This document shows, piece by piece, positions 1 to 64,000 of a stretch of DNA of 64,000 bases. Position numbers and translations under genes: made by a program. This DNA is from a virus, in IMG/VR virus record IMGVR_UViG_3300050120_000115, positions 1 through 64,000 of that record; one strand, written 5' to 3'. The first letter of the stretch is position 1. Every line of letters begins with the position of its first letter. Under the pieces are notes generated by a model, which saw nothing but the letters and a program-made list of their open reading frames with translations, did not search any database and was not told the origin of the DNA.

Positions 1-32
1 TGAGTAGTGGTGGTCACGATGGCCGGGAGAGT

Positions 33-371
33 ATGGCCAGTGCCACCTACAAGGCCATCCACCCACACACCGGGGCAATTTACCACCTCACCCAGCCAGC
101 GGACACCACGTCCTACACGCGCACCTGTGGGTGTGTGGCCAAGCAACGTGGCGCACTGGGACGCACCCTAGAAATGGCCGTCGCGGGTAACGGGACCTCC
201 CAACACAGGCCGAGCACAATCACCGCCGCCCGTATCCTGAGCATGATTGAAAGTAAGCGAGACAACGCACAGGGCGTCCAGGTTGCCAAACGTGGCGTTT
301 GCTACGAGTTGCAACACAACACGGCAGTACGGGAGGTTGAAGGCATACGCGCCAAGTACCGACTGAAGTAA
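33..371 (+). CDS. hypothetical protein (112 aa)
   Basis: ORF with GGGAGAG upstream, followed by a terminator; no recognisable motif. Confidence 0.45.
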   Translation: MASATYKAIHPHTGAIYHLTQPADTTSYTRTCGCVAKQRGALGRTLEMAVAGNGTSQHRPSTITAARILSMIESKRDNAQGVQVAKRGVCYELQHNTAVREVEGIRAKYRLK

Positions 372-382
372 CACCTACTAGT

Positions 383-416
383 AAAAAGCCCGACCCTAAC
401 CCGGTCGGGCTTTTTT
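383..416. terminator. intrinsic terminator, possibly bidirectional
   Basis: AAAAAGCCCGACC-ctaaccc-GGTCGGGCTTTTTT. Confidence 0.85.
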
Positions 417-884
417 ACTGTCTCAGTGACGATACCGGGGCAAGGACGGTCACGATGGGATGATGATTAATTGGTGGGGTGGGTGATTTTTTGGTCAGTC
501 GGTGGGGGGGTGTCATTTTATGCATGTATATGCATGATAAGTCAGCGCTAGAAAGCGTGATTAGGAAGTTTCGAGTGCGGTACGCAAGCAGATCTAATCC
601 CAATTTTCATACTAATGAACCAATGTTCATGATCAAAGGAGGGGGATGGGATCAAAAGCACTAGGATCGATGGATAGGGGCCTGTACTGGCTCAGTTCGT
701 CCGCTAAAGTGAAATAGGTACTGGGTACTTAAAATAGATTATAGAGGCTGAGAAGGGCGTACAGCGCGTCATAATGGTGCAAAAAGTTGACATGGGGGCC
801 ATAACCCTGAGAATTGGGAATTTAGATAACTCCGTAGGCCCCGACCAAAAATTTTAGGCAGAAGAAAATACCTCTATATTAGTC

Positions 885-913
885 TTGACAACTGCACCAG
901 AGTGTGCTATACT
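885..913 (+). promoter_or_regulatory. sigma70/SigA-type promoter
   Basis: TTGACA-N17-TATACT with TGn extended -10. Confidence 0.8.
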
Positions 914-919
914 GTAATT

Positions 920-1090
920 CTCGTCAACTACGGCCATCTTGAGAATGCGGAATCCGTAGCTATCCTTCCTGGCTGTTCGGGAATTGGATATAAGTGGACC
1001 GAGATAGGTTCAGCGTAGGGGGGTTGCTCCCCCGAAACCACCCAAACGTCTCAAGCGTAGGGTGGCGTCCAAATGCATGTTTGGAGCCCG
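920..1090 (+). ncRNA. candidate structured ncRNA (six tandem hairpins)
   Basis: lies between two consensus promoters, no credible ORF; stems CTACGG/CCGTAG, TATCC-TTCC/GGAA-GGATA, TGGACC/GGTTCA, GGGGG/CCCCC, CCACCC/GGGTGG, TCCAAA/TTTGGA. Confidence 0.45.
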
Positions 1091-1103
1091 GTACAATTTA
1101 GGG

Positions 1104-1132
1104 TTGACAACTGCTGCAAAATATGCTATGGT
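1104..1132 (+). promoter_or_regulatory. promoter for leaderless mRNA
   Basis: TTGACA-N17-TATGGT, ATG 6 nt downstream (1139). Confidence 0.7.
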
Positions 1133-1138
1133 TGGATT

Positions 1139-1402
1139 ATGGGTACCGTTGATGAAACCGCTAATTTTCTGACCCGCGAGGCGTTAGAAGAACAAATACG
1201 CCTAGTAGAGGATGCGGAGATCCAGCCCGACTACTGGCCCACTCCCGAATGGTTGGCTATCCAGCGACACTACAATCCCGGATTCGATTTTCCCAGCGAA
1301 GCCTTATTGGATACGCAACAATGCTATGTAGATAAAATAGTGGAACTCAGCCGCCAGAGGGAATACGTAAAATCTCACTCGCGGGAATCCACCACTTCAT
1401 GA
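1139..1402 (+). CDS. hypothetical protein (87 aa)
   Basis: ORF starting at predicted TSS, followed by terminator. Confidence 0.6.
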   Translation: MGTVDETANFLTREALEEQIRLVEDAEIQPDYWPTPEWLAIQRHYNPGFDFPSEALLDTQQCYVDKIVELSRQREYVKSHSRESTTS

Positions 1403-1430
1403 GCGGATCAATCAATCTCAATGATTTGAA

Positions 1431-1450
1431 CACCCTTTCGGGTGCTTTTT
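1431..1450 (+). terminator. intrinsic terminator
   Basis: CACCC-tttc-GGGTG-CTTTTT. Confidence 0.65.
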
Positions 1451-1493
1451 GAAAAAATGCCTTGATAGAAAGATAGCGCTATGAATCATATCC

Positions 1494-1838
1494 TTAACTG
1501 GGATAGTACAGGCAGGGGACATCGGCTTTCAAGAGGCGTCTTTCCATGTCAGCGGTCCCGCTCCCTCCAGAAAAAACTAGAGCTAAATCAACGTCGAGAT
1601 CAAGCATTTCTTGATTCCTTATTCCTCCAGCGGCTTTCCCATATTCGTTCCACTTGGCCGGGTGGGGCTCAGTTACATGACCTAGATACTTGGCAGATCG
1701 AGCGGCGATGGAGTCTGTTCCGTGCGCGGCACCGTGAACTAGAATGTCACCTTCCTGAAGATTATCTCGCACCGCACGGTATATCAGGATAAAGTCGTAG
1801 TTATCTCTGCCGCCAGTTACTAGGACCCGTCTACTCAT
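1494..1838 (-). CDS. YspA/DUF2493-type SLOG family protein
   Basis: RVLVTGGRD...LVHGAAHGTD...W..YGKAAGGIRNQEML...FSGGSGTADM motifs. Confidence 0.85.
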   Translation of the reverse strand: MSRRVLVTGGRDNYDFILIYRAVRDNLQEGDILVHGAAHGTDSIAARSAKYLGHVTEPHPAKWNEYGKAAGGIRNQEMLDLDVDLALVFSGGSGTADMERRLLKADVPCLYYPS

Positions 1839-1999
1839 TACTTCTTTGTATCTTTATGTCCATAGACGTAAGCGGATCGTATAATGATAATCTCCATAAT
1901 GCCTAGGCATACTACCGCAATTCCGAACGCTGGATTAATGAACATCGCGGCAAGAAGGCAAGGCAGGATAAAAAAGAAGAATCCGAAGAAGGCTATCAT
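1838..1999 (-). CDS. small membrane protein (53 aa, below ORF-track cutoff)
   Basis: MIAFFGFFFFILPCLLAAMFINPAFGIAVVCLGIMEIII...; overlaps start/stop of both neighbours. Confidence 0.6.
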   Translation of the reverse strand: MIAFFGFFFFILPCLLAAMFINPAFGIAVVCLGIMEIIIIRSAYVYGHKDTKK

Positions 2000-2196
2000 G
2001 CGTCCACGTACACTTCTGTTTCTTGTTGAAACCTAAACTCTTCCACTTTGCATCTTCCTTCTACTAGGTCCTCATGATCCCATGGGATGTTATTATTGAT
2101 CTTTAGTTCACGAATTATCTTATTCAATTTCAATATCTTTCCCTCTAGCCGCAAAATGTTTGGAGCTTCAGGACTTGAATATGTTGGTATTCTCAT
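1996..2196 (-). CDS. hypothetical protein
   Basis: translationally coupled between rtcB and the next gene. Confidence 0.6.
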   Translation of the reverse strand: MRIPTYSSPEAPNILRLEGKILKLNKIIRELKINNNIPWDHEDLVEGRCKVEEFRFQQETEVYVDA

Positions 2197-4301
2197 TATT
2201 TGACTCCTTTATAATTTAGGATTTGATGGAGACGATGATCGATGCGGGTTAGTTCCTTCTGGTTCTCCATAACTTCGTCAATAGATTTGTAGGCTAGCGG
2301 AGATTCATCGAGCAGTTGCTCAGCGTCTCTGTCATTCCACGACTTTCCTGCCATGGCCTCATTAAGTCCTTCAACTGTTAGGGTCTTCTTTGCGGCCCCC
2401 CGAGACAAACGACGACCAGCCCCGTGAGAAGACGAGTTGAATGACTGCGGGTTGCCAAGTCCGGTAGTGATGAAGGAGGCCGCTCCCATACTTCCCGGAA
2501 TAACTCCCCGGTCGCCCTTGTCGGCTTTGATTGCCCCCTTGCGTGTTACCCATAATCTCTTCCCATCGTAAGTCTCTTGCGCTGTGAAGTTATGGTGGCA
2601 GTTGATCTTCTCCTCTGCCTTAACGCCCTCGCCGTCGAAACCATTTTTATTCATGAAGTTTTGTACGGCCTCGAATGCGCCGTTCATCATAACCTCACGG
2701 TTCTGTAGAGCCCATGACTGAGCCCATAGAAGGTCAGCAATATAGGCGTTGAAGTCCTTATTCCCCTCCAAGAAGTATGCAAGATCGGGGTCAGGTAGCC
2801 TCTCACCCATCTCTTGCATAAGGGTCTTGGCGATTTTGATATGGTACGTCGCCAGTTGATTTCCAATTCCCCGAGAGCCAGAATGGAGAACTAGCCATAC
2901 ACGATCTAATTCGTCTAAGCATACCTCCACAAAGTGGTTACCAGCACCTAGGGTTCCCATCTGGTCGGTAATCGTGTTGATCTGTTTTCCAGTAAGCTTC
3001 GTAGATCCGTTATATGACGGAACCTTTTTGGTATGGCGCATACGATCCCAGTCAGAGGCGAACTCGTGTCCTTGGCCAACGCCGGAAGGAACAGCCTTAC
3101 GAATCAGGCCATGTAACTCTCCAAGGTCGTCAGGTAGATCGTTAGAGGTAAGATTTAGACGCATAGCGATCATCCCGCAGTTGTGTACGAACACTCCAGC
3201 AGCCAGTGCAAAGTTACCGAACTCTGGAACGTTCAGACAATATACGTCTTCAGTATTAGAAGTAATCTCTACAGAGATTACTTTGTGGTTAGACATCGCA
3301 TGTTCACGCTGCTTATGCCAACGATGGGAAGCAAGGTTTTTGCTTTCTTCTCCACAGTCATCGCAAACTTTAGTGCTTACGTTTGCTTTGGCCAAAAACG
3401 GCGCTCCTCGCTCTCCGTTACCGGCTACAGAAGCTATCCACTCTTCGTGATGTTCTTCCATATAACGAGTAATGTTTTCAGTTCCAACACGAGCACGCTT
3501 CCCCTTTATTATGGGGTTAGCGTTAGAAACCCTCATGCCTTCAAGACGCTTTTCCTGAAATAGCAGATCACTATTATCAAACTTCTTTCCCACAGATCGG
3601 TGGTAAGCAGAATGAGCGGCAGCTGTCATTGAAGTAAGGTTTTCGATACGGTTATCGAAGTGGCAGTGGTTTAGGTGATGCACAACATCACCTTTCTGTG
3701 CAGGGCCATTGAATTGTTCCCATATACGAACATGGGTCATCTTACCATCGCCAGTTCCGGTGTGAGCACTCTCATAGCCATCACGGGTTGACCACTTGCG
3801 ATATAGGGGCATTAGACTATCATTGAACTTTAGGTCTTTAGCTTCTCTGTACGTACCGTCTCTTAGCATAAACTGGTGATCAGGAGTGCAGACGATCTCT
3901 TCTCCACCAGAAATTATTACACGCATTAACCCCGCGTTTTGTCGTGTCAGGTGTGCCGTAGCAAGACCTGCAACAATTTCATGGTTTTCATCAAGAGAAT
4001 AAACCCAAAAAGGGTCACGCCCTACAAGGTTTTTTAAGGTCTCTTGTCTGCCGTCAAGGAGTGGCACTTTTGTATCACCAACAAAACAGCCGATATCCAC
4101 ACCTACCGCATAAGGAATTATTGCCCCATCTGTTGCAATTACGGAACCAACTGGTACACCGTATCCCTGGTGACCGTCAGCCATAACCGCTACTGGCTTA
4201 GCGACGAACGGAAGCTTGGCTACATTAGTAGCCTGCTGTACGGCACCGGCCTCCAAATTAGGGTCCCAGCTCAGTACATCTGGTGTTAATAGTTCTGGCA
4301 T
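2196..4301 (-). CDS. rtcB: RtcB RNA ligase containing an intein
   Basis: MADGHQGYGVPVGSV, VGVDIG|CG, GTLGAGNHFVE, LHSGSRG, CHHN, RKGA, PGSMG, SHGAGR, DESPLAYK motifs. Confidence 0.95.
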   Translation of the reverse strand: MPELLTPDVLSWDPNLEAGAVQQATNVAKLPFVAKPVAVMADGHQGYGVPVGSVIATDGAIIPYAVGVDIGCFVGDTKVPLLDGRQETLKNLVGRDPFWVYSLDENHEIVAGLATAHLTRQNAGLMRVIISGGEEIVCTPDHQFMLRDGTYREAKDLKFNDSLMPLYRKWSTRDGYESAHTGTGDGKMTHVRIWEQFNGPAQKGDVVHHLNHCHFDNRIENLTSMTAAAHSAYHRSVGKKFDNSDLLFQEKRLEGMRVSNANPIIKGKRARVGTENITRYMEEHHEEWIASVAGNGERGAPFLAKANVSTKVCDDCGEESKNLASHRWHKQREHAMSNHKVISVEITSNTEDVYCLNVPEFGNFALAAGVFVHNCGMIAMRLNLTSNDLPDDLGELHGLIRKAVPSGVGQGHEFASDWDRMRHTKKVPSYNGSTKLTGKQINTITDQMGTLGAGNHFVEVCLDELDRVWLVLHSGSRGIGNQLATYHIKIAKTLMQEMGERLPDPDLAYFLEGNKDFNAYIADLLWAQSWALQNREVMMNGAFEAVQNFMNKNGFDGEGVKAEEKINCHHNFTAQETYDGKRLWVTRKGAIKADKGDRGVIPGSMGAASFITTGLGNPQSFNSSSHGAGRRLSRGAAKKTLTVEGLNEAMAGKSWNDRDAEQLLDESPLAYKSIDEVMENQKELTRIDHRLHQILNYKGVK
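3180..4088 (-). mobile_element. intein (303 aa) with HNH homing endonuclease and a C2H2-like finger
   Basis: starts CFVGDTKV, block B CTPDHQF, ends VFVHN before extein Cys; internal HVRIWE...VVHHLNHCHFDNRIENL; CDDC...HRWHKQREH. Confidence 0.93.
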
Positions 4302-4303
4302 TG

Positions 4304-4456
4304 TTAGTAGTTCCTTGCTCCGATGTCCATAAATAAGTATCCAACTAAGTAAGATCCTATCATGAATACGTAACGCCATGTTGGTATATGTGTTAAGAAT
4401 AGTTCGGTTCCAAATACCATAGACATACCTGCTGGGATTTTGTATCTAAGCTTCAT
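4304..4456 (-). CDS. small membrane protein
   Basis: 50 aa, two hydrophobic stretches, AAGGGG RBS. Confidence 0.55.
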   Translation of the reverse strand: MKLRYKIPAGMSMVFGTELFLTHIPTWRYVFMIGSYLVGYLFMDIGARNY

Positions 4457-4478
4457 CGATTTCCCCTTCTTATGAAAC

Positions 4479-5420
4479 TCATAGTTCAATCCCTGCGTGG
4501 CCAATGCACTCTAATGCCTGATTTTTCAAGTCCTCAGGTGAGCCTTCGTTTTGAATATTGTAGTCCTCAAATCCAAGTGATGCGGTCTCTGAGATGTGAT
4601 CATTTATAGGTCCATAGCCTTTACGATTTACACGGATTATTACTCCACCGCGCTCCTTAATGGACGAGCACTCATTTGGAAAACGGCAATCAGAAATAAC
4701 AAGTCGTGCATTGTTGGGTGAGTTGAGCAATGCATCTACCCATACATTATCTCCCAAAACACTGCGTCCAGCATCAGTACCTAAACGCTGTAAGAGCTGT
4801 CGTATCTCAGGAACTTCTTTCTTGGCTGTCTCCCAGCCATAGAAATCCACATAATCCCTGACTCTAACGACACCGTTGTTACCAAAATTGTCACCAACCT
4901 TTGCCCAGTTGGGCGCGGGGAGGATGGGATTCAGAGCATACAGCATAGAACGAAGATTATCTGCAAATCCCTTACGTTGAAAATTGAAATCACCAACAAG
5001 TAGATTAGCTAAAGTATCCTTACCAACTTGAGCGTATCCAGTCAGACCAATAAGAAGTTCCTTCTCTAAGTAAGAGTTGTCTGCGTCAACACGGTACATA
5101 TCTAGCTTAAGTTTTCCGGCGAATGCGCGCTCCAGTGCAGCACCTTTACTATGTTGCCAGCCGGGGATGAAGGCAATAGCAGAACACTCCGTCAATGCCC
5201 TATAGTCACGTACCATAGCAGCATGATAGTCTTCTGCCGTGAAATCCCTATTCTCCCACTCTGGGTCATTGGGATCATGTCCCGCTTGCCTATCTAAATC
5301 AGCAGGAGAAATAGCGTCCCATCCGTTGTCACGCAAGAACTGTGCATTACGGTCAAAGGCAGGGAAGTTAGATTTCTCATATCCGGTCATACCGCCTGCA
5401 ACATAGATTCTCTTGTTCAT
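4479..5420 (-). CDS. DUF4406 (nucleoside deoxyribosyltransferase-like) fused to deoxynucleoside monophosphate kinase
   Basis: N-term IYVAGGMTG..NFPAF...PGWQHSKGAALE; C-term IGLTGYAQVGKDT, RQLLQRLGTD, VISDCRFPNE, HISE. Confidence 0.85.
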   Translation of the reverse strand: MNKRIYVAGGMTGYEKSNFPAFDRNAQFLRDNGWDAISPADLDRQAGHDPNDPEWENRDFTAEDYHAAMVRDYRALTECSAIAFIPGWQHSKGAALERAFAGKLKLDMYRVDADNSYLEKELLIGLTGYAQVGKDTLANLLVGDFNFQRKGFADNLRSMLYALNPILPAPNWAKVGDNFGNNGVVRVRDYVDFYGWETAKKEVPEIRQLLQRLGTDAGRSVLGDNVWVDALLNSPNNARLVISDCRFPNECSSIKERGGVIIRVNRKGYGPINDHISETASLGFEDYNIQNEGSPEDLKNQALECIGHAGIEL

Positions 5421-6124
5421 CGTCCGTCTGCCCATTCCAGAGAAGATTTTAGGTCGAATAACTCGTCATAGGTCTCACGCCATTTATCACGCCACCAATT
5501 GGCGCGCTCTGTTTCCGCCTCTACGTCAGCATCAACATTTAGTGGTGGAGTCTTGATCTTAGGAGCCTTAATACCGTAGTGATTCAGGGTATCGAGATTA
5601 GCCTGGGCCACAGCCTTCCAGTAGGAGATTTCCTTCTTGCGACCCTTGGCCTGCTCTGTAAGCATATCGAGTTGCTTCCTCTGGTCCTTCACTCGGCGCT
5701 GAAGATTTTTACGCTCTACAGCTTTTGGCCCCTCTTGTGCAACTTCTTCAGCATGAAACTCCGAATAGTCAACATCCATTAAATTGTGGACGCCTGGGGA
5801 GACGGGATCTTTTGGTGCATATTGGTCATACCATCTTGTTCCATTCCCGTTTTCGGCGGGGGAAGACTGGGATTTATGAAACTCGCGCTCAGCGATGAAA
5901 CCACCCACCTCCTCTTTAAGAGCTTCCAACTCATCAACCGTCTCATTATGGATCTTCGCCATTGCGTCCCATTCCGCGATGGGGAAAATAACGGCAACAG
6001 AAGCACGAGTCGCAGGATCACACACGAGGACCGAAGGCCCACCATGATGCTCTATCGCACGCATAACTGCGTAGGCTGTATTACGATCCTCAAGTTGCTG
6101 GACCAAGGGATTTCTATCTGCCAT
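5417..6124 (-). CDS. hypothetical coiled-coil protein
   Basis: GGAGG RBS, own promoter, coupled to the next gene. Confidence 0.7.
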   Translation of the reverse strand: MADRNPLVQQLEDRNTAYAVMRAIEHHGGPSVLVCDPATRASVAVIFPIAEWDAMAKIHNETVDELEALKEEVGGFIAEREFHKSQSSPAENGNGTRWYDQYAPKDPVSPGVHNLMDVDYSEFHAEEVAQEGPKAVERKNLQRRVKDQRKQLDMLTEQAKGRKKEISYWKAVAQANLDTLNHYGIKAPKIKTPPLNVDADVEAETERANWWRDKWRETYDELFDLKSSLEWADGR

Positions 6125-6150
6125 TGTTTTCCTCCACTTAGAATAAGTAA

Positions 6151-6179
6151 AGGTTACCACAGAAAAGCTAATAAGTCAA
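6151..6179 (-). promoter_or_regulatory. promoter of the rtcB block
   Basis: TTGACT-N17-TAACCT with TGn. Confidence 0.65.
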
Positions 6180-6205
6180 TAGTGAATTTTGGTTTGGGAG
6201 AAGAA

Positions 6206-6322
6206 TGGCCCCACGGGAAGGATTTGAACCTTCTAACTATAGACTAACTCAGTAATCCACTCCGTCCTAGTATGAAGTGGTCCGTTATTCTAGCCATCAC
6301 GCATCACCGAACTACGCGTGGG
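6206..6322 (-). ncRNA. 117-nt tRNA-like RNA with enlarged D-loop and insert at the anticodon position
   Basis: CCCACG/CGTGGG-G-CCA acceptor end, perfect T-arm GAAGG-TTCAAAT-CCTTC; 37-nt region in place of a 7-nt anticodon loop. Confidence 0.6.
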
Positions 6323-6324
6323 AA

Positions 6325-6398
6325 TGGTCCGGGCGGCAGGGAATGATCCTACGGGGGCAAATTTATAAGATTTGCTTGAATGACCAATTCACACCCGG
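6325..6398 (-). tRNA. tRNA-Ile(UAU), atypical D arm and T loop
   Basis: CCGGGTG/CGCCCGG-A-CCA; CAAAT-CT TAT AA-ATTTG. Confidence 0.7.
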
Positions 6399-6400
6399 TC

Positions 6401-6475
6401 TGGTAGGGAATGCAGGAATCGGACCCGCACCTGGTAGGTAGAAACTACTAGCTCTATCCATTAAGCTAATTCCCC
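6401..6475 (-). tRNA. tRNA-Arg(UCU)
   Basis: cloverleaf, loop TT TCT AC, CCA encoded. Confidence 0.85.
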
Positions 6476-6479
6476 AAGT

Positions 6480-6648
6480 TGGTTACTTTCCGGGTAACCA
6501 CTCCTCTGAGACTGTGAGTACCACCCACCTTCATCTCAGCACTCCTGATTTCCCGCCATGAATATTCTTCTGGTTAGGAAGACTCCTCTAGCTCTTTAGC
6601 GTCTAGCACTCTGCCCTCACACGGCACCGGTACGTCATTTGTGTTCGA
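6480..6648 (-). ncRNA. candidate structured RNA with AGGAGU repeated every 41 nt
   Basis: directly downstream of a consensus promoter; hairpins separated by (G/C)AGGAGT. Confidence 0.4.
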
Positions 6649-6653
6649 TATCA

Positions 6654-6682
6654 AGTGTAGCATATTTTGCGACAGTTGTCAA
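6654..6682 (-). promoter_or_regulatory. promoter for the left tRNA sub-cluster
   Basis: TTGACA-N17-TACACT with TGn. Confidence 0.8.
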
Positions 6683-6689
6683 GTAATAC

Positions 6690-6718
6690 TTGCAATTTTT
6701 AAAAAGATATGCTATACT
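6690..6718 (+). promoter_or_regulatory. divergent promoter
   Basis: TTGCAA-N17-TATACT with TGn. Confidence 0.7.
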
Positions 6719-6768
6719 AATCATATCAGTATAGAGAATCGCTAATATTTATTGAGAAAGGTTGCATC

Positions 6769-6951
6769 ATGAACTTCCACAAAATTAGCTTCTATCGGAC
6801 GGTAGCGGCTATATGCTTTGCGATAATGGCTTTCCTCGTTGTTCCGCCGATTACACTTTTTTTCACCGTTACCTGGCCGTTCCTTTTGGCTATCGGGCTG
6901 TTCTTCTGGGTAATCGATGGAATCATTAGCAAGAAGCCGCCGACTCCGTAA
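6769..6951 (+). CDS. small two-TM membrane protein, inverted within the tRNA array
   Basis: 60 aa hydrophobic ORF, AAGGT RBS, own promoter. Confidence 0.7.
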   Translation: MNFHKISFYRTVAAICFAIMAFLVVPPITLFFTVTWPFLLAIGLFFWVIDGIISKKPPTP

Positions 6952-6955
6952 TTTG

Positions 6956-7028
6956 CTCCCCACCAAGGATTCGAACCTCAAACTGTTGATTCAGAGTCAA
7001 CTATGTTAGCCAGTTACACCAACGGGGA
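6956..7028 (-). tRNA. tRNA-Gln(CUG)
   Basis: GTTGA-CT CTG AA-TCAAC; TTCGAAT T-loop. Confidence 0.9.
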
Positions 7029-7040
7029 ATGTTTACTGCG

Positions 7041-7126
7041 CGGAAGATACAGGACTTGAACCTGTACGCCCTATGAAGGACGGATGGATTAGCAATCCAC
7101 TGCGCTACCAGTTACGCCAATCTTCC
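7041..7126 (-). tRNA. tRNA-Ser(GCU)
   Basis: GTGGA-TT GCT AA-TCCAT, long variable arm. Confidence 0.9.
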
Positions 7127-7131
7127 ATTTG

Positions 7132-7208
7132 CTTAGGGTCTAGGCTTCGAACCTAGAGTTATGTCCTATTTCAAAGATAGGCGAGTCTACCAATTCCTCC
7201 AACCCTAA
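7132..7208 (-). tRNA. tRNA-Gln(UUG)
   Basis: CCTAT-CT TTG AA-ATAGG; TTAGGGT/ACCCTAA acceptor. Confidence 0.8.
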
Positions 7209-7396
7209 ATGCTTACTTCTTTACAAAACCTTTCATACCACTCTGACAAACAATCGTTACAACCGTCCAGAACAGCCCCAGAGTAATTTACTAGAACCTC
7301 TTCACAAGACATTTTATCATTGTGAACAAAGCTCTGATCATCGAAATGATAATGAATCTCTTCGAGAGCCCTTTTGTAGCGTTCTTCATTTGTCAT
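7205..7396 (-). CDS. small Cys-containing hypothetical protein between tRNAs
   Basis: 63 aa ORF exactly filling an inter-tRNA gap. Confidence 0.55.
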   Translation of the reverse strand: MTNEERYKRALEEIHYHFDDQSFVHNDKMSCEEVLVNYSGAVLDGCNDCLSEWYERFCKEVSI

Positions 7397-7398
7397 AG

Positions 7399-7469
7399 TC
7401 CTGATCTAGAGAGTCGAACTCTAACTGAAGGTTTGAGCTTCAGTCCTCTACCAGTTGGGATACATCAGG
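7399..7469 (-). tRNA. tRNA with CAA (Leu) anticodon lacking the long variable arm
   Basis: CTGAAG-CT CAA AC-CTTCAG; TAGAG-TTCGACT-CTCTA. Confidence 0.6.
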
Positions 7470-8136
7470 GTGTTTTATTTAAGTGTCTTCTTATTGCATT
7501 ATCACTAACATTAAGATTTTTCGCAACTTGTGTATAATTACTTTCTGCTATCATTCTCAAAAGATCTTTTTTGCTAGGCCATTCTATCTTTGGTCTTCTT
7601 TCAACACATTTTTTGCAATGACCAGAGATACTATGATTGCTGATTCTTGCACTGCATTTAGAGCATTCTTTGAACTTCTTTGGTTTTTTATTTAACTTCC
7701 ACTGCTTCCTCGTTTTTAAGGAATGACAATTCGGACAGAGAATTTGTAGATTGCTTAAAGTGTTATTATCATGGTCGCCGTCGATATGATCTAAATCAAG
7801 TGGTAATTCCTCACCATCCCATTCTGACGTTTTGCACCGCTCACACTCGTATTTTTTGATCCCCTCTTTTACAAGTCTCAATTTCAGACTATGCGAATCT
7901 ATCTTGCAAAGGTTAAATAAATAATCTTCAATAGGTCTTTTGGGGCCTCTAATTTTTCCCTTAGTTGATCCTTGTCCTAAAAAGTGAGAAAAATCTATAC
8001 CAAAATCTATTGCCCTTCTTTTGATGTGAGCCTGCGATCCAGTCAAGGGTTTAATTCCAAAATGCCTACAAACATCTGACCATGTATAACACGATTCCAC
8101 AACTGGACTAAGATTTTCTTTGGTATACTTATTCAT
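7465..8136 (-). CDS. HNH homing endonuclease 1
   Basis: CERC...LDLDHIDGDHDNNTLSNLQILCPNCHS, Zn ribbon, C-terminal WPS...HTH. Confidence 0.9.
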   Translation of the reverse strand: MNKYTKENLSPVVESCYTWSDVCRHFGIKPLTGSQAHIKRRAIDFGIDFSHFLGQGSTKGKIRGPKRPIEDYLFNLCKIDSHSLKLRLVKEGIKKYECERCKTSEWDGEELPLDLDHIDGDHDNNTLSNLQILCPNCHSLKTRKQWKLNKKPKKFKECSKCSARISNHSISGHCKKCVERRPKIEWPSKKDLLRMIAESNYTQVAKNLNVSDNAIRRHLNKTP

Positions 8137-8142
8137 ATACCT

Positions 8143-8171
8143 ATTATACACTATTCCATTCGAATTGTCAA
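8143..8171 (-). promoter_or_regulatory. leaderless promoter of HNH1
   Basis: TTGACA-N17-TATAAT-N6-ATG. Confidence 0.85.
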
Positions 8172-8183
8172 GTGTTTGAATCG

Positions 8184-8254
8184 AGGCGCAACCCAGAGTC
8201 GAACTGGGATAAAGGGTTTTGCAGACCCCCGCGTGACCATTCTGCCATCGCGCC
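8184..8254 (-). tRNA. tRNA-Cys(GCA)
   Basis: GGGGT-CT GCA AA-ACCCT, U73. Confidence 0.92.
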
Positions 8255-8265
8255 ATAATACATCG

Positions 8266-8345
8266 TACAGGTAGAGGGACTCGGACCCTCACTCCAAAGA
8301 ACTAGTTTCTAAAACTAGCGCGTCTGCCAATTCCGCCACACCTGC
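8266..8345 (-). tRNA. tRNA-Leu(UAG)
   Basis: CTAGT-TT TAG AA-ACTAG, variable arm. Confidence 0.88.
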
Positions 8346-8387
8346 ATGTTTGCCCTCGGGGGTCCGAAAACCATAACCGAAGATACG

Positions 8388-8470
8388 TACAAGTGAAGAG
8401 GGTCGAACTCTTACTCCCTCGCGGGAACCGGGGCTTAAACCCGGCGCGGCTGCCATTTCGCCACACTTGC
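8388..8470 (-). tRNA. tRNA-Leu(UAA)
   Basis: CCGGG-TT TAA GC-CCCGG, variable arm. Confidence 0.88.
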
Positions 8471-8485
8471 AAGTCTTTACTACAG

Positions 8486-8566
8486 TTCGGAAGAGGAGAT
8501 TCGAACTCCTACGTCTTTCGACAAGAGATTTTAAGTCTCCCGTGGCTACCCTTACACCACTTCCGA
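8486..8566 (-). tRNA. tRNA-Leu(UAA), second unrelated copy
   Basis: GGAGA-CT TAA AA-TCTCT, variable arm. Confidence 0.88.
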
Positions 8567-8750
8567 ATGAGGTACTAAACGGTCTTTCGCATGTCACCGT
8601 TTCCTCCGGGAGGGCTGGCTAGACCTAAGGGAATTTCCTGTGATTGCCATTCACTCCCCCGATTTCCCCCGGTATGCAAAATTCTAATGCCTTCGTCGTA
8701 ACCTAAAGTTACGCCCTCTATAGCATTAACGTCTTACACCAAGTACTTCG

Positions 8751-8824
8751 TGGACCAGGAGGAATTCGAATCCTCAACCGTCTCTGTGCAAGAGAGCCGT
8801 TCTGCCAATTGGAACTACAGGCCC
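8751..8824 (-). tRNA. tRNA-Ala(UGC)
   Basis: loop CT TGC AC; G3.U70. Confidence 0.9.
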
Positions 8825-9029
8825 ATGTGGGAACTTTTAAGTCGTACCCAGGACTGGGGGAGCAGTCACCTAAATGAGTGCGTCCCTCCACCAGTGTGCT
8901 TTTTACTTCATCCCAAGAAGCGTTACCGATCATTCCGGGAAGGGGTTTCACCTACATCGAGGGTTAAAGGCCCCCGTTTTAAATGTCCTTTTACCCCGCG
9001 CGCGGAGGACGGCTCTTAAACTACCAGAG

Positions 9030-9102
9030 TGGAGCCGCCTGGATTTGAACCAGGATTCCTTAACGGGGAGCGACCCCGAGTGCATTTCCATTGCACGACC
9101 CC
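9030..9102 (-). tRNA. atypical tRNA-Ala(CGC)
   Basis: GGGGTCG/CGGCTCC-A with G3.U70; CCTGG-TTCAAAT-CCAGG; CGGG-GT CGC TC-CCCG. Confidence 0.55.
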
Positions 9103-9224
9103 AAGGCTCACTGTTGCTGATTCCGCTAAGAATCTTCGTGACTTCCGACTCGAACGGCCTAGGACTCCAATTACACGAAAACAGTGAGTGATCCGGTATG
9201 CAGTTGCAACTACATACTTTCTCG

Positions 9225-9296
9225 TGGAGAATGACGGTAACGATCCGTCTCCTGAGCCATGCCATGGCCCCATGCTTCCTTTATCACTAAATCCCC
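9225..9296 (-). tRNA. tRNA-Ala(GGC)
   Basis: GGGCC-AT GGC AT-GGCTC; G3.U70; T-loop ATCGTTA. Confidence 0.8.
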
Positions 9297-9384
9297 AAGA
9301 TACCACAGCTAGGAAACCCATTCCCTTGAGGGGCATAACCCCTGCATTTACTTCTCCCCGCGCGAGGAAAAGCTAACTGTGCAG

Positions 9385-9457
9385 TGGTCCCAGTCAGGAT
9401 CGAACTGACGCTCTTCCGGGCTTCAACCGGACGCTTAACCAACTAAGCTTCAGAACC
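9385..9457 (-). tRNA. tRNA-Phe(GAA)
   Basis: TCCGG-TT GAA GC-CCGGA. Confidence 0.9.
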
Positions 9458-9561
9458 AAGTGAAGCAATCGGCTGATGAGCACCGTAAAGATCCCGAATC
9501 TGCCAGTTGCCGCCTATCATCAAACCAGCGCATTATAAAGACAGAGAGATCACTCACTTCG

Positions 9562-9632
9562 TACATCCTGACGGTACCGCCCCGCCGCAGGCTGTGTGTA
9601 GGACAGCTGCACTACTATTATGCTAAGGATGC
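9562..9632 (-). tRNA. tRNA-Val(UAC), non-canonical T-loop and C33
   Basis: GCATCCT/AGGATGT; GCTGT-CC TAC AC-ACAGC; T-loop GGCGGTA. Confidence 0.7.
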
Positions 9633-9635
9633 TCG

Positions 9636-10640
9636 TTACTTCTTTATTCTTCTACGGTACCTGGCATGAACCTGACCACGAGATACATCAAGTTTTTTTC
9701 CAGTACCAGCAAATCCGAGTTCTTCAATCATTTTTGATAATTCTATATCTGTGGGCCAGTCTATCGTCTTAGGACCGAAATAGCAAGTTCCACAGAGTCC
9801 GGTTTTTGAGTCCTTTCTCACTATCTTGCCGCAACCAGAACACGTAGGTTTATCCTCCGGCCCAATCCTAGGGCGAGGAGGAGCGGAACTGGCGACCAAC
9901 CCCTCTACCCTAGACTTTAGGTATTTGCGAATTGCATTATCAGTAACGCCCAACTCATCTGCTACACCAGTATATGTTCCCCTCGAAAGCCTTTCCACTA
10001 GTTCTTCGACTGAAGGCCACACTATCTTCGGCTTGGCCATTTGCGTAGCTATGCAATTCCTGCACAACCCAAGTGGGGTTCCCGAGTTAATCTTTCTTCC
10101 ACACTTAGAACAATTGGTTTTTTCATGAATAATTTCACCAAATAGTCCTCTTTTTACTGTAGTCTTTATGTTCTTTTTTGCTGCGTATGTGTCTGTCTGT
10201 GAATGACAATTGGGGCAAAGAAATCGAAGATTCTCGATTCTGTTATCGGTCCCGACTCCATTGATGTGATCCACCTGCAGAACCAATAAACGCTTTTTCC
10301 ATACCGGAGGCAAAGAGCACTTAAAGCATTTATGCTCCACTCCTGACTCTATCAGCGCTCGTCTAATAGAATATACAGATGTCCGACGTGACCCTTCAGG
10401 AAGAAGAACAAGAATTTCTGTGGGAATTTTCTTTCTGCTATCCGATTTATTTCCGTAACGCGGAACCCCCTTCTGAAAGTGATTAATATCAATCCCAGCT
10501 TTGGAAATTCTTTGAGACCAGTGTCGATGACTCGACCCACTGATACTTTTCCCCAACCTACGTATGACATCCGATACATTCGTAGCGTCCTTAACAACGA
10601 CACAAAGTTCTTCATCTGATACTGTTCTTGCTCTAGCCAT
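9636..10640 (-). CDS. HNH homing endonuclease 2 (duplicated Zn-ribbon/HTH tail)
   Basis: CFKC...LQVDHINGVGTDNRIENLRFLCPNCHSQT; two CxxC..CxxC + WP(S/T) modules. Confidence 0.9.
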   Translation of the reverse strand: MARARTVSDEELCVVVKDATNVSDVIRRLGKSISGSSHRHWSQRISKAGIDINHFQKGVPRYGNKSDSRKKIPTEILVLLPEGSRRTSVYSIRRALIESGVEHKCFKCSLPPVWKKRLLVLQVDHINGVGTDNRIENLRFLCPNCHSQTDTYAAKKNIKTTVKRGLFGEIIHEKTNCSKCGRKINSGTPLGLCRNCIATQMAKPKIVWPSVEELVERLSRGTYTGVADELGVTDNAIRKYLKSRVEGLVASSAPPRPRIGPEDKPTCSGCGKIVRKDSKTGLCGTCYFGPKTIDWPTDIELSKMIEELGFAGTGKKLDVSRGQVHARYRRRIKK

Positions 10641-10646
10641 ACCTAC

Positions 10647-10674
10647 AGTATAGCACATTATATGGTAATGTCAA
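10647..10674 (-). promoter_or_regulatory. leaderless promoter of HNH2
   Basis: TTGACA-N16-TATACT-N6-ATG with TGn. Confidence 0.8.
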
Positions 10675-10701
10675 GTCTTTGCCAGTTCGAATCGAACTGA
10701 G

Positions 10702-10776
10702 TGCATCCTGAGAGAATCGAACTCCCGCCTCCGACCTTCGTAGGGTCGCGCACTTTTTCCGCTATGCTAAGAATGC
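10702..10776 (-). tRNA. tRNA-Arg(ACG)
   Basis: CGACC-CT ACG AA-GGTCG. Confidence 0.9.
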
Positions 10777-10934
10777 ATGTGGGCCTTTTAGAGACATGCC
10801 CAGGTACAACCATTATATGGGGTACTTAAACCTTACCACTCCGCCGAAGAGGAGGAGGATAAGGATGATTCATGGGGTGCATAGGAGTAATGAATTCCCA
10901 AGCGCGTTACGGTCATTACTCCGTAACCCCCTCG

Positions 10935-11006
10935 TAGTGGCGAAAGGTAACGATCCTTCTTCTCAGCGTTATCAGCGCCGCGTCTTAACCTCTGGACTAC
11001 ACCACA
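10935..11006 (-). tRNA. tRNA-Ile(GAU)
   Basis: CGGCG-CT GAT AA-CGCTG; T-loop ATCGTTA. Confidence 0.82.
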
Positions 11007-11069
11007 TCGTTTTTCTGCCGCCCCCGCGCGGAAATCGTTCGGATTCATATCTCCGCGCGGAGGACTAGG

Positions 11070-11142
11070 GGTGAGTGAGGAGAATCGAACTCCCGACAAC
11101 AGGGGCCACGACCCTGCGTTCTGCCACTGAACTACATCCACC
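11070..11142 (-). tRNA. tRNA-His(GUG)
   Basis: G-1:C73; CAGGG-TC GTG GC-CCCTG. Confidence 0.88.
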
Positions 11143-11192
11143 ATGTACTCGTCTTTCCGAGCCGTCATTTTTCTTAGAACCGGTACGTATTT

Positions 11193-11221
11193 AGTATAGC
11201 ACACATTCATTAAACTGTCAA
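11193..11221 (-). promoter_or_regulatory. internal tRNA-array promoter
   Basis: TTGACA-N17-TATACT with TGn. Confidence 0.8.
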
Positions 11222-11260
11222 GTCTTTTTTCGCTGGGGGGCAAAAAACGGACCCATGAGG

Positions 11261-11333
11261 CACGGGAGAAGGGAATCGAACCCCTACAACGCTGGTTTTG
11301 GAGACCAACTGGCAGCCAATAAGCCACTCCCAT
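11261..11333 (-). tRNA. tRNA-Trp(CCA)
   Basis: TTGGT-CT CCA AA-ACCAG; G73. Confidence 0.82.
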
Positions 11334-11400
11334 AAAGTCCCGTCTCTCCAGGATGCCACGTTTCTTGGGTCGATCAACTCCCAGGGAAAAACGTCCCTCG

Positions 11401-11472
11401 TTGACTCGCCGGGGGTCGAACCCGAATATCTTAGCTTAAGAGGCTAGCCCATATCCGCTCTGGCACAAGTCA
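11401..11472 (-). tRNA. tRNA-Lys(CUU)
   Basis: CTAGC-CT CTT AA-GCTAA. Confidence 0.82.
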
Positions 11473-11484
11473 TAGTTTACTTCT

Positions 11485-11571
11485 TGGTGGGAAAGGAGGG
11501 ATTTGAACCCCCATCGTATCTTACGTCACACGTTTACAGCGTGCTTGCTTCAGCCGTTTGCATACTCGCCC
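11485..11571 (-). tRNA. tRNA-Tyr(GUA)
   Basis: GCACG-CT GTA AA-CGTGT, variable arm, CCA encoded. Confidence 0.9.
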
Positions 11572-11583
11572 ATTATTACTACG

Positions 11584-11658
11584 CTCCAGTTAGTGGGATC
11601 GAACCACTCTTTATCACGGTTAACAGCCGCGCACATTCGCCCTGATTGTTAAACTGGA
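11584..11658 (-). tRNA. tRNA-Asn(GUU)
   Basis: CGCGG-CT GTT AA-CCGTG; G73. Confidence 0.88.
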
Positions 11659-11664
11659 ATGATT

Positions 11665-12375
11665 TTACTTCTTTACTTCTGGTCCTCTCTTGCGTGGTAC
11701 CCAAACTCCATGTTTTTTTAAGTGTTTTTTCACAGAGTTTCCATTAACTCCTAAACTTTTACCAAGAGCATACACACTCGTTGATTCAAGACTTTCAAGA
11801 AGTTGTTCAATAGAAGGCCATTCTATACTGGTGGGCCTATTAGAACATCCACGACATCTAAGTGTTTTAGAGCCTCTAGTTACTTTAGACCCGCATTTTT
11901 CACACTCCCATTTTTTCTTATTTCTAAAAGTGTCTGTTTGAGAGTGACAATTAGGACAAAGAAAACGAAGATTCTCTATTCTATTATCATTTTTCTCTCC
12001 ATTTATATGATCAATTTCAAGAACTAGTTCTCTTCCATTCCAAGAATTGCCAACCTTACAGTTCATACCAGCACACTTATGTAAAACTCCTACAGAAAAC
12101 ATTGCCTTACGTAGCCTCAAGGTTGAAACTCTTAAATTTTCTTTCGGATGTATCTTTAAAACTTCTGGTAACAACATACTGGGTTTACTTTTTAGATTAT
12201 TTTTCGTGTCAACTCGAACAAAATGACTTGTATCTATCCCTGCAGACCTAGCCCTTGCAGCATAAGAATTGTACATATTACCATGTGGTATTCTTCCAAG
12301 TTTCTTTAGTGTTTCCCCCATAGAAGTAGATGTTAAAACTGCCTCTTTTAGTTCGTTATCTGTTACTCTTTTCAT
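11665..12375 (-). CDS. HNH homing endonuclease 3
   Basis: LEIDHINGEKNDNRIENLRFLCPNCHSQT, Zn ribbon, WPS-HTH; leaderless start. Confidence 0.9.
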   Translation of the reverse strand: MKRVTDNELKEAVLTSTSMGETLKKLGRIPHGNMYNSYAARARSAGIDTSHFVRVDTKNNLKSKPSMLLPEVLKIHPKENLRVSTLRLRKAMFSVGVLHKCAGMNCKVGNSWNGRELVLEIDHINGEKNDNRIENLRFLCPNCHSQTDTFRNKKKWECEKCGSKVTRGSKTLRCRGCSNRPTSIEWPSIEQLLESLESTSVYALGKSLGVNGNSVKKHLKKHGVWVPRKRGPEVKK

Positions 12376-12420
12376 ACCTACACTATACACCCTCTGTCAA
12401 GGGTTTAAGGTGCAAAATAG

Positions 12421-12493
12421 TCCCCCCGGAGAGATTTGAACTCCCACCTTCTGGGTAAAAGCCAGTAACGCTACCAGGTTACGCCACAGAGGG
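12421..12493 (-). tRNA. tRNA-Lys(UUU)
   Basis: ACTGG-CT TTT AC-CCAGA. Confidence 0.85.
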
Positions 12494-12506
12494 TTAAAAT
12501 ACTGCG

Positions 12507-12578
12507 TCTGATTGGGAGGATTCGAACCTCCAGCCCCTCGGTCCCAAACCGAGTGCCATACCATTAGGCCACAACCAG
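12507..12578 (-). tRNA. tRNA-Pro(UGG)
   Basis: CTCGG-TT TGG GA-CCGAG. Confidence 0.9.
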
Positions 12579-12593
12579 TTGATACTACATATT

Positions 12594-12691
12594 TCGAACA
12601 CGGGGGGCGCTCTACCGTTGAGCTACACTAGCCCTCCGGTTTTTACACCATTGGCTAGAGGCTGGATTCGAACCAGCAACCTCCCCCCTCG
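12594..12691 (-). ncRNA. circularly permuted tRNA-like RNA (YrlA/Y-RNA-like or permuted tRNA gene)
   Basis: order GGGGGG-AGGTT-[GCTGG TTCGAAT CCAGC]-CTCTAGCC-19-nt linker-GGCTAGTG-TA-[GCTC AACGGTA GAGC]-G-CCCCCC. Confidence 0.8.
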
Positions 12692-12767
12692 CAGTCCTAA
12701 TGGGATTTGAACCCATGATCTCTACCTTGACGGGGTAGCGCTTTGAACCAAACTAAGCTACAGAACC
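12692..12767 (-). tRNA. tRNA-Asp(GUC)
   Basis: CTACC-CC GTC AA-GGTAG; G73. Confidence 0.88.
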
Positions 12768-12789
12768 ATGCTTTACTTCTTACTACTAG

Positions 12790-12875
12790 AGGAAGCGGTA
12801 GGATTCGAACCCACGGTGGCTCAGCACCACATCAATTTTCAAGATTGCAGCCTTAATCCGCTCGGCCACGCTTCC
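12790..12875 (-). tRNA. tRNA-Ser(UGA)
   Basis: CAAT-CT TGA AA-ATTG, variable arm. Confidence 0.9.
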
Positions 12876-12934
12876 ATGTTGAAGGACCCACGTTGCGTCC
12901 ACTGCCCCCTGTGATCTGGGGATAAAGCCCTTCG

Positions 12935-13006
12935 TACTGTTAAAGGGAATTGAACCCTTCTTACAAGGTTGAGAACCTTGCGTCTTGACCACTAGACGAT
13001 AACAGC
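12935..13006 (-). tRNA. tRNA-Glu(CUC)
   Basis: CAAGG-TT CTC AA-CCTTG. Confidence 0.9.
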
Positions 13007-13092
13007 AAGTACCCTGGGACGCTACCCCCATCCTCCGTATCTCGATCCTTGCGTCCAAGGGTACTTAATACGGCGTGCGCTTACACCACTAG

Positions 13093-13165
13093 CAGTCTGA
13101 CGGAGACTCGAACTCCGGCTACAAGGGTGAAAACCTTGCGTCCTAGGCCACTAGACGACCAGACC
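13093..13165 (-). tRNA. tRNA-Glu(UUC)
   Basis: CAAGG-TT TTC AC-CCTTG. Confidence 0.9.
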
Positions 13166-13236
13166 ATGTGAAGTAATAAGATGGGTTCACTCATCACCCG
13201 TGCCCCACCGAGACCGTGGGTGTACCTATTACTTCG

Positions 13237-13309
13237 AGCCTTAGACAGGATTCGAACCTGCGAGCCTCCTAGTTGGCAACCAGGCGTTCTTCCGCTGAAC
13301 TACTAAGAC
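13237..13309 (-). tRNA. tRNA-Gly(GCC)
   Basis: CCTGG-TT GCC AA-CTAGG; U73. Confidence 0.88.
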
Positions 13310-13320
13310 TTGTTACTTCG

Positions 13321-13391
13321 TCGGGCAAGAGGGAATCGAACCCTCGACACCTACTTGGAAGGAAGGTGTTATACCACTTAACTACAACCCG
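13321..13391 (-). tRNA. tRNA-Gly(UCC)
   Basis: loop CT TCC AA; GAGGG-TTCGATT-CCCTC. Confidence 0.82.
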
Positions 13392-13497
13392 ATAATTTAC
13401 TACGATTACAGTATAGCATAACTTCTGCTACTTTGTGTTACAACTGCATTACAATCTTACTTCGCGGGAAATGGCTCCTAGAACCCGCTTCCCCCCG

Positions 13498-13569
13498 TGC
13501 CAATTGAGAGAATCGAACTCCCGACCCCTCCCATACCAAGGGAGTATTCCACCACTGAACTAAAAAGGC
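13498..13569 (-). tRNA. tRNA-Thr(GGU)
   Basis: CTCCC-TT GGT AT-GGGAG. Confidence 0.88.
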
Positions 13570-13582
13570 ATTAGTACTTCAG

Positions 13583-13653
13583 TTCCCCCGGACGGATTCG
13601 AACCGCCGCCTCCAATTCACGAAATTGGAGTTCTCCCGCTAAACTACAAGGGA
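13583..13653 (-). tRNA. tRNA-Thr(CGU)
   Basis: CCAAT-TT CGT GA-ATTGG. Confidence 0.8.
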
Positions 13654-13658
13654 ATGCG

Positions 13659-13731
13659 TGCCCCACTTCGGGTTTGAACCGAAAGCCGCCTGGTTACAAA
13701 TCAGGTGCACGTCCAATTGTGCTTCCGGGGC
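13659..13731 (-). tRNA. tRNA-Thr(UGU)
   Basis: loop TT TGT AA; GCCCC/GGGGC acceptor. Confidence 0.85.
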
Positions 13732-13819
13732 ATGTAAAACAAAAGAGCGCAAGAACCAATAACTACCTTTCCCTCCCGAAAGATAACTACTGGAACTTGC
13801 GCTCCTCGACCATTATTAG

Positions 13820-13893
13820 TGGCGGTGACTGTGAATCGAACACAGGTCAAAACGTTATGAGCGTTCTCGGAGCACCAGCCCCAGCCTCCCGCT
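13820..13893 (-). tRNA. tRNA-Met(CAU), irregular acceptor/D arms (possibly initiator-type)
   Basis: GAACG-CT CAT AA-CGTTT; CTGTG-TTCGATT-CACAG. Confidence 0.7.
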
Positions 13894-13901
13894 ACGGGCT
13901 A

Positions 13902-14216
13902 CTACTTTACTTCGGTACTTCCTACTACAGGTGGTGTTACAACTGGCGCTGGTGTGGGGGCCGGTGCCGGATTCGACTTCGGTTGGGGAAGAACTCCCAA
14001 TAGCCAGCCGAGTGACGGGAACTTCTTTTCCAACGCCGTAATCGCCGTGTAATACGCACCGGACGCTACGGGCACTAGAAGGGCTAGATAACCTGTATCA
14101 AAATGCCCTAGTTTAGTGGCTAACCATGCAAGTGCAGAACCAACTACCGCAGCCACGAAGGCGCGGAAAGTGTTACGTACAACAGTGGTTACGAGTGGAG
14201 TTGGGGTAGTTGTCAT
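13902..14216 (-). CDS. holin-like membrane protein
   Basis: two TM segments, AYY...LEKKFPSLGWLLG pattern resembling actinophage holins, Pro-rich tail. Confidence 0.6.
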   Translation of the reverse strand: MTTTPTPLVTTVVRNTFRAFVAAVVGSALAWLATKLGHFDTGYLALLVPVASGAYYTAITALEKKFPSLGWLLGVLPQPKSNPAPAPTPAPVVTPPVVGSTEVK

Positions 14217-14225
14217 ATGTAGAGT

Positions 14226-14254
14226 AGTGTAGCACATGTTTTCCTATTTGTCAA
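14226..14254 (-). promoter_or_regulatory. promoter heading the holin-like gene and tRNA array
   Basis: TTGACA-N17-TACACT with TGn. Confidence 0.8.
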
Positions 14255-14274
14255 GTGTTTAGACCTTCAAAGGC

Positions 14275-14303
14275 TTGATTTATTGTAGAAGTTGTGGTAC
14301 ACT
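14275..14303 (+). promoter_or_regulatory. divergent leaderless promoter
   Basis: TTGATT-N17-TACACT-N6-ATG. Confidence 0.7.
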
Positions 14304-14309
14304 TTTATT

Positions 14310-14702
14310 ATGCAGTCATTCTTAGATAAATATCGTAGAGGTAATGTGGCGGTCACGCTTGCCTATTCCCCTTCCCCCGAGCTAACTTTTATTGACGTAG
14401 GCGTTCCACATATAGTACCACTCTATCATAACTTTGATGTAAATAAACCTATAGGATCAGGAAGATTAGTAGCTCACGAGAACGGAATTTACACGATGTT
14501 CGAAATGACGCCAGCTATTAAGAGCGCTTTTCGAGATCTTCTTCAACGCGGAGAAATACCAAATGTGGTTTTTGCGGTAAGCGGAGGAGAACGAATGCAA
14601 AAAAATGGTGTAAACTTCGTTCACGGGGGAGCCATAACAGCAGCAAGTTTGTGTGACTTAAAAACAAAATCATCAGAGGAGGTGGCCAATGAGCCCGCTT
14701 GA
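14310..14702 (+). CDS. hypothetical protein (weak resemblance to prohead-protease fold)
   Basis: VPLYHNFDVNKPIG segment; otherwise unassigned. Confidence 0.5.
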   Translation: MQSFLDKYRRGNVAVTLAYSPSPELTFIDVGVPHIVPLYHNFDVNKPIGSGRLVAHENGIYTMFEMTPAIKSAFRDLLQRGEIPNVVFAVSGGERMQKNGVNFVHGGAITAASLCDLKTKSSEEVANEPA

Positions 14703-14913
14703 AATAGTAGCAATAGCTTACGGAGTAATAGTACTAGTTCTTATATGGAGAAATACCGTTCTCTGTAATCGTAAACGCGCACAAGTACTTATTGCCCATG
14801 GCACCAAGACTACCTTCGCTTCTTTCATTCCCCTAATCTTGGGCGAGGCTTTCTTTTGGCCAGTCCACGTTCTTTGGCGCGGGGCAAAAACCTTTATTGA
14901 GGAGCTTGAATAA
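14689..14913 (+). CDS. small membrane protein
   Basis: GGAGG RBS, hydrophobic. Confidence 0.65.
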   Translation: MSPLEIVAIAYGVIVLVLIWRNTVLCNRKRAQVLIAHGTKTTFASFIPLILGEAFFWPVHVLWRGAKTFIEELE

Positions 14914-15401
14914 TGACTACCGTAGGTGGCCCATGGGACGCTATACCAAAAAGTCCGTATACTAAGACATTAGAAGACTTGGTTTTCAATTCTCCTGCCT
15001 TTCCTGATTCGGAAAGTGTAGTTACTTGCCCACGTTGTAAAATAACCTTTAATCTTTCAGACACCATAATAACTTATGAAGAGATTTCAGAGCCGGGGAA
15101 GGCAACTACAGAAAAGACTACGGTACGAGCACTCATACGTCTAACTTCCCTGGAAGATTCTATTGAATATTCATGTGAGGTTTGCGGATATATGTGGAGC
15201 GGTGCAGCGCCAACCCTAGTTCCCATGGGGGGTCAACACCCCTTTCCGTTGGGACACGACTATTCAGATCTACCAACTACTATTTTTCATGAAGGGGAAG
15301 ATCGACCCATAGGATCTGCACATCCCCTGGTCAGCGACGAAAGTATTTTACGCATGGAAGACGAGGCTGCTTGGGCGTTGAGTACTATTCACGATGTCTA
15401 A
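14913..15401 (+). CDS. Zn-ribbon hypothetical protein
   Basis: CPRC...CEVCG. Confidence 0.65.
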   Translation: MTTVGGPWDAIPKSPYTKTLEDLVFNSPAFPDSESVVTCPRCKITFNLSDTIITYEEISEPGKATTEKTTVRALIRLTSLEDSIEYSCEVCGYMWSGAAPTLVPMGGQHPFPLGHDYSDLPTTIFHEGEDRPIGSAHPLVSDESILRMEDEAAWALSTIHDV

Positions 15402-15744
15402 ATCTCGCGCCAAGGGTACGGCGTATGAAAACCTGGTAAGGGACTTTCTTAAGGAAAACGGATTCCCCGAAGCCGAGCGAGAGTCTTTCTCCTCCGCGCT
15501 GGGGGACATAGCCAACTTACCTATGACCATTGAGTGTAAGTCGGTCGCCAAAATGACGTTACCGATTTGGTTAGAGCAGGTTGGAAAATCCTCTGCAAAA
15601 ACCGGGAAGCCGGGAGTGGTAGTGCATAAAAGGATACGTAAGAATGTATCTCAAAGTTACTGTACCATGGAATTATCCACCCTGGCACAAATACTTTTTG
15701 AGCTGAAGAACCTCCGATCAGCACATTTACATCCAAACACTTGA
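15394..15744 (+). CDS. Holliday junction resolvase (Hjc-like PD-(D/E)xK)
   Basis: KSRAKGTAYE...GDI...IECK...VVVHKR. Confidence 0.85.
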   Translation: MSKSRAKGTAYENLVRDFLKENGFPEAERESFSSALGDIANLPMTIECKSVAKMTLPIWLEQVGKSSAKTGKPGVVVHKRIRKNVSQSYCTMELSTLAQILFELKNLRSAHLHPNT

Positions 15745-15811
15745 CAAATGCCATAGTCGTATGATAGTCTAATACCAAGCTTAGAATTTCCTCCGATTCT
15801 TTATTAAAAGT

Positions 15812-16414
15812 TTGGAGAAAACAGTGGCTGTTGGTCTTAATCAGAGAGCGCAACAACGTCAAAAGCGCGTCTTAGAATCACTGGAAAATATCAATAAGTT
15901 TCTGGTAAAACTAAAAGAAGATCATTTAGAGGAACTGTTTCGTAGGGATCAAGTAGGTGTCGATACGTATGCTGCTTCTGGCACCGGCTCCTCCATCGTT
16001 GGTTTTAGCCGGGGCTCCAATTCAGAACTGACGCCTACAGAGCGCGCGGCTGAAAACAATGGGTTTAAAAAGAAACAATCAGACCCGGTTCGCGATGAGA
16101 CCAAAAAGATCGAACGTGATATATTCAAGGCAGAGGAATACCTGCGAATGGCCGCAGAGAGCCTTACCTTTCTCCGCTCCGGTGTCGAGAAAAAACGTGG
16201 GCGTGAGACTACGGCCCCCTGTGAGGCATGTGGTATCTTACCGATAAGCAAGACCGGCCTATGTAGCGAATGTTTTTTGGGATGGGCGGAAAACGGATAC
16301 CCGGATCGACAACGCTACATCAGCTACCTCAATGCTACCCGTAACTCCGAGGGCAAAATTCTTGTTACCGATTTACCCACGCCAAGATATATAAGTCAAA
16401 CACTTGACATTTAG
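15812..16414 (+). CDS. hypothetical protein with CxxC...CxxC
   Basis: 200 aa ORF after TTGACA promoter at 15741. Confidence 0.65.
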   Translation: MEKTVAVGLNQRAQQRQKRVLESLENINKFLVKLKEDHLEELFRRDQVGVDTYAASGTGSSIVGFSRGSNSELTPTERAAENNGFKKKQSDPVRDETKKIERDIFKAEEYLRMAAESLTFLRSGVEKKRGRETTAPCEACGILPISKTGLCSECFLGWAENGYPDRQRYISYLNATRNSEGKILVTDLPTPRYISQTLDI

Positions 16415-16632
16415 AAAAGTCGTGGTATTGTATGAATAAGATTTGTGATTTTTGCGCCTTGCCTGAACCGTGCCCGTGCTCCCCTTCGGAGAGTGACTTG
16501 AGATATTACGGTATGGAAGACTGGCAAATTGCTGCTCTAAAACGCCTTCCTCCCGATGTGCAATGGGAAGGTAAGTCAATGTTTGTGCGCTCTCTAATGT
16601 CCAATGAAGACACCGATTTTATGGGGTTTTAA

Positions 16633-16926
16633 GTGACAGAAGATCGAGACGATGCCTACTACGAAAAAGAATTTCAAGTAATGGCTGACGCCCACGACAT
16701 CATTGTGGGGCAGAATGAAATACAGTCCCGCATAATTATGGGCGATGCGGAGTACGAGAAGATCAAAGCGTTCAATGACACCAATGCAAGTCTAAACCTT
16801 TCTATGACTGCCGCTAGAATAGGACACGTTAATTCGATGTCCTTACTCCTACGCTGCGCAGCTTTTTCAATTAAGTTCCTTCCCGCGATACTCATTTTCG
16901 CTATTGTCCTATACTGGTTCCATTAA
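16633..16926 (+). CDS. hypothetical membrane-anchored protein
   Basis: coupled to terL, C-terminal TM. Confidence 0.55.
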   Translation: MTEDRDDAYYEKEFQVMADAHDIIVGQNEIQSRIIMGDAEYEKIKAFNDTNASLNLSMTAARIGHVNSMSLLLRCAAFSIKFLPAILIFAIVLYWFH

Positions 16927-18458
16927 TGGCCAACTTCGGTGATATCCTTTCACAGAACGTAATGCCTGCGAAGATTGATACGTTTGCTGCATTGGGATAT
17001 GTTCCCACTCCCAGACAGGCTGTTTTCCACGAGGCATCAAAAGCCGAAAGTGGTATATTTAGTATACTTTTCGGGGGTGCCATAGGCGGCGGAAAATCGG
17101 CAGCCATGCTTCACGACGCTATTTATAACGCCGTTAACTATCCTGGTATGAGAATTGCACTTGTTCGACGGTCTTATCCAGAACTTGAAGAATCCCTTAT
17201 AGCTCCCCTTCATGCTGAGTGGGGAAGTGCTAAAGCACTCGGAGCACGCTGGAATGGAACCAAGAAAACTCTTAGTTTTCCTAATGGTTCTATCATAAAC
17301 TTTGTTTATGCTGAGACCGTTCAGGATGTTACCAACATTCAGGGTGGACAATACCAGGCATTATATGTTGATGAGGGTGCTCTTATGCCACCCGCCGTTA
17401 TCCAGCAATTACAAGAACGCCTTCGTGGTGCAAGTAAACTCATTCCTATCATTGGGATTCGTATTAGTTCGAACCCCGGTGGGGCGGCTCACAAGTACCT
17501 TAAAGATCGTTTCATTACACCGACTCAAAAGGGAAAATTAGCATTTGCTAAAGAACCTATTGGGAAAACTGGTCGTACTCGTAAAGTCGCCTTTATAAAA
17601 TCTCAACTTTCAGATAATCCTCATCTTAATGAAGATTATGTTGATGTAGTAGACAGCATCGAAGATCCACAGCGCCGTAAGGCCATGCGTGATGGTGACT
17701 GGGACGCAATGGTCGGACAGTTCTTCATGCAATGGGATAGCAGACGCCACGTAGTTAAGTCTTTTGAGATTTCTCAGGACTGGCAACGCTATGCTGGAAT
17801 TGACTATGGAACACTAGACCCATTCGCCTGCGTTTGGGTAGCCCCCGATCCTGACGGAAGAATGTGGGTGTATCGAGAGATATCTGCCCCCGGACTTCAA
17901 GCTCGTGACCAGGCAAGATACATTCTGGACGCGGAGAAGAGTGCTGGTGAGACTAGTGTTATCAGAGTTGCCGACCCTTCAATGTGGGGCAACAACGGTA
18001 CACCGCTTTCTATAGCTGACTCTTATGGCCTAGAGGGTTGCGGAATCTACAAGGCCGACCACGACCGTACTAACGGTTGGTCACTCTGCCACCAATATCT
18101 TAACGAGGGTCCAGCCTGTCCCATCCACCGTGCCAAGGGCTGGGATACTTGCCCGATGGTTCACGTTTTTGAAGATAAGTGCCCAATGTTCATCGAACAG
18201 ATTCCAGCACTCACTCGTAACCCATTGAAACCAGAAGATGCGGCTACCCTTAACGTCGAAGACCACATTGCTGATGCATGGCGTTATGTATGCATGGCAG
18301 TTGGTACATTTGCTAGACCAGTTCTTTATGACGATTATCCCCTCTCCGGCGACCCCTCTACAAAAGAGATAGAAGAAGACCAACCTATCAGACCGGCTAA
18401 GACCTACGACCAATTATTCGGCGGCAACTGGGACAGCCCCTTCAAAGAGAGATACTAA
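16926..18458 (+). CDS. terL: terminase large subunit
   Basis: Walker A GGAIGGGKS, Walker B LYVDE, SSNPGG, nuclease GIDYG and EDHIADAWRY. Confidence 0.95.
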   Translation: MANFGDILSQNVMPAKIDTFAALGYVPTPRQAVFHEASKAESGIFSILFGGAIGGGKSAAMLHDAIYNAVNYPGMRIALVRRSYPELEESLIAPLHAEWGSAKALGARWNGTKKTLSFPNGSIINFVYAETVQDVTNIQGGQYQALYVDEGALMPPAVIQQLQERLRGASKLIPIIGIRISSNPGGAAHKYLKDRFITPTQKGKLAFAKEPIGKTGRTRKVAFIKSQLSDNPHLNEDYVDVVDSIEDPQRRKAMRDGDWDAMVGQFFMQWDSRRHVVKSFEISQDWQRYAGIDYGTLDPFACVWVAPDPDGRMWVYREISAPGLQARDQARYILDAEKSAGETSVIRVADPSMWGNNGTPLSIADSYGLEGCGIYKADHDRTNGWSLCHQYLNEGPACPIHRAKGWDTCPMVHVFEDKCPMFIEQIPALTRNPLKPEDAATLNVEDHIADAWRYVCMAVGTFARPVLYDDYPLSGDPSTKEIEEDQPIRPAKTYDQLFGGNWDSPFKERY

Positions 18459-20036
18459 ATGGCTGTCTCATCCTTGATGCGTGCGTTTGACGAAATTAAT
18501 AGTGGCGCTGAATCGTTCGCCATTGAAGAGGGCCGTAAGAAGTCTGATCCCGCTCGCGGCGGATTCATGGTTGGTGTCCCTATCGGGGGATCAAACGAAT
18601 ACAACTCTGGTGAGTCGGGCAACTCTGGTCCAATGGACCGCGCTTCCTTCATGGAGACAATGCAGCAGTCATATATGACTTGCACCTGGTCTTCAGCTGC
18701 CGTAGATGCTATCGCTCGAACTGCTACTGCTGGCGGTATCGAGGTTGTTCCAGTAACTGGAGTATATTCAGATCTAGAACAGCCTGAAGCAACTTCAGAA
18801 GTAAAAAACGTTCAAAATCTCTTTGATTATGTAAATCCTTATCAGGATATACGTCAGTTGATGCGTGGAGTGGCCACCGACCTATTGGTGTTTGGCGACT
18901 CCTTTACTGAAGTGGTATGGTCCAGAATGGGTGAGCCTGTTGCTCTATATTCTCTTGACCCTACTACAATTACCATTCTGGCCGACGAGCACGGAATGAT
19001 AAAAGGTTATTACCAAAAGACGAAGACTAATCGCGAAGCATGGTTCCAACCAAAAGAAGTTATTCACGTTAAGTATGACTCTCCAGGTGACACCTTGTAT
19101 GGAGTATCACCTACTCAAAAGGCCATCCTTCCTATTACGACGTGGCTATTCGCTTCAGCACTGCTAAAGGAAACCTACAAACGCGGAGATCCTCTACGTG
19201 CCTGGGTTGACTGGCCGATTGCATTGCCCGAATCTGAAATGAAGAAGTTCCAGCAGCAGTACAACATTCGTAACCTTGGTGTAAAGAACATTGGAAACTT
19301 GTTCGAAACCAAGGGTGGCGCTGTTGTTAAGGAGCTTGGTGCGAACCAGATCTCCTTCTGGCTGCAAACCCTTCAAGAGCGACGTGACGAAATTCTTTCC
19401 GCCTACGGAATCCCACCTTCTAAGGTTGGAGTTATTGAGGCTGGAAATATTGGTGGCGGAACTGGCTCAAGCCAGGACCGTACATATCGCATTAACACCA
19501 TTGGTCCTTTACAGGAATTGATCCTTGAAAAGTTCTCATTTGCTTTAATGTACCAAGCCTACGGTGTCAAAGACTGGACTATTAAGTTCGGTGTTGTTGA
19601 CTGGCGTGATGACATGGTTATTGAGCAGATTCGTGACCTCCGTATTCGTAATGGTAGCTGGGTTCTTAATCGTGCCCGTGCCGATATTGGTGAGCCTCCT
19701 GTTGATGGTGGCAATGACCCAGTACTGATCGACCGTCAGAATATGGTTCTGTGGGAAGATCTTAACGATCTGTCGAAGGCCAATCTTGCTGCTGCTCAGG
19801 CTCAGTCTGCTCCTAATGATGGAACTGGTACTCCGGCCCTAAAGCCCACTACTTCCGCGACCGGGAAAAACAGCATGAAGGCCCCGGTTACCAATCCAGG
19901 TGCTATAAAGCCAAAGCTCGGACAAAAAGCTACAGCCCAAAAGGCTCCAAAAGCTCCTAACGGAACAGAGTCATTTGATGAAGACGACGGAGACTACATC
20001 TACCACGATAACGGATCAAGAACCAGAAAATCTTGA
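18459..20036 (+). CDS. portal protein
   Basis: follows terL; DLLVFGDSF, LDPTTI, EVIHVK, LYGVSP, ILSAYGIPP, NRARADIG.PP..GG. Confidence 0.92.
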   Translation: MAVSSLMRAFDEINSGAESFAIEEGRKKSDPARGGFMVGVPIGGSNEYNSGESGNSGPMDRASFMETMQQSYMTCTWSSAAVDAIARTATAGGIEVVPVTGVYSDLEQPEATSEVKNVQNLFDYVNPYQDIRQLMRGVATDLLVFGDSFTEVVWSRMGEPVALYSLDPTTITILADEHGMIKGYYQKTKTNREAWFQPKEVIHVKYDSPGDTLYGVSPTQKAILPITTWLFASALLKETYKRGDPLRAWVDWPIALPESEMKKFQQQYNIRNLGVKNIGNLFETKGGAVVKELGANQISFWLQTLQERRDEILSAYGIPPSKVGVIEAGNIGGGTGSSQDRTYRINTIGPLQELILEKFSFALMYQAYGVKDWTIKFGVVDWRDDMVIEQIRDLRIRNGSWVLNRARADIGEPPVDGGNDPVLIDRQNMVLWEDLNDLSKANLAAAQAQSAPNDGTGTPALKPTTSATGKNSMKAPVTNPGAIKPKLGQKATAQKAPKAPNGTESFDEDDGDYIYHDNGSRTRKS

Positions 20037-20142
20037 TAGCGAAGCATTAATGGGTGTCTCTTTAACCTCTTCGTACAATACATTTTCTGGATTGACTGCA
20101 TCCAAAGCCTCCGCTCTGGTTTCTAAGTCGATTGGTTAACTC

Positions 20143-20574
20143 GTGGTAACAAGAGATTACTACCAGTTGTTGGCCTACAGATTCTCTCATCAGGAAAAGA
20201 AACTAGCTGCTAAAGATGCCCGTGCAACCAAGTCTCGTGCTGAAGTAAAAACTGGTTACCATACTGTGGCGCAGAAAATTCGTGCTGCCGATGACCGTGC
20301 GATGCGTGATGATTATATCAACAGCGCTAAGGGTCACGTTCTGGGCGGCAAGTGGATGCATTACGATGCTAAGCGCAAGCCCACCTTTCATCATATGACT
20401 GGTAGGAACCGAAAGTTCATATCTGAAATTTCCCCTGGGAGATTCGATATGCGCACTTCTTGGGGCAAGGCTCGCCATTCTAGTGGGTTTCACAAGATCC
20501 TTAAGCCTCGTAAAAAGAAGCTTCTTCATTTGAAGGACTGGCGCAAGAGCGGCAACTTCATAATTCCTAAATAG
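20143..20574 (+). CDS. highly basic hypothetical protein
   Basis: K/R/H-rich ORF between portal and protease. Confidence 0.6.
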   Translation: MVTRDYYQLLAYRFSHQEKKLAAKDARATKSRAEVKTGYHTVAQKIRAADDRAMRDDYINSAKGHVLGGKWMHYDAKRKPTFHHMTGRNRKFISEISPGRFDMRTSWGKARHSSGFHKILKPRKKKLLHLKDWRKSGNFIIPK

Positions 20575-20590
20575 TTCTCAAGGAGACCGC

Positions 20591-22330
20591 GTGACAAAAT
20601 CCGCGACCACAGCTGCCGTTGTAAAGGGCACCTTTCTCCGCCCCGGAGTTTCCAAAAATAAGCGTCTTTATACGACGGAAAATATCGGAAAAGCCGTGAC
20701 GCGAATGCAGGAGGCTATAAAAAGCCCCACTGGATTACCAATTACTATGGCCACTAGTCACGCTGCCGCCTATGGCGATGATGCGAATGCTACTGTTGGT
20801 CGTGTTACCAAGGTTCTGCAAAGAACTGATGGTTCAGCCTACTTCGAAGCCGACATCGCCAATACCACTAATGGTCGAGATGTGGCCGTTGGCACTGTAG
20901 GCAAGTTCGTGAAAGGCATCTCTATCCGTGGTGGGTGGATGAGCCAGCCTAAGTATGCCGAAGGCGATGATGGTGTAGTTACTGCTGATGACATGGCTGT
21001 TGTCGGTATTGACTTTACTTCTCGCCCCGGCGTAGAGGGCGCTCAAATTGAGAGCGCTAATTTTGTAGAATCGTATGACGGTGGAATGTCTGACATATTC
21101 TTTGAGTCAATTGACGAAGCAGAGATTACAGAACTCTTCAATGAAGAGACTCCGGAAGAAGAGAAGTCTCGTCTAATCAAGGAAGCCGTTAATGAGGCTG
21201 TAAGTTTAGTCCTGGAAAAGGACTCTGCTGAACCTTACGGCGATGTTAAATATGCTGATCCTGGCTATCAATCTGACAAAAAGAAGCGCTATCCAATCGA
21301 TACCGAGAAGCACGTTCGTGCTGCCTGGGCCTACATCAATGTTGCCTCTAATGCTTCTGCCTATACCTCCGCTCAGTTAAGTCGAGTTAAGTCTCGTATT
21401 AAGAGTGCGGCAAAGAAACTGGGGATTAACGTTACCGAAGAGTTTAACTCTATGGTATCTGACCTTCAGGGGATTCTAGAAGATTACGCATCAATGAGTA
21501 TTTACAATGGCGCTGGAAGCGTAAGTATCTCTGGTTCTACCGATGATGCTGGAAAGTTGGCTGCAGTAGCTATGCGCGTAGCCGCTTCTGCCATTATTGC
21601 CCTTAATGCACTTGACCCTGACGCCGATGGAGATATAGATCTCGCTGGTGGGGACTCAAGTGACAGTGATAGCGACGAGAGTTCCAACTCTCAATGCCTA
21701 CTTTGTGACGGTCCCTTAGCGGACGGAAACATGTATTGCCCCACTTGTGGAGCACCCGTACCAACGGCGGAGTCGATTGACGACGCCCTTATCCAGACCA
21801 ACAAGGAGGAAGCCATGACGGCTCCCATCGAAAAGACTGCCGAAGAGTTGGCTGCGGAGACTGCTGCCACTGAGTCAGTCGTAACTGCTGCCCCTGAGGC
21901 CCAAGACATCAACAAGATAGTTGCAGAAGCCGTAGCTGCTGCCCTAGCCGCCGACAAGGCTGCTCAGGCCGCTGCCGTTGCCGAAGCCGCAGAACAGGCT
22001 GCTGCCGCAGAGGCCGCTGCTGTCGCTGAAGCATCTAAGCCACAACTTCTTACTATCGAAGAGGCAACCGCTATGGCCGTTGCCGCCGCCAAGTCCGCTG
22101 TTACTGAGGCCCAGGCTATTGCCAAGGCTGAGTACGAAGCCGCTCCTACCCGCAAGGGTGTAGTTGGTTCCAACATCGGAGCTGTGCTAACCCGTGACGA
22201 CACGCTCGAAGAGTCTGAGCTAGCCAAGCTAGATGCTACCTCTTTCCGCCGTATCGCTGGTGCAGCATGGGCACTCCAGCCCAACTGGAACCGCAAGTTG
22301 GCTCAGGCCGACGCTGCTAACGGTTACTAG
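20591..22330 (+). CDS. capsid maturation protease / DUF6582-like / Zn-ribbon / scaffold fusion
   Basis: PGVSKNKRLY, GISIRG, IDFTSRPG; YADPGY..KKRYPIDTEKHVRAAWAYIN; CLLC..CPTCG; Ala/Glu-rich C-terminus. Confidence 0.8.
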   Translation: MTKSATTAAVVKGTFLRPGVSKNKRLYTTENIGKAVTRMQEAIKSPTGLPITMATSHAAAYGDDANATVGRVTKVLQRTDGSAYFEADIANTTNGRDVAVGTVGKFVKGISIRGGWMSQPKYAEGDDGVVTADDMAVVGIDFTSRPGVEGAQIESANFVESYDGGMSDIFFESIDEAEITELFNEETPEEEKSRLIKEAVNEAVSLVLEKDSAEPYGDVKYADPGYQSDKKKRYPIDTEKHVRAAWAYINVASNASAYTSAQLSRVKSRIKSAAKKLGINVTEEFNSMVSDLQGILEDYASMSIYNGAGSVSISGSTDDAGKLAAVAMRVAASAIIALNALDPDADGDIDLAGGDSSDSDSDESSNSQCLLCDGPLADGNMYCPTCGAPVPTAESIDDALIQTNKEEAMTAPIEKTAEELAAETAATESVVTAAPEAQDINKIVAEAVAAALAADKAAQAAAVAEAAEQAAAAEAAAVAEASKPQLLTIEEATAMAVAAAKSAVTEAQAIAKAEYEAAPTRKGVVGSNIGAVLTRDDTLEESELAKLDATSFRRIAGAAWALQPNWNRKLAQADAANGY

Positions 22331-22374
22331 AAGTACTCGACTCTAACAATTTCTAACAACAAGGATAGCCTATA

Positions 22375-23889
22375 ATGACTACTGAACTACAAGAAGCCTT
22401 AACAGCTGCGGGCGCTGCCGCCCTCGTTGCTAAGCAAATTGACCCCGTATTGCTTGAATACCAGCGCCGTTACGCGCCGTTGGTTCGCGCACTACCTTCC
22501 GAGAAGTGGGACTCAACGGTCTACTACTTCAACAAGCGTACTGTTAACCCAGCCGGTGGATTCGTTACCGATGGTGGCGCTCGCCCAGTTACGACTTCTA
22601 CTTATGTCCAGGAGAACTTCCAGTTGAAGCAGCTCCAGGTTGTTGGTGCTGTCACTGGTTACGCCCAGGCAGTTACGTCTAAGTCGATTGGTGACATTCG
22701 TGCCTCAGAAATTGAGGGTGCGGCCACTGGTCTGTACTGGGACATCGAGACAGCTGTGCTTTGGGGTGCAGCTACGCCTACCGTTAATGGGGCTGCTCCG
22801 CAGTTCGACGGTCTAGACGTCATCTGTTCATCGTTCTCTTCTGCTTCAACCGGTGGCCCTAACCAGGGTGTCGGCGGCGGAGGAATCGACAACTACGGTG
22901 GTGCCTCAACTTGGGGTGCTCCAGTATTCAGCCCATGGGTTGATGGAATCGACCAGAACGTTATTGACGGTGGTGGAAGCTACCTGTCCTACGGTCTGAT
23001 GGACCTTTCTATCGACCTAGTTGAGCAGAACGCTGCGCAGCCTATCATGGGTGACCAGTGGATGTTCGTAGCTTCGCCTACGGCTATCTCTCGCTTGGCT
23101 CAGTTGTCGTTGATTAATCAGCGCTTCGTGAGCACTGTTGAGATCTCTCCAGGACTTATCTGTGACACCTACAAGGGTATTCCTCTTGTGAAGTCAACAT
23201 TCCTGTCAGCCCGTAGCAACGTTATGGGAACCGTCGTAGCAACCGCCAACGGTACTGGTACGCTTAATGCTCAGTACTTCTACCGCGTTGCTCCAGTCAT
23301 TGCCCGTTTTGGTGAAATTCAGGCTTCAGTCGAAGTAAATGCCACGCCTTCAACGGCTGGTGTATCCTTGACCTACACCTACCCAAGCGGCCCTGAGGGT
23401 TCTCAGCCTACGCACTTCAAGGTATACCGTGGCACAGCTACCGGTGCCGAGACGTTGCTGGGTTACGTTGACGGAACCTTCCTGGACTCCTCTTCGGTCC
23501 AATGGAACACGACGAAGATCTTTGACAACGGAACCACACTAGTTGCCTACAACGGCACCAACGTGCAGGCAACTCCGCCTTCAACCTACGTGTACACTAA
23601 CTCTGGCCTTAAGCCTTTGAGCGCCGGTACTGAGAACATCTACCTTATCTCGCGTGATGCGAACAACATTGTTCGTCCTTACGTTCGTGAGATGCGTACT
23701 ATCGATCTGTACCCAACCACTTCATCGCCTGACAGCTTGCCGTTCGCCTTCGTGACGGACTGCACCCTGGCTGTTCGTGCCACTAAGTGGATTGGCCGTA
23801 TCGCTAACGTCATTTGCGCCCTGGACAAGACTGCTGGAGCGGGCTACAACCCAACCCAAGCTTGGTCACCCAGCTACGTAACTGAATAG
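22375..23889 (+). CDS. major capsid protein with internal beta-rich insertion
   Basis: position after scaffold; E...LWG...FDGL motif of HK97-fold MCPs; followed by terminator. Confidence 0.85.
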   Translation: MTTELQEALTAAGAAALVAKQIDPVLLEYQRRYAPLVRALPSEKWDSTVYYFNKRTVNPAGGFVTDGGARPVTTSTYVQENFQLKQLQVVGAVTGYAQAVTSKSIGDIRASEIEGAATGLYWDIETAVLWGAATPTVNGAAPQFDGLDVICSSFSSASTGGPNQGVGGGGIDNYGGASTWGAPVFSPWVDGIDQNVIDGGGSYLSYGLMDLSIDLVEQNAAQPIMGDQWMFVASPTAISRLAQLSLINQRFVSTVEISPGLICDTYKGIPLVKSTFLSARSNVMGTVVATANGTGTLNAQYFYRVAPVIARFGEIQASVEVNATPSTAGVSLTYTYPSGPEGSQPTHFKVYRGTATGAETLLGYVDGTFLDSSSVQWNTTKIFDNGTTLVAYNGTNVQATPPSTYVYTNSGLKPLSAGTENIYLISRDANNIVRPYVREMRTIDLYPTTSSPDSLPFAFVTDCTLAVRATKWIGRIANVICALDKTAGAGYNPTQAWSPSYVTE

Positions 23890-23905
23890 TCGGTAGTTAC
23901 TTTCT

Positions 23906-23950
23906 AAAGCTGGCGGGGAGTGCCCATTCCTCCACCTCCCCGCCAGCTTT
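23906..23950 (+). terminator. intrinsic terminator
   Basis: AAAGCTGGCGGGGAG...CTCCCCGCCAGCTTT. Confidence 0.8.
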
Positions 23951-23975
23951 GGTTTATTGAACGAAAGAGGAATAT

Positions 23976-24284
23976 ATGGGAAAGACAGTATTACTTGCCA
24001 AAACGGAACCAGGATCTGCTCCTGGAGTTAATTGGGAAGTAGGAGGCGAGGACGGCGCTCAAGAAGTTGAGACTCGTTACGCTGATCACCTACTGGGCAT
24101 TACCGGCAACGACTTTTTTGTCGTGCAGCCAAAAGAAAAGAAGGCTGAAAAGCCCGCAAAAACCGAAGAGCCGGTAAAGCCAGAATCAAAGGTGGCTAAG
24201 AAAAAGCCGGAGCCAGCAACTGACGACGATCTCACTGAGGCCCTTAAGGTTGCTAACAGCAATACGCAACAGTCAAAGGAATAA
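23976..24284 (+). CDS. head-associated hypothetical protein
   Basis: GAGG RBS, K/E/P-rich tail, follows MCP. Confidence 0.65.
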   Translation: MGKTVLLAKTEPGSAPGVNWEVGGEDGAQEVETRYADHLLGITGNDFFVVQPKEKKAEKPAKTEEPVKPESKVAKKKPEPATDDDLTEALKVANSNTQQSKE

Positions 24285-24291
24285 GTAAACT

Positions 24292-24960
24292 ATGGCCACA
24301 GTTCAACCGACACTGGCCACTGTTGAACAACTCCAGATTCGTTACCCGGAGATTGTACGGAATATTGATTCACAAGTTCTTCAGGAAACCCTGGAAGAAG
24401 CCACTCGTCACATTGAGACTCGTGTGGGCCGTCGTCTAGCTCCATTCGTTGGACATGTTTATCAAGATCGTTTATTTGGAATTGACCCATCCGAGTTTGG
24501 TGTTGACTCCAATACACCATTGTCTTTCGCGGGATCAATCGGTATGAGTCAGGCGCAAGCCTATAACTCAGACAATCTTGTACGTCACTGCTGGATAGAT
24601 CAGTTCGCTCCTCTTTATCCAGAGTTGTGGACATATAACATTCAATCGATGCAGATTTACAGATCGTTTGGTGACACCCAGCCAATCTACTTCCAAAACG
24701 GTGGAGTCCTAGGACCCGATAGCACTGATGGGCACTTATGGTTCCGCTTGGGAACTTTCATTCCAGAAGGAACGAGAATCCAGATCATTTATGACGGTGG
24801 ATATACTTTAGGAATTCCTACAGACTTACGCCGTGCCTGTATATTGCAAGCCATCAAGTTTATCATCCTCGACTTAGAGCCGCAGCTTCGTAAAGAGATG
24901 GATCTTAATGAACTTGATGCTCAGATTAGCCTTATTTTAGGCGGCTGGGTAAGGGGCTAG
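24292..24960 (+). CDS. head-tail adaptor
   Basis: ATVEQL...LEEATRHIE...Y.GGY..IP.DLRRACI pattern. Confidence 0.75.
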   Translation: MATVQPTLATVEQLQIRYPEIVRNIDSQVLQETLEEATRHIETRVGRRLAPFVGHVYQDRLFGIDPSEFGVDSNTPLSFAGSIGMSQAQAYNSDNLVRHCWIDQFAPLYPELWTYNIQSMQIYRSFGDTQPIYFQNGGVLGPDSTDGHLWFRLGTFIPEGTRIQIIYDGGYTLGIPTDLRRACILQAIKFIILDLEPQLRKEMDLNELDAQISLILGGWVRG

Positions 24961-24961
24961 A

Positions 24962-25858
24962 ATGGCTCGCGCCACTGGCGGGGTTTATGTTGATGGTAAC
25001 GCCATCCAAAATCTCAGTGTAAAACTTGGATTAGTTCGTGAACGGCTTCTAGAGCCAGGTCCGGCACTTAGCCAGATTGCTATTCTATTTGAGACAATGG
25101 AAGCTGCAGTGTTTGCTGGTCATGGGTCGGCTCCAGAGTTCGGCGTATCAGCCGTATGGGCTCCATGGAGCGATGCAACAATAAGGCGTCATCAATACCC
25201 TGATGCTAGTGGTGGTGTTGGTATAGATGTGTTGGTTGGCTTCGGCTACCTACGCGCTTCCGCTATCAATCCCAAATATGGATCTATTGATTTTTTCGCT
25301 AAAGAGATTACTCTTGAGATTAACCCTAAGAATGCTGGGTACAATCGACCTAAGGGTAATGCTAACTACGCAGCAATCAATAATCAAACTCGCAAGTTCG
25401 TACAGATAAGTCCAACGTTTCGCCTGATGGCAAATGAAATAGCTAAGCGCTGGGTGAAGGAACCATTTAATAAAAGTGATGCAGCGGGTTTCAGGGCTAA
25501 AGGTCCAACCGCTCCAGCAATTCGTGACGAGCGCGGACGATTCGTTTCTAAAGATCATGTTCATAGTCGTAAATTCTCTGAAGTAAGCACCGAAGGCAAA
25601 GCCAAAGATTACGCTAACTTCGAGAATCGAAAGATTCGTGGAATGAATTTGGATCATCGTACCACCGAATCTAAAAGACTTCAACAGGAGTATAAGGATG
25701 TCGTGTCGGGGGCGAAGGGAAATTTCGCAAACGCTAGGGCTTATGATGCAGCCGCTAAGCGTGTAGGTCGTTTTCATGTCTCTAACTTTGATGGTATGTC
25801 TACCTCTGGCCTAAAACAGTCTTACTTTTATAAGGCCAACAATCCAGGATTGGGTTAA
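24962..25858 (+). CDS. neck / virion morphogenesis protein (P2 gpS/Mu gpG-like) with basic extension
   Basis: WAPWSDATIRR...L..FGYLRAS; position. Confidence 0.6.
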   Translation: MARATGGVYVDGNAIQNLSVKLGLVRERLLEPGPALSQIAILFETMEAAVFAGHGSAPEFGVSAVWAPWSDATIRRHQYPDASGGVGIDVLVGFGYLRASAINPKYGSIDFFAKEITLEINPKNAGYNRPKGNANYAAINNQTRKFVQISPTFRLMANEIAKRWVKEPFNKSDAAGFRAKGPTAPAIRDERGRFVSKDHVHSRKFSEVSTEGKAKDYANFENRKIRGMNLDHRTTESKRLQQEYKDVVSGAKGNFANARAYDAAAKRVGRFHVSNFDGMSTSGLKQSYFYKANNPGLG

Positions 25859-25860
25859 TT

Positions 25861-26541
25861 GTGAGCACTACTCCCGTTACCCCCTGGTGGAAAAATTGGA
25901 ACCTAGAGTACACCGACAATCAGTTCGGCCCCTTTTTTGGTGGTGGTTCGGTGCAGGAAGCATTCTACCAGACTCTAGAATTATGGTTTCCTACATATAT
26001 CGCTGAAATGAATCGTAAACTCGGTGGAGAAATTCTAACCGATGTTCCTCAATTTCGTACCGAACCAGACTATCGCTCACTAAGCAGTAGTCAGCAGTGC
26101 CAAATTCTAGTAAACGTTCCTCACACTGTTGGAACTCCTGAAAATTTTCAGGCCGGAGTCAGGGCGCAATGGCGAGTCAACGTCATGGTCTTCGTTTACG
26201 GTTCTAAAGACTGGCAAGAAACTCAAGCACTCACATACGCCTACGCCACTACTTTGCGTTCGCTCATTTTGCAGCAACGTGGACTAGGGGGTATCGCTCA
26301 AACCACTACGTGGGAGGGTGAGGAGTACTTAGAGGGCGAACACAGCTCTACTCGAACCACTGGAATTGCTCACGTTACTTTCGTTGTTACGATTGGAAAC
26401 GTCAACAAACCTTTCGGTGGACTTCCTGCGTCACAATTTGCACCAGTAGGTGCCAACACGGGTCCGACACTTCAGCCCGTACCAGATCAACCCGACGTGG
26501 AAACTTACGATATTACTATAACAGAAGAGGCAATAGACTAA
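25861..26541 (+). CDS. tail terminator-like protein
   Basis: position before sheath. Confidence 0.55.
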   Translation: MSTTPVTPWWKNWNLEYTDNQFGPFFGGGSVQEAFYQTLELWFPTYIAEMNRKLGGEILTDVPQFRTEPDYRSLSSSQQCQILVNVPHTVGTPENFQAGVRAQWRVNVMVFVYGSKDWQETQALTYAYATTLRSLILQQRGLGGIAQTTTWEGEEYLEGEHSSTRTTGIAHVTFVVTIGNVNKPFGGLPASQFAPVGANTGPTLQPVPDQPDVETYDITITEEAID

Positions 26542-26795
26542 TGGCAAATATTGACATACGAGTCTCTGCGTCACATACAATTTTCGGTAATGAGGGACAA
26601 CCTTTGAGCCCAGGTTTTGAGTACACCGTAAAAGATACTCCCCTCATTCAGAATTATGCTTCAGAGGGAATCGTCTCTATCGCCCGCGCCGAAAAGGCAG
26701 AGGACGAAAAGACCGAGAAGAAGCCACTTACTAAAACTCTAACGGACCAGGCAACTGTTCCTACAAAGACCTCCGAGGAGAACTCTAATGGCTAA
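26541..26795 (+). CDS. small tail-associated protein
   Basis: coupled upstream of sheath. Confidence 0.55.
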   Translation: MANIDIRVSASHTIFGNEGQPLSPGFEYTVKDTPLIQNYASEGIVSIARAEKAEDEKTEKKPLTKTLTDQATVPTKTSEENSNG

Positions 26796-28338
26796 CCAAG
26801 CCCCAGGCGTTACTATCAATGTCACCGCTAACGCTACGACTCCTGCCAACCCAACTTCAACCTCTAACTGGTTCGTAGCTGGTATGGCTGCTGGACCAGC
26901 TGGTATTGCAGTTCCTATCAAGTCAATGAATGACTTCAATACCTACTTCGGCCAGATTGTTTCTGGTGGAGTTACTGGACGCTACATTCTTAACGCTAAC
27001 GTTAGCTCTACCCTTCTTTACGACTCCCTTGACGTGTTCTTCCGCGAGGGTGGTTCTGCTGCGTGGGTTTCTCGTGTTGCCTCTGTTTCTAGCGGTGTGG
27101 TTGCTACTTCGACCACTACTGGCGGACTATTTTTGCTGACCGCCGCTGGTAGCGGAACGTGGGCTAACTCATCAAATGCTGGTGCTAATGGACTAATCCT
27201 AACCATTACTGGTTCTACCGTTAACGCTACTACTGTGTACGCAACGTCGCTGGCTTACAATGGAAACGTTCTAGCAACAGCAACCAGCCTAGGAACCAAC
27301 ACAGACATCGTTAACTGGGTGAACTCACTTCCTCCCTACATTTCAATGTGCGTGGCATCAACTCAGTCGGGCACCACCGTGCTGCCTGCCTCCGGTTCTT
27401 CGGTTTCCGTCTACATGACAGGTGGAACCGACGTAGCAGTTGCTGATGCTGACACACCTGCTGCCATCGCAGTCTTCACAGACATTCTCGGCCCTGGTCA
27501 AATTTCTTACCCAGGAAATACATCAACCACTACAGCTGGCTACCTGGTAAATCACGCCTTGGCATTCAACCGTGTGGCACTACTGGACGCTCAAAACACT
27601 GCCACTGCTGCGACCATCGTAACTCAGGCTAACACCGTTCAATCAGCCGCTACGGACCCTTCATATGCAGCTATGTTCGCTCCATGGTTAATTGTTCCGG
27701 GAATCGTTAATTCTAACCCTGCTGTTCCTACGAGCACGGTATTTAACCGTACCGTCCCTCCTGTTGCCCTGGCGGCTGCTTTAATGGCGAAAAACGATGC
27801 TTCAAATGACTGCAACGTATCCGCTGCTGGTACCACCAATGGCGCATCTACATACGCTACTGGTGTATCTCAGACCTATATTACTTCTGACCGTGCGCTT
27901 CTAAACGCATCTGGAGTTAGTGTAATCAAATTAGTTCCGAACATCAATGTTATCGCCCTTTACGGATACCGTAGCCTTTCATTCGCTCCTTCGTTCGTTC
28001 CTCTTAACAATGTTCGTTTCCGTATGCAAATCATTCGTGACCTTGATGTCATTGGCGAGTCATTCGTATTCCAGGAGATTGACGGTAAGGGCCAATTGTT
28101 CGCAGCATTTAATGGTGCTATCGCTGGACAGATGAATGCTTACTGGGGTCGTGGATCTCTTTACGGGCTTACTGCTGACGAGGCATTCTTTGTTAACACG
28201 GGTACTTCTGTTAATACTCCTACTACCATCACGGCTGGTCAAATTATTGCCAACGTTGGTGCGAAGTTCTCCCCACAGGCCGAATTCGTTATTATCAACG
28301 TTACCAAATACTTGGTAAGTTCCAACCTTCCGGCCTAA
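26788..28338 (+). CDS. tail sheath protein
   Basis: APGV, FF.EGG..AWV.RV, R.ALLD, PW, LN..GV.VI, YG.RSL, NVR, FVFQ, AFFV, AEFVII motifs. Confidence 0.93.
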   Translation: MANQAPGVTINVTANATTPANPTSTSNWFVAGMAAGPAGIAVPIKSMNDFNTYFGQIVSGGVTGRYILNANVSSTLLYDSLDVFFREGGSAAWVSRVASVSSGVVATSTTTGGLFLLTAAGSGTWANSSNAGANGLILTITGSTVNATTVYATSLAYNGNVLATATSLGTNTDIVNWVNSLPPYISMCVASTQSGTTVLPASGSSVSVYMTGGTDVAVADADTPAAIAVFTDILGPGQISYPGNTSTTTAGYLVNHALAFNRVALLDAQNTATAATIVTQANTVQSAATDPSYAAMFAPWLIVPGIVNSNPAVPTSTVFNRTVPPVALAAALMAKNDASNDCNVSAAGTTNGASTYATGVSQTYITSDRALLNASGVSVIKLVPNINVIALYGYRSLSFAPSFVPLNNVRFRMQIIRDLDVIGESFVFQEIDGKGQLFAAFNGAIAGQMNAYWGRGSLYGLTADEAFFVNTGTSVNTPTTITAGQIIANVGAKFSPQAEFVIINVTKYLVSSNLPA

Positions 28339-28376
28339 CCAGCCCTAAACCCTTTCTAATTTCATAGGAGAAATAA

Positions 28377-28838
28377 ATGGCTGATCCTCTATTCAGTGCC
28401 TACGGTTCCGAACAACAGTGGCTTCCAAAACTTACTGTTATATCGCCTTTCAAAACGGGTGCCCTAGCCGGACTGGTTATAAACATCACTTTTGATAAGT
28501 TCTCTGGTGGAGACGTAACCGCAAATCCGCCTAAGTATCGCCCCGCAGGAATGGGTGACGAAATTTCGTACACGGCACTTCCAACTTACTCTGATGCCAT
28601 GCTTACTAAAGCTTTTGAGCAGGCGGACCTTTTGACACAATCACAATTGCGTCGTTTGGCTGGTCGTGCCCAGGCTACCGTCACCTTGGTTCCCCTGGAT
28701 GACACTGGTCTCGCATGGGGAAATAACCGTGTGTACAGCGGTCGTCTTGCTTCTGTCAAGGATGGAAACACTGACTCGACTTCAAGTGCTGTACGTAGCT
28801 GGGATGTAACTGTATCAGTGGACACCATTAGCGGTTAA
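28377..28838 (+). CDS. tail tube protein
   Basis: 153 aa after sheath; FDKFSGG...YRPAG. Confidence 0.8.
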   Translation: MADPLFSAYGSEQQWLPKLTVISPFKTGALAGLVINITFDKFSGGDVTANPPKYRPAGMGDEISYTALPTYSDAMLTKAFEQADLLTQSQLRRLAGRAQATVTLVPLDDTGLAWGNNRVYSGRLASVKDGNTDSTSSAVRSWDVTVSVDTISG

Positions 28839-28860
28839 CCACTAAAGTCATTGGAGGAAT

Positions 28861-29442
28861 ATGACTGAATTTGTAATTGAGAAGCCGGAAGGCGACGCCC
28901 CTGAAGAATTGCAAGAAGATTTGGGTGATTTTGGAGGTTTGTACAAGACTCCAGAGGTCGAGGCATCAAAGCCAGCGACACCTATTTTTTCTTTAAAGAG
29001 TCGCCGTGCTGAAATCCTAAAGAAACTTCACATCGATCTTCGAGTACCTCGTTATGAGGAGCCCGAAGTATGGGTACGTTTCTCTCCTGTGGACACCACG
29101 TTGATGAACGCATCGGTAACCAAGCACTCAAAGACCAAGGAAAAAGACTGGGGACTAAAGGCCAATGCCGAAGTTCTTATCAACTCTTGTGTGGGTATCT
29201 ACGCCGTTTTCCCAGAAAATCCTGATGAGAAGTTCTCACTACGCGAGGACGAGCCCAATGGTGAGTGGACCAAGTTCGATATGGCCCTAGCTAAGGCATT
29301 GGACATCATCCCAGATGAGCACGCTCCCGCCATTTCTGTTGTCCGCAAGTTCTACTTTGCTGATGGTGACCTAGTTGATACTACGGAACGCCTTCTGCGA
29401 TGGAGCAATGTTTCCAATAACGAGGCTGACACAGTTTTTTAG
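28861..29442 (+). CDS. tail assembly chaperone (G)
   Basis: between tube and tape measure; ends in GTT TTT TAG. Confidence 0.75.
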   Translation: MTEFVIEKPEGDAPEELQEDLGDFGGLYKTPEVEASKPATPIFSLKSRRAEILKKLHIDLRVPRYEEPEVWVRFSPVDTTLMNASVTKHSKTKEKDWGLKANAEVLINSCVGIYAVFPENPDEKFSLREDEPNGEWTKFDMALAKALDIIPDEHAPAISVVRKFYFADGDLVDTTERLLRWSNVSNNEADTVF

Positions 29443-29666
29443 AAGCCCTGAAGGAAGATCCATTTATTGAGCAGGGTGCTTATGCACTAATGCACGGAAT
29501 GGACCCACTGGAGCTTCTGGGACAGGGCAGAGATGAGCACCTCATTAGCTTGGCAATTCTCAACAAGACCATAGAGGTAAGTAGTAAGCAAAAATTCGAG
29601 GAGTACAAAATTCTCTCGCAACTTACTAGTTACGAACTGGCAAAAATTCTAAGCAAAATACTCTAA
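29439..29666 (+). CDS. tail assembly chaperone extension (GT) via -1 frameshift
   Basis: -1 frame open for 75 codons from the T6 run (LEALKEDPFIEQGAYAL...SKIL*). Confidence 0.7.
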   Translation, partial: LEALKEDPFIEQGAYALMHGMDPLELLGQGRDEHLISLAILNKTIEVSSKQKFEEYKILSQLTSYELAKILSKIL

Positions 29667-29701
29667 CCAAACTCCGTCTTCATATTTTTAGGCGGCACGA
29701 G

Positions 29702-29728
29702 ACCGCTGCCCTTCGGGGTGGCGGTTTT
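29702..29728 (+). terminator. terminator/attenuator before tape measure
   Basis: ACCGCTGCCC-TTCG-GGGTGGCGGT-TTT. Confidence 0.7.
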
Positions 29729-29744
29729 CGTATTTAAGGAAGTA

Positions 29745-32700
29745 ATGGCTGGACCCGACGACATACCTATTGTAATTGGTGTAACAACTGGTGATTCCAC
29801 CGAAGTGGTGGGGGCGTTGGATGACGCCGTAATTGGTCTAGAAGACAATCTTGGTAAACTAGATGCAACCGCCCAGGCGGCGGCTGGGTCTATAGATGAG
29901 GTTGGGGCTAGCGCGGGAGTCTCTGCAGCCAATGTTGACAAGCTCACCGCTGCCGCTGGAAAGCAATCTGGTGAAGCCAAGGCTGCAGCAGACTCCAACA
30001 AGGCTCTTTCGGACTCTAACTTGACCCTAGGTGATACCGCCAAGGGCGCGGCAGACAGTATCCTATCAGAAGCGGATGCAGCTAAGTTAGCTACGGCAAA
30101 CCTACGCGCGCAGATGATTGTACAAGAAGAGCTTGCTGCAAATATGGCGGCAGCAAATTCAGCCCTGGGATCTGCTTACGTTGGAATGAGCAAACTAGAG
30201 GCTCTTGGTACCCCGGCTATTATGAAAGCCGCTACCTGGACAGTTCTGGGTGCTGGTGGACTTGCTTACGAGGGCATTAAGCAGTACATGAACTTTAATA
30301 AGCTCATTACTCAGACAGTCACTCAGGCTGGAGTGGCACCGAGTAATATGGGGTTCTTGAGCCAGACGGCTGAGAATATCTCAAAGCTTACTGGTGTTAA
30401 GCTCGATGACGTAGCTAACTCCTTGTATCGTGTGGCTTCTGGTACTGCTTCTTGGAATGACGGTCTTGGCGCGACGAAAAAGCAACTAGCGGATATTACT
30501 ACCTCAGTTACCAAACTGCAGGTTCTGGGTAACGTTCCGGCTGGTGCAGCATCAGAACAGGCCGCTCGTGTTATTGTAGCACTTGTTAACTCTAACCTAA
30601 AGGGCGTAGGAACCAACCCCGCTGCTGCAGCGGCCCTTATTAACGCTGCCGTTGGTTCTGGTGACATGCGCCTTAATGACCTGGTTCCTGGTATCGGTCG
30701 AGGTGTCCTTCAGTCCGCTAAAGCCAATGGTATGAGCGCTAAAGACATGCTTTCGTGGATCGCCCTACAGACATCTATGGGTACCACCGCAAACGTTGCT
30801 GGTAACTATGTCAAGACTGGTATTAACCTTCTTGCCAACCCTTCCGCACAAGGTGTTTTGGCAGAAGCCATGATAGGGATCAAACCTGGAGAAATGCAGG
30901 GATTGATTTCTTCGAAGGGTGGATTGCAAGCTGCTGTGGCTGCATTTAATGCAGCGGTACAACACTTCAATCCTTCTACTTCTTTCGTTGGATATAGAAC
31001 CAATATAGGTAATCCGCGTCCGGGGGGAACGGGAGAACAGGCAGCGATCAACAAACTCGAAACATGGGCTGTTGGAGAAATGCCTGCTGCGGTTCTGAAG
31101 CAATGGCAGCATGGTGGTAGTGCAGCTTCTGGTGGTCTAACTGCCGCTAACCAGCAATGGATTACTGACCTTATCCTTACCAAGGCGTTCGGTGGTTCCA
31201 AGCAGTTCGCTACGATTGCAGCCATTACAAAGAATCCTCAACTCCTGGCCGGTATTGAAACCTCAATTGGTAACAAGTCTTCACAGGCATACTATAACTC
31301 ATCTTATGCTATAGCAGAAAACACTCCCTCCCAGCGATTCGATAAGGCCATGGCAGCGTTGACCGTTGACTTGGTGAAGGCTGGAAAGGTTATGTACCCA
31401 GCCGTTATCAAGGTGGTGGATGGTCTGGTTTGGTTCGTTGGTAAAATACTATCGTGGAAGCCCGCTCTGTATGAAATAGGAGTTGCCCTAACAGCAATTG
31501 TTGGGTTTGCGGCCCTAGTCAAAGCCGCAGAACTTGGCAAGGGTGCCATGTCTATCTACGGTGGGTTGCTAACTAGACTAAACCCTAATGGAACTAGCGG
31601 TTCATACTTCCGTAATGCCTATAACGTGAGTTCAGGAAAATCAACCCAGGTAGAATTGGGGGCTGCAGTTAGAGACCTTCAACTTGCTGAAGGAAAAGTC
31701 GCTACCGCTACCGTAGAGGGTGCTACAAAAACTACCGCTGCTATTGGCGAATTGATGACTTCTGCAGAGGCTGATACTGCTCGCCTGCAGACCACCATCA
31801 TCGAGACTAGTGGGGGTAAGCTTGGGGGGCTAGGTCGTGGTCTTGGAGCAACAGGTGCAGGTGGGGTCGCTGGAGAAGAGGCAGGCGTTTTAGCCTTTCG
31901 TTCAGATATGTCAAGCCTGTACAAGAACGGACCTCAATTGGGACCGGTTTTTCCAACGCGTATGGGACCCACGTCACCTATGGAAGAGTTGGTTGGTCAG
32001 GGGAATAGTTACGGCGCAGCATCCTCTATACTATTCCAGAGAGATCAAGCGGCTATGCTATATCGACAAAAAGGGATGACTGCTGCAAGTGAATTTTCTG
32101 GAGTAGGTAACGGTCCTTCTGGATATCCAGAACCGTATGTACTGAACACTCCTGAGGACAAATTTCCTGGATTAGGATTATTGTCTACCGGAGCAAAGGA
32201 CGCCTCTTCAGCTGCTCCGTCGATACTTTCTGAATTGAGAGGGCTGGGAGGAGGGGCGCTTGGATTAGTCGGTGGCCCAGTAGGGGTTGCCATGATAGCG
32301 GCAACCGTTCTTCCTATGGCTATGCCATACATGATAAAGGGACTGAGCCCAGTTATGGGATTCCTTGGCCATCTCTTCTCAGGGGGAAGAGCCGCCGCCG
32401 CACTACCTGTTCCTTCGGTAGTAAGTTATAACACGATACAAGATGCTACGCAAAAAGTAAATTCTATCAAGAAGTCTATCGCTGCTATGTTAAGTGGGGG
32501 GTTTGACCCTTCAACGGCTTCAATGGCTGAAAAGCTACAGTGGTGGAATTTGCATCAAGATCTTTCATCTGCATTGGGAACAAAGGCGGTTGTTGCAAAA
32601 CAAAATCCATATGCGGTTTATAAGCAAGCATATGCTTTAACTAACAACGCTAATTTAAATTCTTTAATTTCTAAGACCGGTGCAAGCAGTTTCCTAAATA

Positions 32701-33506
32701 ACACCACTTTGGTCGGTGGAGTAATGGCAAACTTTTCAGGAGCAGCCCTTACGGCCAGTCAGCAAGCTTATAAAGATCAAGTGTTGCTTGGAAAATCTAT
32801 TCAGGGTAATACTCCTTGGGCTAAAGCCATTAGGGAAATGTTGCAGGGTGCTCAAGGTAAGGGTAAGAACTATCTAGGATTGTATGGAGATTCGGCTTCT
32901 CAAATACAAAGACTTATCTACGGGACAGTAGTGGGTGCTCACAACACTGCTCAGAATTTGTTGAATTCTGTGAATGGTGTTAAGTATCTTGGTGCAGGAT
33001 TAGTAGACAAACACTATAATGATACTATGGCAGCACAAGGAGCCATTTCTCGTCAAGTGAACTGGGGAGCAGAAAATCAATTTCTATCAACCACTTCTCC
33101 AACCAAAAAATACAGTGCGTCTTTTCTGGAAAATAATGCTACTAATACAATAGCTACCGCTATAAAATTAGCAAAAGAAGATTTTACTAAAAGCCAGCAA
33201 ACCTCTCTTGGCCCGGTGGCGGATAAAATGTACCTAGCGGCATCTAAAACCGCCGCCACAGAAGCCAGCAAATTTGAAGCACTAAGATCAGAAATTATTG
33301 CGAATGGGAAGAAAACAGAACTAGGTAGTAAAACTATTAAGGACATGACTGATCAGATCAATAAGAACATGACACAATTATTCGATCAAAAAAACCTTAG
33401 TGCTGCGGCCTTCGGAAATGCGTTCGCCTCCGCACTGGCTGGACAAAGCCGTAGTCTTGCTGCAATGATTAACAAGGTGAGTCACCCTACCCAAACGGGA
33501 AAATAG
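29745..33506 (+). CDS. tape measure protein
   Basis: ~1250 aa Ala/Gly-rich; TP901-like core; AAGGA RBS before 29745. Confidence 0.9.
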   Translation: MAGPDDIPIVIGVTTGDSTEVVGALDDAVIGLEDNLGKLDATAQAAAGSIDEVGASAGVSAANVDKLTAAAGKQSGEAKAAADSNKALSDSNLTLGDTAKGAADSILSEADAAKLATANLRAQMIVQEELAANMAAANSALGSAYVGMSKLEALGTPAIMKAATWTVLGAGGLAYEGIKQYMNFNKLITQTVTQAGVAPSNMGFLSQTAENISKLTGVKLDDVANSLYRVASGTASWNDGLGATKKQLADITTSVTKLQVLGNVPAGAASEQAARVIVALVNSNLKGVGTNPAAAAALINAAVGSGDMRLNDLVPGIGRGVLQSAKANGMSAKDMLSWIALQTSMGTTANVAGNYVKTGINLLANPSAQGVLAEAMIGIKPGEMQGLISSKGGLQAAVAAFNAAVQHFNPSTSFVGYRTNIGNPRPGGTGEQAAINKLETWAVGEMPAAVLKQWQHGGSAASGGLTAANQQWITDLILTKAFGGSKQFATIAAITKNPQLLAGIETSIGNKSSQAYYNSSYAIAENTPSQRFDKAMAALTVDLVKAGKVMYPAVIKVVDGLVWFVGKILSWKPALYEIGVALTAIVGFAALVKAAELGKGAMSIYGGLLTRLNPNGTSGSYFRNAYNVSSGKSTQVELGAAVRDLQLAEGKVATATVEGATKTTAAIGELMTSAEADTARLQTTIIETSGGKLGGLGRGLGATGAGGVAGEEAGVLAFRSDMSSLYKNGPQLGPVFPTRMGPTSPMEELVGQGNSYGAASSILFQRDQAAMLYRQKGMTAASEFSGVGNGPSGYPEPYVLNTPEDKFPGLGLLSTGAKDASSAAPSILSELRGLGGGALGLVGGPVGVAMIAATVLPMAMPYMIKGLSPVMGFLGHLFSGGRAAAALPVPSVVSYNTIQDATQKVNSIKKSIAAMLSGGFDPSTASMAEKLQWWNLHQDLSSALGTKAVVAKQNPYAVYKQAYALTNNANLNSLISKTGASSFLNNTTLVGGVMANFSGAALTASQQAYKDQVLLGKSIQGNTPWAKAIREMLQGAQGKGKNYLGLYGDSASQIQRLIYGTVVGAHNTAQNLLNSVNGVKYLGAGLVDKHYNDTMAAQGAISRQVNWGAENQFLSTTSPTKKYSASFLENNATNTIATAIKLAKEDFTKSQQTSLGPVADKMYLAASKTAATEASKFEALRSEIIANGKKTELGSKTIKDMTDQINKNMTQLFDQKNLSAAAFGNAFASALAGQSRSLAAMINKVSHPTQTGK

Positions 33507-33519
33507 GAGTACCTAAGTA

Positions 33520-34293
33520 ATGACTGGATTTAACCCACAGCCACACCCAAGTAGAAATAGCGCTCCTCCTCTTTTGGCCAACAAGCGGACTCTTCTCACC
33601 CTTACTCCATTTTCCCCGAACAAGGTTTACCATCCTGTCACCATGGGTATTGCGGGACAGATTCCCCTAACCCAGGTATCTGGATCAGGTGGGTGGCAAA
33701 TAGTTGACCGCCCTCGTCGTGCTGCGGCAACTCAGTGGTATGACCGATCTCCTTTTCAACTGGTCATTCCGGCAATAATGGATCAATCGGTAACGCGCTC
33801 TGCTACCACTCCCGACGAGGACGTTAACCAGTTGCTTTCGTGGCTTAGTGCTCCTGACGTTAATGCTACAATAATCCAACCTCCTACCATAAAGGTTCAC
33901 GGACCCGTACTTGGTACGGAGCTGACATGGGTTTTGTATTCATTGGAACACGGGGACGCCCTGAGGGATTCCCAGTCGGGTCAAATAATCCAGCAGATAC
34001 TTACCATTACTCTCTATGAGTATAACCCTCCGTTCCCGTCCTTAGCAACAGGATCTGGTCCTGCTGCTACCGCCGCAAAATCCAACACCGGGGGCAGCAC
34101 CAAGAATTACGTAGTGAAGGCCGGAGACACACTAGCAAAAATAGCCTCTCAACAACTCAAGGGAGTCTCTCTTTCAAAAGCAGAATCAGCGATTATAGAT
34201 GCCAATCGTGGGGACCCGTCATTGAACATGAGAAGTCCTGGACAGATTCTAACAACCCTATTAGGAAAAACAATAAAGATACCGAGTAGTTAA
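33520..34293 (+). CDS. LysM-domain tube-initiator/baseplate protein
   Basis: YVVKAGDTLAKIA...I..AN...G.TIKIP. Confidence 0.8.
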   Translation: MTGFNPQPHPSRNSAPPLLANKRTLLTLTPFSPNKVYHPVTMGIAGQIPLTQVSGSGGWQIVDRPRRAAATQWYDRSPFQLVIPAIMDQSVTRSATTPDEDVNQLLSWLSAPDVNATIIQPPTIKVHGPVLGTELTWVLYSLEHGDALRDSQSGQIIQQILTITLYEYNPPFPSLATGSGPAATAAKSNTGGSTKNYVVKAGDTLAKIASQQLKGVSLSKAESAIIDANRGDPSLNMRSPGQILTTLLGKTIKIPSS

Positions 34294-34294
34294 C

Positions 34295-35428
34295 ATGGCT
34301 GCGTCAAAGACTATTCCAGCAGTGAATCGTTCAGCCACTTCTAACACTGGTGCCGTTCCATCGGCCTTCACTTTCCCCCAGTCCGCATCTGATACCCTTC
34401 TATCAACCATTGGATTTGGTAGCCTTAATCTTTCTGACCTTCTTTTTGTCAATCCAGTTACTCAACAACGCTCAGAAATGTCTGATGCTTATCTTGAGGC
34501 AATTACTGACATAATTTATGAGAAGAATATGAATGGCGTAACCACGGTTACCCTTCAAACCAATGACCCTACTCGGGCGTTGCTTCGAACAGTGGTACAG
34601 CAGGGAACTGAATTAATAATTCAGGACCAGGGACGTGAGGTTCATCTATCGTTCACTCAAGAGACAAAAGCGTCTGACCAGTTGCAGCTAGCTTTTGAGT
34701 CAACAACCGTTTATCGTCTCTCTAATCAGCGAAACGCACCAGGAACAACTACAACCTATACCTCTACTGCCGTTACTCAGTTCATGGCTTCTTTGGTGTA
34801 TGCTCTTAATTATTCTGGCTCTCCTTACGCGCCGGTCAGTTTTGTTGCGCCGGACTACCAAACAATTTGGGGTGAAATCAGCGGGTTCTTGGGGAAGGCT
34901 CCGCTAGCCGTAGGTCTAGGACGTGGAACAACAGTTGACCCATTCGAAGACTCCTGGACCTGTATGACACGAATCGCTTCCACCATTGGATGGCGACTTT
35001 GGGAGAATAACGGAACCGTATATTTCGGACCGGATGAATATTGGCTAGGAATTCTTACTGCTAGTCCGCAGGGAATCGCGCAGCCACCAGTTAATGTGGC
35101 CCTGGGCACGACAGGAACTAAGATACCGATTCTTAAAGAGTTCGGTCCAGACATCATGCTTATTGATTACGACTGGGACGTTAACAAGCCATATGCCCAG
35201 GCCACCGTTACGTGCATGTTAGACGGGTGGACATACGACATCGGAGAAATAGTCCAGACCACGGGGTTGGGGCGAGCCGATGGATACTGGATGGTGTACG
35301 ATATGCAGAGAGACTTCTACAATCCTCAGGCGACCATGACACTTCAGGTACCCACGCCATATCCTGAACTTTACGAGCCCAACTCGCTTCCTCTTCCGGG
35401 ATTTCCTCTTAGTGCAAAGTTCGTCTAA
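34295..35428 (+). CDS. baseplate hub (gpD/gp27-like)
   Basis: EDSWTCMTRIA..IGW..WE..G.VYFG; GLG..DG.W.V. Confidence 0.7.
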   Translation: MAASKTIPAVNRSATSNTGAVPSAFTFPQSASDTLLSTIGFGSLNLSDLLFVNPVTQQRSEMSDAYLEAITDIIYEKNMNGVTTVTLQTNDPTRALLRTVVQQGTELIIQDQGREVHLSFTQETKASDQLQLAFESTTVYRLSNQRNAPGTTTTYTSTAVTQFMASLVYALNYSGSPYAPVSFVAPDYQTIWGEISGFLGKAPLAVGLGRGTTVDPFEDSWTCMTRIASTIGWRLWENNGTVYFGPDEYWLGILTASPQGIAQPPVNVALGTTGTKIPILKEFGPDIMLIDYDWDVNKPYAQATVTCMLDGWTYDIGEIVQTTGLGRADGYWMVYDMQRDFYNPQATMTLQVPTPYPELYEPNSLPLPGFPLSAKFV

Positions 35429-35794
35429 ATGGGAAGAACTAATTCAGCTAGTACTCTTCTTGCTCAGCAATTGCTTAGAATGCATGGTATCACCGCTGAC
35501 GCTGCTCAGATCACTGGTACATACTACGGAATAGTAGTACAGACTGATGTATCTCTAGGGCTTGGGTCTTCTTCGCCAATCCCGTCTGGAATGATGACGG
35601 TTAACATTCCAAGTCTCGGAGTAAATTCTGTTTCAGATCCTCTACCTTATCCCGGATCGGTAGCGCCACCACTTGGTACACAGGTGTCAATTGGATTTGA
35701 TAGTAGTTCATCACCAATAGTACTAGCCCTTTATGGGTTTTCCTCATCATCAGGTGGGGGATCAGACATCGATCCATTTTTTCTCGGAGGATAA
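35429..35794 (+). CDS. baseplate spike (gpV-like OB fold)
   Basis: YYGIVV...V.IP...PP.G..V.IGF....PIV. Confidence 0.65.
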   Translation: MGRTNSASTLLAQQLLRMHGITADAAQITGTYYGIVVQTDVSLGLGSSSPIPSGMMTVNIPSLGVNSVSDPLPYPGSVAPPLGTQVSIGFDSSSSPIVLALYGFSSSSGGGSDIDPFFLGG

Positions 35795-35797
35795 TAA

Positions 35798-38488
35798 GTG
35801 CTGACTCTTAGCAGCGGACAAACATTACAAGGATCAGCAGTTACCCCATCGGTGGTAACTTACACCCTTACGGGGTCTTCTTACGTCCCAGGGTCATCTA
35901 CATATGAGATCCTTGGTCAGGGACAATTGTCTAGTTCCGTAGCCGCCATGTTGTCTCCTTCAAGTGACTCTGCTCTTATCAGTCACATCCTTCTTGCCAA
36001 CTCTTCTGCTTCATCCGTTTACATTAGTCTTTATGTAGACGGTACGGCTGGCTCCAACTTAATTGTTAACCTAAACATTCCCGCTAATGGTTCGGCCACA
36101 TTCGACCGTGATGGTTGGAAGGTTTATGATTCTAACGGTAGTCTTCAGACTGTTGGATCTCCAGGTGCTTCTGGACCTACCGGACCTAGTGGTCCTGCAG
36201 GTTCATCAGGAGCCTCGGGACCAACCGGACCGGCAGGGGCAACTGGACCATCAGGCGGTCCCACTGGAGCTACCGGACCGACTGGGGTTACGGGACCGGC
36301 AGGAGGTACTGGAAGTACCGGAGGTACTGGTGCCGCTGGATCTGCAGGATCTGTTGGAGTAACTGGACCCACTGGACCAGCTGGGGTTACTGGGCCGACA
36401 GGAGGGACTGGCGGCACGGGAGGAATTGGTGGTATAGGCGTCACTGGAGTAACTGGAGCAGGCGTCACTGGAGCGACCGGCCCTACTGGACCTACCGGTG
36501 TTACTGGACCTACAGGACCGACCGGAATTACGGGACCAGGATATTCTGGTGTAACTTCTACCACATCGTTGCTTATAGCTACCGGTTCTACTACGTGGAC
36601 GGTAGCGGCCACTCAGGCATATCAAGTCGGCCAGCGCGTTCGCGTGGCATATACGACCACTCCTTCAGACTACATGGAAGGAGTAATCACCGCTCTGGTC
36701 GCCAACACATCTATAACAGTTTCAGTTGACACGACATCTGGATCTGGAACCTTTGCATCATGGTCATTCTCTGTAGCAGGACTTGTGGGCGTTACGGGTC
36801 CCACCGGACCTACCGGACCCACGGGTGTTACGGGGGGGACGGGCGGAACTGGAGGTACTGGGGCCGTGGGTGGAGTCGGGGCCACTGGCGTCACGGGAGT
36901 GACTGGGGCTGGGGTTACCGGTGTCACCGGAGCAACGGGACCTACTGGTCCTACCGGTGTAACGGGAACAACGGGTCCTCAGGGGAACTTCGGGGGAGAC
37001 GCATTTAATTGGACGTTTTCAACGGCAACAACCTCAACGCCTGCAGCCGGTGTATTGAACTTCAACAATGCCACCGTATCTTCGGTCACTAATATTTATG
37101 TTAACCAGGCAGACTATCCAACTACTAATGTTTCAACGTGGCTAGCTGCCATGCGTTCCGGTGGGGTTGTAAAGGTTTACAACAACTCTACTCCAACCCA
37201 ATTCGCGATATTCACCCTAACCGGCACCCCCTCGCTAACTGGTTCTGTATATACCATATCTGTTACTTACGTGACAAACGCCGGTACTATTGACACAACC
37301 GCAGGCGACACTGTTCTTAATTACGATATCCCTGGATCAACGGGGGCAACAGGACCTACTGGAGTTACTGGTGTTACGGGAGTTACTGGAGGAACAGGTG
37401 GAACAGGCGCAGCCGGTGCGGTTGGAGTAACTGGTCCAACCGGAGTAACCGGGGTAACAGGTGCCACTGGCGCTGGGGCAAGTTCGGTGGGAACAGTTAG
37501 AAATACTTCATCCCTACCTGCAACCGCAGCGGCAAATGAGTATACGGTTCTTACAGGATCTACCGCTTCAACTACCCTGACGCTTCCAGCATCACCCGCA
37601 GGCGGAACTATAAATGCCGTCTTAAACAATGCTACCGTTAGCGCTACCCTGGCTCCAGGTGCTGGAAACTCTTTAATCATTCTTGGTGGATCGACAGCAA
37701 GCATCGTCATACCTCCAAATGGTTATTACGAGATAGTCTACGTTACCTCTACAACGACTTGGTATGTTGTTACTGGTAGCCAAGAACGTGAACAGTTGCG
37801 CATAGGCTCAACGGCATCCTCAGCGACACCGGCTATCGATACAGATAACTATGACGTGTACGAAATAACAGCTCTTGCTGCTACCATTACCGGCTTCACC
37901 ATGACCGGTACGCCAGCTGATAACGACAAGTTGATGATAAGAATTACCGACAACGCCACGGCTCGTGGAATCACTTGGGGTACCTCATTTGAAGCATCCC
38001 CAGGGTGTGCGCTGCCAACTACAACTGTAATATCCACTATGTTGACCTGTGGATTCATCTACAACGGTTCAACCTCAAAGTGGAGAATTGTAGCAACAGA
38101 TGCCTCTGTTGGTTCTCCACAGATAAATCAACTAGGTATAAATACTACTGCTCCTAGTGTAGCTGGAACGGTGGCCACGTCGCCCCCAACTTCGGCAACC
38201 ATACAAACAGCGTTGGGTAATCTGACCTTAGGAACGGCGTATCATAATACGCTTTCTTACGATGTTAAAATGACAGTATTCATCGCAGTAACTGCCGACA
38301 CCTCAATGGTTCTTAAGGATGGGGTTGGCACAACGAATACGCCGACTCAAACTACTATAATTACCGGGACTACCGCAACTGGAATTATACCAGTTAATGT
38401 AAGAATTCCAACTGGATATTACAGATTACTTTCTATTTCTGGAACCGTAACCGACGCTATCGTTGGACAATATTTGGAGGCCGCATAA
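35798..38488 (+). CDS. collagen-like tail fibre/appendage
   Basis: three (G-x-T/S)n triplet blocks separated by beta-rich domains. Confidence 0.85.
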
Positions 38489-39783
38489 TGTCAACCACAC
38501 CAATTAACTTAGTAGAGCTTCCTAATAACGCAATGGTAGCTCATAATCATATGTGGGCAATATATGAGAAAAATTCTTCCGGTCAATACGTAGTTGTTTC
38601 TCCGACTAAGAGTGTTCCTATCAACACTCCTTTATACGCCGTCGCTGGATGGGATGCTCCTAGACCGGTAAACCCCCCAACAACGTATACTGTTACTTTC
38701 AATTCTGAGGGCGGATCAACGTGGCCACCAGAAACGTGCAACGCTGGTCAGTCGGTCTTAACCGATCTATTGCCCGTTAAAGCGGGGTACACATTCACTG
38801 GTTGGTTTAGCGCTCCCACTGGAGGGTCACAGGTTACGTCACCATTTACGCCGACTGGCAACGTTACGTTGTACGCGCAGTGGACGCCAAACGCCTTACC
38901 CAGCCCGCTTATTCGTGGTGCATACATGGCACCAGCTGACCCGAGCGCGATTGCTACTTTTGCGTCGCTGACCAAAACTCCGGTAAACCTCGTTGTGGAC
39001 TACATCCAGGACAACGATGGCTGGCAGGCGGTGGCTGGCGCTAGCGGCAGTATCGACTGGTTGCTCAATGCGTGGAAAGTAACACCATATCAACTATGTC
39101 TAGCCGTACCCATAATCCCGAGCGATTCATCGGGCAACGCAGTAGGAACATTGTTATCAGGAGCGAACGGCTCATACAATGCGTACTACACCTCTCTCGC
39201 CAAAGTGCTTATAGCGGCAGGTTATGCTAAGTGCTACCTGCGCCTGGGCTGGGAGTTTGATGGAAGTTGGTACAAGTGGGCGGCGCTTAACCCGACCGAT
39301 CAAGCGAACTACGCAGCATACTTCCGTCAAATCGTCACGACTATGCGCGCCGTAGCTGGCGCGGAGTTCCAGTTCATTTGGAATCCCGACGCCTCAGCAT
39401 TCACACAATCGGGCTACAACGTTGAGTTGGCGTGGCCTGGAGCGCAGTACGTGGACGTGATTGGACTGGACCTGTACGACTTCAGTTGGAGTTCATCGAC
39501 TGAAGCGGGCGTGTGGGTTAACTTTTTGTCGCAGATGAACGCCGCCGACGACTTCGCGACAGCGCAGGGCAAGCCCCTAGCGTTCTGCGAGTGGGGCGTA
39601 CAGGCGCTCGCTTCACATGGTTTTGCGGATGACCCAACCTATATCACTAACATGGTGACGTGGATGAAATCGCACAACGTTGTATTCGAGGCGTACTTCA
39701 ACGGCGACACCACCAAGGCGCAGGATGCTTATCTTGGCAACTACCCTAATAGCTTGGCTGCGTTCACTAAAGCATTGGCGTAG
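38488..39783 (+). CDS. InlB B-repeat plus GH26-like glycoside hydrolase
   Basis: YTVTFN..GG...P.KAGYTFTGWF...LYAQW; RLGWEFDG.WY, WPG..YVDVIGLD.YD, FCEWG. Confidence 0.85.
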   Translation: MSTTPINLVELPNNAMVAHNHMWAIYEKNSSGQYVVVSPTKSVPINTPLYAVAGWDAPRPVNPPTTYTVTFNSEGGSTWPPETCNAGQSVLTDLLPVKAGYTFTGWFSAPTGGSQVTSPFTPTGNVTLYAQWTPNALPSPLIRGAYMAPADPSAIATFASLTKTPVNLVVDYIQDNDGWQAVAGASGSIDWLLNAWKVTPYQLCLAVPIIPSDSSGNAVGTLLSGANGSYNAYYTSLAKVLIAAGYAKCYLRLGWEFDGSWYKWAALNPTDQANYAAYFRQIVTTMRAVAGAEFQFIWNPDASAFTQSGYNVELAWPGAQYVDVIGLDLYDFSWSSSTEAGVWVNFLSQMNAADDFATAQGKPLAFCEWGVQALASHGFADDPTYITNMVTWMKSHNVVFEAYFNGDTTKAQDAYLGNYPNSLAAFTKALA

Positions 39784-39786
39784 CCC

Positions 39787-40437
39787 GTGGCCGTCGCTTT
39801 CGTTCAGAAGGGCGACAGTGGGGTAGCTCCCGGCATTGCTTCTGGCGTAGCCGGGAATATCCTTCCCACTAACGCGACGGTTGGTAACTGCGTTCTTGTA
39901 GCTATAGTTCCGAATACGACCGAAGCGGCGAATAGTTACAGCGTCACTAGCCCAATGGGGACGTTCGTCAAACTGGGTTCATCGGCCAACTCTGGGTACG
40001 ACATTGAGTACTGGGGGCTACTCGGTGTCCCCACGGCGTCACGGGCAATCACCGTCACAACCACGGCTGGCAGGACTTGGTATGGCCAGGGCACCGAGTT
40101 CTCAAATGTCGGGTCACTACTAGCGGCGGTCATCAAGACCGGCACCAGCACCGCGCCAAGTTCGAGCGCTGTGACGGTCCCTGCTGGTGGCGCGATTATC
40201 GCAGGTATTAGTACAGCCGGAACAATATCTGCTGCACCATTATCCCCGTGGGTTGACTACAACGCTGGCGCGTTCATCTTCGCGGACGGAGCTGATACCG
40301 CCTACCAGGTGCCAGCGTCAGGTGGATCACTGACCGCAACATGGACCACTGGGTCGGCGGCGTGGGACGTGATAGCAATTGTTCTGGTTCAGGCTGTTGT
40401 TCCATTTACTCAGGGTAGAATGTTTTTAGGGTTCTAA
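39787..40437 (+). CDS. beta-rich virion structural protein
   Basis: T/S/A/G-rich protein in the tail module. Confidence 0.6.
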   Translation: MAVAFVQKGDSGVAPGIASGVAGNILPTNATVGNCVLVAIVPNTTEAANSYSVTSPMGTFVKLGSSANSGYDIEYWGLLGVPTASRAITVTTTAGRTWYGQGTEFSNVGSLLAAVIKTGTSTAPSSSAVTVPAGGAIIAGISTAGTISAAPLSPWVDYNAGAFIFADGADTAYQVPASGGSLTATWTTGSAAWDVIAIVLVQAVVPFTQGRMFLGF

Positions 40438-40478
40438 ACACTTGACAGATGGTGTAGAATTCCTGGTGGAGGAATAAA

Positions 40479-41483
40479 ATGTCAAAGTTGCATGTCGTTG
40501 GATTGCCACATACTTTTGTTACAGAAGAATATTCTGCGTGTGCCTATACCCAAAAGGTGCGTAAGTTTATTCCTATGATGGAAGCTCAGGGATTTGAGGT
40601 TATTCTTCATGATCCCATTTCCCCGGAGGAAAAAATAGGGTTCGGATTCAGCGGCCCTGAAGACTATCTTAAAATAGACTTTAATAGCGATCTTCCCATG
40701 TGGAAATTGCTTAACCAGCGTCTAGTAGAAATACTGAAGGACGCCCCTAGCACCGACATTCTTTGTTTGATTACAGGACAGCCTCACGAAGAGTTGGTTA
40801 GCGCGCTTAATATGCGAATAGTCGAATTTGGCGTTGGATATCAGGGAGTGCTTAACGGTTCGTTCAGAGTTTTCGAATCCAACGCTTGGCGTAATTATGT
40901 ATACGGATCTTACAAAGCAGATGTTAGCTTTTATGATGAGGTTATACCCAACTATTATGAGATAGAAAAGTTTCCTGTTGTAGAACAACCTGATGATTAT
41001 TTTGCTTTTGTCGGTAGGATGACAGATAAAAAGGGATATCGAATAGCAGAAAAGGTCTGTGAAGATGCAGGGTATGAATTGATACTTGTCGGTCAGGGCG
41101 ATACACCTTCATATGGAGACTACCGTGGGCTGCTCCCGTATAACGAAACCATAGAAATTATGGCACACGCTAAAGCATTGTTTGTCCCCACTACTTACAT
41201 CGCCCCATTTGAGGGTGTTCATATTGAGGCCCAGCTTTGTGGCACCCCTGTAATTACAACTGATCAGGGGGTCTTCCAGGAGACTGTAGTAAACGGCTTC
41301 AATGGATATCGCTGCAAGATGTATCGAGATTTTGTTGAGGCTAGTGAAAAAATACCCCAACTCGACAGATCTTCAATAGCTTCTTCGGCGCGCTCTAAAT
41401 ACAGCCTTGAGTCTGTCGGAAAACAATATGCAGACTATTTTCTGAGGCTAGACACCTTAAACGGAGCAGGTTGGTACGCCTAA
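40479..41483 (+). CDS. glycosyltransferase (GT-B, GT4-like)
   Basis: FVGRM..KKG, PF.GV.IEA..CGTPVITTD.G...ETV..G.NG. Confidence 0.88.
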   Translation: MSKLHVVGLPHTFVTEEYSACAYTQKVRKFIPMMEAQGFEVILHDPISPEEKIGFGFSGPEDYLKIDFNSDLPMWKLLNQRLVEILKDAPSTDILCLITGQPHEELVSALNMRIVEFGVGYQGVLNGSFRVFESNAWRNYVYGSYKADVSFYDEVIPNYYEIEKFPVVEQPDDYFAFVGRMTDKKGYRIAEKVCEDAGYELILVGQGDTPSYGDYRGLLPYNETIEIMAHAKALFVPTTYIAPFEGVHIEAQLCGTPVITTDQGVFQETVVNGFNGYRCKMYRDFVEASEKIPQLDRSSIASSARSKYSLESVGKQYADYFLRLDTLNGAGWYA

Positions 41484-41492
41484 ACCGAACCC

Positions 41493-41520
41493 TTGACTTT
41501 CGCGATTCTTGTGATAAGAT
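41493..41520 (+). promoter_or_regulatory. internal promoter for baseplate wedge genes
   Basis: TTGACT-N16-TAAGAT with TGn. Confidence 0.6.
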
Positions 41521-41547
41521 CTATTAGAAGACTGGATTTCCACGCCC

Positions 41548-42258
41548 ATGGCGCAACCCATCACTAATTTAACAGCTGATTGGATTCCATCCACAGGGGT
41601 GAACCTGCAGTGGACAGCGGCTACTGACGCCACCAACGCCTCCGTATATGAAATTTACGTTCTAGAGGACGTTCTGTCATACTCCCCTTCGTGGAATCTG
41701 GTAAGTACGTCTTCCCCTTACGTCGTCTCCTCAGCATCCCCTGGAAATGCTGCTTCTACGCTTTTACAGGTGGTGGCTCCAGCTACTTCCTATACTTTCC
41801 CAGCCGCCTCCATATCTGCACTTCAGGGTCCTGGATCTACGGTGGCTCCATCGTCTTTGGCATTCTTGATTATTCACATTGACTATAGTGGAGCGTCTAG
41901 CACCGGAATAAGCGTGTCTGCTTTTCAGGCACCCCAGAATAGACCGTATGGAGTACCACATTTTCAGAATAGTGTGTCTATCGACAATTTCGGTCAGTTC
42001 GATGTTAACCCTCAAGACTCTTACGAAGATGTCTCTTCTTGCGTAGCCGTATTCTTGGGAACGCTACCGGGACAGCGACCGGTCATTCCAGACTATGGAA
42101 CACCAGACCTGACCTTCAGTGATCTGGATGTATTGGATATTACCAACAATCTTGGTATTTATGAGCCTCGCGCTGATGCAAGGATAACAGTTCAAGTGGA
42201 TGATAACGATAACGCAACCCTGAGTGTACTGGTTCAGGGAATACAGGGCGGAACATAA
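41548..42258 (+). CDS. FN3-like domain plus gp25/gpW baseplate wedge protein
   Basis: TNLTA...V.LQWT...YEIY; L.T.PGQR...PDYG...YEPR. Confidence 0.8.
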   Translation: MAQPITNLTADWIPSTGVNLQWTAATDATNASVYEIYVLEDVLSYSPSWNLVSTSSPYVVSSASPGNAASTLLQVVAPATSYTFPAASISALQGPGSTVAPSSLAFLIIHIDYSGASSTGISVSAFQAPQNRPYGVPHFQNSVSIDNFGQFDVNPQDSYEDVSSCVAVFLGTLPGQRPVIPDYGTPDLTFSDLDVLDITNNLGIYEPRADARITVQVDDNDNATLSVLVQGIQGGT

Positions 42259-44978
42259 TGGCGAGCACATACATATCACTACCGGTTATCACTGACAGTG
42301 ATGTTATTGCACAACAGGCAATCGCCAATATTTCCCAGAACCTTCCCGGCTGGGTTGCGCGCGAAGGGAACCTAGAAGTATTGATTCTAGAGCAAATGGC
42401 CCTTGCAGCCGCAGAAGCTGCTACTACTGCTTCAGATGTTCCTAACGAGATCTTCACATTCTACGGATCTCTTATTGGCATAACCCCAATGCTGGGAACA
42501 TATGAGACAATTCAAGTTACCCTAACTTTGGTTAGCCCAGCTGCCGGAAGTCCTGGTTACCAGATTCCTGCCGGGACACAAATGGGATTTTACTTTGCCG
42601 GAGCGTCTTATGTTTTTGAGACGATGACAGATTCACTTATTACCACGGGTGGTAGCAGTATCTCTTTGACTGTGCGAGCTGTTGCGGTTGGCTCTGTATA
42701 CGATCTAGATACACTGTCTTCGACTAGCGGCCTAAATCTTACTAGTCTTTACCTTCAGTTAAGTAACAGTGATCCTTTGGTTTCTATAATTGAGCTTACG
42801 TCTACTCCCGCAACCAACGCTAACTTGATCTTAGGGACGGACCCCGAAAGCAGCACGTCGTTCCTAAATCGCTTGAGTGCGGAACTACAGCTCCTTGCTC
42901 CGCGTCCTATCACATCATCAGACTACTCATTATTCTCCCAAAATGTTGCTGGAATATATCGCGCTCTTTCCATAGACGGTATCAACCCATTCAGTAACCT
43001 TATGTCAGTAACTAATGCCAATCCTACTCTTATGGCGACATCTGGTAGCATCCCATCTGGATGGGTCGGAGTAGGAGATGGTGGAACTAATCTCGCGGCT
43101 TTGAGTACCCCAGGGACATCTCCTTCTAACTACGTGGCAGTAACAACTGCTGCTTCAGCTCTAACATCTCTTGCTCCCTTTGAGGCCGCTAGCATAGTCG
43201 GAGCTACATCTATTACTATTACAACCGGCACTGGTCCTGCTATAAGTACTTCAGCAAGTCCTACCAATCCTGCTGTGGTTATAATAATTGATACGGTCAA
43301 CGGCAACGAGGTATCCCTAGTAACGGCTGCGGCTGCGACAACGGGTTCTGGCGCTACCACACAGCAGGTGCTCACTTTAGGGGCTCCCCTTGGATATGCC
43401 CACAGTACATCAGCCACTCTTTCGGTAGCCCAGGGTGCTGATCTACCTCTTGTGGGATCAACCCCAGGATCTCCCGGCATTACTGCCGCTAACTCAAAAT
43501 ACTACCAGGCATCGGCAGTGATACAGTGCGGTTCAGACACAACCGCAACTGCAAAGCCACATATAGTAGCCCTGGCTACCTACCTTGATGGATCTACACG
43601 AGTATTCTCTAGTCACCCACAATTTACTAGTGGATTATTCGATTACACAGCCTCACCTAAGACCATTCTTTGCAATATTCCAACGGTAAATTCGTCTAGT
43701 TCTAACTACCTAGCCGGTTCTGCTAATGCTCCATACAATACCCTTAAGCCATCTTTGGTATCAGTTAAAACATTTGTAGTGTGGACCGTTGCCGGAACTT
43801 CCAAAACTCACTACATCTATTACGACAGCGTAGCAGCTACTCCACAACAGTTTCAGGACGATGATCAGCCAACTATATCTACAAGTTACTGGAACTTTAT
43901 TCCAGATCCTAATCTATCTAGTTACTATTTTGCTAATTCAGCCCTAGGATCGTGGAGCGTTCCTTCTGGGGTTACTGTTATTCCTGGATTCGGATTTCAG
44001 TACCTTGGAACTGGCTCGGCTTTAGGAAGTAATCTAACAGTAACTTCACAGATTTTTAATTTATCTAATGTTTCTTCAGATAACCCTGGTGTTACTACTA
44101 GAAATTATACAGCGTTTGCTACAGTAGACGCATCGTACACTGGTTCTAATTTTGGTAACATTAACGTAGAGGTATGGGACCTTAGTACTGGAGCCATCTT
44201 AACCACCGGCAGTGGCCCCACAAATGTTTCAGTTTCTCCTGCTTCCCCTATTTTGAGTACCCTAACCATTCCGTTTACCCTTACCACCGCAAAAGATGTT
44301 GAAGTAAGAATAGTATTTGGTACGGGACTTAATGTTCCCCTAAACTCTAGTGTGGTGATTTCAAATATTGGAATTATGGGTGGAACTCAGACTGCTGCGT
44401 ACTGCACGTCAAAAAACGATGGTGGGTATTCATGGACCCAGGGTGGTCTGTACTCAACTCAGGTGTTCAATTATCCACGAATGATTTCAATATGTCCCAT
44501 AGATGTAAATGGAATTGGTGTAATAGATTCTGTCAATGACAATCTTATTTCCTATCTTCAATCTCGACGTGAAATTAACTTTGTTACCAATGTCCTTCAG
44601 CCCAACTATTTACCTATTGATATTTCTTGGAGTGCCTATGTCGAAGCTGGATACAGTGCAGCTACAGTACAGACGGCTGTCAACGCTGCTATAAGAAACT
44701 TCTTAAATCCAGCTACATGGGCTAATGGGCAGGGTAACCCGCCATCGTGGGACGGATCTCAAACTACTATTCGTATATTTGACATAGCTTCGGCCATGAG
44801 CCAGGTACAGGGTCTGGGTAGTATTACTGCTGTTACTACTCGTCCGTCGTGGCCAATCTCTGGATCATATGGGACTTCAGACATTGTGATGATTGGCATA
44901 GCCGGTCTTCCTATAGCTAATAACATAACTTCCAGTATTCTTACCTCTACTCTCGCTGCATTTTCTGGATTAACCTAA
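42258..44978 (+). CDS. baseplate J-like protein with large internal insertion
   Basis: IPAGT, FET, G.D.ES...F..R, T..DY N-terminal; IDI...V.AGY....V..AI..FL C-terminal. Confidence 0.8.
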   Translation: MASTYISLPVITDSDVIAQQAIANISQNLPGWVAREGNLEVLILEQMALAAAEAATTASDVPNEIFTFYGSLIGITPMLGTYETIQVTLTLVSPAAGSPGYQIPAGTQMGFYFAGASYVFETMTDSLITTGGSSISLTVRAVAVGSVYDLDTLSSTSGLNLTSLYLQLSNSDPLVSIIELTSTPATNANLILGTDPESSTSFLNRLSAELQLLAPRPITSSDYSLFSQNVAGIYRALSIDGINPFSNLMSVTNANPTLMATSGSIPSGWVGVGDGGTNLAALSTPGTSPSNYVAVTTAASALTSLAPFEAASIVGATSITITTGTGPAISTSASPTNPAVVIIIDTVNGNEVSLVTAAAATTGSGATTQQVLTLGAPLGYAHSTSATLSVAQGADLPLVGSTPGSPGITAANSKYYQASAVIQCGSDTTATAKPHIVALATYLDGSTRVFSSHPQFTSGLFDYTASPKTILCNIPTVNSSSSNYLAGSANAPYNTLKPSLVSVKTFVVWTVAGTSKTHYIYYDSVAATPQQFQDDDQPTISTSYWNFIPDPNLSSYYFANSALGSWSVPSGVTVIPGFGFQYLGTGSALGSNLTVTSQIFNLSNVSSDNPGVTTRNYTAFATVDASYTGSNFGNINVEVWDLSTGAILTTGSGPTNVSVSPASPILSTLTIPFTLTTAKDVEVRIVFGTGLNVPLNSSVVISNIGIMGGTQTAAYCTSKNDGGYSWTQGGLYSTQVFNYPRMISICPIDVNGIGVIDSVNDNLISYLQSRREINFVTNVLQPNYLPIDISWSAYVEAGYSAATVQTAVNAAIRNFLNPATWANGQGNPPSWDGSQTTIRIFDIASAMSQVQGLGSITAVTTRPSWPISGSYGTSDIVMIGIAGLPIANNITSSILTSTLAAFSGLT

Positions 44979-44996
44979 AGCATCCTAAGGATCTTC

Positions 44997-46403
44997 ATGT
45001 CTATAGATAGTGTAAATAACTTTGTTACAACTCTAGTGGAAACACCACCATCTCCGTTCATCTCTGGAACGTCAATGTTCGTTAGAACAGGTGATGGTGC
45101 CCTGATGCCAACACCTCCGTTCAACCTAACGGTGTCACCCCCTGGTGTGGCCGCTAATGCATATAATGCTGAAATAGTTAGGGTTACCGCTATATCTGGT
45201 GACCAGATTACCAACATGACCAGAGGTGTGGAAAGTTCTATAATTCAGAATATACAGGCTGGATGGACGGTAAATCAAAGTATTACCGCTGGACTTATTG
45301 CAGAAATCGAAGCAGCAATTGCTGCTGGTGGAGGCGGTGGGGGCGGTGGCGGAGGTGCTGTATCTAGCGTATTCGGCAGAACTGGAGCAGTGATACAGAC
45401 CATCGGTGATTACGGTGTCGGTCAAGTTACGGGAGCTGCCCCATCGGCATCTCCTTCGCTCACCGGAACGCCCACTGCGCCCACTGCGCCTGCGTTGACT
45501 AACAGCACACAGATATCTACAACCGCATACACCGATGCAGCAGTTTCTGTAGAAAAAGCACGAGCAATAGCCGTAGAGGTAGGATTCGTCTCGTCTGCTT
45601 CTCCAGCTTTGACGGGAACACCTACGGCCCCAACTAATAGTACGGTTACGGATTCTACCACACAGATAGCTACAGATGCTTTTGTTCAGGCCGCAGTTAC
45701 TAATGGAGTAACTGGCGGTCCATCTATATTTACAGCGAGCGGAACATGGACACCATCAACGACCGGTCAGCAATTGTTCATGGCTACTGTTGTCGGGGGG
45801 GGTGGAGGAAGTGGGGTCGCGTCTACTACCTATGGCGCTGGTGGCGGGGGGGGCGGAGAAGTATTAGCTAACTTCTACCTAGGACACGTAACCACATCTC
45901 AAACTATTACTATAGGGGCCGGTGGAACCCCTGGTAATTCTGGTGGTAATACTACCATAGGTTCCTTAGCTACTGCTAAGGGTGGTTTCGCTGGCTCTAC
46001 ACAGAATGGTGGCCCTGGGGGTGCTTGTCCTCAGGCATATAATTCAACCAGCCCTGGGGCCGGTGGACAGGGGTCTTCAAGTACTAATGGTTCATTTGGA
46101 TACAGTGGCCTATTCAGATTTGGCTCTGGTGGTGGTGGTGGTGGATTTCATGCTTCCACCGGAGGGGTAGGTGGTGGACCACTGGGTGCTACCTACGGCG
46201 CTGGGGTAACTGGCGCTGGTGGCGGAGGTGGATCTGGAGACGCAGGTTCTGCTGGGGGTGCCGGGGTCGGTACTGTTGGCGGTGCGGGTGGATCAGCTTT
46301 GGCCAATAGTGGCTCTGGCGGTGGTGGCGGAGGAGCGGGAACGACCCCTGGAGCCGGTGGAAATGGTGGTTCTGGATATATAATCGTTTGGCAGGTTGCA
46401 TAG
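44997..46403 (+). CDS. glycine-rich tail fibre protein
   Basis: VSSVFGRTGAV, SP.LTGTPTAPT x2, TQIAT.AFV, FTASGTWTP...GGGG...GGSG.IIV. Confidence 0.85.
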   Translation: MSIDSVNNFVTTLVETPPSPFISGTSMFVRTGDGALMPTPPFNLTVSPPGVAANAYNAEIVRVTAISGDQITNMTRGVESSIIQNIQAGWTVNQSITAGLIAEIEAAIAAGGGGGGGGGGAVSSVFGRTGAVIQTIGDYGVGQVTGAAPSASPSLTGTPTAPTAPALTNSTQISTTAYTDAAVSVEKARAIAVEVGFVSSASPALTGTPTAPTNSTVTDSTTQIATDAFVQAAVTNGVTGGPSIFTASGTWTPSTTGQQLFMATVVGGGGGSGVASTTYGAGGGGGGEVLANFYLGHVTTSQTITIGAGGTPGNSGGNTTIGSLATAKGGFAGSTQNGGPGGACPQAYNSTSPGAGGQGSSSTNGSFGYSGLFRFGSGGGGGGFHASTGGVGGGPLGATYGAGVTGAGGGGGSGDAGSAGGAGVGTVGGAGGSALANSGSGGGGGGAGTTPGAGGNGGSGYIIVWQVA

Positions 46404-47083
46404 TGGGACTTTTATTAGAAAAGTTACCTACCAGTGGGGTAACGGGACCATGGCATCTCATCTTTGACGAAGAGTTTAATGGGTCATCTCTCAACACTAA
46501 TCGATGGACCCCATACTGGTTTAGCAATGGAAATGTTGTCAACAATGTTAACTGTTACTCTGCCAATGTATCTGTTACTCCTGCTCACGGCCTGGAGCTA
46601 TTATTAGCTGGTGCTAACAGTGGATCGGTGGTAAGCTCCAATCCTAGTACCAATCCGGTCGGCTTTCAGTTCACCTATGGATACGTAGAGTCTCAGATAA
46701 CCTTCCCTAATAATAATGACTGGTCTGCAGGATGGATATTGGGGAACCCTTATCCAAGTGGTGAATTTGACTATGCGGAAACAGATATACCAAATGAACT
46801 TACTGTAGGTAACTACCATTATGGAACCGGTGACGGCACAGCCGTTAACGACCCATCTCCAATATCTGGAGCCTTAGGAGTAAGTCACGTATTCGGTCTT
46901 GACTGGCAACCCAACCAGGCAAATTTTTATTATGATGGAACGCTCCACCATTCCATTACCGGATCAATTATTGTCAGCACTCCTCAGTACCTAATCTTCA
47001 ACCACGGGGCAACATCATCAAGTGATGCTTCGGGGGCTGGATCAAAAGTTACCGTTAGATACGTTAGGGTTTGGCAACACTAG
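46403..47083 (+). CDS. GH16 glycoside hydrolase
   Basis: W.LIFDEEFNG.SLN..RW, FTYGYVE, GEFDYAE (ExDxxE), H.FGLDW.P...FYYDG. Confidence 0.85.
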   Translation: MGLLLEKLPTSGVTGPWHLIFDEEFNGSSLNTNRWTPYWFSNGNVVNNVNCYSANVSVTPAHGLELLLAGANSGSVVSSNPSTNPVGFQFTYGYVESQITFPNNNDWSAGWILGNPYPSGEFDYAETDIPNELTVGNYHYGTGDGTAVNDPSPISGALGVSHVFGLDWQPNQANFYYDGTLHHSITGSIIVSTPQYLIFNHGATSSSDASGAGSKVTVRYVRVWQH

Positions 47084-48438
47084 TGACAATAGGTACTGGG
47101 TATTATGGTGAAGGATATTTTGGTGGTACGGACCTTTCGTACATAATCCCGTCTTCCCCCGCGCCCGGATTACCGTCTAGTTACACTACTAATCAGATTT
47201 ATTCAGCAATGCCTCAGTTCGTCCAGGACCAGGACGCTGCACTGGGTTACCCGTTCTATTACTATTTATACGGAGTCTGTCAGTCACTAGACAAACTTGA
47301 CAATCTAATGTTTGATAACGTTGGTGCTGGTATCACCGTTATGCCGACCTCTATTTCGGGAACTCAAATAACACCAGGTAAAATTTCTTTACCAGTTGCG
47401 ATTTCTGATTATGTGATAAATGTTTTCAATACTGATAGTACTTGGAATCAGATAAATACCACGTCCAACTTCACCGTTAGAATAGAAAACGAAATCATAC
47501 TTGTCTCTGGTGGAGCTTATAATTGGACACTTCCAAGTCTACAATTATATGTCGTACAGCGTGGGTACGAAAATACTTCTGCAGCTATTCACGCTGCTAG
47601 CTCTGGGGCTAACGGGACCACTGATCTTGTCAATTACGCTGGAGCTGTCGGTTGGTCACAAATCTTGGACATCAATCGTTGTCCTTCATACGCCCTTCCG
47701 TGGCTCGCACAATTTATTGGGTCGGGGATACCTCAAAATACGACGCTAACGTATCAACAGATGATACAGAAGATGCAGGCTCGCTCAGGATTTCAGAGAG
47801 CAACGGTGTCCTCTATCATTGCAGAGATGGTGGCGGTTATTAATGCGCAGTCTGGTTCTATGTCTCCTATTTCCGCCGCGCAAATTATTGTACTCGAAAA
47901 CACTGGTGTTCTAGCATCTCGTGGCGCTAATCTAAATGCCGCAATCGCTACGACTGGTGCCACCTCTATGGTGCTGACCAACACAGATTCCTCTTGGGGA
48001 GATCTGGGAAGTAATGGAAGTTTCGTGGTGCAGATTGATGGCGAAAAGATTCTAGTACCTCAAGGTCTGTATAACTGGCTTTCGGCCCCGGTAACCATAA
48101 CTGGAATAACAAGAGGCTATGGTGGGACTGGTGCAGCCACTCACACAGTAGGTACTCAAGTCACTCTCGCTGGTGGTAATGACATTTATGGATTCAATGA
48201 GTACGCCATGACAATACTGATCCCGTCATCGTACTACGACCTGTATACATACACCGGTCTAGTAGCAGCAGCGGGTGGCGCGGGAACCTATACGGCAGTC
48301 AATACCTTCATCGGGACACTCGGTGGAATCTACGGAGATCTGTCGGGCTCCTCTCTTCCATCATCAAGTTCTAATTTTGTTAACTTTCTATATCGTTACA
48401 GACCCGCAGGTCTTCAATGCTTCGTTGGTGGTTACTAG
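47071..48438 (+). CDS. baseplate wedge / P2 gpI-like protein
   Basis: MPQFV..QD, CP..ALPWLAQFIG, C-terminal RPAG. Confidence 0.7.
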   Translation: MATLVTIGTGYYGEGYFGGTDLSYIIPSSPAPGLPSSYTTNQIYSAMPQFVQDQDAALGYPFYYYLYGVCQSLDKLDNLMFDNVGAGITVMPTSISGTQITPGKISLPVAISDYVINVFNTDSTWNQINTTSNFTVRIENEIILVSGGAYNWTLPSLQLYVVQRGYENTSAAIHAASSGANGTTDLVNYAGAVGWSQILDINRCPSYALPWLAQFIGSGIPQNTTLTYQQMIQKMQARSGFQRATVSSIIAEMVAVINAQSGSMSPISAAQIIVLENTGVLASRGANLNAAIATTGATSMVLTNTDSSWGDLGSNGSFVVQIDGEKILVPQGLYNWLSAPVTITGITRGYGGTGAATHTVGTQVTLAGGNDIYGFNEYAMTILIPSSYYDLYTYTGLVAAAGGAGTYTAVNTFIGTLGGIYGDLSGSSLPSSSSNFVNFLYRYRPAGLQCFVGGY

Positions 48439-48458
48439 TGGAAATTAAGGAATACTAA

Positions 48459-49169
48459 ATGGCCTCGGGCTCTACTTCAAGACTACACGTACCCTATCCG
48501 GTTAATGCGGACACCGCTAACATCGCGTCCGACATGGAAGCGATTGCTAACTATATTGATGGAAACCTCATTCCATACTACCAGGGAGCTACGTTCGTTG
48601 GAACTCCAGTAAGCGGAAACTTCTGGTGGAACACTACTGCGGGAACTTCGTATGGACTCAATTATTACGATGGCTCATCGTGGCATTCTGTTAGTGCTGT
48701 ATCTACTTCCTTTTCTGGAACTGCGGCGAACCGCTCCTCAATTGTCCCCTCCCCCGTTCTTGGAAATTTCTACTGGGCAACTGACACTACCGTTCTTTCT
48801 TTTTACACCGGGGCAGGGTGGGTAGTAGTAGGAAGCACCACGGTAAATGGACAAGACATTGCTATCTCTACCATCAACACCTGGCAGTCAGTAGCAACCT
48901 TAACTCCTGCAGCTAATGGACTCTATCAAGTAATCGCGTGTTTTGATGTGAACTCAGGCACACCCACCGTAGGGGTGCAGGTACTCTACGCAGACGCAAA
49001 CGGCGCGCAGACACTATCAATAGCCCCAACTGGTTCTGCACTCAGCGCTGGAGGGTGGTCGTCATTGACGGCGCTCATTTCTGCACATACCGGAACGTCC
49101 ATTTCACTTCAGGTACAAGCATCGACAACGAGCAACATCACGGCTAGCGGATTTATAGAGGCGGTATAA
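48459..49169 (+). CDS. minor tail / fibre protein
   Basis: T.RL..PYP...D N-terminus typical of actinophage fibres. Confidence 0.65.
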   Translation: MASGSTSRLHVPYPVNADTANIASDMEAIANYIDGNLIPYYQGATFVGTPVSGNFWWNTTAGTSYGLNYYDGSSWHSVSAVSTSFSGTAANRSSIVPSPVLGNFYWATDTTVLSFYTGAGWVVVGSTTVNGQDIAISTINTWQSVATLTPAANGLYQVIACFDVNSGTPTVGVQVLYADANGAQTLSIAPTGSALSAGGWSSLTALISAHTGTSISLQVQASTTSNITASGFIEAV

Positions 49170-49570
49170 TGAGCGGCGGAATAATTCTTCCAGAACCCTC
49201 TGTAGTGGCCTTAATAACATCCGGTGGGACCATCGAAGGCCCTGGTGGACTCTCTGGAATTTTCAACGGTGCGATAACAATGTCAGTGGCCAGCACTTGG
49301 TACCAATTATCGTCGGCTTCACTTACTCCCGGAACTTATCTAGTCTTGTTCAGCGGAGTGGTCAGTCCTAACTATTTGTTGTCAATGACACTATCGCTGA
49401 CTAGTGCAGCATCATCGAGTTCGTGGTCAGTTACATCCATAGGATACGCGAACGTAGCAATCGTAAAGGTTGTAACCACCACAACTATCTATATGAATGG
49501 CTCCATCTCTTCCATTGCCTCTGGCGCAGGGGCTGGGTATGGAACTATTATCGCTACATGTATTCTCTAA
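49169..49570 (+). CDS. small beta-rich tail protein
   Basis: LTPGTYLV; coupled to the previous gene. Confidence 0.55.
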   Translation: MSGGIILPEPSVVALITSGGTIEGPGGLSGIFNGAITMSVASTWYQLSSASLTPGTYLVLFSGVVSPNYLLSMTLSLTSAASSSSWSVTSIGYANVAIVKVVTTTTIYMNGSISSIASGAGAGYGTIIATCIL

Positions 49571-49579
49571 AGGAAAACA

Positions 49580-50338
49580 ATGACAACTCAAGATAGCCGA
49601 CCGGCTCAACTAGCGTGGCTCAAGTGGGCCGCTGCTAACCCTCACCTATTCATCTATTCTGAGGGTGCCAATCGCATGTCCGCCATTGGCGTATGGCCAT
49701 TAAGCTTTCCGATCACCGCCGACTGCTCAGGATTCGATACATGGATTCCGTGGGTTGCTGGAGGAAATGATCCGAACGGACTCGGGTTCGACCACCAGGG
49801 GTTCACGGGAACTCTTTTGTCACATGAAGAACACCTAGCACTATGGATGCGTAATTCTAAAAACCAATTAGTTGAAGACGTTATTCCGGGAGATTTAGTT
49901 GTTTATGGCCCCGGTACAGGGGAACACGTCGCGATGATCGTTGAAGTTCACAACAATGATATCTTAACAATAAGCTTTGGTGACAGTCAAGGACCTATAT
50001 ATACTTGGGTAAATCCACCTACTACCGTTTCTTCTCGTGGCTACGAAAGCGATGGACGCCAGCCTCAAACGTACCTAGCTAATGTCACTGAGACTACGCG
50101 CCCACTTCGTACTCCTGCTGACTTGTTTGCTAATCCAACAGCCAAGGAACTCGCAGTGGCTGGTCTCGTTTATCTTACCGGTCCCCCCGAAGCGAAGATT
50201 GCCCAGGGCAACAAGTGGCCTATCTATTATTTCTACGACGGAAAGTTTTATATTGTGCATCCCAATATGCCTGTTGGCACCGAAGAATACGCATCGAAGA
50301 ATTACAAAACTCCAAATCATGCAGTAAGTGAGGAGTAA
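49580..50338 (+). CDS. NlpC/P60-like cell wall endopeptidase (putative endolysin)
   Basis: DCSGF...PGDLVVYG...HVAMI. Confidence 0.75.
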   Translation: MTTQDSRPAQLAWLKWAAANPHLFIYSEGANRMSAIGVWPLSFPITADCSGFDTWIPWVAGGNDPNGLGFDHQGFTGTLLSHEEHLALWMRNSKNQLVEDVIPGDLVVYGPGTGEHVAMIVEVHNNDILTISFGDSQGPIYTWVNPPTTVSSRGYESDGRQPQTYLANVTETTRPLRTPADLFANPTAKELAVAGLVYLTGPPEAKIAQGNKWPIYYFYDGKFYIVHPNMPVGTEEYASKNYKTPNHAVSEE

Positions 50339-50908
50339 ATGCTCATGCTTATCCACTTATTCGGCGGTTCGTATACAGCCTTAAATTATGTAGCAGACCT
50401 TATTACGGTGCTTGGTGCATTCTATGCAGGATACAGATTTTTCGAAAGCCGCCAGATCAAACGCCAAGAGAAGAAAGACAAAAAAGAAAAAGAAGAACTT
50501 ATCGCTACTGTAAACACAGTAGTAGATGCTAGCGTCATCAAACTAATGACTAGCGTAGATTCCCTCGTTGAAAAAAGCGTCAAAGAAGAGCTGGCTGAAG
50601 TTAACGACAAGATTAAAAATCATGGTGAGATGTTACATCGCGTTGAACACGAAGTTACTTTTAATGACGGATCAAGTATGAAAGACTCTCAAAAGCGAAC
50701 CGAAGCGTTGCTTAATAAGATGGCCATTGCCGTTGATGCTGTTCATGATACCCAAATTCGCCGCGAGCAAGATCAAAAAGCTCAATCAGAAACTCTTGAA
50801 AAGATTGATAAACGAGGTGAGGCTAACGCCAATGCTATTAACAGGGTTTCTAATACCCTGGCTGGTCACCTTGGTGCCCACGAAGGGCTTCCGGGGGAAA
50901 ACAACTAG
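50339..50908 (+). CDS. membrane-anchored coiled-coil protein (lysis cassette)
   Basis: N-terminal TM; EV..N.GSSMKD motif as in actinophage post-lysin genes. Confidence 0.6.
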   Translation: MLMLIHLFGGSYTALNYVADLITVLGAFYAGYRFFESRQIKRQEKKDKKEKEELIATVNTVVDASVIKLMTSVDSLVEKSVKEELAEVNDKIKNHGEMLHRVEHEVTFNDGSSMKDSQKRTEALLNKMAIAVDAVHDTQIRREQDQKAQSETLEKIDKRGEANANAINRVSNTLAGHLGAHEGLPGENN

Positions 50909-51264
50909 TGACTTTTCTCTTGCTGGCCTGTGTGGCCGCGCTTGCTATGGTGGTTCAAGACATCTTGGGCATCGTTCTTCTTCTTGCCGCCACTCGAAAT
51001 CGTGGCTCACTCGCGGGGATAATGGATAGCCTTCAGTGGTTAGTTGGAATCACCACTACTACCATTTCTGTTTCGGTTTTACAAGGTCATTCTCTATATG
51101 AGAAAGCCGTCGTAATAGTTTTAGTAACCCTCGCCAACTTTTTTGGGACGGTATGGGGAGAGAAATTGGGAACGCACTTTGTCAAAGACAAGGGGCGACG
51201 CACCCACGAAGAACGCCTAAAAGCCTTAGAGATGTACGTAGAGAATAATAACCATAGTGGATAG
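50908..51264 (+). CDS. three-TM membrane protein (holin candidate)
   Basis: hydrophobic segments, charged C-terminus. Confidence 0.55.
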   Translation: MTFLLLACVAALAMVVQDILGIVLLLAATRNRGSLAGIMDSLQWLVGITTTTISVSVLQGHSLYEKAVVIVLVTLANFFGTVWGEKLGTHFVKDKGRRTHEERLKALEMYVENNNHSG

Positions 51265-51271
51265 AGGGATA

Positions 51272-52012
51272 ATGACCGAACTGTTAGATGGACGTAAGGC
51301 TGGTAAGCTGGGTAAGCTACCTGGACAGCAACTTCTGACCACCACCCTACGCGACTATATGAAGGGTGGCCTTCCTACTGCTCCCGCATCAGTTGACTAC
51401 GGTCCTCGTGTTTCTAACTACCCCATGGCAGACAATGATAGACTTGGCTGCTGCACGTACTCTGGAATTATCCATCTTCTTCAGCTGCAGTATGCTGAAA
51501 TTGGAGAAGAGTTTACTTATCCGGGAGATGAAGAAGTACAAGTAGAATACTTTGCCGAGACCGGTGGGCAAGATAGCGGCTGTGTAGAGACTTCTGTTCT
51601 TCAAAAATGGTCAGGGCCTGGACTCTTTGGAACCAAGGCTGCTGCATGGGTGCCGATCAATGTTCGTGATAAGAATGAGATGCAGGCTGCTATCTATCTA
51701 TTCGGTGGAGTTTACCTTGGTGTAGAATTACCACAGAGTGCTGAATCTCAGTTCGAGGCTCAACAGCCGTGGCATCTCACGATCCCCCGTGGAAAACCAG
51801 TCGGCGGTCATTGTATTGTTGGGTCAGGATACAACCGTGAAGGTATAGACATCATCACATGGGGCAAAGAAACAACCATGACATGGGACTGGTGGGAATA
51901 CTACGGTTCGGAAGCATACGCTGTCATTCCTCAAGTATTTGTTGAGGCCGACCACGGCCCCGTCTACCGAATTGCCATTGACCAACTACAGGCTGATTTG
52001 AAACTTCTCTAA
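51272..52012 (+). CDS. papain-like (C1-related) cysteine peptidase
   Basis: P.SVDY...ND.LGCC...GGHCI...ITWG. Confidence 0.75.
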   Translation: MTELLDGRKAGKLGKLPGQQLLTTTLRDYMKGGLPTAPASVDYGPRVSNYPMADNDRLGCCTYSGIIHLLQLQYAEIGEEFTYPGDEEVQVEYFAETGGQDSGCVETSVLQKWSGPGLFGTKAAAWVPINVRDKNEMQAAIYLFGGVYLGVELPQSAESQFEAQQPWHLTIPRGKPVGGHCIVGSGYNREGIDIITWGKETTMTWDWWEYYGSEAYAVIPQVFVEADHGPVYRIAIDQLQADLKLL

Positions 52013-52539
52013 TGTACCAGCCTAAGCCGGGGGATCTAGTTTTAGCAAGAACAGCTACTCTCTATGGAAAAATGATTCGAGCTGCACAAGCTCTTCGATG
52101 GTGGCAAGGACGCGACTGGAATCACGCAGCCATAGTCGTCAAGGTTGATACAGATGGAACAGTATGGTGTCTCCAAATGACGAAGAATTGTAACCTAGTT
52201 AAAATAGAAGATGTTGCCAAAAATGGACACGTAAAAATAGTTCCGATCCCTGCAGACTTAGATGCAGATCGTGCTGTGGCATATGCTTATCTTCAGCTAG
52301 GTATTGATTACGGAGTGGGAACGATAGTAAGTGTTGCCGTTAATCTTGCCCTACCCCGATTCTTAAATTTCGACTTTACACGCCCCGGAACCCTAATTTG
52401 TTCTGGGCTTGTAGCAAGAAGTTGGGAACACGGTGGATGGAACTGCCCCGTTGACCCGTTTCAAATTACACCTGGTCAATTCGACCAAATTATGGGCGGC
52501 GGAGGAATCCCCGTCTACTATCCCCTTCATAAAGGATAA
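52012..52539 (+). CDS. permuted papain-like NlpC/P60 (YiiX/YebB-like)
   Basis: PGDLVL...WNHAAI...LG.DY...ICSGLVA...ITP. Confidence 0.8.
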   Translation: MYQPKPGDLVLARTATLYGKMIRAAQALRWWQGRDWNHAAIVVKVDTDGTVWCLQMTKNCNLVKIEDVAKNGHVKIVPIPADLDADRAVAYAYLQLGIDYGVGTIVSVAVNLALPRFLNFDFTRPGTLICSGLVARSWEHGGWNCPVDPFQITPGQFDQIMGGGGIPVYYPLHKG

Positions 52540-52541
52540 AC

Positions 52542-53183
52542 ATGACTGCTTTCGATCCCCTAAACCCCAAGTACCCAACACAGGTGCTGTACGACCCTAT
52601 CAATAATCAGTTCGTCTATTGGAACGGCCAGCAGAACGTTGTGGCACCTATCAATGTACAGGCGGCTCAGTCGGCTTTGACTGTTTCCAGCACTAGCGGA
52701 ACCTACGGAACCGTACTTACCCTGGCTACTAGCGGTGGAACCACCAGTGGAACCGTTACGTATGTGCTCAATAACGCTGGATCAGCGAACGCGAGTATTA
52801 CTGGAAGTGGTACCACCTTAACGGCCACTACCGCAGGAACCTGCACCATTACGGCTACCATGGCTGGAGATACCGACCATATTGCGGTTAGTTCTGCTCC
52901 CACAACCGTAACCTTTGCTAAGGCTTCACAAGGTGCGCTCACACTCACCAGCACAACTGGCGTCCACGGTACTCCTCTCACCTTAACTTCTAGCGGCGGT
53001 AGCGGAACTGGTGCGGTTACTTACGCCATTACATCTGCCGGAACTGCAGGTGCAACTTTGAGCAACGGGGGAACGAAGCTTAACGGAGCAACTGCCGGAA
53101 CCTGCACAGTTACCGCAACCAAAGCAGCTGACATTGACTACACTACGGTTAGCTCTACTGCTACGACTGTGACATTCTCATAG
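52542..53183 (+). CDS. protein with two Ig-like repeats
   Basis: duplicated Q.ALT..ST.G..GT.LTL..SGG...G.VTY...AGTCT.TAT.A.D...SS..TTVTF. Confidence 0.75.
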   Translation: MTAFDPLNPKYPTQVLYDPINNQFVYWNGQQNVVAPINVQAAQSALTVSSTSGTYGTVLTLATSGGTTSGTVTYVLNNAGSANASITGSGTTLTATTAGTCTITATMAGDTDHIAVSSAPTTVTFAKASQGALTLTSTTGVHGTPLTLTSSGGSGTGAVTYAITSAGTAGATLSNGGTKLNGATAGTCTVTATKAADIDYTTVSSTATTVTFS

Positions 53184-53620
53184 TGACGGACGTTACCCCA
53201 GCACACGACCAGGCATTCTCACATAGCTACTTAGTCCATTATCCCGCTCACCCGCCGCGAAAAAGTGACCCTCACTATAGGGACTTTGAAGCCTATCGCA
53301 AGTCCCATGTGAAGACTGCTAAATGTGCCATTGGTGAGCATCGTAATGATTACTCCGAATGTCAGGGTGGTCTAGAATTGCACCACGCGCACGTCGAGTT
53401 CAGCCTCCAGAACGGTGTAGACCTGAAATGGCTAGAGGTGGACTATCCAGGCATATCTGATCCCAATACGGTTGGATCTTGGGTAGAATCTGGAGAAAAT
53501 CTTATTTTCTTATGTGAGGGCCATCATCGCGGGGCGGGCGGAGTACATAATGCAAGTGCCTCAGACTATGAAGCTGAAAAGTATGTACGATCCCTCATTT
53601 CTCCTAAACCAAAAAACTAA
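53183..53620 (+). CDS. HNH-like His/Cys-rich protein
   Basis: C..G....C...LELHH...NL..LC..HH....GVH. Confidence 0.6.
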   Translation: MTDVTPAHDQAFSHSYLVHYPAHPPRKSDPHYRDFEAYRKSHVKTAKCAIGEHRNDYSECQGGLELHHAHVEFSLQNGVDLKWLEVDYPGISDPNTVGSWVESGENLIFLCEGHHRGAGGVHNASASDYEAEKYVRSLISPKPKN

Positions 53621-53770
53621 CTGCCCGTATGCGGTTTTTCCAGAGTGCCCTTTGTGTAGCGGGGAGATGGCTGCCGAACATGCACACTATAGATGTAAAA
53701 AATGTGGCTGGCGCGACGCGTGTTGCCAATAGTTTGTTGCGCCGAAGCGTAGATAAAGGGAACACGACAA

Positions 53771-54199
53771 ATGGAAATCTATAACATCAACGTTACGGTA
53801 GCCTATGGCCAGCCAACAGACATCCCTCCCTACGTTAACTTCAGTGTCGTACCAGCTAACAGCGTCATTAAGGTGGCTCTGGCACTACCGTTTCAGTCTC
53901 TCGCTGGAGTAGTTGTTGACCCTGATGTTGTTACGATAGGGTTCATTCCTCCCGGCGTAGCGAATTCGGCACCCCCAACTCCGGTTACCTTCGTCTACAC
54001 TAATGGTCAGTCGCCTCCAGATCCTACGTATACCGTGGTCAGGGATTCCGCTGGGAACTACCATGCCCAGTTTGACATTACTTCCTATCCTACCGGATCT
54101 TGGAAGGTTTTCATTTCCGGCGCGCCAGGTACCAGCGGACTTGACACCACTAAAACTAAAATCTATTATGATCAGGGATTTATAGTTTCTGCATACTAG
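53771..54199 (+). CDS. Ig-like virion accessory protein
   Basis: VDPD.V...RDSAG.YH...G.W beta-sandwich pattern. Confidence 0.5.
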   Translation: MEIYNINVTVAYGQPTDIPPYVNFSVVPANSVIKVALALPFQSLAGVVVDPDVVTIGFIPPGVANSAPPTPVTFVYTNGQSPPDPTYTVVRDSAGNYHAQFDITSYPTGSWKVFISGAPGTSGLDTTKTKIYYDQGFIVSAY

Positions 54200-54217
54200 A
54201 ATTAATAAAGAAAAGAC

Positions 54218-54246
54218 TTGATTAATCCTCACTTTTGTGCTACACT
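54218..54246 (+). promoter_or_regulatory. promoter
   Basis: TTGATT-N17-TACACT with TGn; GGAGGTGAGG RBS downstream. Confidence 0.7.
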
Positions 54247-54272
54247 GGTAGTCGGAGGTGAGGATTTTGTCT

Positions 54273-54536
54273 ATGTCGGACCTAAGCGCGTTCAAGGCCA
54301 TAGAGCCTGATACTAAATGTACCATCGGACGATTGCCATTCACTGATGAGCAAAGAATCATATTTGATCTAGTGATGGAAGCCGACCGCTTTGAGTTCCC
54401 AGCGGCACGAATCATTGAGGTTATGAATGACGACTGGGGATTAGAGGTAGGCGTAACTACCCTCAAGCAGCACCGCCGTAAGAAATGCGCATGTTTTAAG
54501 GGCAATCCAGCCCCAAATCAGGAGAAAAATGACTAA
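54273..54536 (+). CDS. small HTH-like protein upstream of metallophosphoesterase
   Basis: C...HRR.KC.C pattern. Confidence 0.65.
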   Translation: MSDLSAFKAIEPDTKCTIGRLPFTDEQRIIFDLVMEADRFEFPAARIIEVMNDDWGLEVGVTTLKQHRRKKCACFKGNPAPNQEKND

Positions 54537-55863
54537 AGATCTCTCGCAGTTTCGCCGTCCTGAAGGTTCTAAGAAGGACAAAAGTTCTACGTCACTAAAT
54601 TGGGGTAAGAATGGTAACGCATCTGCAATTTTTTCCGGGGGCACAGAAATACCAACGGACGCAGACATTCGTGCGCTGCTTGAAAGAGTTGGCAAGAACC
54701 CAGAAGACTACAATTGGGAAATAGTATCTGTATCTTGGAACTCTGCCTCTTGGCACCGTACTGAAGATGTGGCGGCCCAGTCAGTAAAGCACAGTGCGTT
54801 TACTGCACCCTCATGTGTAGTGAATATTAAGATTGCTCCTAAGTCTGAAGACGGGGACATGACGGTAGAGATTCGTCAGGCTCCCCCGCTAAAGGTGAGC
54901 GTTCAATCTACTAATCGTCTTCCTAAGCGTCGTACATCGGACTCTCTTAATTGTGCCGTCATTTACGCCGACTCGCAAATTTGGTACTGGTGTGATGTAA
55001 ATGGTGTATGGCACCCTACCCATGACGAAGCGGCCTTAGATATTGGACTTCAGATTACTGCAGATGTAGAGGCGGAGCACGGCATTGATGTCATGGTTGA
55101 CCTTGGAGACCTGGGCGACTTTCCTGTTGTATCCACACATCCTTCCCCGCTTGCCATGACTCTACACGCAAGCACGAATATGTCTGTTGCAAGAATCTCT
55201 CGCCTCATGGCAGAGCGTACCGCACTTAGTCCTAATGCAGAGATGCGCCGCTGGTTGCGTGGCAATCATGAACAGAGGTGGTCAGACTGGCTGGCTAATA
55301 ATGCACCTCACTTGGTTGGGCTCAAGAGGGCCGGAGAAGATGACCATCTTCCTATCCTAAGCCTTCAGTATCTTACAAGGTCAGAAGAATTGGGTTGGAC
55401 ACTGGGGGAGAGAAGTTATCCAAATGATATTTTCTGGCTCAATGAAAACACTCGATGCATTCATGGCACTCTCGGAAATACTCAGGTAGGAACTACCCTC
55501 AACAAATACTTACAGGAAGAAGTCAACACTATCGCAGGGCACACACCCCACGCAGGGCTGGCCTATAGAACTATCGCACGTCAGAACGGACCGCGCACGT
55601 ACATCGCTTGTACTCCCGGAGGCTTTATGCGCCGCGACGGAATGGTACCATCAGGTAACAATAAGAACACCGACATGGGTCAACCTAGCCAGAGCGATGG
55701 AGTCGGTTGGGAGCAGGGTATGGCAATCGTTTTTTACACTCCCGGCGCGGGGATAACGGTTCCACAGATAGAACACATTCCAATCTTCGACGGAAAGGCC
55801 GTATGGAGAGGTAAGGTATACACTGCTCGCTGTGACGTGGACGGTAACCCGTTAGATGTCTAG
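54529..55863 (+). CDS. calcineurin-like metallophosphoesterase
   Basis: DSQ, LGDLGD, RGNHE, IHG, GHTPH, WEQG motifs. Confidence 0.85.
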   Translation: MTKDLSQFRRPEGSKKDKSSTSLNWGKNGNASAIFSGGTEIPTDADIRALLERVGKNPEDYNWEIVSVSWNSASWHRTEDVAAQSVKHSAFTAPSCVVNIKIAPKSEDGDMTVEIRQAPPLKVSVQSTNRLPKRRTSDSLNCAVIYADSQIWYWCDVNGVWHPTHDEAALDIGLQITADVEAEHGIDVMVDLGDLGDFPVVSTHPSPLAMTLHASTNMSVARISRLMAERTALSPNAEMRRWLRGNHEQRWSDWLANNAPHLVGLKRAGEDDHLPILSLQYLTRSEELGWTLGERSYPNDIFWLNENTRCIHGTLGNTQVGTTLNKYLQEEVNTIAGHTPHAGLAYRTIARQNGPRTYIACTPGGFMRRDGMVPSGNNKNTDMGQPSQSDGVGWEQGMAIVFYTPGAGITVPQIEHIPIFDGKAVWRGKVYTARCDVDGNPLDV

Positions 55864-56128
55864 TCCTAAGTACGACGAAACTCGTAAAGTACAGAAGCCT
55901 CCTCTGGAGGACGTACTGAGTGTCAAGCGCAAGCGAGCGTGGCTACCTGCCCCAGAGGGCGACGTTCCCTGCGATGTGTGTGGACTGTTGTGTCCCCTGA
56001 ATCTTTATGAAGGCTTCGAAACTATTCATATAACCTGTAGTTACGGAGTGTCGGGGAAGCGCTGGGTGAAGGAACGTGCTAAGAGACTAAAGGCTGCTAT
56101 GTTAGCTGGGAATAGTCTCGGAATCTAG
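55856..56128 (+). CDS. Zn-binding hypothetical protein
   Basis: CDVC...H.TC. Confidence 0.55.
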   Translation: MSSPKYDETRKVQKPPLEDVLSVKRKRAWLPAPEGDVPCDVCGLLCPLNLYEGFETIHITCSYGVSGKRWVKERAKRLKAAMLAGNSLGI

Positions 56129-56461
56129 GAGTTCGGAGTACGCTTCTTCAGGTTCCATTCCCCGCGCGGAGAATTCTGAACGTTGTTTGCTGGTAGATCC
56201 GCCCCACGTATCCGTCACTTCTGGATTTTCCATCGCGTAAGTAAAACACTCTTTACGAACTGGGCAACGTCTACAGATTTCCAATCCACGCTGAGCATAT
56301 GCCGACTGGCCTTGGCCCGCGAACCACAGCTCCGTAGGTTCGCCGTTGCACAGAGCATCATACATCCATGGTGGGCGTTGACGACGTAACATCATTACAA
56401 AAGTGGCGATTTCCCATTCGGTAAACGAGATGACTGGATGAGAATCATTACTATTGCTCAC
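56102..56461 (-). CDS. whiB: WhiB-family Fe-S transcription factor
   Basis: W...ALC...WF...ICRRCPVRKEC..YA...WGG.T..QR. Confidence 0.9.
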   Translation of the reverse strand: MSNSNDSHPVISFTEWEIATFVMMLRRQRPPWMYDALCNGEPTELWFAGQGQSAYAQRGLEICRRCPVRKECFTYAMENPEVTDTWGGSTSKQRSEFSARGMEPEEAYSELLDSETIPS

Positions 56462-56612
56462 TTAGGTTCAACTCCTTGTAAATATGGAGATGAGCTGCGG
56501 CATGAGCCATTGGGCGATTGGATTCCCTACCTGAAAGATTTCCACACGAACATGTTAATTTAAAACCATCCCCATCTGGGGTAATGTCTACATAGTGTGT
56601 GGTATTCTTCAT
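56451..56612 (-). CDS. small Zn-finger-like protein
   Basis: CSCG...A..H; coupled to neighbours. Confidence 0.55.
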   Translation of the reverse strand: MKNTTHYVDITPDGDGFKLTCSCGNLSGRESNRPMAHAAAHLHIYKELNLSEQ

Positions 56613-57019
56613 TCTATAAAGCCCCTTAGTTTTGCTTCTTTTGGATTTATGGTGACATAGTGGTGGCATATTCTACATGCCGCACGGAATTGCTGATTTT
56701 CGTCACCGTTATTCGGGACCTTATTTCCTCCGCGCGAGCGAAGTTTTACTTCGTGTACATCAACTGCTTCGCCCTGGCACTCATCATTCCAGCGTATCTC
56801 ACACTCGGGATGACGGTCCAGAAAATCTTGAACGAACGGTATACGCTCTTCTTCATAAAACTTCTGAGTCTTCTCAGATCTAGCTGCTATCTTCTTCCCC
56901 CCTCTTCGCAGGGGGGATTTTTGCTTAATGGACTCCGAGATACTGGTCGAGCTGCTCCGCGTAAACGGAGTTCTCGCGAGAGAGCCGTGCGATTTCAAAG
57001 TCTTTCTTTTCAATGACAT
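56609..57019 (-). CDS. HNH-like endonuclease with basic N-terminus
   Basis: CE...C.G.AVDVHE...RSRGG...CR.CH...P.EA..RG. Confidence 0.75.
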   Translation of the reverse strand: MSLKRKTLKSHGSLARTPFTRSSSTSISESIKQKSPLRRGGKKIAARSEKTQKFYEEERIPFVQDFLDRHPECEIRWNDECQGEAVDVHEVKLRSRGGNKVPNNGDENQQFRAACRICHHYVTINPKEAKLRGFIE

Positions 57020-57089
57020 GTTCTAACTCAAAAATCTGGGACTCAAGCCCGTGTATATAGTCTAGAGTGGCCTCATCATATTCCATACT

Positions 57090-57461
57090 TTACCCTCCTG
57101 TGCTTGTTCGGTAATTGGCATTCAGGGTTTGGAGCGCACCAATCTCGTCTCTTATCGAGAACAGTGCTTGCTTGTGAGCCTCTCGCTTCGCGGAAGTGGA
57201 CTCCATTTCAAAGCGTTCATCTTCAGTGTTAATGGTAGCAAGATCGTCAGCAGCATCCCCACTAACTTTCACTCCATCTACTACTCCCAAGACACGGGCC
57301 TGGAAACGTTCCTTAGCGAACTTTGTCTTAAAGGCCGCTTCTGCCCGACCAGCATTTTCTATCACCTCTAAGTACGTACTGGTAAGGTGATCCTGACGGT
57401 TGATGGCAGAGCGCAACCTGTTCTCTATATCTATAATGGAAAGGGGAGCACGCTCAGTCAA
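57090..57461 (-). CDS. helical hypothetical protein (recombination-mediator-like)
   Basis: coiled-coil pattern; no definitive motif. Confidence 0.6.
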   Translation of the reverse strand: MTERAPLSIIDIENRLRSAINRQDHLTSTYLEVIENAGRAEAAFKTKFAKERFQARVLGVVDGVKVSGDAADDLATINTEDERFEMESTSAKREAHKQALFSIRDEIGALQTLNANYRTSTGG

Positions 57462-57463
57462 GA

Positions 57464-57793
57464 CTAGACCTCGTGTGTTCCCTCAACGTCGCGGGCCTCG
57501 CGCTCGGCGGTACGGTCATTCAACCAATGAAGTGCCTCTTCGAGCTTGGTAATAGCCAGTGCGTTCTGACGACAAGCAAACTTACCACCGTTAGCAGACT
57601 GGTAGAAGTAGATGCGTTGCTTGGCCACCGCTATGAGAGTCTCCACGAAGGCACCATTAGGTTCCTGCCGATCTTCTCCGCGTCCCAGGGGTCCGTTCTG
57701 CCACAACACGGAAAACCCAATGCCGGAAGCGTAACCCCCTGAGGGATTCCCGTCATTGTCTAGGTCATTAACTGCAGTAAATTTAGCTAGCAT
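57464..57793 (-). CDS. tad1: Tad1-family anti-Thoeris/anti-CBASS nucleotide sponge
   Basis: WQNGP...NG..VE.LI....R...Q....FACRQNALAITKLEEALHWL..RT.ER..R.VEGT. Confidence 0.8.
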   Translation of the reverse strand: MLAKFTAVNDLDNDGNPSGGYASGIGFSVLWQNGPLGRGEDRQEPNGAFVETLIAVAKQRIYFYQSANGGKFACRQNALAITKLEEALHWLNDRTAEREARDVEGTHEV

Positions 57794-57932
57794 GATTATT
57801 CTCCTAGTGCATACTCTTCGTAGCGCTTAGCGGTTCCAACCACATCTACACCCGTTTTTTTAGCTGATTCAATGGCCAGTTGCAAAAATAGTGTTTTCAG
57901 AGCTACCAGTTCACCATCTATGGTCTTTTCTC

Positions 57933-58175
57933 TCATGATTTACCTTTCTTAATGTTCTGTAGCACCATATTCTTGATGGTACGTGTTACTTGAAATCCGA
58001 CTCCGGCGAGAAGGAAAATCCAAAGATGGTGAGTATGGGTGGCAACCGCCCACCACACTAATCCAATAACCCCACCAGTAATGGTGATGATAAGAAGCGC
58101 CATTAATAGCACTCCACTAGCTACTACGTATGCTTGACTCTTAGTTAAGTCATTGAGCGGTGACTGTTCTTTCAT
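57933..58175 (-). CDS. small membrane protein
   Basis: two hydrophobic segments. Confidence 0.6.
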   Translation of the reverse strand: MKEQSPLNDLTKSQAYVVASGVLLMALLIITITGGVIGLVWWAVATHTHHLWIFLLAGVGFQVTRTIKNMVLQNIKKGKS

Positions 58176-58621
58176 TGCGATTTCCTTTTATTTGCTGTTA
58201 TTTTTGCGCAAGCCCTACACCTGCGCGCACCATCTGGATCAATGTACAGATTACTTCCTTGGTATTCGTGTCCGCGAGGACAATGGGTTTTTCTACCTTG
58301 ACCATTATCTATAGCATTATCCACATTAGACAATAATCTTAAATGATTAGGATTGCAACATGGCCTGTTCTTGCATATGTGATCTACCGTCATTCCTTTT
58401 GGTATATATCCGTTAACAGACATCCACACAACTCTGTGTGCTGTTGTCCCCGCGTTACCTCCATCCCCAGTTCTCCACCCAATTTGTCCATAGCCATGAT
58501 TCCCTATACTAAGTTTCCAAGGCCAACAGTCATCTTCTAACCCAATGTTAACCCTGTCAAAGACTCTATCTATTACTCTTTGAGGAACTTCTTGCGTGGA
58601 AGGCGGTGCGCACTTATCCAT
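58172..58621 (-). CDS. free-standing HNH endonuclease
   Basis: CWPW...GYG...AHRV.W...VDH.C.N..C.NP.HL...N; KTHCPRGH. Confidence 0.9.
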   Translation of the reverse strand: MDKCAPPSTQEVPQRVIDRVFDRVNIGLEDDCWPWKLSIGNHGYGQIGWRTGDGGNAGTTAHRVVWMSVNGYIPKGMTVDHICKNRPCCNPNHLRLLSNVDNAIDNGQGRKTHCPRGHEYQGSNLYIDPDGARRCRACAKITANKRKSQ

Positions 58622-58623
58622 GG

Positions 58624-59052
58624 CTAAAATGGAGGCTCTTCATCAAACGCATACGTTACTGGAGCGGCCTTGGTATATCCATTTGTTTCGGAACGGGGAG
58701 TACGGAGAACTGAGGCAGTTGCCCATTTCAAACTTGGAGCAATTTCATCAGCGTTGATCTCAAATGCATTACGCTTCTCTCCAGTTACAGTTTCGTAGGA
58801 GCGCTGTTCTAGCCTACCCGTTACCACCACCCTGTCTCCCCGACCTAGAGAAATAGCTACGTTCTCCGCTAGCGGACCATACGCAACCACGTCGAAGAAG
58901 GAGGTTGATTCCTCCCACTCTTGACTCTGACGATTCTGCCAGCGGCGATTGACCGCTACTCCTAGCTGTACACTGGCCTGCCCTGAGTTCAGGAACTTAA
59001 GTTGTGGATCGCGAGTTACATTACCCGAAACCGTTATAGTGTTATCTGACAT
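58624..59052 (-). CDS. ssb: single-stranded DNA-binding protein
   Basis: GNVTRDP, AVNRRWQNRQ..EWEE.TSFFDVV, GRLEQRS, C-terminal EEPPF. Confidence 0.95.
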   Translation of the reverse strand: MSDNTITVSGNVTRDPQLKFLNSGQASVQLGVAVNRRWQNRQSQEWEESTSFFDVVAYGPLAENVAISLGRGDRVVVTGRLEQRSYETVTGEKRNAFEINADEIAPSLKWATASVLRTPRSETNGYTKAAPVTYAFDEEPPF

Positions 59053-59270
59053 TATTCTGCCTCCGTAAAATCGATGTAGTAATCCTTGCCGAGATTCAAG
59101 TGGGCTGGCGTTTCGGAGGTCTTAATGCTTACTGAGATCTCTCCGCTGGGGGTTGTCCTGAAGAATTCCTCGTTCTCCAGCGACGATCCTGCCTGCACCG
59201 GACGCAACTTGAAGTTGACCGTTCCATACATGTCTCGCGTCTCCGAATAGCATGTAAACTTTGCTCTCAT
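59052..59270 (-). CDS. conserved hypothetical phage protein
   Basis: RAKF.C...EN..FF..TPSG.I...GK.YYIDF. Confidence 0.7.
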   Translation of the reverse strand: MRAKFTCYSETRDMYGTVNFKLRPVQAGSSLENEEFFRTTPSGEISVSIKTSETPAHLNLGKDYYIDFTEAE

Positions 59271-59279
59271 GATTATCTC

Positions 59280-60092
59280 TTACTTTCTAGCCAACGGTGT
59301 GTAATTCGGGTGTGCCTCAAGCTTGGCCTTAACCCGCTTGAACTCGTCTACTGTCAACTCATCGTTGGCACTGATGCTCCGGCCAATGATGTTATCGATG
59401 AGGTCACGCATACCCTGGTCGTCCATTCCGATGTTCTTGATGGATACAGCCCAGATCATTTGAGACTGTGCTTTGGAAACGAGGGTTCCAGTGGGCGCTG
59501 GTGCGGAGCCTGCAGTGTTAGCGATCTTCTCGTTCATCCCCGTTGTCGGCGCCGGAGCAGAAGGTGCGGGTGCTGATCGAGATGACTGCTGATTTTGCGC
59601 CGGGGCGGGACGAGGGGTTTCAGGAGCGATACCCACTACCTTCGTACCTACTGTATCGGGATCTGGGTCACCAGTCACAAGCTTGAACTGCTGCTTATAA
59701 AAATACTTCTCAGCCATTGACATAGCCGCCGCCATGGATTTGTCGTTCGAGTTTTCATTCTCCCCGACAACGATTGCAGTGGTGTGAGAATTGTCAGGGC
59801 CGGTCATCTCGTAGGCCATAATGACCTGAGCCCAGTGCTGGTGACCGATTACCGTTCCTTCATGGTTGAAGATATCAGTATCCCACGACTTAGCACTCTG
59901 TAGCTGCGGAACAATATTAAGATTTTCCTCTACCAGAAGTGGCTGGATAGCCTCAATAATCTGCTCAATGCCTACAACCTTATAGTCCCTTCCGCCTCCG
60001 ATGCCAGCTACCTCTACACCTTTTTGAAGACGGCCAACCCTTCCGGTAACGGCAAGAATAGCCTCGTGAACCGACTTTGAACCTACAGCCAT
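59280..60092 (-). CDS. ERF-family ssDNA-annealing protein
   Basis: DK....AMS.A.KY...F...TGDPDPD. Confidence 0.8.
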   Translation of the reverse strand: MAVGSKSVHEAILAVTGRVGRLQKGVEVAGIGGGRDYKVVGIEQIIEAIQPLLVEENLNIVPQLQSAKSWDTDIFNHEGTVIGHQHWAQVIMAYEMTGPDNSHTTAIVVGENENSNDKSMAAAMSMAEKYFYKQQFKLVTGDPDPDTVGTKVVGIAPETPRPAPAQNQQSSRSAPAPSAPAPTTGMNEKIANTAGSAPAPTGTLVSKAQSQMIWAVSIKNIGMDDQGMRDLIDNIIGRSISANDELTVDEFKRVKAKLEAHPNYTPLARK

Positions 60093-60119
60093 TTTATTCC
60101 TCCAATTCGATCTGTTCTC

Positions 60120-60148
60120 AGTATAGCAGGTTGCTGTACTAAAGTCAA
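60120..60148 (-). promoter_or_regulatory. promoter
   Basis: TTGACT-N17-TATACT with TGn; GGAGG RBS downstream. Confidence 0.75.
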
Positions 60149-60166
60149 CACGTATTTCGTTTTTCT

Positions 60167-60397
60167 TTAATGCTCATTCATCAGGTGGATCATTAATTCG
60201 TACTCCGGGCCAGAACCAATGAACACATAAGGAGCCTTGGGTCGCGTTTGGAATAGCCCCTGAGCAGGTTCGATGGTGTACAGATCTGCTAGCACTACTT
60301 CGGGATCGTTTTCCATGGTCGGGTCAACCAACACCGTTACAATATCCGACTCCGGGGGAAGGGTCCTTAAGTGCGAGACCAACTCAATTACATTCAT
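60167..60397 (-). CDS. hypothetical protein
   Basis: M.V.EL...L..LP N-terminus; coupled. Confidence 0.6.
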   Translation of the reverse strand: MNVIELVSHLRTLPPESDIVTVLVDPTMENDPEVVLADLYTIEPAQGLFQTRPKAPYVFIGSGPEYELMIHLMNEH

Positions 60398-60633
60398 GCT
60401 ATCAAGTTGAAGTGACTACCAGCTCTATATGCTATTTCCGCAACGCGGCCAAGACGGTCTTCAATATCCTTGATCATATCGTATTGTTGGTTAACCACGG
60501 CCACCAGACTAACTATGTCCTGTCGCAATCCTTTATTCTCATCCCCCAGACGGTTAACCTCATAAACAATACTCTCCACATACTTGCGAGTATGCCAGCT
60601 ATCAAAATCAGTCCACTCTGGTGCTCTAATCAT
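60394..60633 (-). CDS. hypothetical coiled-coil protein
   Basis: ATGA coupling on both sides. Confidence 0.6.
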   Translation of the reverse strand: MIRAPEWTDFDSWHTRKYVESIVYEVNRLGDENKGLRQDIVSLVAVVNQQYDMIKDIEDRLGRVAEIAYRAGSHFNLIA

Positions 60634-60823
60634 AGGTCCTCTCCCATGCTCATCTGCCAGTCATCGTACTCTCTGCTAGACCTTGACACTTCTTTGTCTT
60701 CAAGTTCCGTCAGCCTGTCATTCAACGCATCTACGTTAGCTACTAGATTGAGTATGATGTCCGTGCGCACCTCTCCAGGAAGATCGTCCCACGGGATTAC
60801 TGAGGACGTGCCTTCGCCCCACA

Positions 60824-61885
60824 TTATTTCACCAGCAAAGTTCGAGAACCGGGGGAGGACTTCAAGTAACGAGACCACACCTCAGGCTCAGAAGCTTCCA
60901 GAGATTTAGCATCAAAGGTTGTACGGTCCTGGCCAGACTTAAAGGTCAGTACCAGTTCGTTACTGTATACCGCTGCTTCGTGATCCCCTAGTCTAGATAC
61001 AATCTTGGTACGTAGGGCCTTCTCTCTCTCGGTAGCCTTCTTAGTTTCCTCTTTCGCCGCGACGAAATTCTGCACCATTAGATAGTCATCGTCATCCATG
61101 TCGAGAACCTTGTCCGGGGTAGAGCGGGGGAAGCGGGCAGAGATTAACTCCTCCGTCGTGTCAGAGCCATCGATTTCTGGCTCAATCTCGTATACAACGT
61201 TAGCCCAAAAAGCGGACTCTGCCTCACAGATGTCCAGAGCAACCTTGTCATCCCAGATTAAATCGTCATCGGGGAGTTTTCCTAGTTTTCGAACGACCAG
61301 TCCTTGTCCGCCAACAAGAGCAGCGAAAGTAACATGGTATACTTCAATACCCAAAGACGCAAGAACGATGCCATAGTGGTAGCCCTGAATAAGATATGTC
61401 TCTGGTACCTTACCTTTAGCCCATTTGTTCGCCGCGCCGTTGGTAGCGATACCCGTGGTTTTAACTTCCACGATGTCTATGATGCCAGGGGGGATCTCCG
61501 TGCTGTGCCAAACCGTCACTTTCCCCGCTGGGAATTGCTCAGAGGGTTCTACCTCAACGTAGTCCAGGTTCACGAACATAAAAGGGTAGTCGGGGGAAGA
61601 GGACCAAGCAAGGACGGGCCACTCAACAAGAGCCTTGTTAAACTTCTGAGCGTAGGCTTCTCCAATGACTGGCTCCAGACGATGCCCCCACTCTGTCGCT
61701 TCGTTCCCTGTGAACTCTCTAACAGTTTTACCGGCCTTCTCACTCCAAAGCTGGAATGAACTTCCGTACTGATTAAGCCCCAAAATTGTACCGGCGTCTG
61801 ACCCGCCGATGCCTTTAGCGCGTTCGGCTAGCCACTCTTCCTCCGATAGATCCCAAGTTGGGATTATGTTAACACTCAACTCCAC
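60824..61885 (-). CDS. YqaJ/lambda-exonuclease-like recombinase nuclease
   Basis: EEWL..R..GIGGSD...G...Y.S..QLW.EK, WG..LEP, EVKT, P..Y..Q. Confidence 0.9.
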   Translation of the reverse strand: MELSVNIIPTWDLSEEEWLAERAKGIGGSDAGTILGLNQYGSSFQLWSEKAGKTVREFTGNEATEWGHRLEPVIGEAYAQKFNKALVEWPVLAWSSSPDYPFMFVNLDYVEVEPSEQFPAGKVTVWHSTEIPPGIIDIVEVKTTGIATNGAANKWAKGKVPETYLIQGYHYGIVLASLGIEVYHVTFAALVGGQGLVVRKLGKLPDDDLIWDDKVALDICEAESAFWANVVYEIEPEIDGSDTTEELISARFPRSTPDKVLDMDDDDYLMVQNFVAAKEETKKATEREKALRTKIVSRLGDHEAAVYSNELVLTFKSGQDRTTFDAKSLEASEPEVWSRYLKSSPGSRTLLVK

Positions 61886-62154
61886 TCCTCTACTAATTCA
61901 TACGTCTGTGCAAAGATGTCTGGTTTACAGGGATAAAACTCTTCAGCCACACCCTTAATTACGTAATCCCCCTGCTTGGCTATCATTGTTCCCTCTAGTG
62001 TTTCTATCTCTAGTTGCTTGATGTCACTGGTAGCAATCACGGGTTCAACGTACTGAGAACCAGCTATCCATTTATTGATGGCTATGACGTGTGACGTACT
62101 TCCACCAAATTTTATGGCCTCTACCTCAACTGGTTTCTTACGGTATCTTGCCAT
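61876..62154 (-). CDS. conserved phage protein (KKPV..EA / TLEG / GDY.IKG / YPCKPDIF family)
   Basis: signature motifs of a widespread uncharacterised phage family. Confidence 0.8.
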   Translation of the reverse strand: MARYRKKPVEVEAIKFGGSTSHVIAINKWIAGSQYVEPVIATSDIKQLEIETLEGTMIAKQGDYVIKGVAEEFYPCKPDIFAQTYELVEEWS

Positions 62155-62384
62155 TATTTTTTACCTTTCGCGAGACGAATACTACGGGCGATATTTTCCT
62201 CTAGATCTATCTTACCACCATCATGCAGGGAGGCACACGTTGCGTGGACGTTGCCCAGTGAAATGCCGGTGGCTTTTTGAAGGTCGCGGTAGGACGGACC
62301 ATAACTGCGCTCCTTGTACCACTCCTTAATAGCAGAGAGTACTATGCGTTCGTTGTCAAGTCGTTTGTCCATGGTGTTCATCAT
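62154..62384 (-). CDS. stand-alone LexA-type DNA-binding domain
   Basis: I..W.....YGPSYRDL....G.S...VH.....L...G.I......ARSIRL; no peptidase domain. Confidence 0.75.
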   Translation of the reverse strand: MMNTMDKRLDNERIVLSAIKEWYKERSYGPSYRDLQKATGISLGNVHATCASLHDGGKIDLEENIARSIRLAKGKK

Positions 62385-62608
62385 TTCCCCCGCGCCAAAA
62401 AAACTCCGAGTAATTCATCGTCACTCATTCGTTGGGCCGCCTTGTCGGTAGCAGGTGCCCAACCCCACCAATTACATTGGTGGCAATAGCAGGGGTTTCT
62501 ATTTCCTTCTCCGTCATTACAATAATACTGAGGGGGGTCACTAGTTAGGATCATTCTTGTATCAGGAATATGTCTCATTCCTCCCCCTCCGAAAATTCTG
62601 CATCCCAA
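62381..62608 (-). CDS. Cys-rich hypothetical protein
   Basis: LTSDPPQY.C...C.C..C.W.G; start uncertain. Confidence 0.5.
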   Translation of the reverse strand: MGCRIFGGGGMRHIPDTRMILTSDPPQYYCNDGEGNRNPCYCHQCNWWGWAPATDKAAQRMSDDELLGVFLARGK

Positions 62609-62892
62609 TCCTCTGGTGTTCCAAGTCTCACTACGTGGATGAAGAAGTCTCCATTATCGTCATCCATCTCCTTGTCGGACATTGGTACCCCAGCATGATT
62701 CATGCAGACTTGATCAGTACAGTAACCATTGTCTACTCCATACTGTAGCCACGTATCAAAGTTCATCTCCGGCGACTCAATTTTTTCGGCGGGGAGAATA
62801 CGGGTTATACCAGGACCGCATATTGGACAGTCTTCGTCATCTAAGTGACTCGACTCGTAGTGCGTTTGCGCTCCACAGTTATATATTCTCAT
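62575..62892 (-). CDS. acidic Cys/His hypothetical protein
   Basis: CPICG; F.TW..YG...G.C...C..H.G.P. Confidence 0.65.
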   Translation of the reverse strand: MRIYNCGAQTHYESSHLDDEDCPICGPGITRILPAEKIESPEMNFDTWLQYGVDNGYCTDQVCMNHAGVPMSDKEMDDDNGDFFIHVVRLGTPEDWDAEFSEGEE

Positions 62893-63901
62893 TGGTCTCC
62901 CCGAACATTGCCTTATCTACTGCCTCTTTAACCATGGCGTAAGTCTCAGGTTCGTTAGATAGGCGCTCCTTACCCTTCGTCTGACCATTCGCGAATTTCT
63001 CACCCTCGAAGTAGGTCCATGATCCGTTGTCCATCTTGGCGAGCACTCCCGTCTTAACTGCCGCGTCATAGAGGGAATTTTCCTTCGCCGCGCCCTTGCC
63101 CAAAATGATGTCAAACTTAGCCACCTTGTACGCAGCGGCCATCTTGTTTTTCACTACCTTTACTTCGGTTTTGTTTCCAATGATGGTATCACCATCCTTG
63201 ATGGCGTCCCGCTTACGAATATCAAGACGAATAGATGCGTAAAATTTGAGGGCGCGTCCCCCACTGGTCGTCTCCGGTGATCCGTATTGGACACCGATTT
63301 TCTCACGTAATTGGTTAATGAAGAAGAGGATTGTTCCAGAACGTGCAGTACTTGATACAAGTTTAGCTAGACCATCGCTCATAACCTTGGCGAGACGACC
63401 GATATTAGCATCCCCGATCTCACCCTCTAATGCGGCTCGGGGAACCATGGAGTTTACAGAGTCAATGACGATGACACCGAACCGTTCACTTCGTGCCAGG
63501 CGATTAGCAATCTCAAGAACCTGCTCAGCGGTATCTGGTTGTGAAAGGTATAGATCGTCTACGTTAACGTCGAGGGCACGCATGTACTCGGGGTCAATGG
63601 CATACTCCATGTCAAGATAGGCGCAAAGAAGTCCGGCCTTCTGCGCCTCAGCAACCAAGTGGATAGCCAGGGTTGACTTGCCGCTGGATTCTGGCCCATA
63701 AACCTCTACAATTCTACCACGCGGGAAACCACCGATCCCAAGAGCATCGTCTAGAGAAGGGATACCAGAAGAGATAGCCTCCGTGGGGACAATGGTATCA
63801 TCACCCATACGGATGATGGAACCCTTGCCGAAGGTAGCATCGATGTCAGCTAGGACACTCTTAAGACGATCCTCCGTAGCTATCGGTTTCTTAACTACCA
63901 T
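62879..63901 (-). CDS. recA: RecA recombinase
   Basis: FGKGSI, LDDALGIGG.PRGRIVE.YGPESSGKST, VIDSV, FINQLREKIG, GGRALKFYAS.R. Confidence 0.97.
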   Translation of the reverse strand: MVVKKPIATEDRLKSVLADIDATFGKGSIIRMGDDTIVPTEAISSGIPSLDDALGIGGFPRGRIVEVYGPESSGKSTLAIHLVAEAQKAGLLCAYLDMEYAIDPEYMRALDVNVDDLYLSQPDTAEQVLEIANRLARSERFGVIVIDSVNSMVPRAALEGEIGDANIGRLAKVMSDGLAKLVSSTARSGTILFFINQLREKIGVQYGSPETTSGGRALKFYASIRLDIRKRDAIKDGDTIIGNKTEVKVVKNKMAAAYKVAKFDIILGKGAAKENSLYDAAVKTGVLAKMDNGSWTYFEGEKFANGQTKGKERLSNEPETYAMVKEAVDKAMFGETNENI

Positions 63902-64000
63902 AGTAGTACCACGGACCCAGCGAGTAACCTAAAAGTGTGAGGGTTGTCTCTGCCTGATGGAAAAGACCTGCCTCGAAACTTCCGTCCTCGTGATCCTTGA

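What the first reader, a model, noticed from the sequence alone, without database searches (positions are those of the whole stretch)
6206..6322. 117-nt CCA-ending tRNA-like RNA with a ~30-nt hairpin insert at the anticodon position
Seen: the acceptor end (CCCACG/CGTGGG-G-CCA) and T arm are intact and the D stem GTTC/GAAT has an 18-nt loop. Between a weak anticodon stem (ACGGA/TCTAT) lies a 37-nt segment containing a 7-bp hairpin CCACTTC/GGAGTGG. Removing 30 nt after position 33 would give loop CC-GUU-AG, and G73 fits Asn identity. It is the last RNA of the array, adjacent to the promoter of the rtcB block. Inference: a protein-spliced (RtcB-ligated) intron-containing tRNA, which is not the normal bacterial route, or a long-armed tRNA mimic, or a decaying pseudo-tRNA.
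Basis: partly seen in the sequence, partly recalled or inferred. Interest (0 to 1): 0.7.

Follow-up and report, generated by a model that had tools for sequence, protein, structure and literature searches.

The report
Orphan oversized tRNA-like phage RNA
The last unit of this uncultured phage's tRNA gene array keeps a perfect tRNA upper half and CCA tail but has no usable anticodon arm, so it is most likely a non-decoding tRNA look-alike of the kind long known (function unknown) from phages T4 and T5, not a spliced tRNA.

Summary
The upper half is real. It has a 6-bp acceptor stem, a canonical T arm, G73 and an encoded CCA, and it starts 2 nt after the CCA of tRNA-Ile(UAU). A strict pattern for this combination hits only here in the window and never in 50 shuffles.

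The lower half is not a tRNA:
- ARAGORN at default settings does not call it, and the Rfam tRNA model matches only the T arm (13.1 bits).
- Low-threshold intron models contradict each other.
- I found no bulge-helix-bulge motif and no splicing endonuclease gene.

The predicted fold is acceptor, D-like hairpin, 7-bp hairpin, small hairpin, T arm. T5 RNA1 and RNA2 fold with the same architecture, and T4 rnaC likewise pairs inserted hairpins with a T arm.

The element is absent from the two syntenic relatives. An identical copy occurs in one other sequencing run, so no covariation test is possible.

Verdict: a strain-specific, non-decoding tRNA-like RNA, probably matured by tRNA-processing enzymes. 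This makes it a new member of a known but unexplained kind. The RtcB-spliced-intron reading is not supported. Earlier notes of this scan describe comparable RNAs in other phages.

The parts
6206..6322 (-). Whole 117-nt tRNA-like unit, from 5' C at 6322 to 3' CCA at 6206-6208.
   Evidence: Sequence read. It is the only match to the strict upper-half pattern in the window. ARAGORN at default settings and Rfam do not call it as a tRNA.
6316..6322 (-). Acceptor 5' strand CCCACGC (element positions 1-7).
   Evidence: Positions 1-6 pair with 108-113, and position 7 faces C107 as a mismatch. Pair probability is 0.61-0.67.
6287..6312 (-). D-like hairpin (element 11-36): stem GUUC/GAAU with an 18-nt loop. 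The loop holds GUGAUG twice at an offset of 7.
   Evidence: Pair probability 0.57-0.59. The direct repeat CATCAC x2 on the plus strand is shown.
6257..6280 (-). Perfect 7-bp hairpin CCACUUC/GGAGUGG with the 10-nt loop AUACUAGGAC (element 43-66), sitting where an anticodon arm would be.
   Evidence: Pair probability 0.91-0.95. It is unique in the window at up to 3 mismatches. A 22-mer of it (excluding the outermost base pair) has no exact copy in viral contigs or genome contigs.
6236..6253 (-). Small variable-arm-like hairpin (element 70-87).
Evidence: It is part of the minimum-free-energy fold with pair probability 0.44-0.53.
6217..6233 (-). Canonical T arm GAAGG-UUCAAAU-CCUUC (element 90-106).
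   Evidence: The Rfam tRNA model matches positions 47-63 at 13.1 bits. Pair probability is 0.92-0.95.
6206..6216 (-). Acceptor 3' strand CCGUGGG, discriminator G, and encoded CCA.
   Evidence: CCA is encoded in only 4 of the 33 units examined.
6323..6475 (-). The 2-nt spacer, tRNA-Ile(UAU) at 6325-6398 and tRNA-Arg(UCU) at 6401-6475. These are the two upstream units of the same small transcription unit, and both also encode CCA.
   Evidence: ARAGORN, sequence and the CCA count.
6654..6682 (-). Promoter-like site TTGACA-17-TACACT (with TG) that would drive the leader, Arg, Ile and the element. No terminator-like site lies between it and the next gene.
   Evidence: 10 of 12 consensus matches, and 0 terminator-like sites in 5900-7100.
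6151..6179 (-). Promoter-like TTGACT-17-TAACCT downstream of the element, ahead of the 235-aa gene at 5417-6124. The -10 and SD region is conserved in L002.
   Evidence: Sequence and the alignment with L002. It is below the scan's threshold, so it is inferred only.

Best explanation
The element is a tRNA-derived gene for a non-decoding tRNA-like RNA. It is not an intron-containing tRNA.

Proposed mechanism (inferred):
- It is transcribed from the promoter at 6654-6682 together with a roughly 170-nt leader, tRNA-Arg(UCU) and tRNA-Ile(UAU).
- RNase P cuts at its first C, 2 nt after the CCA of Ile.
- The 3' end is trimmed to, or kept at, the encoded CCA.
- The intact acceptor/T-arm upper half serves as the processing and stabilising handle.

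Shown by prediction: in place of an anticodon arm it carries a 7-bp hairpin with a 10-nt loop and a small second hairpin. It also has a D-like hairpin with an oversized loop. It therefore cannot present an anticodon at the right distance.

The element is a recent, strain-specific addition to the array. It belongs to the same architectural kind as the stable tRNA-like RNAs of T5 (RNA1, RNA2) and T4 (rnaC). Its job is unknown. I favour a tRNA mimic that occupies some tRNA-binding factor over a pure relic, but the data cannot separate the two.
For: - The upper half is canonical and in register with the array.
- It is not a tRNA by ARAGORN at default settings, or at thresholds down to ps75 without the intron option.
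- It is not a tRNA by Rfam. Nothing matched in 6100-7000 at E<=10, and only the T arm matched in 6196-6332.
- The minimum-free-energy fold (-33.8 kcal/mol) is acceptor, D-like hairpin, 7-bp hairpin, small hairpin, T arm.
- T5 RNA1 and RNA2 are annotated 'tRNA-like stable RNA with unknown functions'. They fold with the same order of helices.
- T4 rnaD and rnaC are the last RNAs of the T4 tRNA cluster; rnaD starts 1 nt after tRNA-Arg. T4 rnaC also combines large inserted hairpins with a T arm.
- The element is missing from both syntenic relatives. In L002, Ile(UAU) is followed directly by the promoter and gene. In L023, Ile(UAU) is followed by a terminator-like hairpin and T run.
- A 9-nt near-repeat GG(A/G)CCAUUC flanks the unit at a spacing of 119.
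- The phage encodes RtcB and a PolyA_pol-family (CCA-adding-type) enzyme, so it invests in tRNA-end maintenance.
Against: - I found no expression data; no RNA run is listed among the holders.
- There is no homologue anywhere, so neither covariation nor conservation supports any fold or any function.
- Overall fold stability is not better than shuffles (z = -0.72).
- Two close internal direct repeats occur, against 0.16 expected (P about 0.011). With the absence from relatives, this fits a young, drifting sequence as well as a functional one.
- Similarity to the T4 and T5 RNAs is architectural only. A blastn search of the 'phages' collection (E<=10) found 6 records, none of them T4 or T5, and only short matches in the 3' third of the element, 19-32 nt, mostly over the T arm.
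Confidence: 0.55

Rival explanations
1. It is a decaying pseudo-tRNA. A former tRNA gene was disrupted by an insertion in the anticodon region and by slippage duplications. It is still co-transcribed but has no function, and the intact upper half only reflects youth.
For: - It is absent from both syntenic relatives.
- Two close direct 6-mer repeats occur inside it.
- Fold stability is not above shuffles.
- The array already covers all 20 amino acids once the Rfam-detected tRNA-Val(UAC) at 9562-9632 is counted, so nothing is missing that it would need to supply.
Against: - The damage is very uneven. No recognisable anticodon arm is left, and no parent tRNA can be identified among the 94 tRNAs compared. 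Yet the T arm, T loop, six acceptor pairs and CCA are flawless.
- An identical copy occurs in a second run from a different study (X2). This is weak evidence and may be the same strain.
Confidence: 0.27
2. It is an intron-containing tRNA, cut by an endonuclease and re-ligated by the phage RtcB. The product would be a working tRNA, for example Asn(GUU) after removal of 30 nt.
For: - RtcB lies about 1.8 kb downstream on the same strand.
- Removing 30 nt gives a 7-nt loop CC-GUU-AG (sequence), and C33 occurs in at least tRNA-Val of this phage.
- The element's 3' part from GUU onward is 75% identical over 32 nt to tRNA-Asn(GUU) of relative L003, at E = 0.18.
- Oversized phage tRNAs with predicted 'enigmatic introns' have been reported in Lak phages (PMC6784885, passages read).
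Against: - No bulge-helix-bulge motif and no PF01974 endonuclease.
- The insert of 30-44 nt is far too short for a group I intron, and Rfam gives no intron hit.
- The required anticodon stem has probability 0.0.
- Of 1353 single in-silico deletions, only 6 gave a default-threshold tRNA. All 6 were 44-nt deletions using a different stem, with anticodons UUA, AUA or AGA.
- ARAGORN with introns gives three incompatible models.
- A normal tRNA-Asn(GUU) is present.
Confidence: 0.05
3. It is an unspliced decoding or suppressor tRNA of unusual shape. The hairpin would be an extended anticodon arm, or the molecule a Sec/allo-tRNA-like class II tRNA.
For: - The minimum-free-energy fold resembles a class II tRNA with a variable-arm-like hairpin.
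- The 10-nt loop contains CUA and UAG triplets.
- G73 and CCA are present.
Against: - A 7-bp stem with a 10-nt loop and a 6-nt linker after the D-like hairpin does not fit ribosomal geometry (established tRNA knowledge).
- No 7-nt loop with position 33 and a purine at 37 on a 5-bp stem can be drawn.
- Neither the Rfam tRNA model nor any other Rfam family gave a whole-element match at E <= 10.
- Genes read normally in table 11, for example the 727-aa RtcB.
Confidence: 0.04
4. It is a processing punctuation mark or 3' cap. The tRNA-like upper half exists only to direct RNase P and 3' trimming. This would separate the tRNA precursor from the downstream mRNA in a unit without a terminator, and the RNA itself would be a by-product.
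For: - No terminator-like site lies between the tRNA promoter and the next gene.
- The element is the last unit of the array.
- From established knowledge, only the upper half is needed for RNase P.
Against: - L002 has the same layout without the element.
- The preceding tRNA-Ile could serve the same purpose.
Confidence: 0.09

Closest known systems
Phage T5 RNA1 (144 nt) and RNA2 (125 nt), annotated in NC_005859 as 'tRNA-like stable RNA with unknown functions'
   Same: They lie inside a phage tRNA gene cluster that also holds HNH endonuclease genes. In the predicted folds the two ends form an acceptor-like stem. This is followed by a D-like hairpin, a long inserted arm, a small hairpin and a canonical T arm, the same helix order as the minimum-free-energy fold here. 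Sizes are similar.
   Different: There is no sequence similarity; the blastn search of 'phages' gave no T5 hit. The T5 RNAs are described in the record as stable RNAs, whereas nothing is known about expression here. This element encodes CCA, and T5 RNA1 and RNA2 as annotated do not end in CCA. The host group differs: tRNA similarities here point to actinobacterial phages.
Phage T4 rnaC (species 1, 139 nt) and rnaD (species 2, 119 nt)
   Same: They are the last two RNAs of the T4 tRNA cluster. rnaD starts 1 nt after tRNA-Arg, which matches the in-register, end-of-array position here. rnaC ends with a canonical T arm plus an acceptor-like 3' strand and has large inserted hairpins. Their function is still unannotated ('small, stable RNA').
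   Different: There is no sequence similarity. rnaD has no recognisable T arm. rnaC folds far better than shuffles (z = -4.57), while this element does not (z = -0.72).
Oversized tRNAs with predicted 'enigmatic introns' in Lak megaphages (Devoto et al. 2019, PMC6784885; passages read; Supplementary Table 6 not seen)
   Same: They are phage tRNA-cluster genes too long for a bacterial tRNA model. They become tRNA-like only if an internal segment is removed in silico. Splicing has not been demonstrated.
   Different: The Lak inserts are reported as highly conserved between genomes and sit in tRNAs with an assignable anticodon. Here there is no conservation and no consistent anticodon.
YrlA-type bacterial and phage Y RNAs (Rfam RF02553)
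   Same: They are tRNA mimics with T arm, D arm and acceptor-like stem, often found near RtcB or Ro60 genes (recalled). A YrlA-like RNA is present elsewhere in this same array.
   Different: The topology is opposite: YrlA ends lie at the 'anticodon' side and the acceptor is closed by a loop. RF02553 does not match this element. TROVE/Ro60 was not found in this genome.

Membership tests
Canonical tRNA (Rfam RF00005 / ARAGORN) | Full cloverleaf scoring at or above the family threshold (29 bits), or an ARAGORN call at default settings. | tested here: not met
   There was no hit in the gathering scan or in 6100-7000 at E<=10. Only model positions 47-63 (the T arm) matched, at 13.1 bits, when 137 nt were scanned alone. 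ARAGORN made no call at default settings or down to ps75 without introns.
Canonical tRNA (Rfam RF00005 / ARAGORN) | Acceptor stem, T arm with a T-loop consensus, a discriminator, and a 3' CCA either encoded or able to be added. | tested here: met
   Six acceptor pairs, GAAGG-UUCAAAU-CCUUC, and G + CCA.
Canonical tRNA (Rfam RF00005 / ARAGORN) | A 5-bp anticodon stem with a 7-nt loop. | tested here: not met
   The 37 nt lie between the only candidate stem strands. That stem has pair probability 0.0.
Protein-spliced (archaeal/eukaryal type) intron-containing tRNA | A bulge-helix-bulge motif at the exon-intron junctions. | tested here: not met
   No motifs were found at three helix-length settings. 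Shuffles gave a mean of 0.23-1.31.
Protein-spliced (archaeal/eukaryal type) intron-containing tRNA | A splicing endonuclease is available. | tested here: not met
   PF01974 did not match in the 88,953-b genome, while the controls rang. The host is unknown. That bacteria lack this enzyme is established knowledge and was not tested here.
Protein-spliced (archaeal/eukaryal type) intron-containing tRNA | An RNA ligase of the RtcB type is available. | tested here: met
   RtcB (PF01139, E = 2.8e-107) with an intein at 2196-4379 on the minus strand.
Protein-spliced (archaeal/eukaryal type) intron-containing tRNA | A spliced RNA is observed. | not testable with these tools
   No RNA run is listed among the holders.
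Group I intron in a bacterial or phage tRNA gene | An insert of roughly 200 nt or more with a group I core. | tested here: not met
   The insert is 30-44 nt under any model. There is no Rfam intron hit.
Phage tRNA-like stable RNAs (T5 RNA1/RNA2, T4 rnaC/rnaD) | Encoded within a phage tRNA gene cluster, in register with the tRNAs. | tested here: met
   It starts 2 nt after the CCA of tRNA-Ile(UAU) and is the last unit of the array. T4 and T5 show the same placement.
Phage tRNA-like stable RNAs (T5 RNA1/RNA2, T4 rnaC/rnaD) | tRNA-like ends (acceptor plus T arm) with extra folded RNA instead of an anticodon arm. | tested here: met
   Fold of the element compared with folds of T5 RNA1, T5 RNA2 and T4 rnaC. 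These are predicted structures only.
Phage tRNA-like stable RNAs (T5 RNA1/RNA2, T4 rnaC/rnaD) | Accumulates as a stable small RNA during infection. | not testable with these tools
   The phage is uncultured and no RNA run is listed.
Phage tRNA-like stable RNAs (T5 RNA1/RNA2, T4 rnaC/rnaD) | Sequence homology to the T4 or T5 RNAs. | tested here: not met
   The blastn search of 50,697 phage records at E<=10 returned 6 records, none of them T4 or T5. The matches were only 19-32 nt, in the 3' third of the element and mostly over the T arm. The kind is defined by architecture, not homology.
YrlA / Y RNA (RF02553) | A covariance-model match, permuted topology, and a Ro60 partner. | tested here: not met
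   RF02553 does not hit the element (the own-genome search found only 12589-12701). TROVE and the L024 Ro60 protein are absent from the genome.
tmRNA | A tRNA-like domain plus a tag reading frame. | tested here: not met
   ARAGORN found no tmRNA at default settings. Only a nonsensical call appeared at ps70. Rfam gave no tmRNA hit on the element.

The most novel reading that the evidence does not exclude
The RNA is a purpose-built tRNA decoy. Its flawless acceptor/T-arm half with a ready-made G73-CCA end, on a body that cannot decode, would soak up a host factor that attacks or marks tRNAs. Candidates are an acceptor-end-modifying or anticodon-independent tRNA toxin of an abortive-infection system. 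It would work alongside the phage's RtcB and CCA-adding-type enzyme and the YrlA-like RNA as a layered tRNA-protection kit. A rarer alternative is that it really is cut and re-ligated by RtcB in a bacterial cell.
Probability: 0.12. Interest if true: 0.75.

Novelty: new member of a known kind. Interest (0 to 1): 0.35.

Why it matters
tRNA-like stable RNAs in phage tRNA clusters have been known from T4 and T5 for decades without any assigned function. This would be an example from an uncultured peat/soil phage whose tRNAs resemble those of actinobacterial phages. It sits beside RtcB, a CCA-adding-type enzyme and a Y-RNA-like gene. That setting suggests such RNAs belong to the contest over tRNA integrity between phage and host.

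The value here is limited. The element is an orphan with no homologues, so nothing about its fold or function can be tested by comparison.

It also serves as a caution. An RtcB gene next to an oversized tRNA-like gene is not evidence for bacterial protein-dependent tRNA splicing.

Tried and rejected
**Is it the missing tRNA-Val?** ARAGORN's 31 tRNAs lack Val. Rfam finds a tRNA-Val(UAC) at 9562-9632 on the minus strand at 40.3 bits, so this idea is rejected.

**Search for homologues.** None of these found a copy of the element:
- The neighbouring 235-aa protein (query translated from 5417-6127, 236 aa) in viral contigs gave 0 relatives.
- The DUF4406-DNMK protein gave 21 loci, of which only L002 and L003 are close. 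Neither carries the element.
- The 5.8-billion-protein search gave 5 proteins.
- An alignment-based scan of metagenome contigs gave 1 locus, L024, with a Ro60 gene upstream and no tRNAs.
- The same alignment in viral contigs found only L002's contig again.
- A leader-RNA pattern also found only L002's contig.
- Exact 3'-end 28-mer in viral contigs: 0.
- 22-mer 3' end in genome contigs: 0.
- Hairpin 22-mer in genome contigs and viral contigs: 0 and 0.
- A degenerate acceptor/T pattern gave 3 loci, all ordinary tRNA-Trp or tRNA-Asp.
- blastn against phages found only T-arm-sized matches.
- tblastn of the 235-aa protein against phages gave no match.

**Sequencing runs.** 16 runs were listed. No RNA holder is listed. 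I laid 4 of the 16 (X2, X3, X6, X7) on 6100-6500. X2 is identical over the whole stretch. X3, X6 and X7 leave the window's sequence at 6136 and continue unlike it. No variants were found, so no covariation test is possible.

**Parent tRNA.** I aligned halves and in-silico 'spliced' forms to 94 tRNAs of the window, L002, L003 and L023. There was no clear parent; the best matches were Gln(CUG) of the window and Asn(GUU) of L003, both weak.

**Antisense targets.** There were 6 perfect 11-mer complements in the window, which I estimate to be near the chance level, and none of 12 or 13 nt.

**attP remnant.** This is unlikely. The 5' acceptor strand is present, and no bacterial genome holds the 3' 22-mer.

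**Long CCA-ended units in other phages.** The pattern scan recovered T5 RNA2 and part of T4 rnaC as controls. It also found one 96-nt unit in L035. It found nothing comparable in Streptomyces phage Wofford.

**Literature searches.** Searches found no paper describing this element or an actinophage equivalent. I saw search listings only, apart from passages of PMC2330249 and PMC6784885. Supplementary tables are closed, and Lak Table S6 may bear on the intron comparison.
Full report
**Setting.** The window is the first 64 kb of an 88,953-b IMG/VR virus record. ARAGORN finds 31 tRNA genes on the minus strand between 6325 and 13890. Rfam confirms 26 of them at gathering score. The finding lies directly after the last called tRNA.

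Downstream on the same strand are a 235-aa gene of unknown function (5417-6124), a DUF4406-dNMP-kinase fusion, and an RtcB gene interrupted by an intein with an HNH domain. HNH endonuclease ORFs sit between tRNA genes. The few DNA similarities to cultured phages are single tRNA genes, mostly of Streptomyces, Mycobacterium and Curtobacterium phages.

**The observation.** On the minus strand, 6206-6322 reads as 117 nt.
- CCCACG pairs with CGUGGG. The seventh acceptor position is a C.C mismatch.
- G73 and CCA are encoded.
- The T arm is GAAGG-UUCAAAU-CCUUC.
- GUUC/GAAU encloses 18 nt.
- ACGGA/UCUAU could pair at 4 of 5 positions.
- The 37 nt between those strands contain a perfect 7-bp hairpin.

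The unit begins 2 nt after the CCA of tRNA-Ile(UAU), the same spacing as between tRNA-Arg(UCU) and tRNA-Ile(UAU).

A strict pattern for a tRNA upper half matched once in both strands of the window, at this element. The pattern was a perfect 5-bp T stem, TTCRANY loop, six acceptor pairs, NCCA, and total length 60-135. It matched never in 50 shuffles. The phage's real tRNAs fail this strict test because of variant T loops or missing CCA. Of the 33 units examined, only 4 encode CCA: Tyr, Arg(UCU), Ile(UAU) and the element. The upper half is therefore real and unusually canonical.

**The lower half is not a tRNA.**
- ARAGORN does not call the element at default settings. It does not call it at any threshold down to ps75 without the intron option.
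- Rfam reports nothing for it at E<=10 in a 901-nt scan. In a 137-nt scan it reports only the T arm, at 13.1 bits.
- With the intron option and lowered thresholds, ARAGORN gives incompatible answers. In context at ps80 it gives 'tRNA-Stop(UUA)' with a 44-nt intron. For the element alone at ps85 it gives 'tRNA-Pro(AGG)' with a 22-nt intron.
- I tried 1353 single in-silico deletions. Only 6 gave a default-threshold tRNA. Their anticodons were UUA, AUA or AGA, depending only on where the cut was placed.
The pair probabilities of both proposed anticodon stems are 0.0.
- The optimum has this helix order: acceptor (extended by three pairs, 7-9 with 38-40), a D-like hairpin (11-36), the 7-bp hairpin (43-66, probability 0.91-0.95), a small bulged hairpin (70-87), and the T arm.
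- The whole fold is not more stable than shuffles (z = -0.72). The thermodynamic argument therefore decides between models. It does not prove structure.

**The splicing idea.**
- A scan for bulge-helix-bulge motifs found none at three settings, while shuffles gave 0.23-1.31 on average.
- The tRNA splicing endonuclease family PF01974 is absent from the genome, although it rang in control genomes.
- The insert is far too short for a group I intron, and Rfam reports none.
- A normal tRNA-Asn(GUU) exists.
- The array covers all 20 amino acids once a tRNA-Val(UAC) missed by ARAGORN is counted. It lies at 9562-9632 on the minus strand and scores 40.3 bits.
- From established knowledge, RtcB seals 2',3'-cyclic-phosphate and 5'-OH ends. 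Its presence beside phage tRNA arrays is explained by repair of nuclease-cut tRNAs. The phage also encodes a PolyA_pol-family, CCA-adding-type enzyme at 79103-79495 of the record.
The element's 3' part from GUU onward is 75% identical over 32 nt to tRNA-Asn(GUU) of relative L003, at E = 0.18. No parent tRNA stands out overall among the 94 compared.

**Comparison with relatives.**
- Two IMG/VR contigs are close relatives. The neighbouring kinase fusion is 70% and 64% identical in them. Both carry the syntenic array.
- In L002 the array ends Arg(UCU)-Ile(UAU). The conserved -10/SD region and the homologous gene follow directly.
- The alignment of the window with L002 shows about 120 extra nucleotides in the window.
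- In the other relative (L023), Ile(UAU) is followed by a terminator-like hairpin and a T run.
- BLAST of the element against both records found nothing at E<=10.
- A metagenome contig (L024) has a Ro60 gene (TROVE plus vWA_Ro60) upstream of the 235-aa gene's homologue, and no tRNAs.
- Contigs of three further runs leave the window's sequence at 6136 with a shared 30-nt continuation that I read as resembling L024's promoter region (not aligned). One run from another study carries 6100-6500 identically.
- Exact and degenerate pattern scans and blastn found no other copy.
- Near-repeats GG(A/G)CCAUUC flank the unit at a spacing of 119.
- It contains two close direct 6-mer repeats, against 0.16 expected (P about 0.011).

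The element is therefore a recent, strain-specific addition. No covariation test is possible.

**Comparison with known RNAs.**
- In phage T4, the last two RNAs of the tRNA cluster are rnaD (119 nt, starting 1 nt after tRNA-Arg) and rnaC (139 nt). Both are annotated as small stable RNAs. rnaC combines large inserted hairpins with a canonical T arm and an acceptor-like end.
- In phage T5, RNA1 (144 nt) and RNA2 (125 nt) are annotated 'tRNA-like stable RNA with unknown functions'. They lie in a tRNA cluster that also holds HNH genes. Their predicted folds have the helix order acceptor, D-like hairpin, long inserted arm, small hairpin, T arm. This is the same order as the element's optimum fold.
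- There is no sequence similarity, so the resemblance is architectural.
- Lak megaphages were reported to carry oversized tRNAs with 'enigmatic introns' predicted with eukaryotic settings. Splicing was not shown (PMC6784885, passages read; its supplementary table was not seen).
- Earlier notes of this scan describe comparable anticodon-less, CCA-ended tRNA-like RNAs in other phages and named the T5 records and the Lak paper. I checked the T4 and T5 annotations and the Lak passages myself.

**Conclusion.** The best-supported reading is a non-decoding tRNA-like RNA. Its canonical upper half makes it a substrate for the tRNA-processing enzymes, and its lower half is unrelated folded RNA. It is a new, orphan member of the T4/T5 kind of phage tRNA-like stable RNAs.

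Shown:
- the sequence anatomy;
- failure of all tRNA models;
- absence of splicing signals;
- absence from relatives;
- architectural likeness to T5 RNA1/RNA2 and T4 rnaC.

Inferred:
- transcription from the promoter at 6654-6682, with no terminator-like site before the next gene;
- RNase P and 3' maturation;
- stability of the RNA;
- any function.

I cannot separate a working mimic from a young relic. The very uneven distribution of damage, with a flawless upper half and an unrecognisable lower half, tips me slightly towards a selected or recently swapped-in handle-plus-insert design.

Noticed in passing
window 12589-12701 (-): A circularly permuted tRNA-like RNA lies directly after tRNA-Asp. 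It matches Rfam YrlA (Y RNA-like) at 33.3 bits, E = 5e-6 for the 161-nt scan, which is below the gathering score of 69. It folds well (z = -2.49). Sub-threshold YrlA matches also occur in the two relatives. The control genomes rang below the cut-off in 9 of 14, so the score alone is weak.
   Followed up: partly
L024 3-851 (+); whole record G000: A relative's contig has a Ro60 orthologue (vWA_Ro60 E = 2e-35, TROVE E = 7.7e-9) immediately upstream of the homologue of the 235-aa gene. This phage and L002's phage have no TROVE match, although they keep the YrlA-like RNA.
   Followed up: partly
window 9562-9632 (-): A tRNA-Val(UAC) was missed by ARAGORN and by the whole-window Rfam scan but scores 40.3 bits when scanned locally. 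It has C at position 33 and the T loop GGCGGUA. It lies directly after the stop of an HNH endonuclease ORF (9636-10658), in the slot where L002 and L003 have a normal tRNA-Val.
   Followed up: partly
window 9225-9296 (-) and 9030-9102 (-): Two further tRNA-sized units, 72 and 73 nt, have paired acceptor ends and T arms (T loops ATCGTTA and TTCAAAT). ARAGORN did not call them, so the array holds more tRNAs than the 31 listed.
   Followed up: no
window 6476-6650 (-); L002 5070-5246 (+): A noncoding leader of about 170 nt lies between the TTGACA-17-TACACT promoter and tRNA-Arg(UCU). It shares conserved blocks with L002, for example CCGUGUGAGG.CAG and UAUUCAUGGCGG. Rfam gives no match. A two-block pattern found only L002's contig in IMG/VR.
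   Followed up: partly
window 6401-13890 (-): Only 4 of the 33 tRNA-type units encode CCA: Tyr, Arg(UCU), Ile(UAU) and the element. Most others have the discriminator followed by C and then a non-CA dinucleotide. The phage has a PolyA_pol-family (CCA-adding-type) gene at 79103-79495 of the record, outside the window.
   Followed up: partly
L023 3051-3118 (-): In relative G002, a 68-nt CCA-ended tRNA-like unit not called by ARAGORN sits between tRNA-Arg(UCU) and tRNA-Ile(UAU). It has a CUCAUAU loop (CAU anticodon-like) and a reduced D region.
   Followed up: no
window 6136: Contigs from three runs of three studies match the window up to 6136, in the SD region just upstream of the ATG of the 235-aa gene, and then continue with a different upstream sequence that I read as the L024 (Ro60) arrangement (not aligned). 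This looks like a recombination junction between modules.
   Followed up: no
L035 8893-8988 (+): A 96-nt tRNA-like unit (7-bp acceptor, canonical T arm, followed by CCA), not called by ARAGORN, lies just before tRNA-Asp in a 204-kb IMG/VR phage contig. The identical stretch is in L036.
   Followed up: no
window 2196-4379 (-): RtcB is interrupted by an intein that carries an HNH_3 domain (Intein_splicing E = 6.6e-22, HNH_3 E = 3.4e-10).
   Followed up: no

Follow-up and report, generated by a model that had tools for sequence, protein, structure and literature searches.

A probable minimal YrlA-type tRNA mimic in the tRNA gene array of a phage that lacks Ro60

Introduction

YrlA RNAs are known from Salmonella Typhimurium, from Mycobacterium smegmatis and from phages that encode Ro60 (PMC4201824), and Y RNA-like RNAs of phages have been described in mycobacteriophages (PMC4201824) and, as Yrl1 and Yrl2, in Thermus phage phiLo (PMC12135203). 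The YrlA domain is a close mimic of tRNA with a closed acceptor stem, and its conserved T and D stems have been proposed to bind an effector that recognises the elbow with some sequence specificity (10.1101/312249). TruB and DusA modify YrlA, and in M. smegmatis, where the stem has 7 bp, RNase P cuts the YrlA and CCA is added to it in vivo (PMC4201824). Chen et al. (2014) used as a criterion for YrlA a Ro60/TROVE gene on the same strand within about 4 kb; they also describe Ro60 in many bacterial phyla, a V stem-loop, opened by YUAY and placed 5' of the T arm, that many but not all YrlA RNAs possess, and the caveat that dimeric tRNAs can mimic YrlA (PMC4201824). A GNCGAAN0-1G motif near the 5' end is the proposed Ro60 contact (PMC4201824, PMC12135203). 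YrlA-type tRNA mimics, including phage examples beside Ro60, are therefore already known; in the literature that we searched, whose coverage of bacterial Ro60 reviews is possibly incomplete, the phage cases stand only beside Ro60, and modules of Ro60-less phages are undescribed.

The halves of a tRNA also occur in swapped order in the permuted tRNA genes of Cyanidioschyzon merolae and Thermofilum, where the 3' half lies upstream of the 5' half and a linker stands between the acceptor strands. These genes keep a complete anticodon loop, and cutting at a bulge-helix-bulge followed by ligation turns their transcripts into working tRNAs. In this report, we characterize a small tRNA-shaped RNA encoded on the minus strand between two tRNA genes of an uncultured phage with a genome of ~89 kb. 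A reading made from the sequence alone had offered two explanations for it, a minimal Y RNA-like tRNA mimic of the phage and a permuted tRNA circularised by the phage's own RtcB. We conclude that the element is an orphan, minimal variant of the known YrlA-type tRNA mimic; what is new, and undescribed in the literature searched, is a YrlA-type domain that stands alone inside the tRNA array of a Ro60-less phage.

Results

The window, that is, the whole stretch of 64,000 nucleotides that was analysed, holds 31 tRNA genes called by ARAGORN on the minus strand between 6325 and 13890. Two of them, tRNA-Asp(GUC) upstream (12692..12767; ARAGORN, and 61.5 bits with the Rfam tRNA model) and tRNA-Pro(UGG) downstream (12507..12578; ARAGORN and Rfam), are separated by ~112 bases that contain a T arm, an acceptor-like arm and a D arm, and neither ARAGORN nor the Rfam tRNA model calls a tRNA in this gap. 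The discriminator base of tRNA-Asp abuts the leader of the element with zero spacer (boundary 12692/12691), and the predicted RNA start is 1 nt past tRNA-Asp. In tRNA-Asp itself (12692-12767, minus strand), the anticodon loop reads CCGUCAA and has a C at position 33, where U33 is nearly universal in tRNA anticodon loops, and the acceptor stem contains three G-U pairs.

From G6 through C6, immediately after tRNA-Asp, the element extends over 12602-12690 on the minus strand, to which all coordinates in this paragraph refer. Its RNA begins with a 3-nt leader, CGA (12689..12691), which is the same in 3/3 homologues. The 5' strand of the closing stem, G6 (12683..12688; sequence and fold), follows at the place of the 3' strand of an anticodon stem, and leads through the 5-nt variable region AGGUU (12678..12682), whose U48 pairs with A15 as the Levitt pair, into the T arm GCUGG/UUCGAAU/CCAGC (12661..12677), for which sequence, Rfam match, fold and the 55-module alignment described below agree. 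Next comes the closed acceptor-like arm (12626..12660), an 8-pair stem of CUCUAGCC with GGCUAGUG that contains one U-U mismatch; in DNA letters, its 3' strand is CTCTAGCC (12660-12653) and its 5' strand GGCTAGTG (12633-12626), joined by a 19-nt linker (12652-12634) with a 4-bp mini-hairpin inside. U8-A9 (TA in DNA, 12625-12624) and the D arm GCUC/AACGGUA/GAGC (12623-12609) together span 12609..12625 and include A14, A15, G18, G19 and A21. G26 (12608) and the closing-stem 3' strand C6 (12607-12602) complete the domain (12602..12608; sequence, fold and 55-module alignment), the acceptor strands, U8-A9, the D arm and G26 being placed from the sequence and the D arm being backed also by Rfam match, fold and 55-module alignment. 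A 23-nt tail then runs into tRNA-Pro; it consists of the element-specific 3' overhang GUGUUC (12596..12601), which is RUGUWM over the three homologues, and of a generic inter-tRNA spacer motif, GAARUA...GYAGUAYCAW (12579..12595). Every tRNA part that the sequence-only reading had named after tRNA-Asp was found where that reading had put it; the closing stem, which it had called short, consists of 5-6 G:C pairs and is conserved.

The minimum-free-energy fold of the element is a permuted cloverleaf of -44 kcal/mol (z = -2.34; 4/200 shuffles fold as well), in which G6 pairs with C6, acceptor strand pairs with acceptor strand, and the T and D hairpins form. In the search with Rfam models that the sequence-only reading had suggested, the tRNA model was unmatched and the YrlA model (RF02553) matched over its full length with 33.3 bits (E = 1e-5 in a 321-nt search); the gathering score of RF02553 is 69 bits, and the element is absent from the Rfam matches at that threshold. 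TROVE-linked phage modules scored 30.8-47.9 bits in 10/10 tested, and TROVE-less modules scored 31.4-43.6 bits in 7/10, the other 3/10 being unmatched at E <= 0.01. Since 10/10 TROVE-linked modules also lie under this score, the threshold has little discriminating power for phages, and it fails to separate TROVE-linked from TROVE-less modules.

We also built two covariance models. Model R1, made from nine modules, gave 68.5 bits for the element and no more than 37 bits for any tandem-tRNA junction of 43 sources; model R2, whose rows exclude the window's lineage, gave the element 61.7 bits versus at most 38.6 bits for any tandem-tRNA junction in the window. These score gaps answer the dimeric-tRNA caveat of Chen et al. 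(PMC4201824). The element shares with tandem ('dimeric') tRNA genes the succession of T arm and D arm on the same strand, but its T-arm half has no 5' half and its D-arm half no 3' half, its acceptor strands pair mutually, and its G6 pairs with its C6. The element is a real, conserved RNA gene, neither a chance arrangement nor a tandem-tRNA artefact.

Relatives of the phage were found through the terminase, in contigs L003 (85% identical to the terminase of the window) and L006 (68% identical), and both carry a homologue of the element in the same Asp-to-Pro slot. The sample of the element's own lineage consists of these three distinct sequences (window, L003 and L006): a further scan of viral contigs and one metagenome scan gave only the L003 and L006 contigs plus one short contig, which scores the same as L006. 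Between the window and L003 or L006, the flanking tRNA-Asp and tRNA-Pro are only 50-66% identical. The T stem is GCUGG/CCAGC in the window and GCGGG/CCCGU in both L003 and L006, and the Levitt pair is A15:U48 in the window and L003 and G15:C48 in L006. The acceptor-like arm has 8 pairs with one U-U mismatch and a linker with a small hairpin in the window, 7 pairs with one mismatch and a UUCG-capped extension in L003, and 8 positions capped directly by UUCG, with no linker, in L006; the linkers of the window and L003 measure 19-22 nt and are predicted to fold as capped extensions of the arm. Compensating changes thus occur among the three homologues in the T stem, in the acceptor stem and in the Levitt pair, and the covariation among related phages that the sequence-only reading had proposed to look for is present, with the permuted order retained in L003 and L006.

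That reading had also named local misassembly as an outcome that would undo it. Independent assemblies from other studies cover the element (contigs X2 over 12300-12692, X3 over 12631-12789 and X4 over 12348-12628) and confirm the arrangement, so a local misassembly is unlikely. Two strain variants within the element, both A to G on the RNA, keep the pairing: the one at 12629 turns an acceptor-stem A-U into G-U, and the one at 12592 gives the same base as in L003 and L006. In X2, the 184 bases upstream, with tRNA-Asp and tRNA-Ser, are swapped for 172 others, and the breakpoint (12692/12693) is exactly the 5' edge of the element; therefore, the tRNA cassettes are mosaic and the element behaves as a unit of its own. 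The terminase of the phage is ~32% identical to those of phages of Arthrobacter, Pelagibacter and Roseobacter, its capsid protein gave no match in a similarity search, its RtcB matches are scattered over many hosts, and nucleotide matches to cultured phages are confined to tRNA genes.

The 23-nt tail is 70-83% identical in pairwise comparisons among the three homologues, and we considered whether it is a special functional extension. This was rejected: its last 17 nt are a generic spacer motif (GAAGTA/GCAGTA ... ACAT/AAT) that follows most tRNAs in the window, L003 and L006, as in the spacers GAAGTAACAAT, GCAGTAACAAT and TAGTAGTAAGAAGTAAAGCAT, which share this pattern, and in the tail just the RUGUWM beside the stem is specific to the element. 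As a 22-mer, the motif region at 12579..12595 is unique within the window. A possible 4-bp hairpin in the tail and base pairing between the T loop and the UUCGAA of the tail proved either too weak or unkept in L003, and an outer stem between the 3' strand of tRNA-Asp and the tail, drawn by the Rfam alignment, was rejected as unconserved in L003 and L006. The generic tail motif suggests that the element is flanked and processed like the surrounding tRNAs.

Across the arrays (window 12420-13890, minus strand; L003 5078-7120; L006 1103-2745), most inter-tRNA spacers of the lineage start with GAAGTA, GCAGTA or TAGTAG and end with ACAT or AAT; from their sequence, these common ends have the look of a processing signal shared by trailers and leaders. 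Upstream of the tRNA block that holds the element, a sigma-70-like match to the promoter consensus, TTGACA-17-TACACT, lies at 14226..14254 on the minus strand, and the Met-Thr spacer of L003 and L006 holds sequences that strongly resemble promoters. Several long spacers look structured (window 13166-13235, 13007-13091 and 13392-13496, minus strand), one of them being closed by GAAGTAAT...ATTACTTC. The 105-nt Thr-Gly spacer opens with G6 and a CGGG...CCCG hairpin and is, judged by this resemblance, possibly the decayed form of a module. In L003 (5152-5247, minus strand) and L006 (1178-1273, minus strand), the 96-nt spacer that follows tRNA-Pro contains cloverleaf-like sequence, with acceptor-like strands, a D arm and a UUAA-containing loop, and ARAGORN calls no tRNA in either spacer. 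Two HNH endonuclease ORFs (9636-10658 and 11665-12390, minus strand) lie among the tRNA genes, which is consistent with mobile cassettes.

To place the element in a wider class, viral contigs were scanned with a pattern in which a T loop is followed 12-17 bases on by the start of a D arm, a spacing too short for two separate tRNAs. The scan yielded at least 120 stretches, with 80 loci among the matches listed; such modules are common in viral contigs. The pattern fixes part of the T and D arms and their spacing and leaves the acceptor-like arm, three T-stem pairs and the closing stem free. A class alignment was made from the 55 R1 matches of at least 40 bits among the matches listed, which come from 54 sources including the window, L003 and L006. 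In these 55 modules, 97.1% of 969 cells are standard pairs and 17/19 pairs change on both sides (285 cells), counts that are inflated by the fitting of the structural alignment to the model; 0/500 shuffles reach these pairing values, and the covariation score is 0.650 versus at most 0.138 with the partners slid. The helix of the closing stem covaries, with 91.7% of its cells paired in this sample from the matches listed, and all three parts left free by the scan covary. The R15:Y48 pair is kept in 51/55 of these modules, as G15:C48 in 34 and as A15:U48 in 17. Most class members among the matches listed have 3-5 bp acceptor-like arms with tetraloop caps.

Modules also occur head to tail. Three unrelated phages (G003, G004 and G005), found with a G5-AGGU pattern, carry two modules each in this arrangement, and head-to-tail modules in twos to fours are seen at L070/L071 (G003, G004), L072 (G005), L082, L130 and L143; the closing stem of a tandem module is separated from the following module by 0-8 bases. 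In G003 and G004, zero tRNA genes lie within 6 kb of the modules. A further subset lacks TROVE and has a conserved ACAGCAA (GCAGCAA in L147) ~20-25 nt upstream of the module (L114, L115, L116, L123, L131, L144, L147 and L091); several of its members come from phage records of about 175-370 kb, and the subset may be a different, extended family with another partner.

The sequence-only reading had found no Ro60 gene in the window and had proposed a search of the rest of the genome. TROVE (PF05731) gave no match in the full 88,953-bp phage record (G000, the window's genome, CheckV 100% complete), and the control genomes were matched; the gene is thus absent from the complete genome as well. None was found in five further records, namely the relatives G001 and G002 and the unrelated G003, G004 and G005, and G000, G001 and G004 are all TROVE-less records rated 100% complete. 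Among the matches listed, TROVE is present in 22/47 further module-bearing records, usually within about 1 kb of the module where the gene could be placed. In the same set of matches, it is present in 8/20 other module records rated at least 90% complete and absent in 12/20; with G000, G001 and G004 added, it is absent in 15/23 near-complete module-bearing phage records among the matches listed.

The element resembles YrlA in having a closing strand, a variable region, a T arm, a closed acceptor-like stem-loop, U8-A9, a D arm and a second closing strand, in its canonical T-loop and D-loop nucleotides, in the covarying Levitt pair, and in having neither a CCA end nor an anticodon loop. The earlier assignment of a YrlA domain topology therefore holds in the order of the parts, in the full-length RF02553 match and in the nucleotides of the tertiary contacts. 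It differs from YrlA in that no TROVE gene lies within about 4 kb or anywhere in the complete genome, in a closing stem of just 5-6 G:C pairs and in an RNA start 1 nt past a tRNA. No GNCGAAN0-1G lies 5' of the element, because its 5' flank is tRNA-Asp; CGAA occurs solely in the 3' tail, in two of the three homologues (window and L006), and L003 has AGAA. As a discriminator between TROVE-linked and orphan modules, the strict motif was rejected, being found upstream in 2/21 TROVE-linked versus 1/34 orphan modules. The element has no V arm, its variable region being the 5 nt AGGUU. The TROVE-linked phage modules of our sample have in common an upstream GGYG(C)GYAG...GTTACTTC motif and a V arm, and the element is without both. 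Like the Ro60-linked Y RNAs of phages, it is phage-encoded, and the IMG/VR examples share its core of T arm, acceptor-like arm and D arm; unlike it, they lie, where placed, ~1 kb or less from the TROVE gene. A module at L132 (G015, 71,643 bp, direct terminal repeats, 100% complete) has the Ro60-type upstream motif and the V arm in a record in which TROVE was unmatched.

The phage encodes its own RtcB RNA ligase (2196..4379, minus strand), as the sequence-only reading had noted, and we found no specific link between this gene and the element. An intein that carries an HNH endonuclease domain splits the gene, whose ORF thereby has 727 aa; in the closest relative, G001, RtcB is an uninterrupted 436-aa frame. 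RtcB is present in G000, G001 and 3/47 further records, that is, in 5/23 near-complete module records among the matches listed; its link to the element is therefore a trait of the lineage and not of the RNA. A 230-aa frame with a PF09414 RNA-ligase domain (39.3 bits; G000:C1:84012-84566, plus strand, outside the window) raises the possibility of another RNA-repair ligase in addition to RtcB; the PF09511 (RNA_lig_T4_1) profile matched neither the phage nor the controls and is thus uninformative here. The tRNA-intron endonuclease (PF01974) was unmatched in the phage and matched in archaeal controls. The whole inter-tRNA stretch was also given to ARAGORN as a circle, and this re-permuted sequence had no consistent anticodon: with introns allowed, it was called His(gtg) with a 20-nt 'intron' in the window, Met(cat) with a 19-nt 'intron' in L003 and Met(cat) with an 18-nt 'intron' in L006, and without introns Ser, Leu and Ser, respectively.

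Discussion

We consider it likely that the element is a YrlA-type RNA gene cut down to its tRNA-like domain and that it is processed with the tRNA operon; a host protein that reads the tRNA elbow may be its target. In this model, the element would be transcribed within the phage tRNA operon and released by the enzymes that mature its neighbours, through a cut past the discriminator of tRNA-Asp, trailer processing at the GAAGUA-type motif and RNase P cleavage at tRNA-Pro. As shown by covariation, the predicted fold is a tRNA-like L shape with an intact elbow of D and T loops; having neither a CCA end nor an anticodon, the RNA can be neither charged nor decoded nor cut in an anticodon loop. As a stable molecule, it could then compete for, or serve as an adaptor to, some host factor by which the elbow of tRNA and its T and D stems are recognised; this factor may be the effector proposed for the YrlA tRNA-like domain, acting here without a phage Ro60. 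A host Ro60 complex, a form opened by RNase P as in M. smegmatis and a decoy in tRNA-directed defence are possible further options. Of the two explanations offered from the sequence alone, the minimal Y RNA-like tRNA mimic fits the topology, the conserved structure, the covariation of tRNA tertiary pairs and a TROVE-less phage, and the RtcB-circularised permuted tRNA is unsupported.

The element could be a true Y RNA to which the host contributes Ro60 (Rsr) and the phage the RNA, with the 3' overhang or another part as the contact. In favour of this, Ro60 is present in many bacterial phyla (PMC4201824), and the 3' tails of the element in the window and in L006 contain CGAA, the tetramer at the centre of the Ro60 contact that has been proposed; but the tetramer sits within a palindrome, TTCGAA, and is replaced by AGAA in L003. 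The full contact motif is absent 5' of the module, the Rfam-drawn stem with the 3' strand of tRNA-Asp is unkept in L003 and L006, and both the GGYG(C)GYAG...GTTACTTC motif and the V arm of TROVE-linked phage modules are lacking, so that we regard this partnership as unlikely. An RNA opened like the YrlA of M. smegmatis, in which RNase P cuts the linker and the 3' strand is trimmed and given CCA to make a two-piece tRNA-like molecule, has that RNA as its precedent (PMC4201824) and would suit the window and L003, whose 7-8 bp acceptor stems stand on a 5-bp T stem and are joined by 19-22-nt linkers. It would not suit L006, where the stem is closed by UUCG without a linker; moreover, the linkers of the window and L003 fold as capped extensions of the arm, most class members among the matches listed have 3-5 bp arms with tetraloops, and CCA is not encoded, and we judge such opening to be improbable.

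A remnant of a tRNA duplication and rearrangement, perhaps of a tRNA-Asp broken in its anticodon loop, would agree with the mosaic arrays, where the upstream cassette of X2 was swapped exactly at the edge of the element, with the position next to tRNA-Asp, and with the CGA and RUGU on either side, in which a former GUC anticodon loop may survive. A non-functional relic is nevertheless very unlikely, as the element is conserved although the neighbouring tRNAs are just 50-66% identical to those of the window, compensatory changes preserve the Levitt pair and all four helices, the acceptor arm has acquired new caps in the form of stable tetraloops, and the same architecture recurs in many unrelated phages. 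The same conserved leader and tail bear on whether this is a genuine circularly permuted tRNA gene, whose ends RtcB or an Rnl2-like ligase would join into an anticodon loop before RNase P/Z opens the linker: exact joining of CGA to RUGU would give a loop of 7 nt with the same anticodon, GUC, as the adjacent tRNA-Asp, the order is that of 3' half, linker and 5' half with mutually pairing acceptor strands, and the phage encodes both RtcB and the PF09414 RNA-ligase-like ORF. Such joining would require exact trimming of 19 conserved tail bases, for which we know of no enzyme, and the GUC spelling is possibly a vestige of an origin from a tRNA-Asp gene and not evidence of ligation. The element also differs from the permuted genes of C. 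merolae and Thermofilum in having no anticodon loop, no endonuclease gene in its phage and no consistent anticodon: its closing stem ends in a 3-nt leader and the 3' tail, and the anticodons on the hypothetical circles disagree among the three homologues. To our knowledge, bacterial hosts generally have no tRNA-intron endonuclease, and RNase P/Z leave 5'-phosphate and 3'-hydroxyl ends, which RtcB, as far as we know, does not join, so that the ends would be unfit for it. Removal of the linker by RNase P/Z to leave a discriminator is possible for the window (19 nt) and L003 and implausible for L006, whose UUCG cap speaks for an acceptor arm that is to remain closed. Tandem modules of other phages adjoin without loop bases, and RtcB is found in just 5/23 near-complete module records among the matches listed. 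We therefore hold a permuted tRNA gene to be extremely unlikely.

The YrlA-type mimic released from the tRNA operon thus remains our preferred reading, and it has consequences for annotation and for the study of YrlA. RNAs of this kind fall below the Rfam threshold, are missed by tRNA finders and can be mistaken for broken or tandem tRNAs in arrays. The domain often lies inside tRNA arrays or in tandem copies, and its retention alone, by phages that have no Ro60 gene, suggests that it has a function of its own. We speculate, as a tentative and rather doubtful extension, that minimal YrlA-type modules without a Ro60 module, the present element among them, are a distinct class of RNAs, widespread in phages, which are excised from tRNA operons by host enzymes of tRNA processing and serve, independently of Ro60, as sponges for an elbow-reading host protein; if so, the target might be, for example, a tRNA-targeting immune nuclease or an enzyme of tRNA maturation or quality control. 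The Ro60-less phages that carry these modules are compact natural baits for finding the effector.
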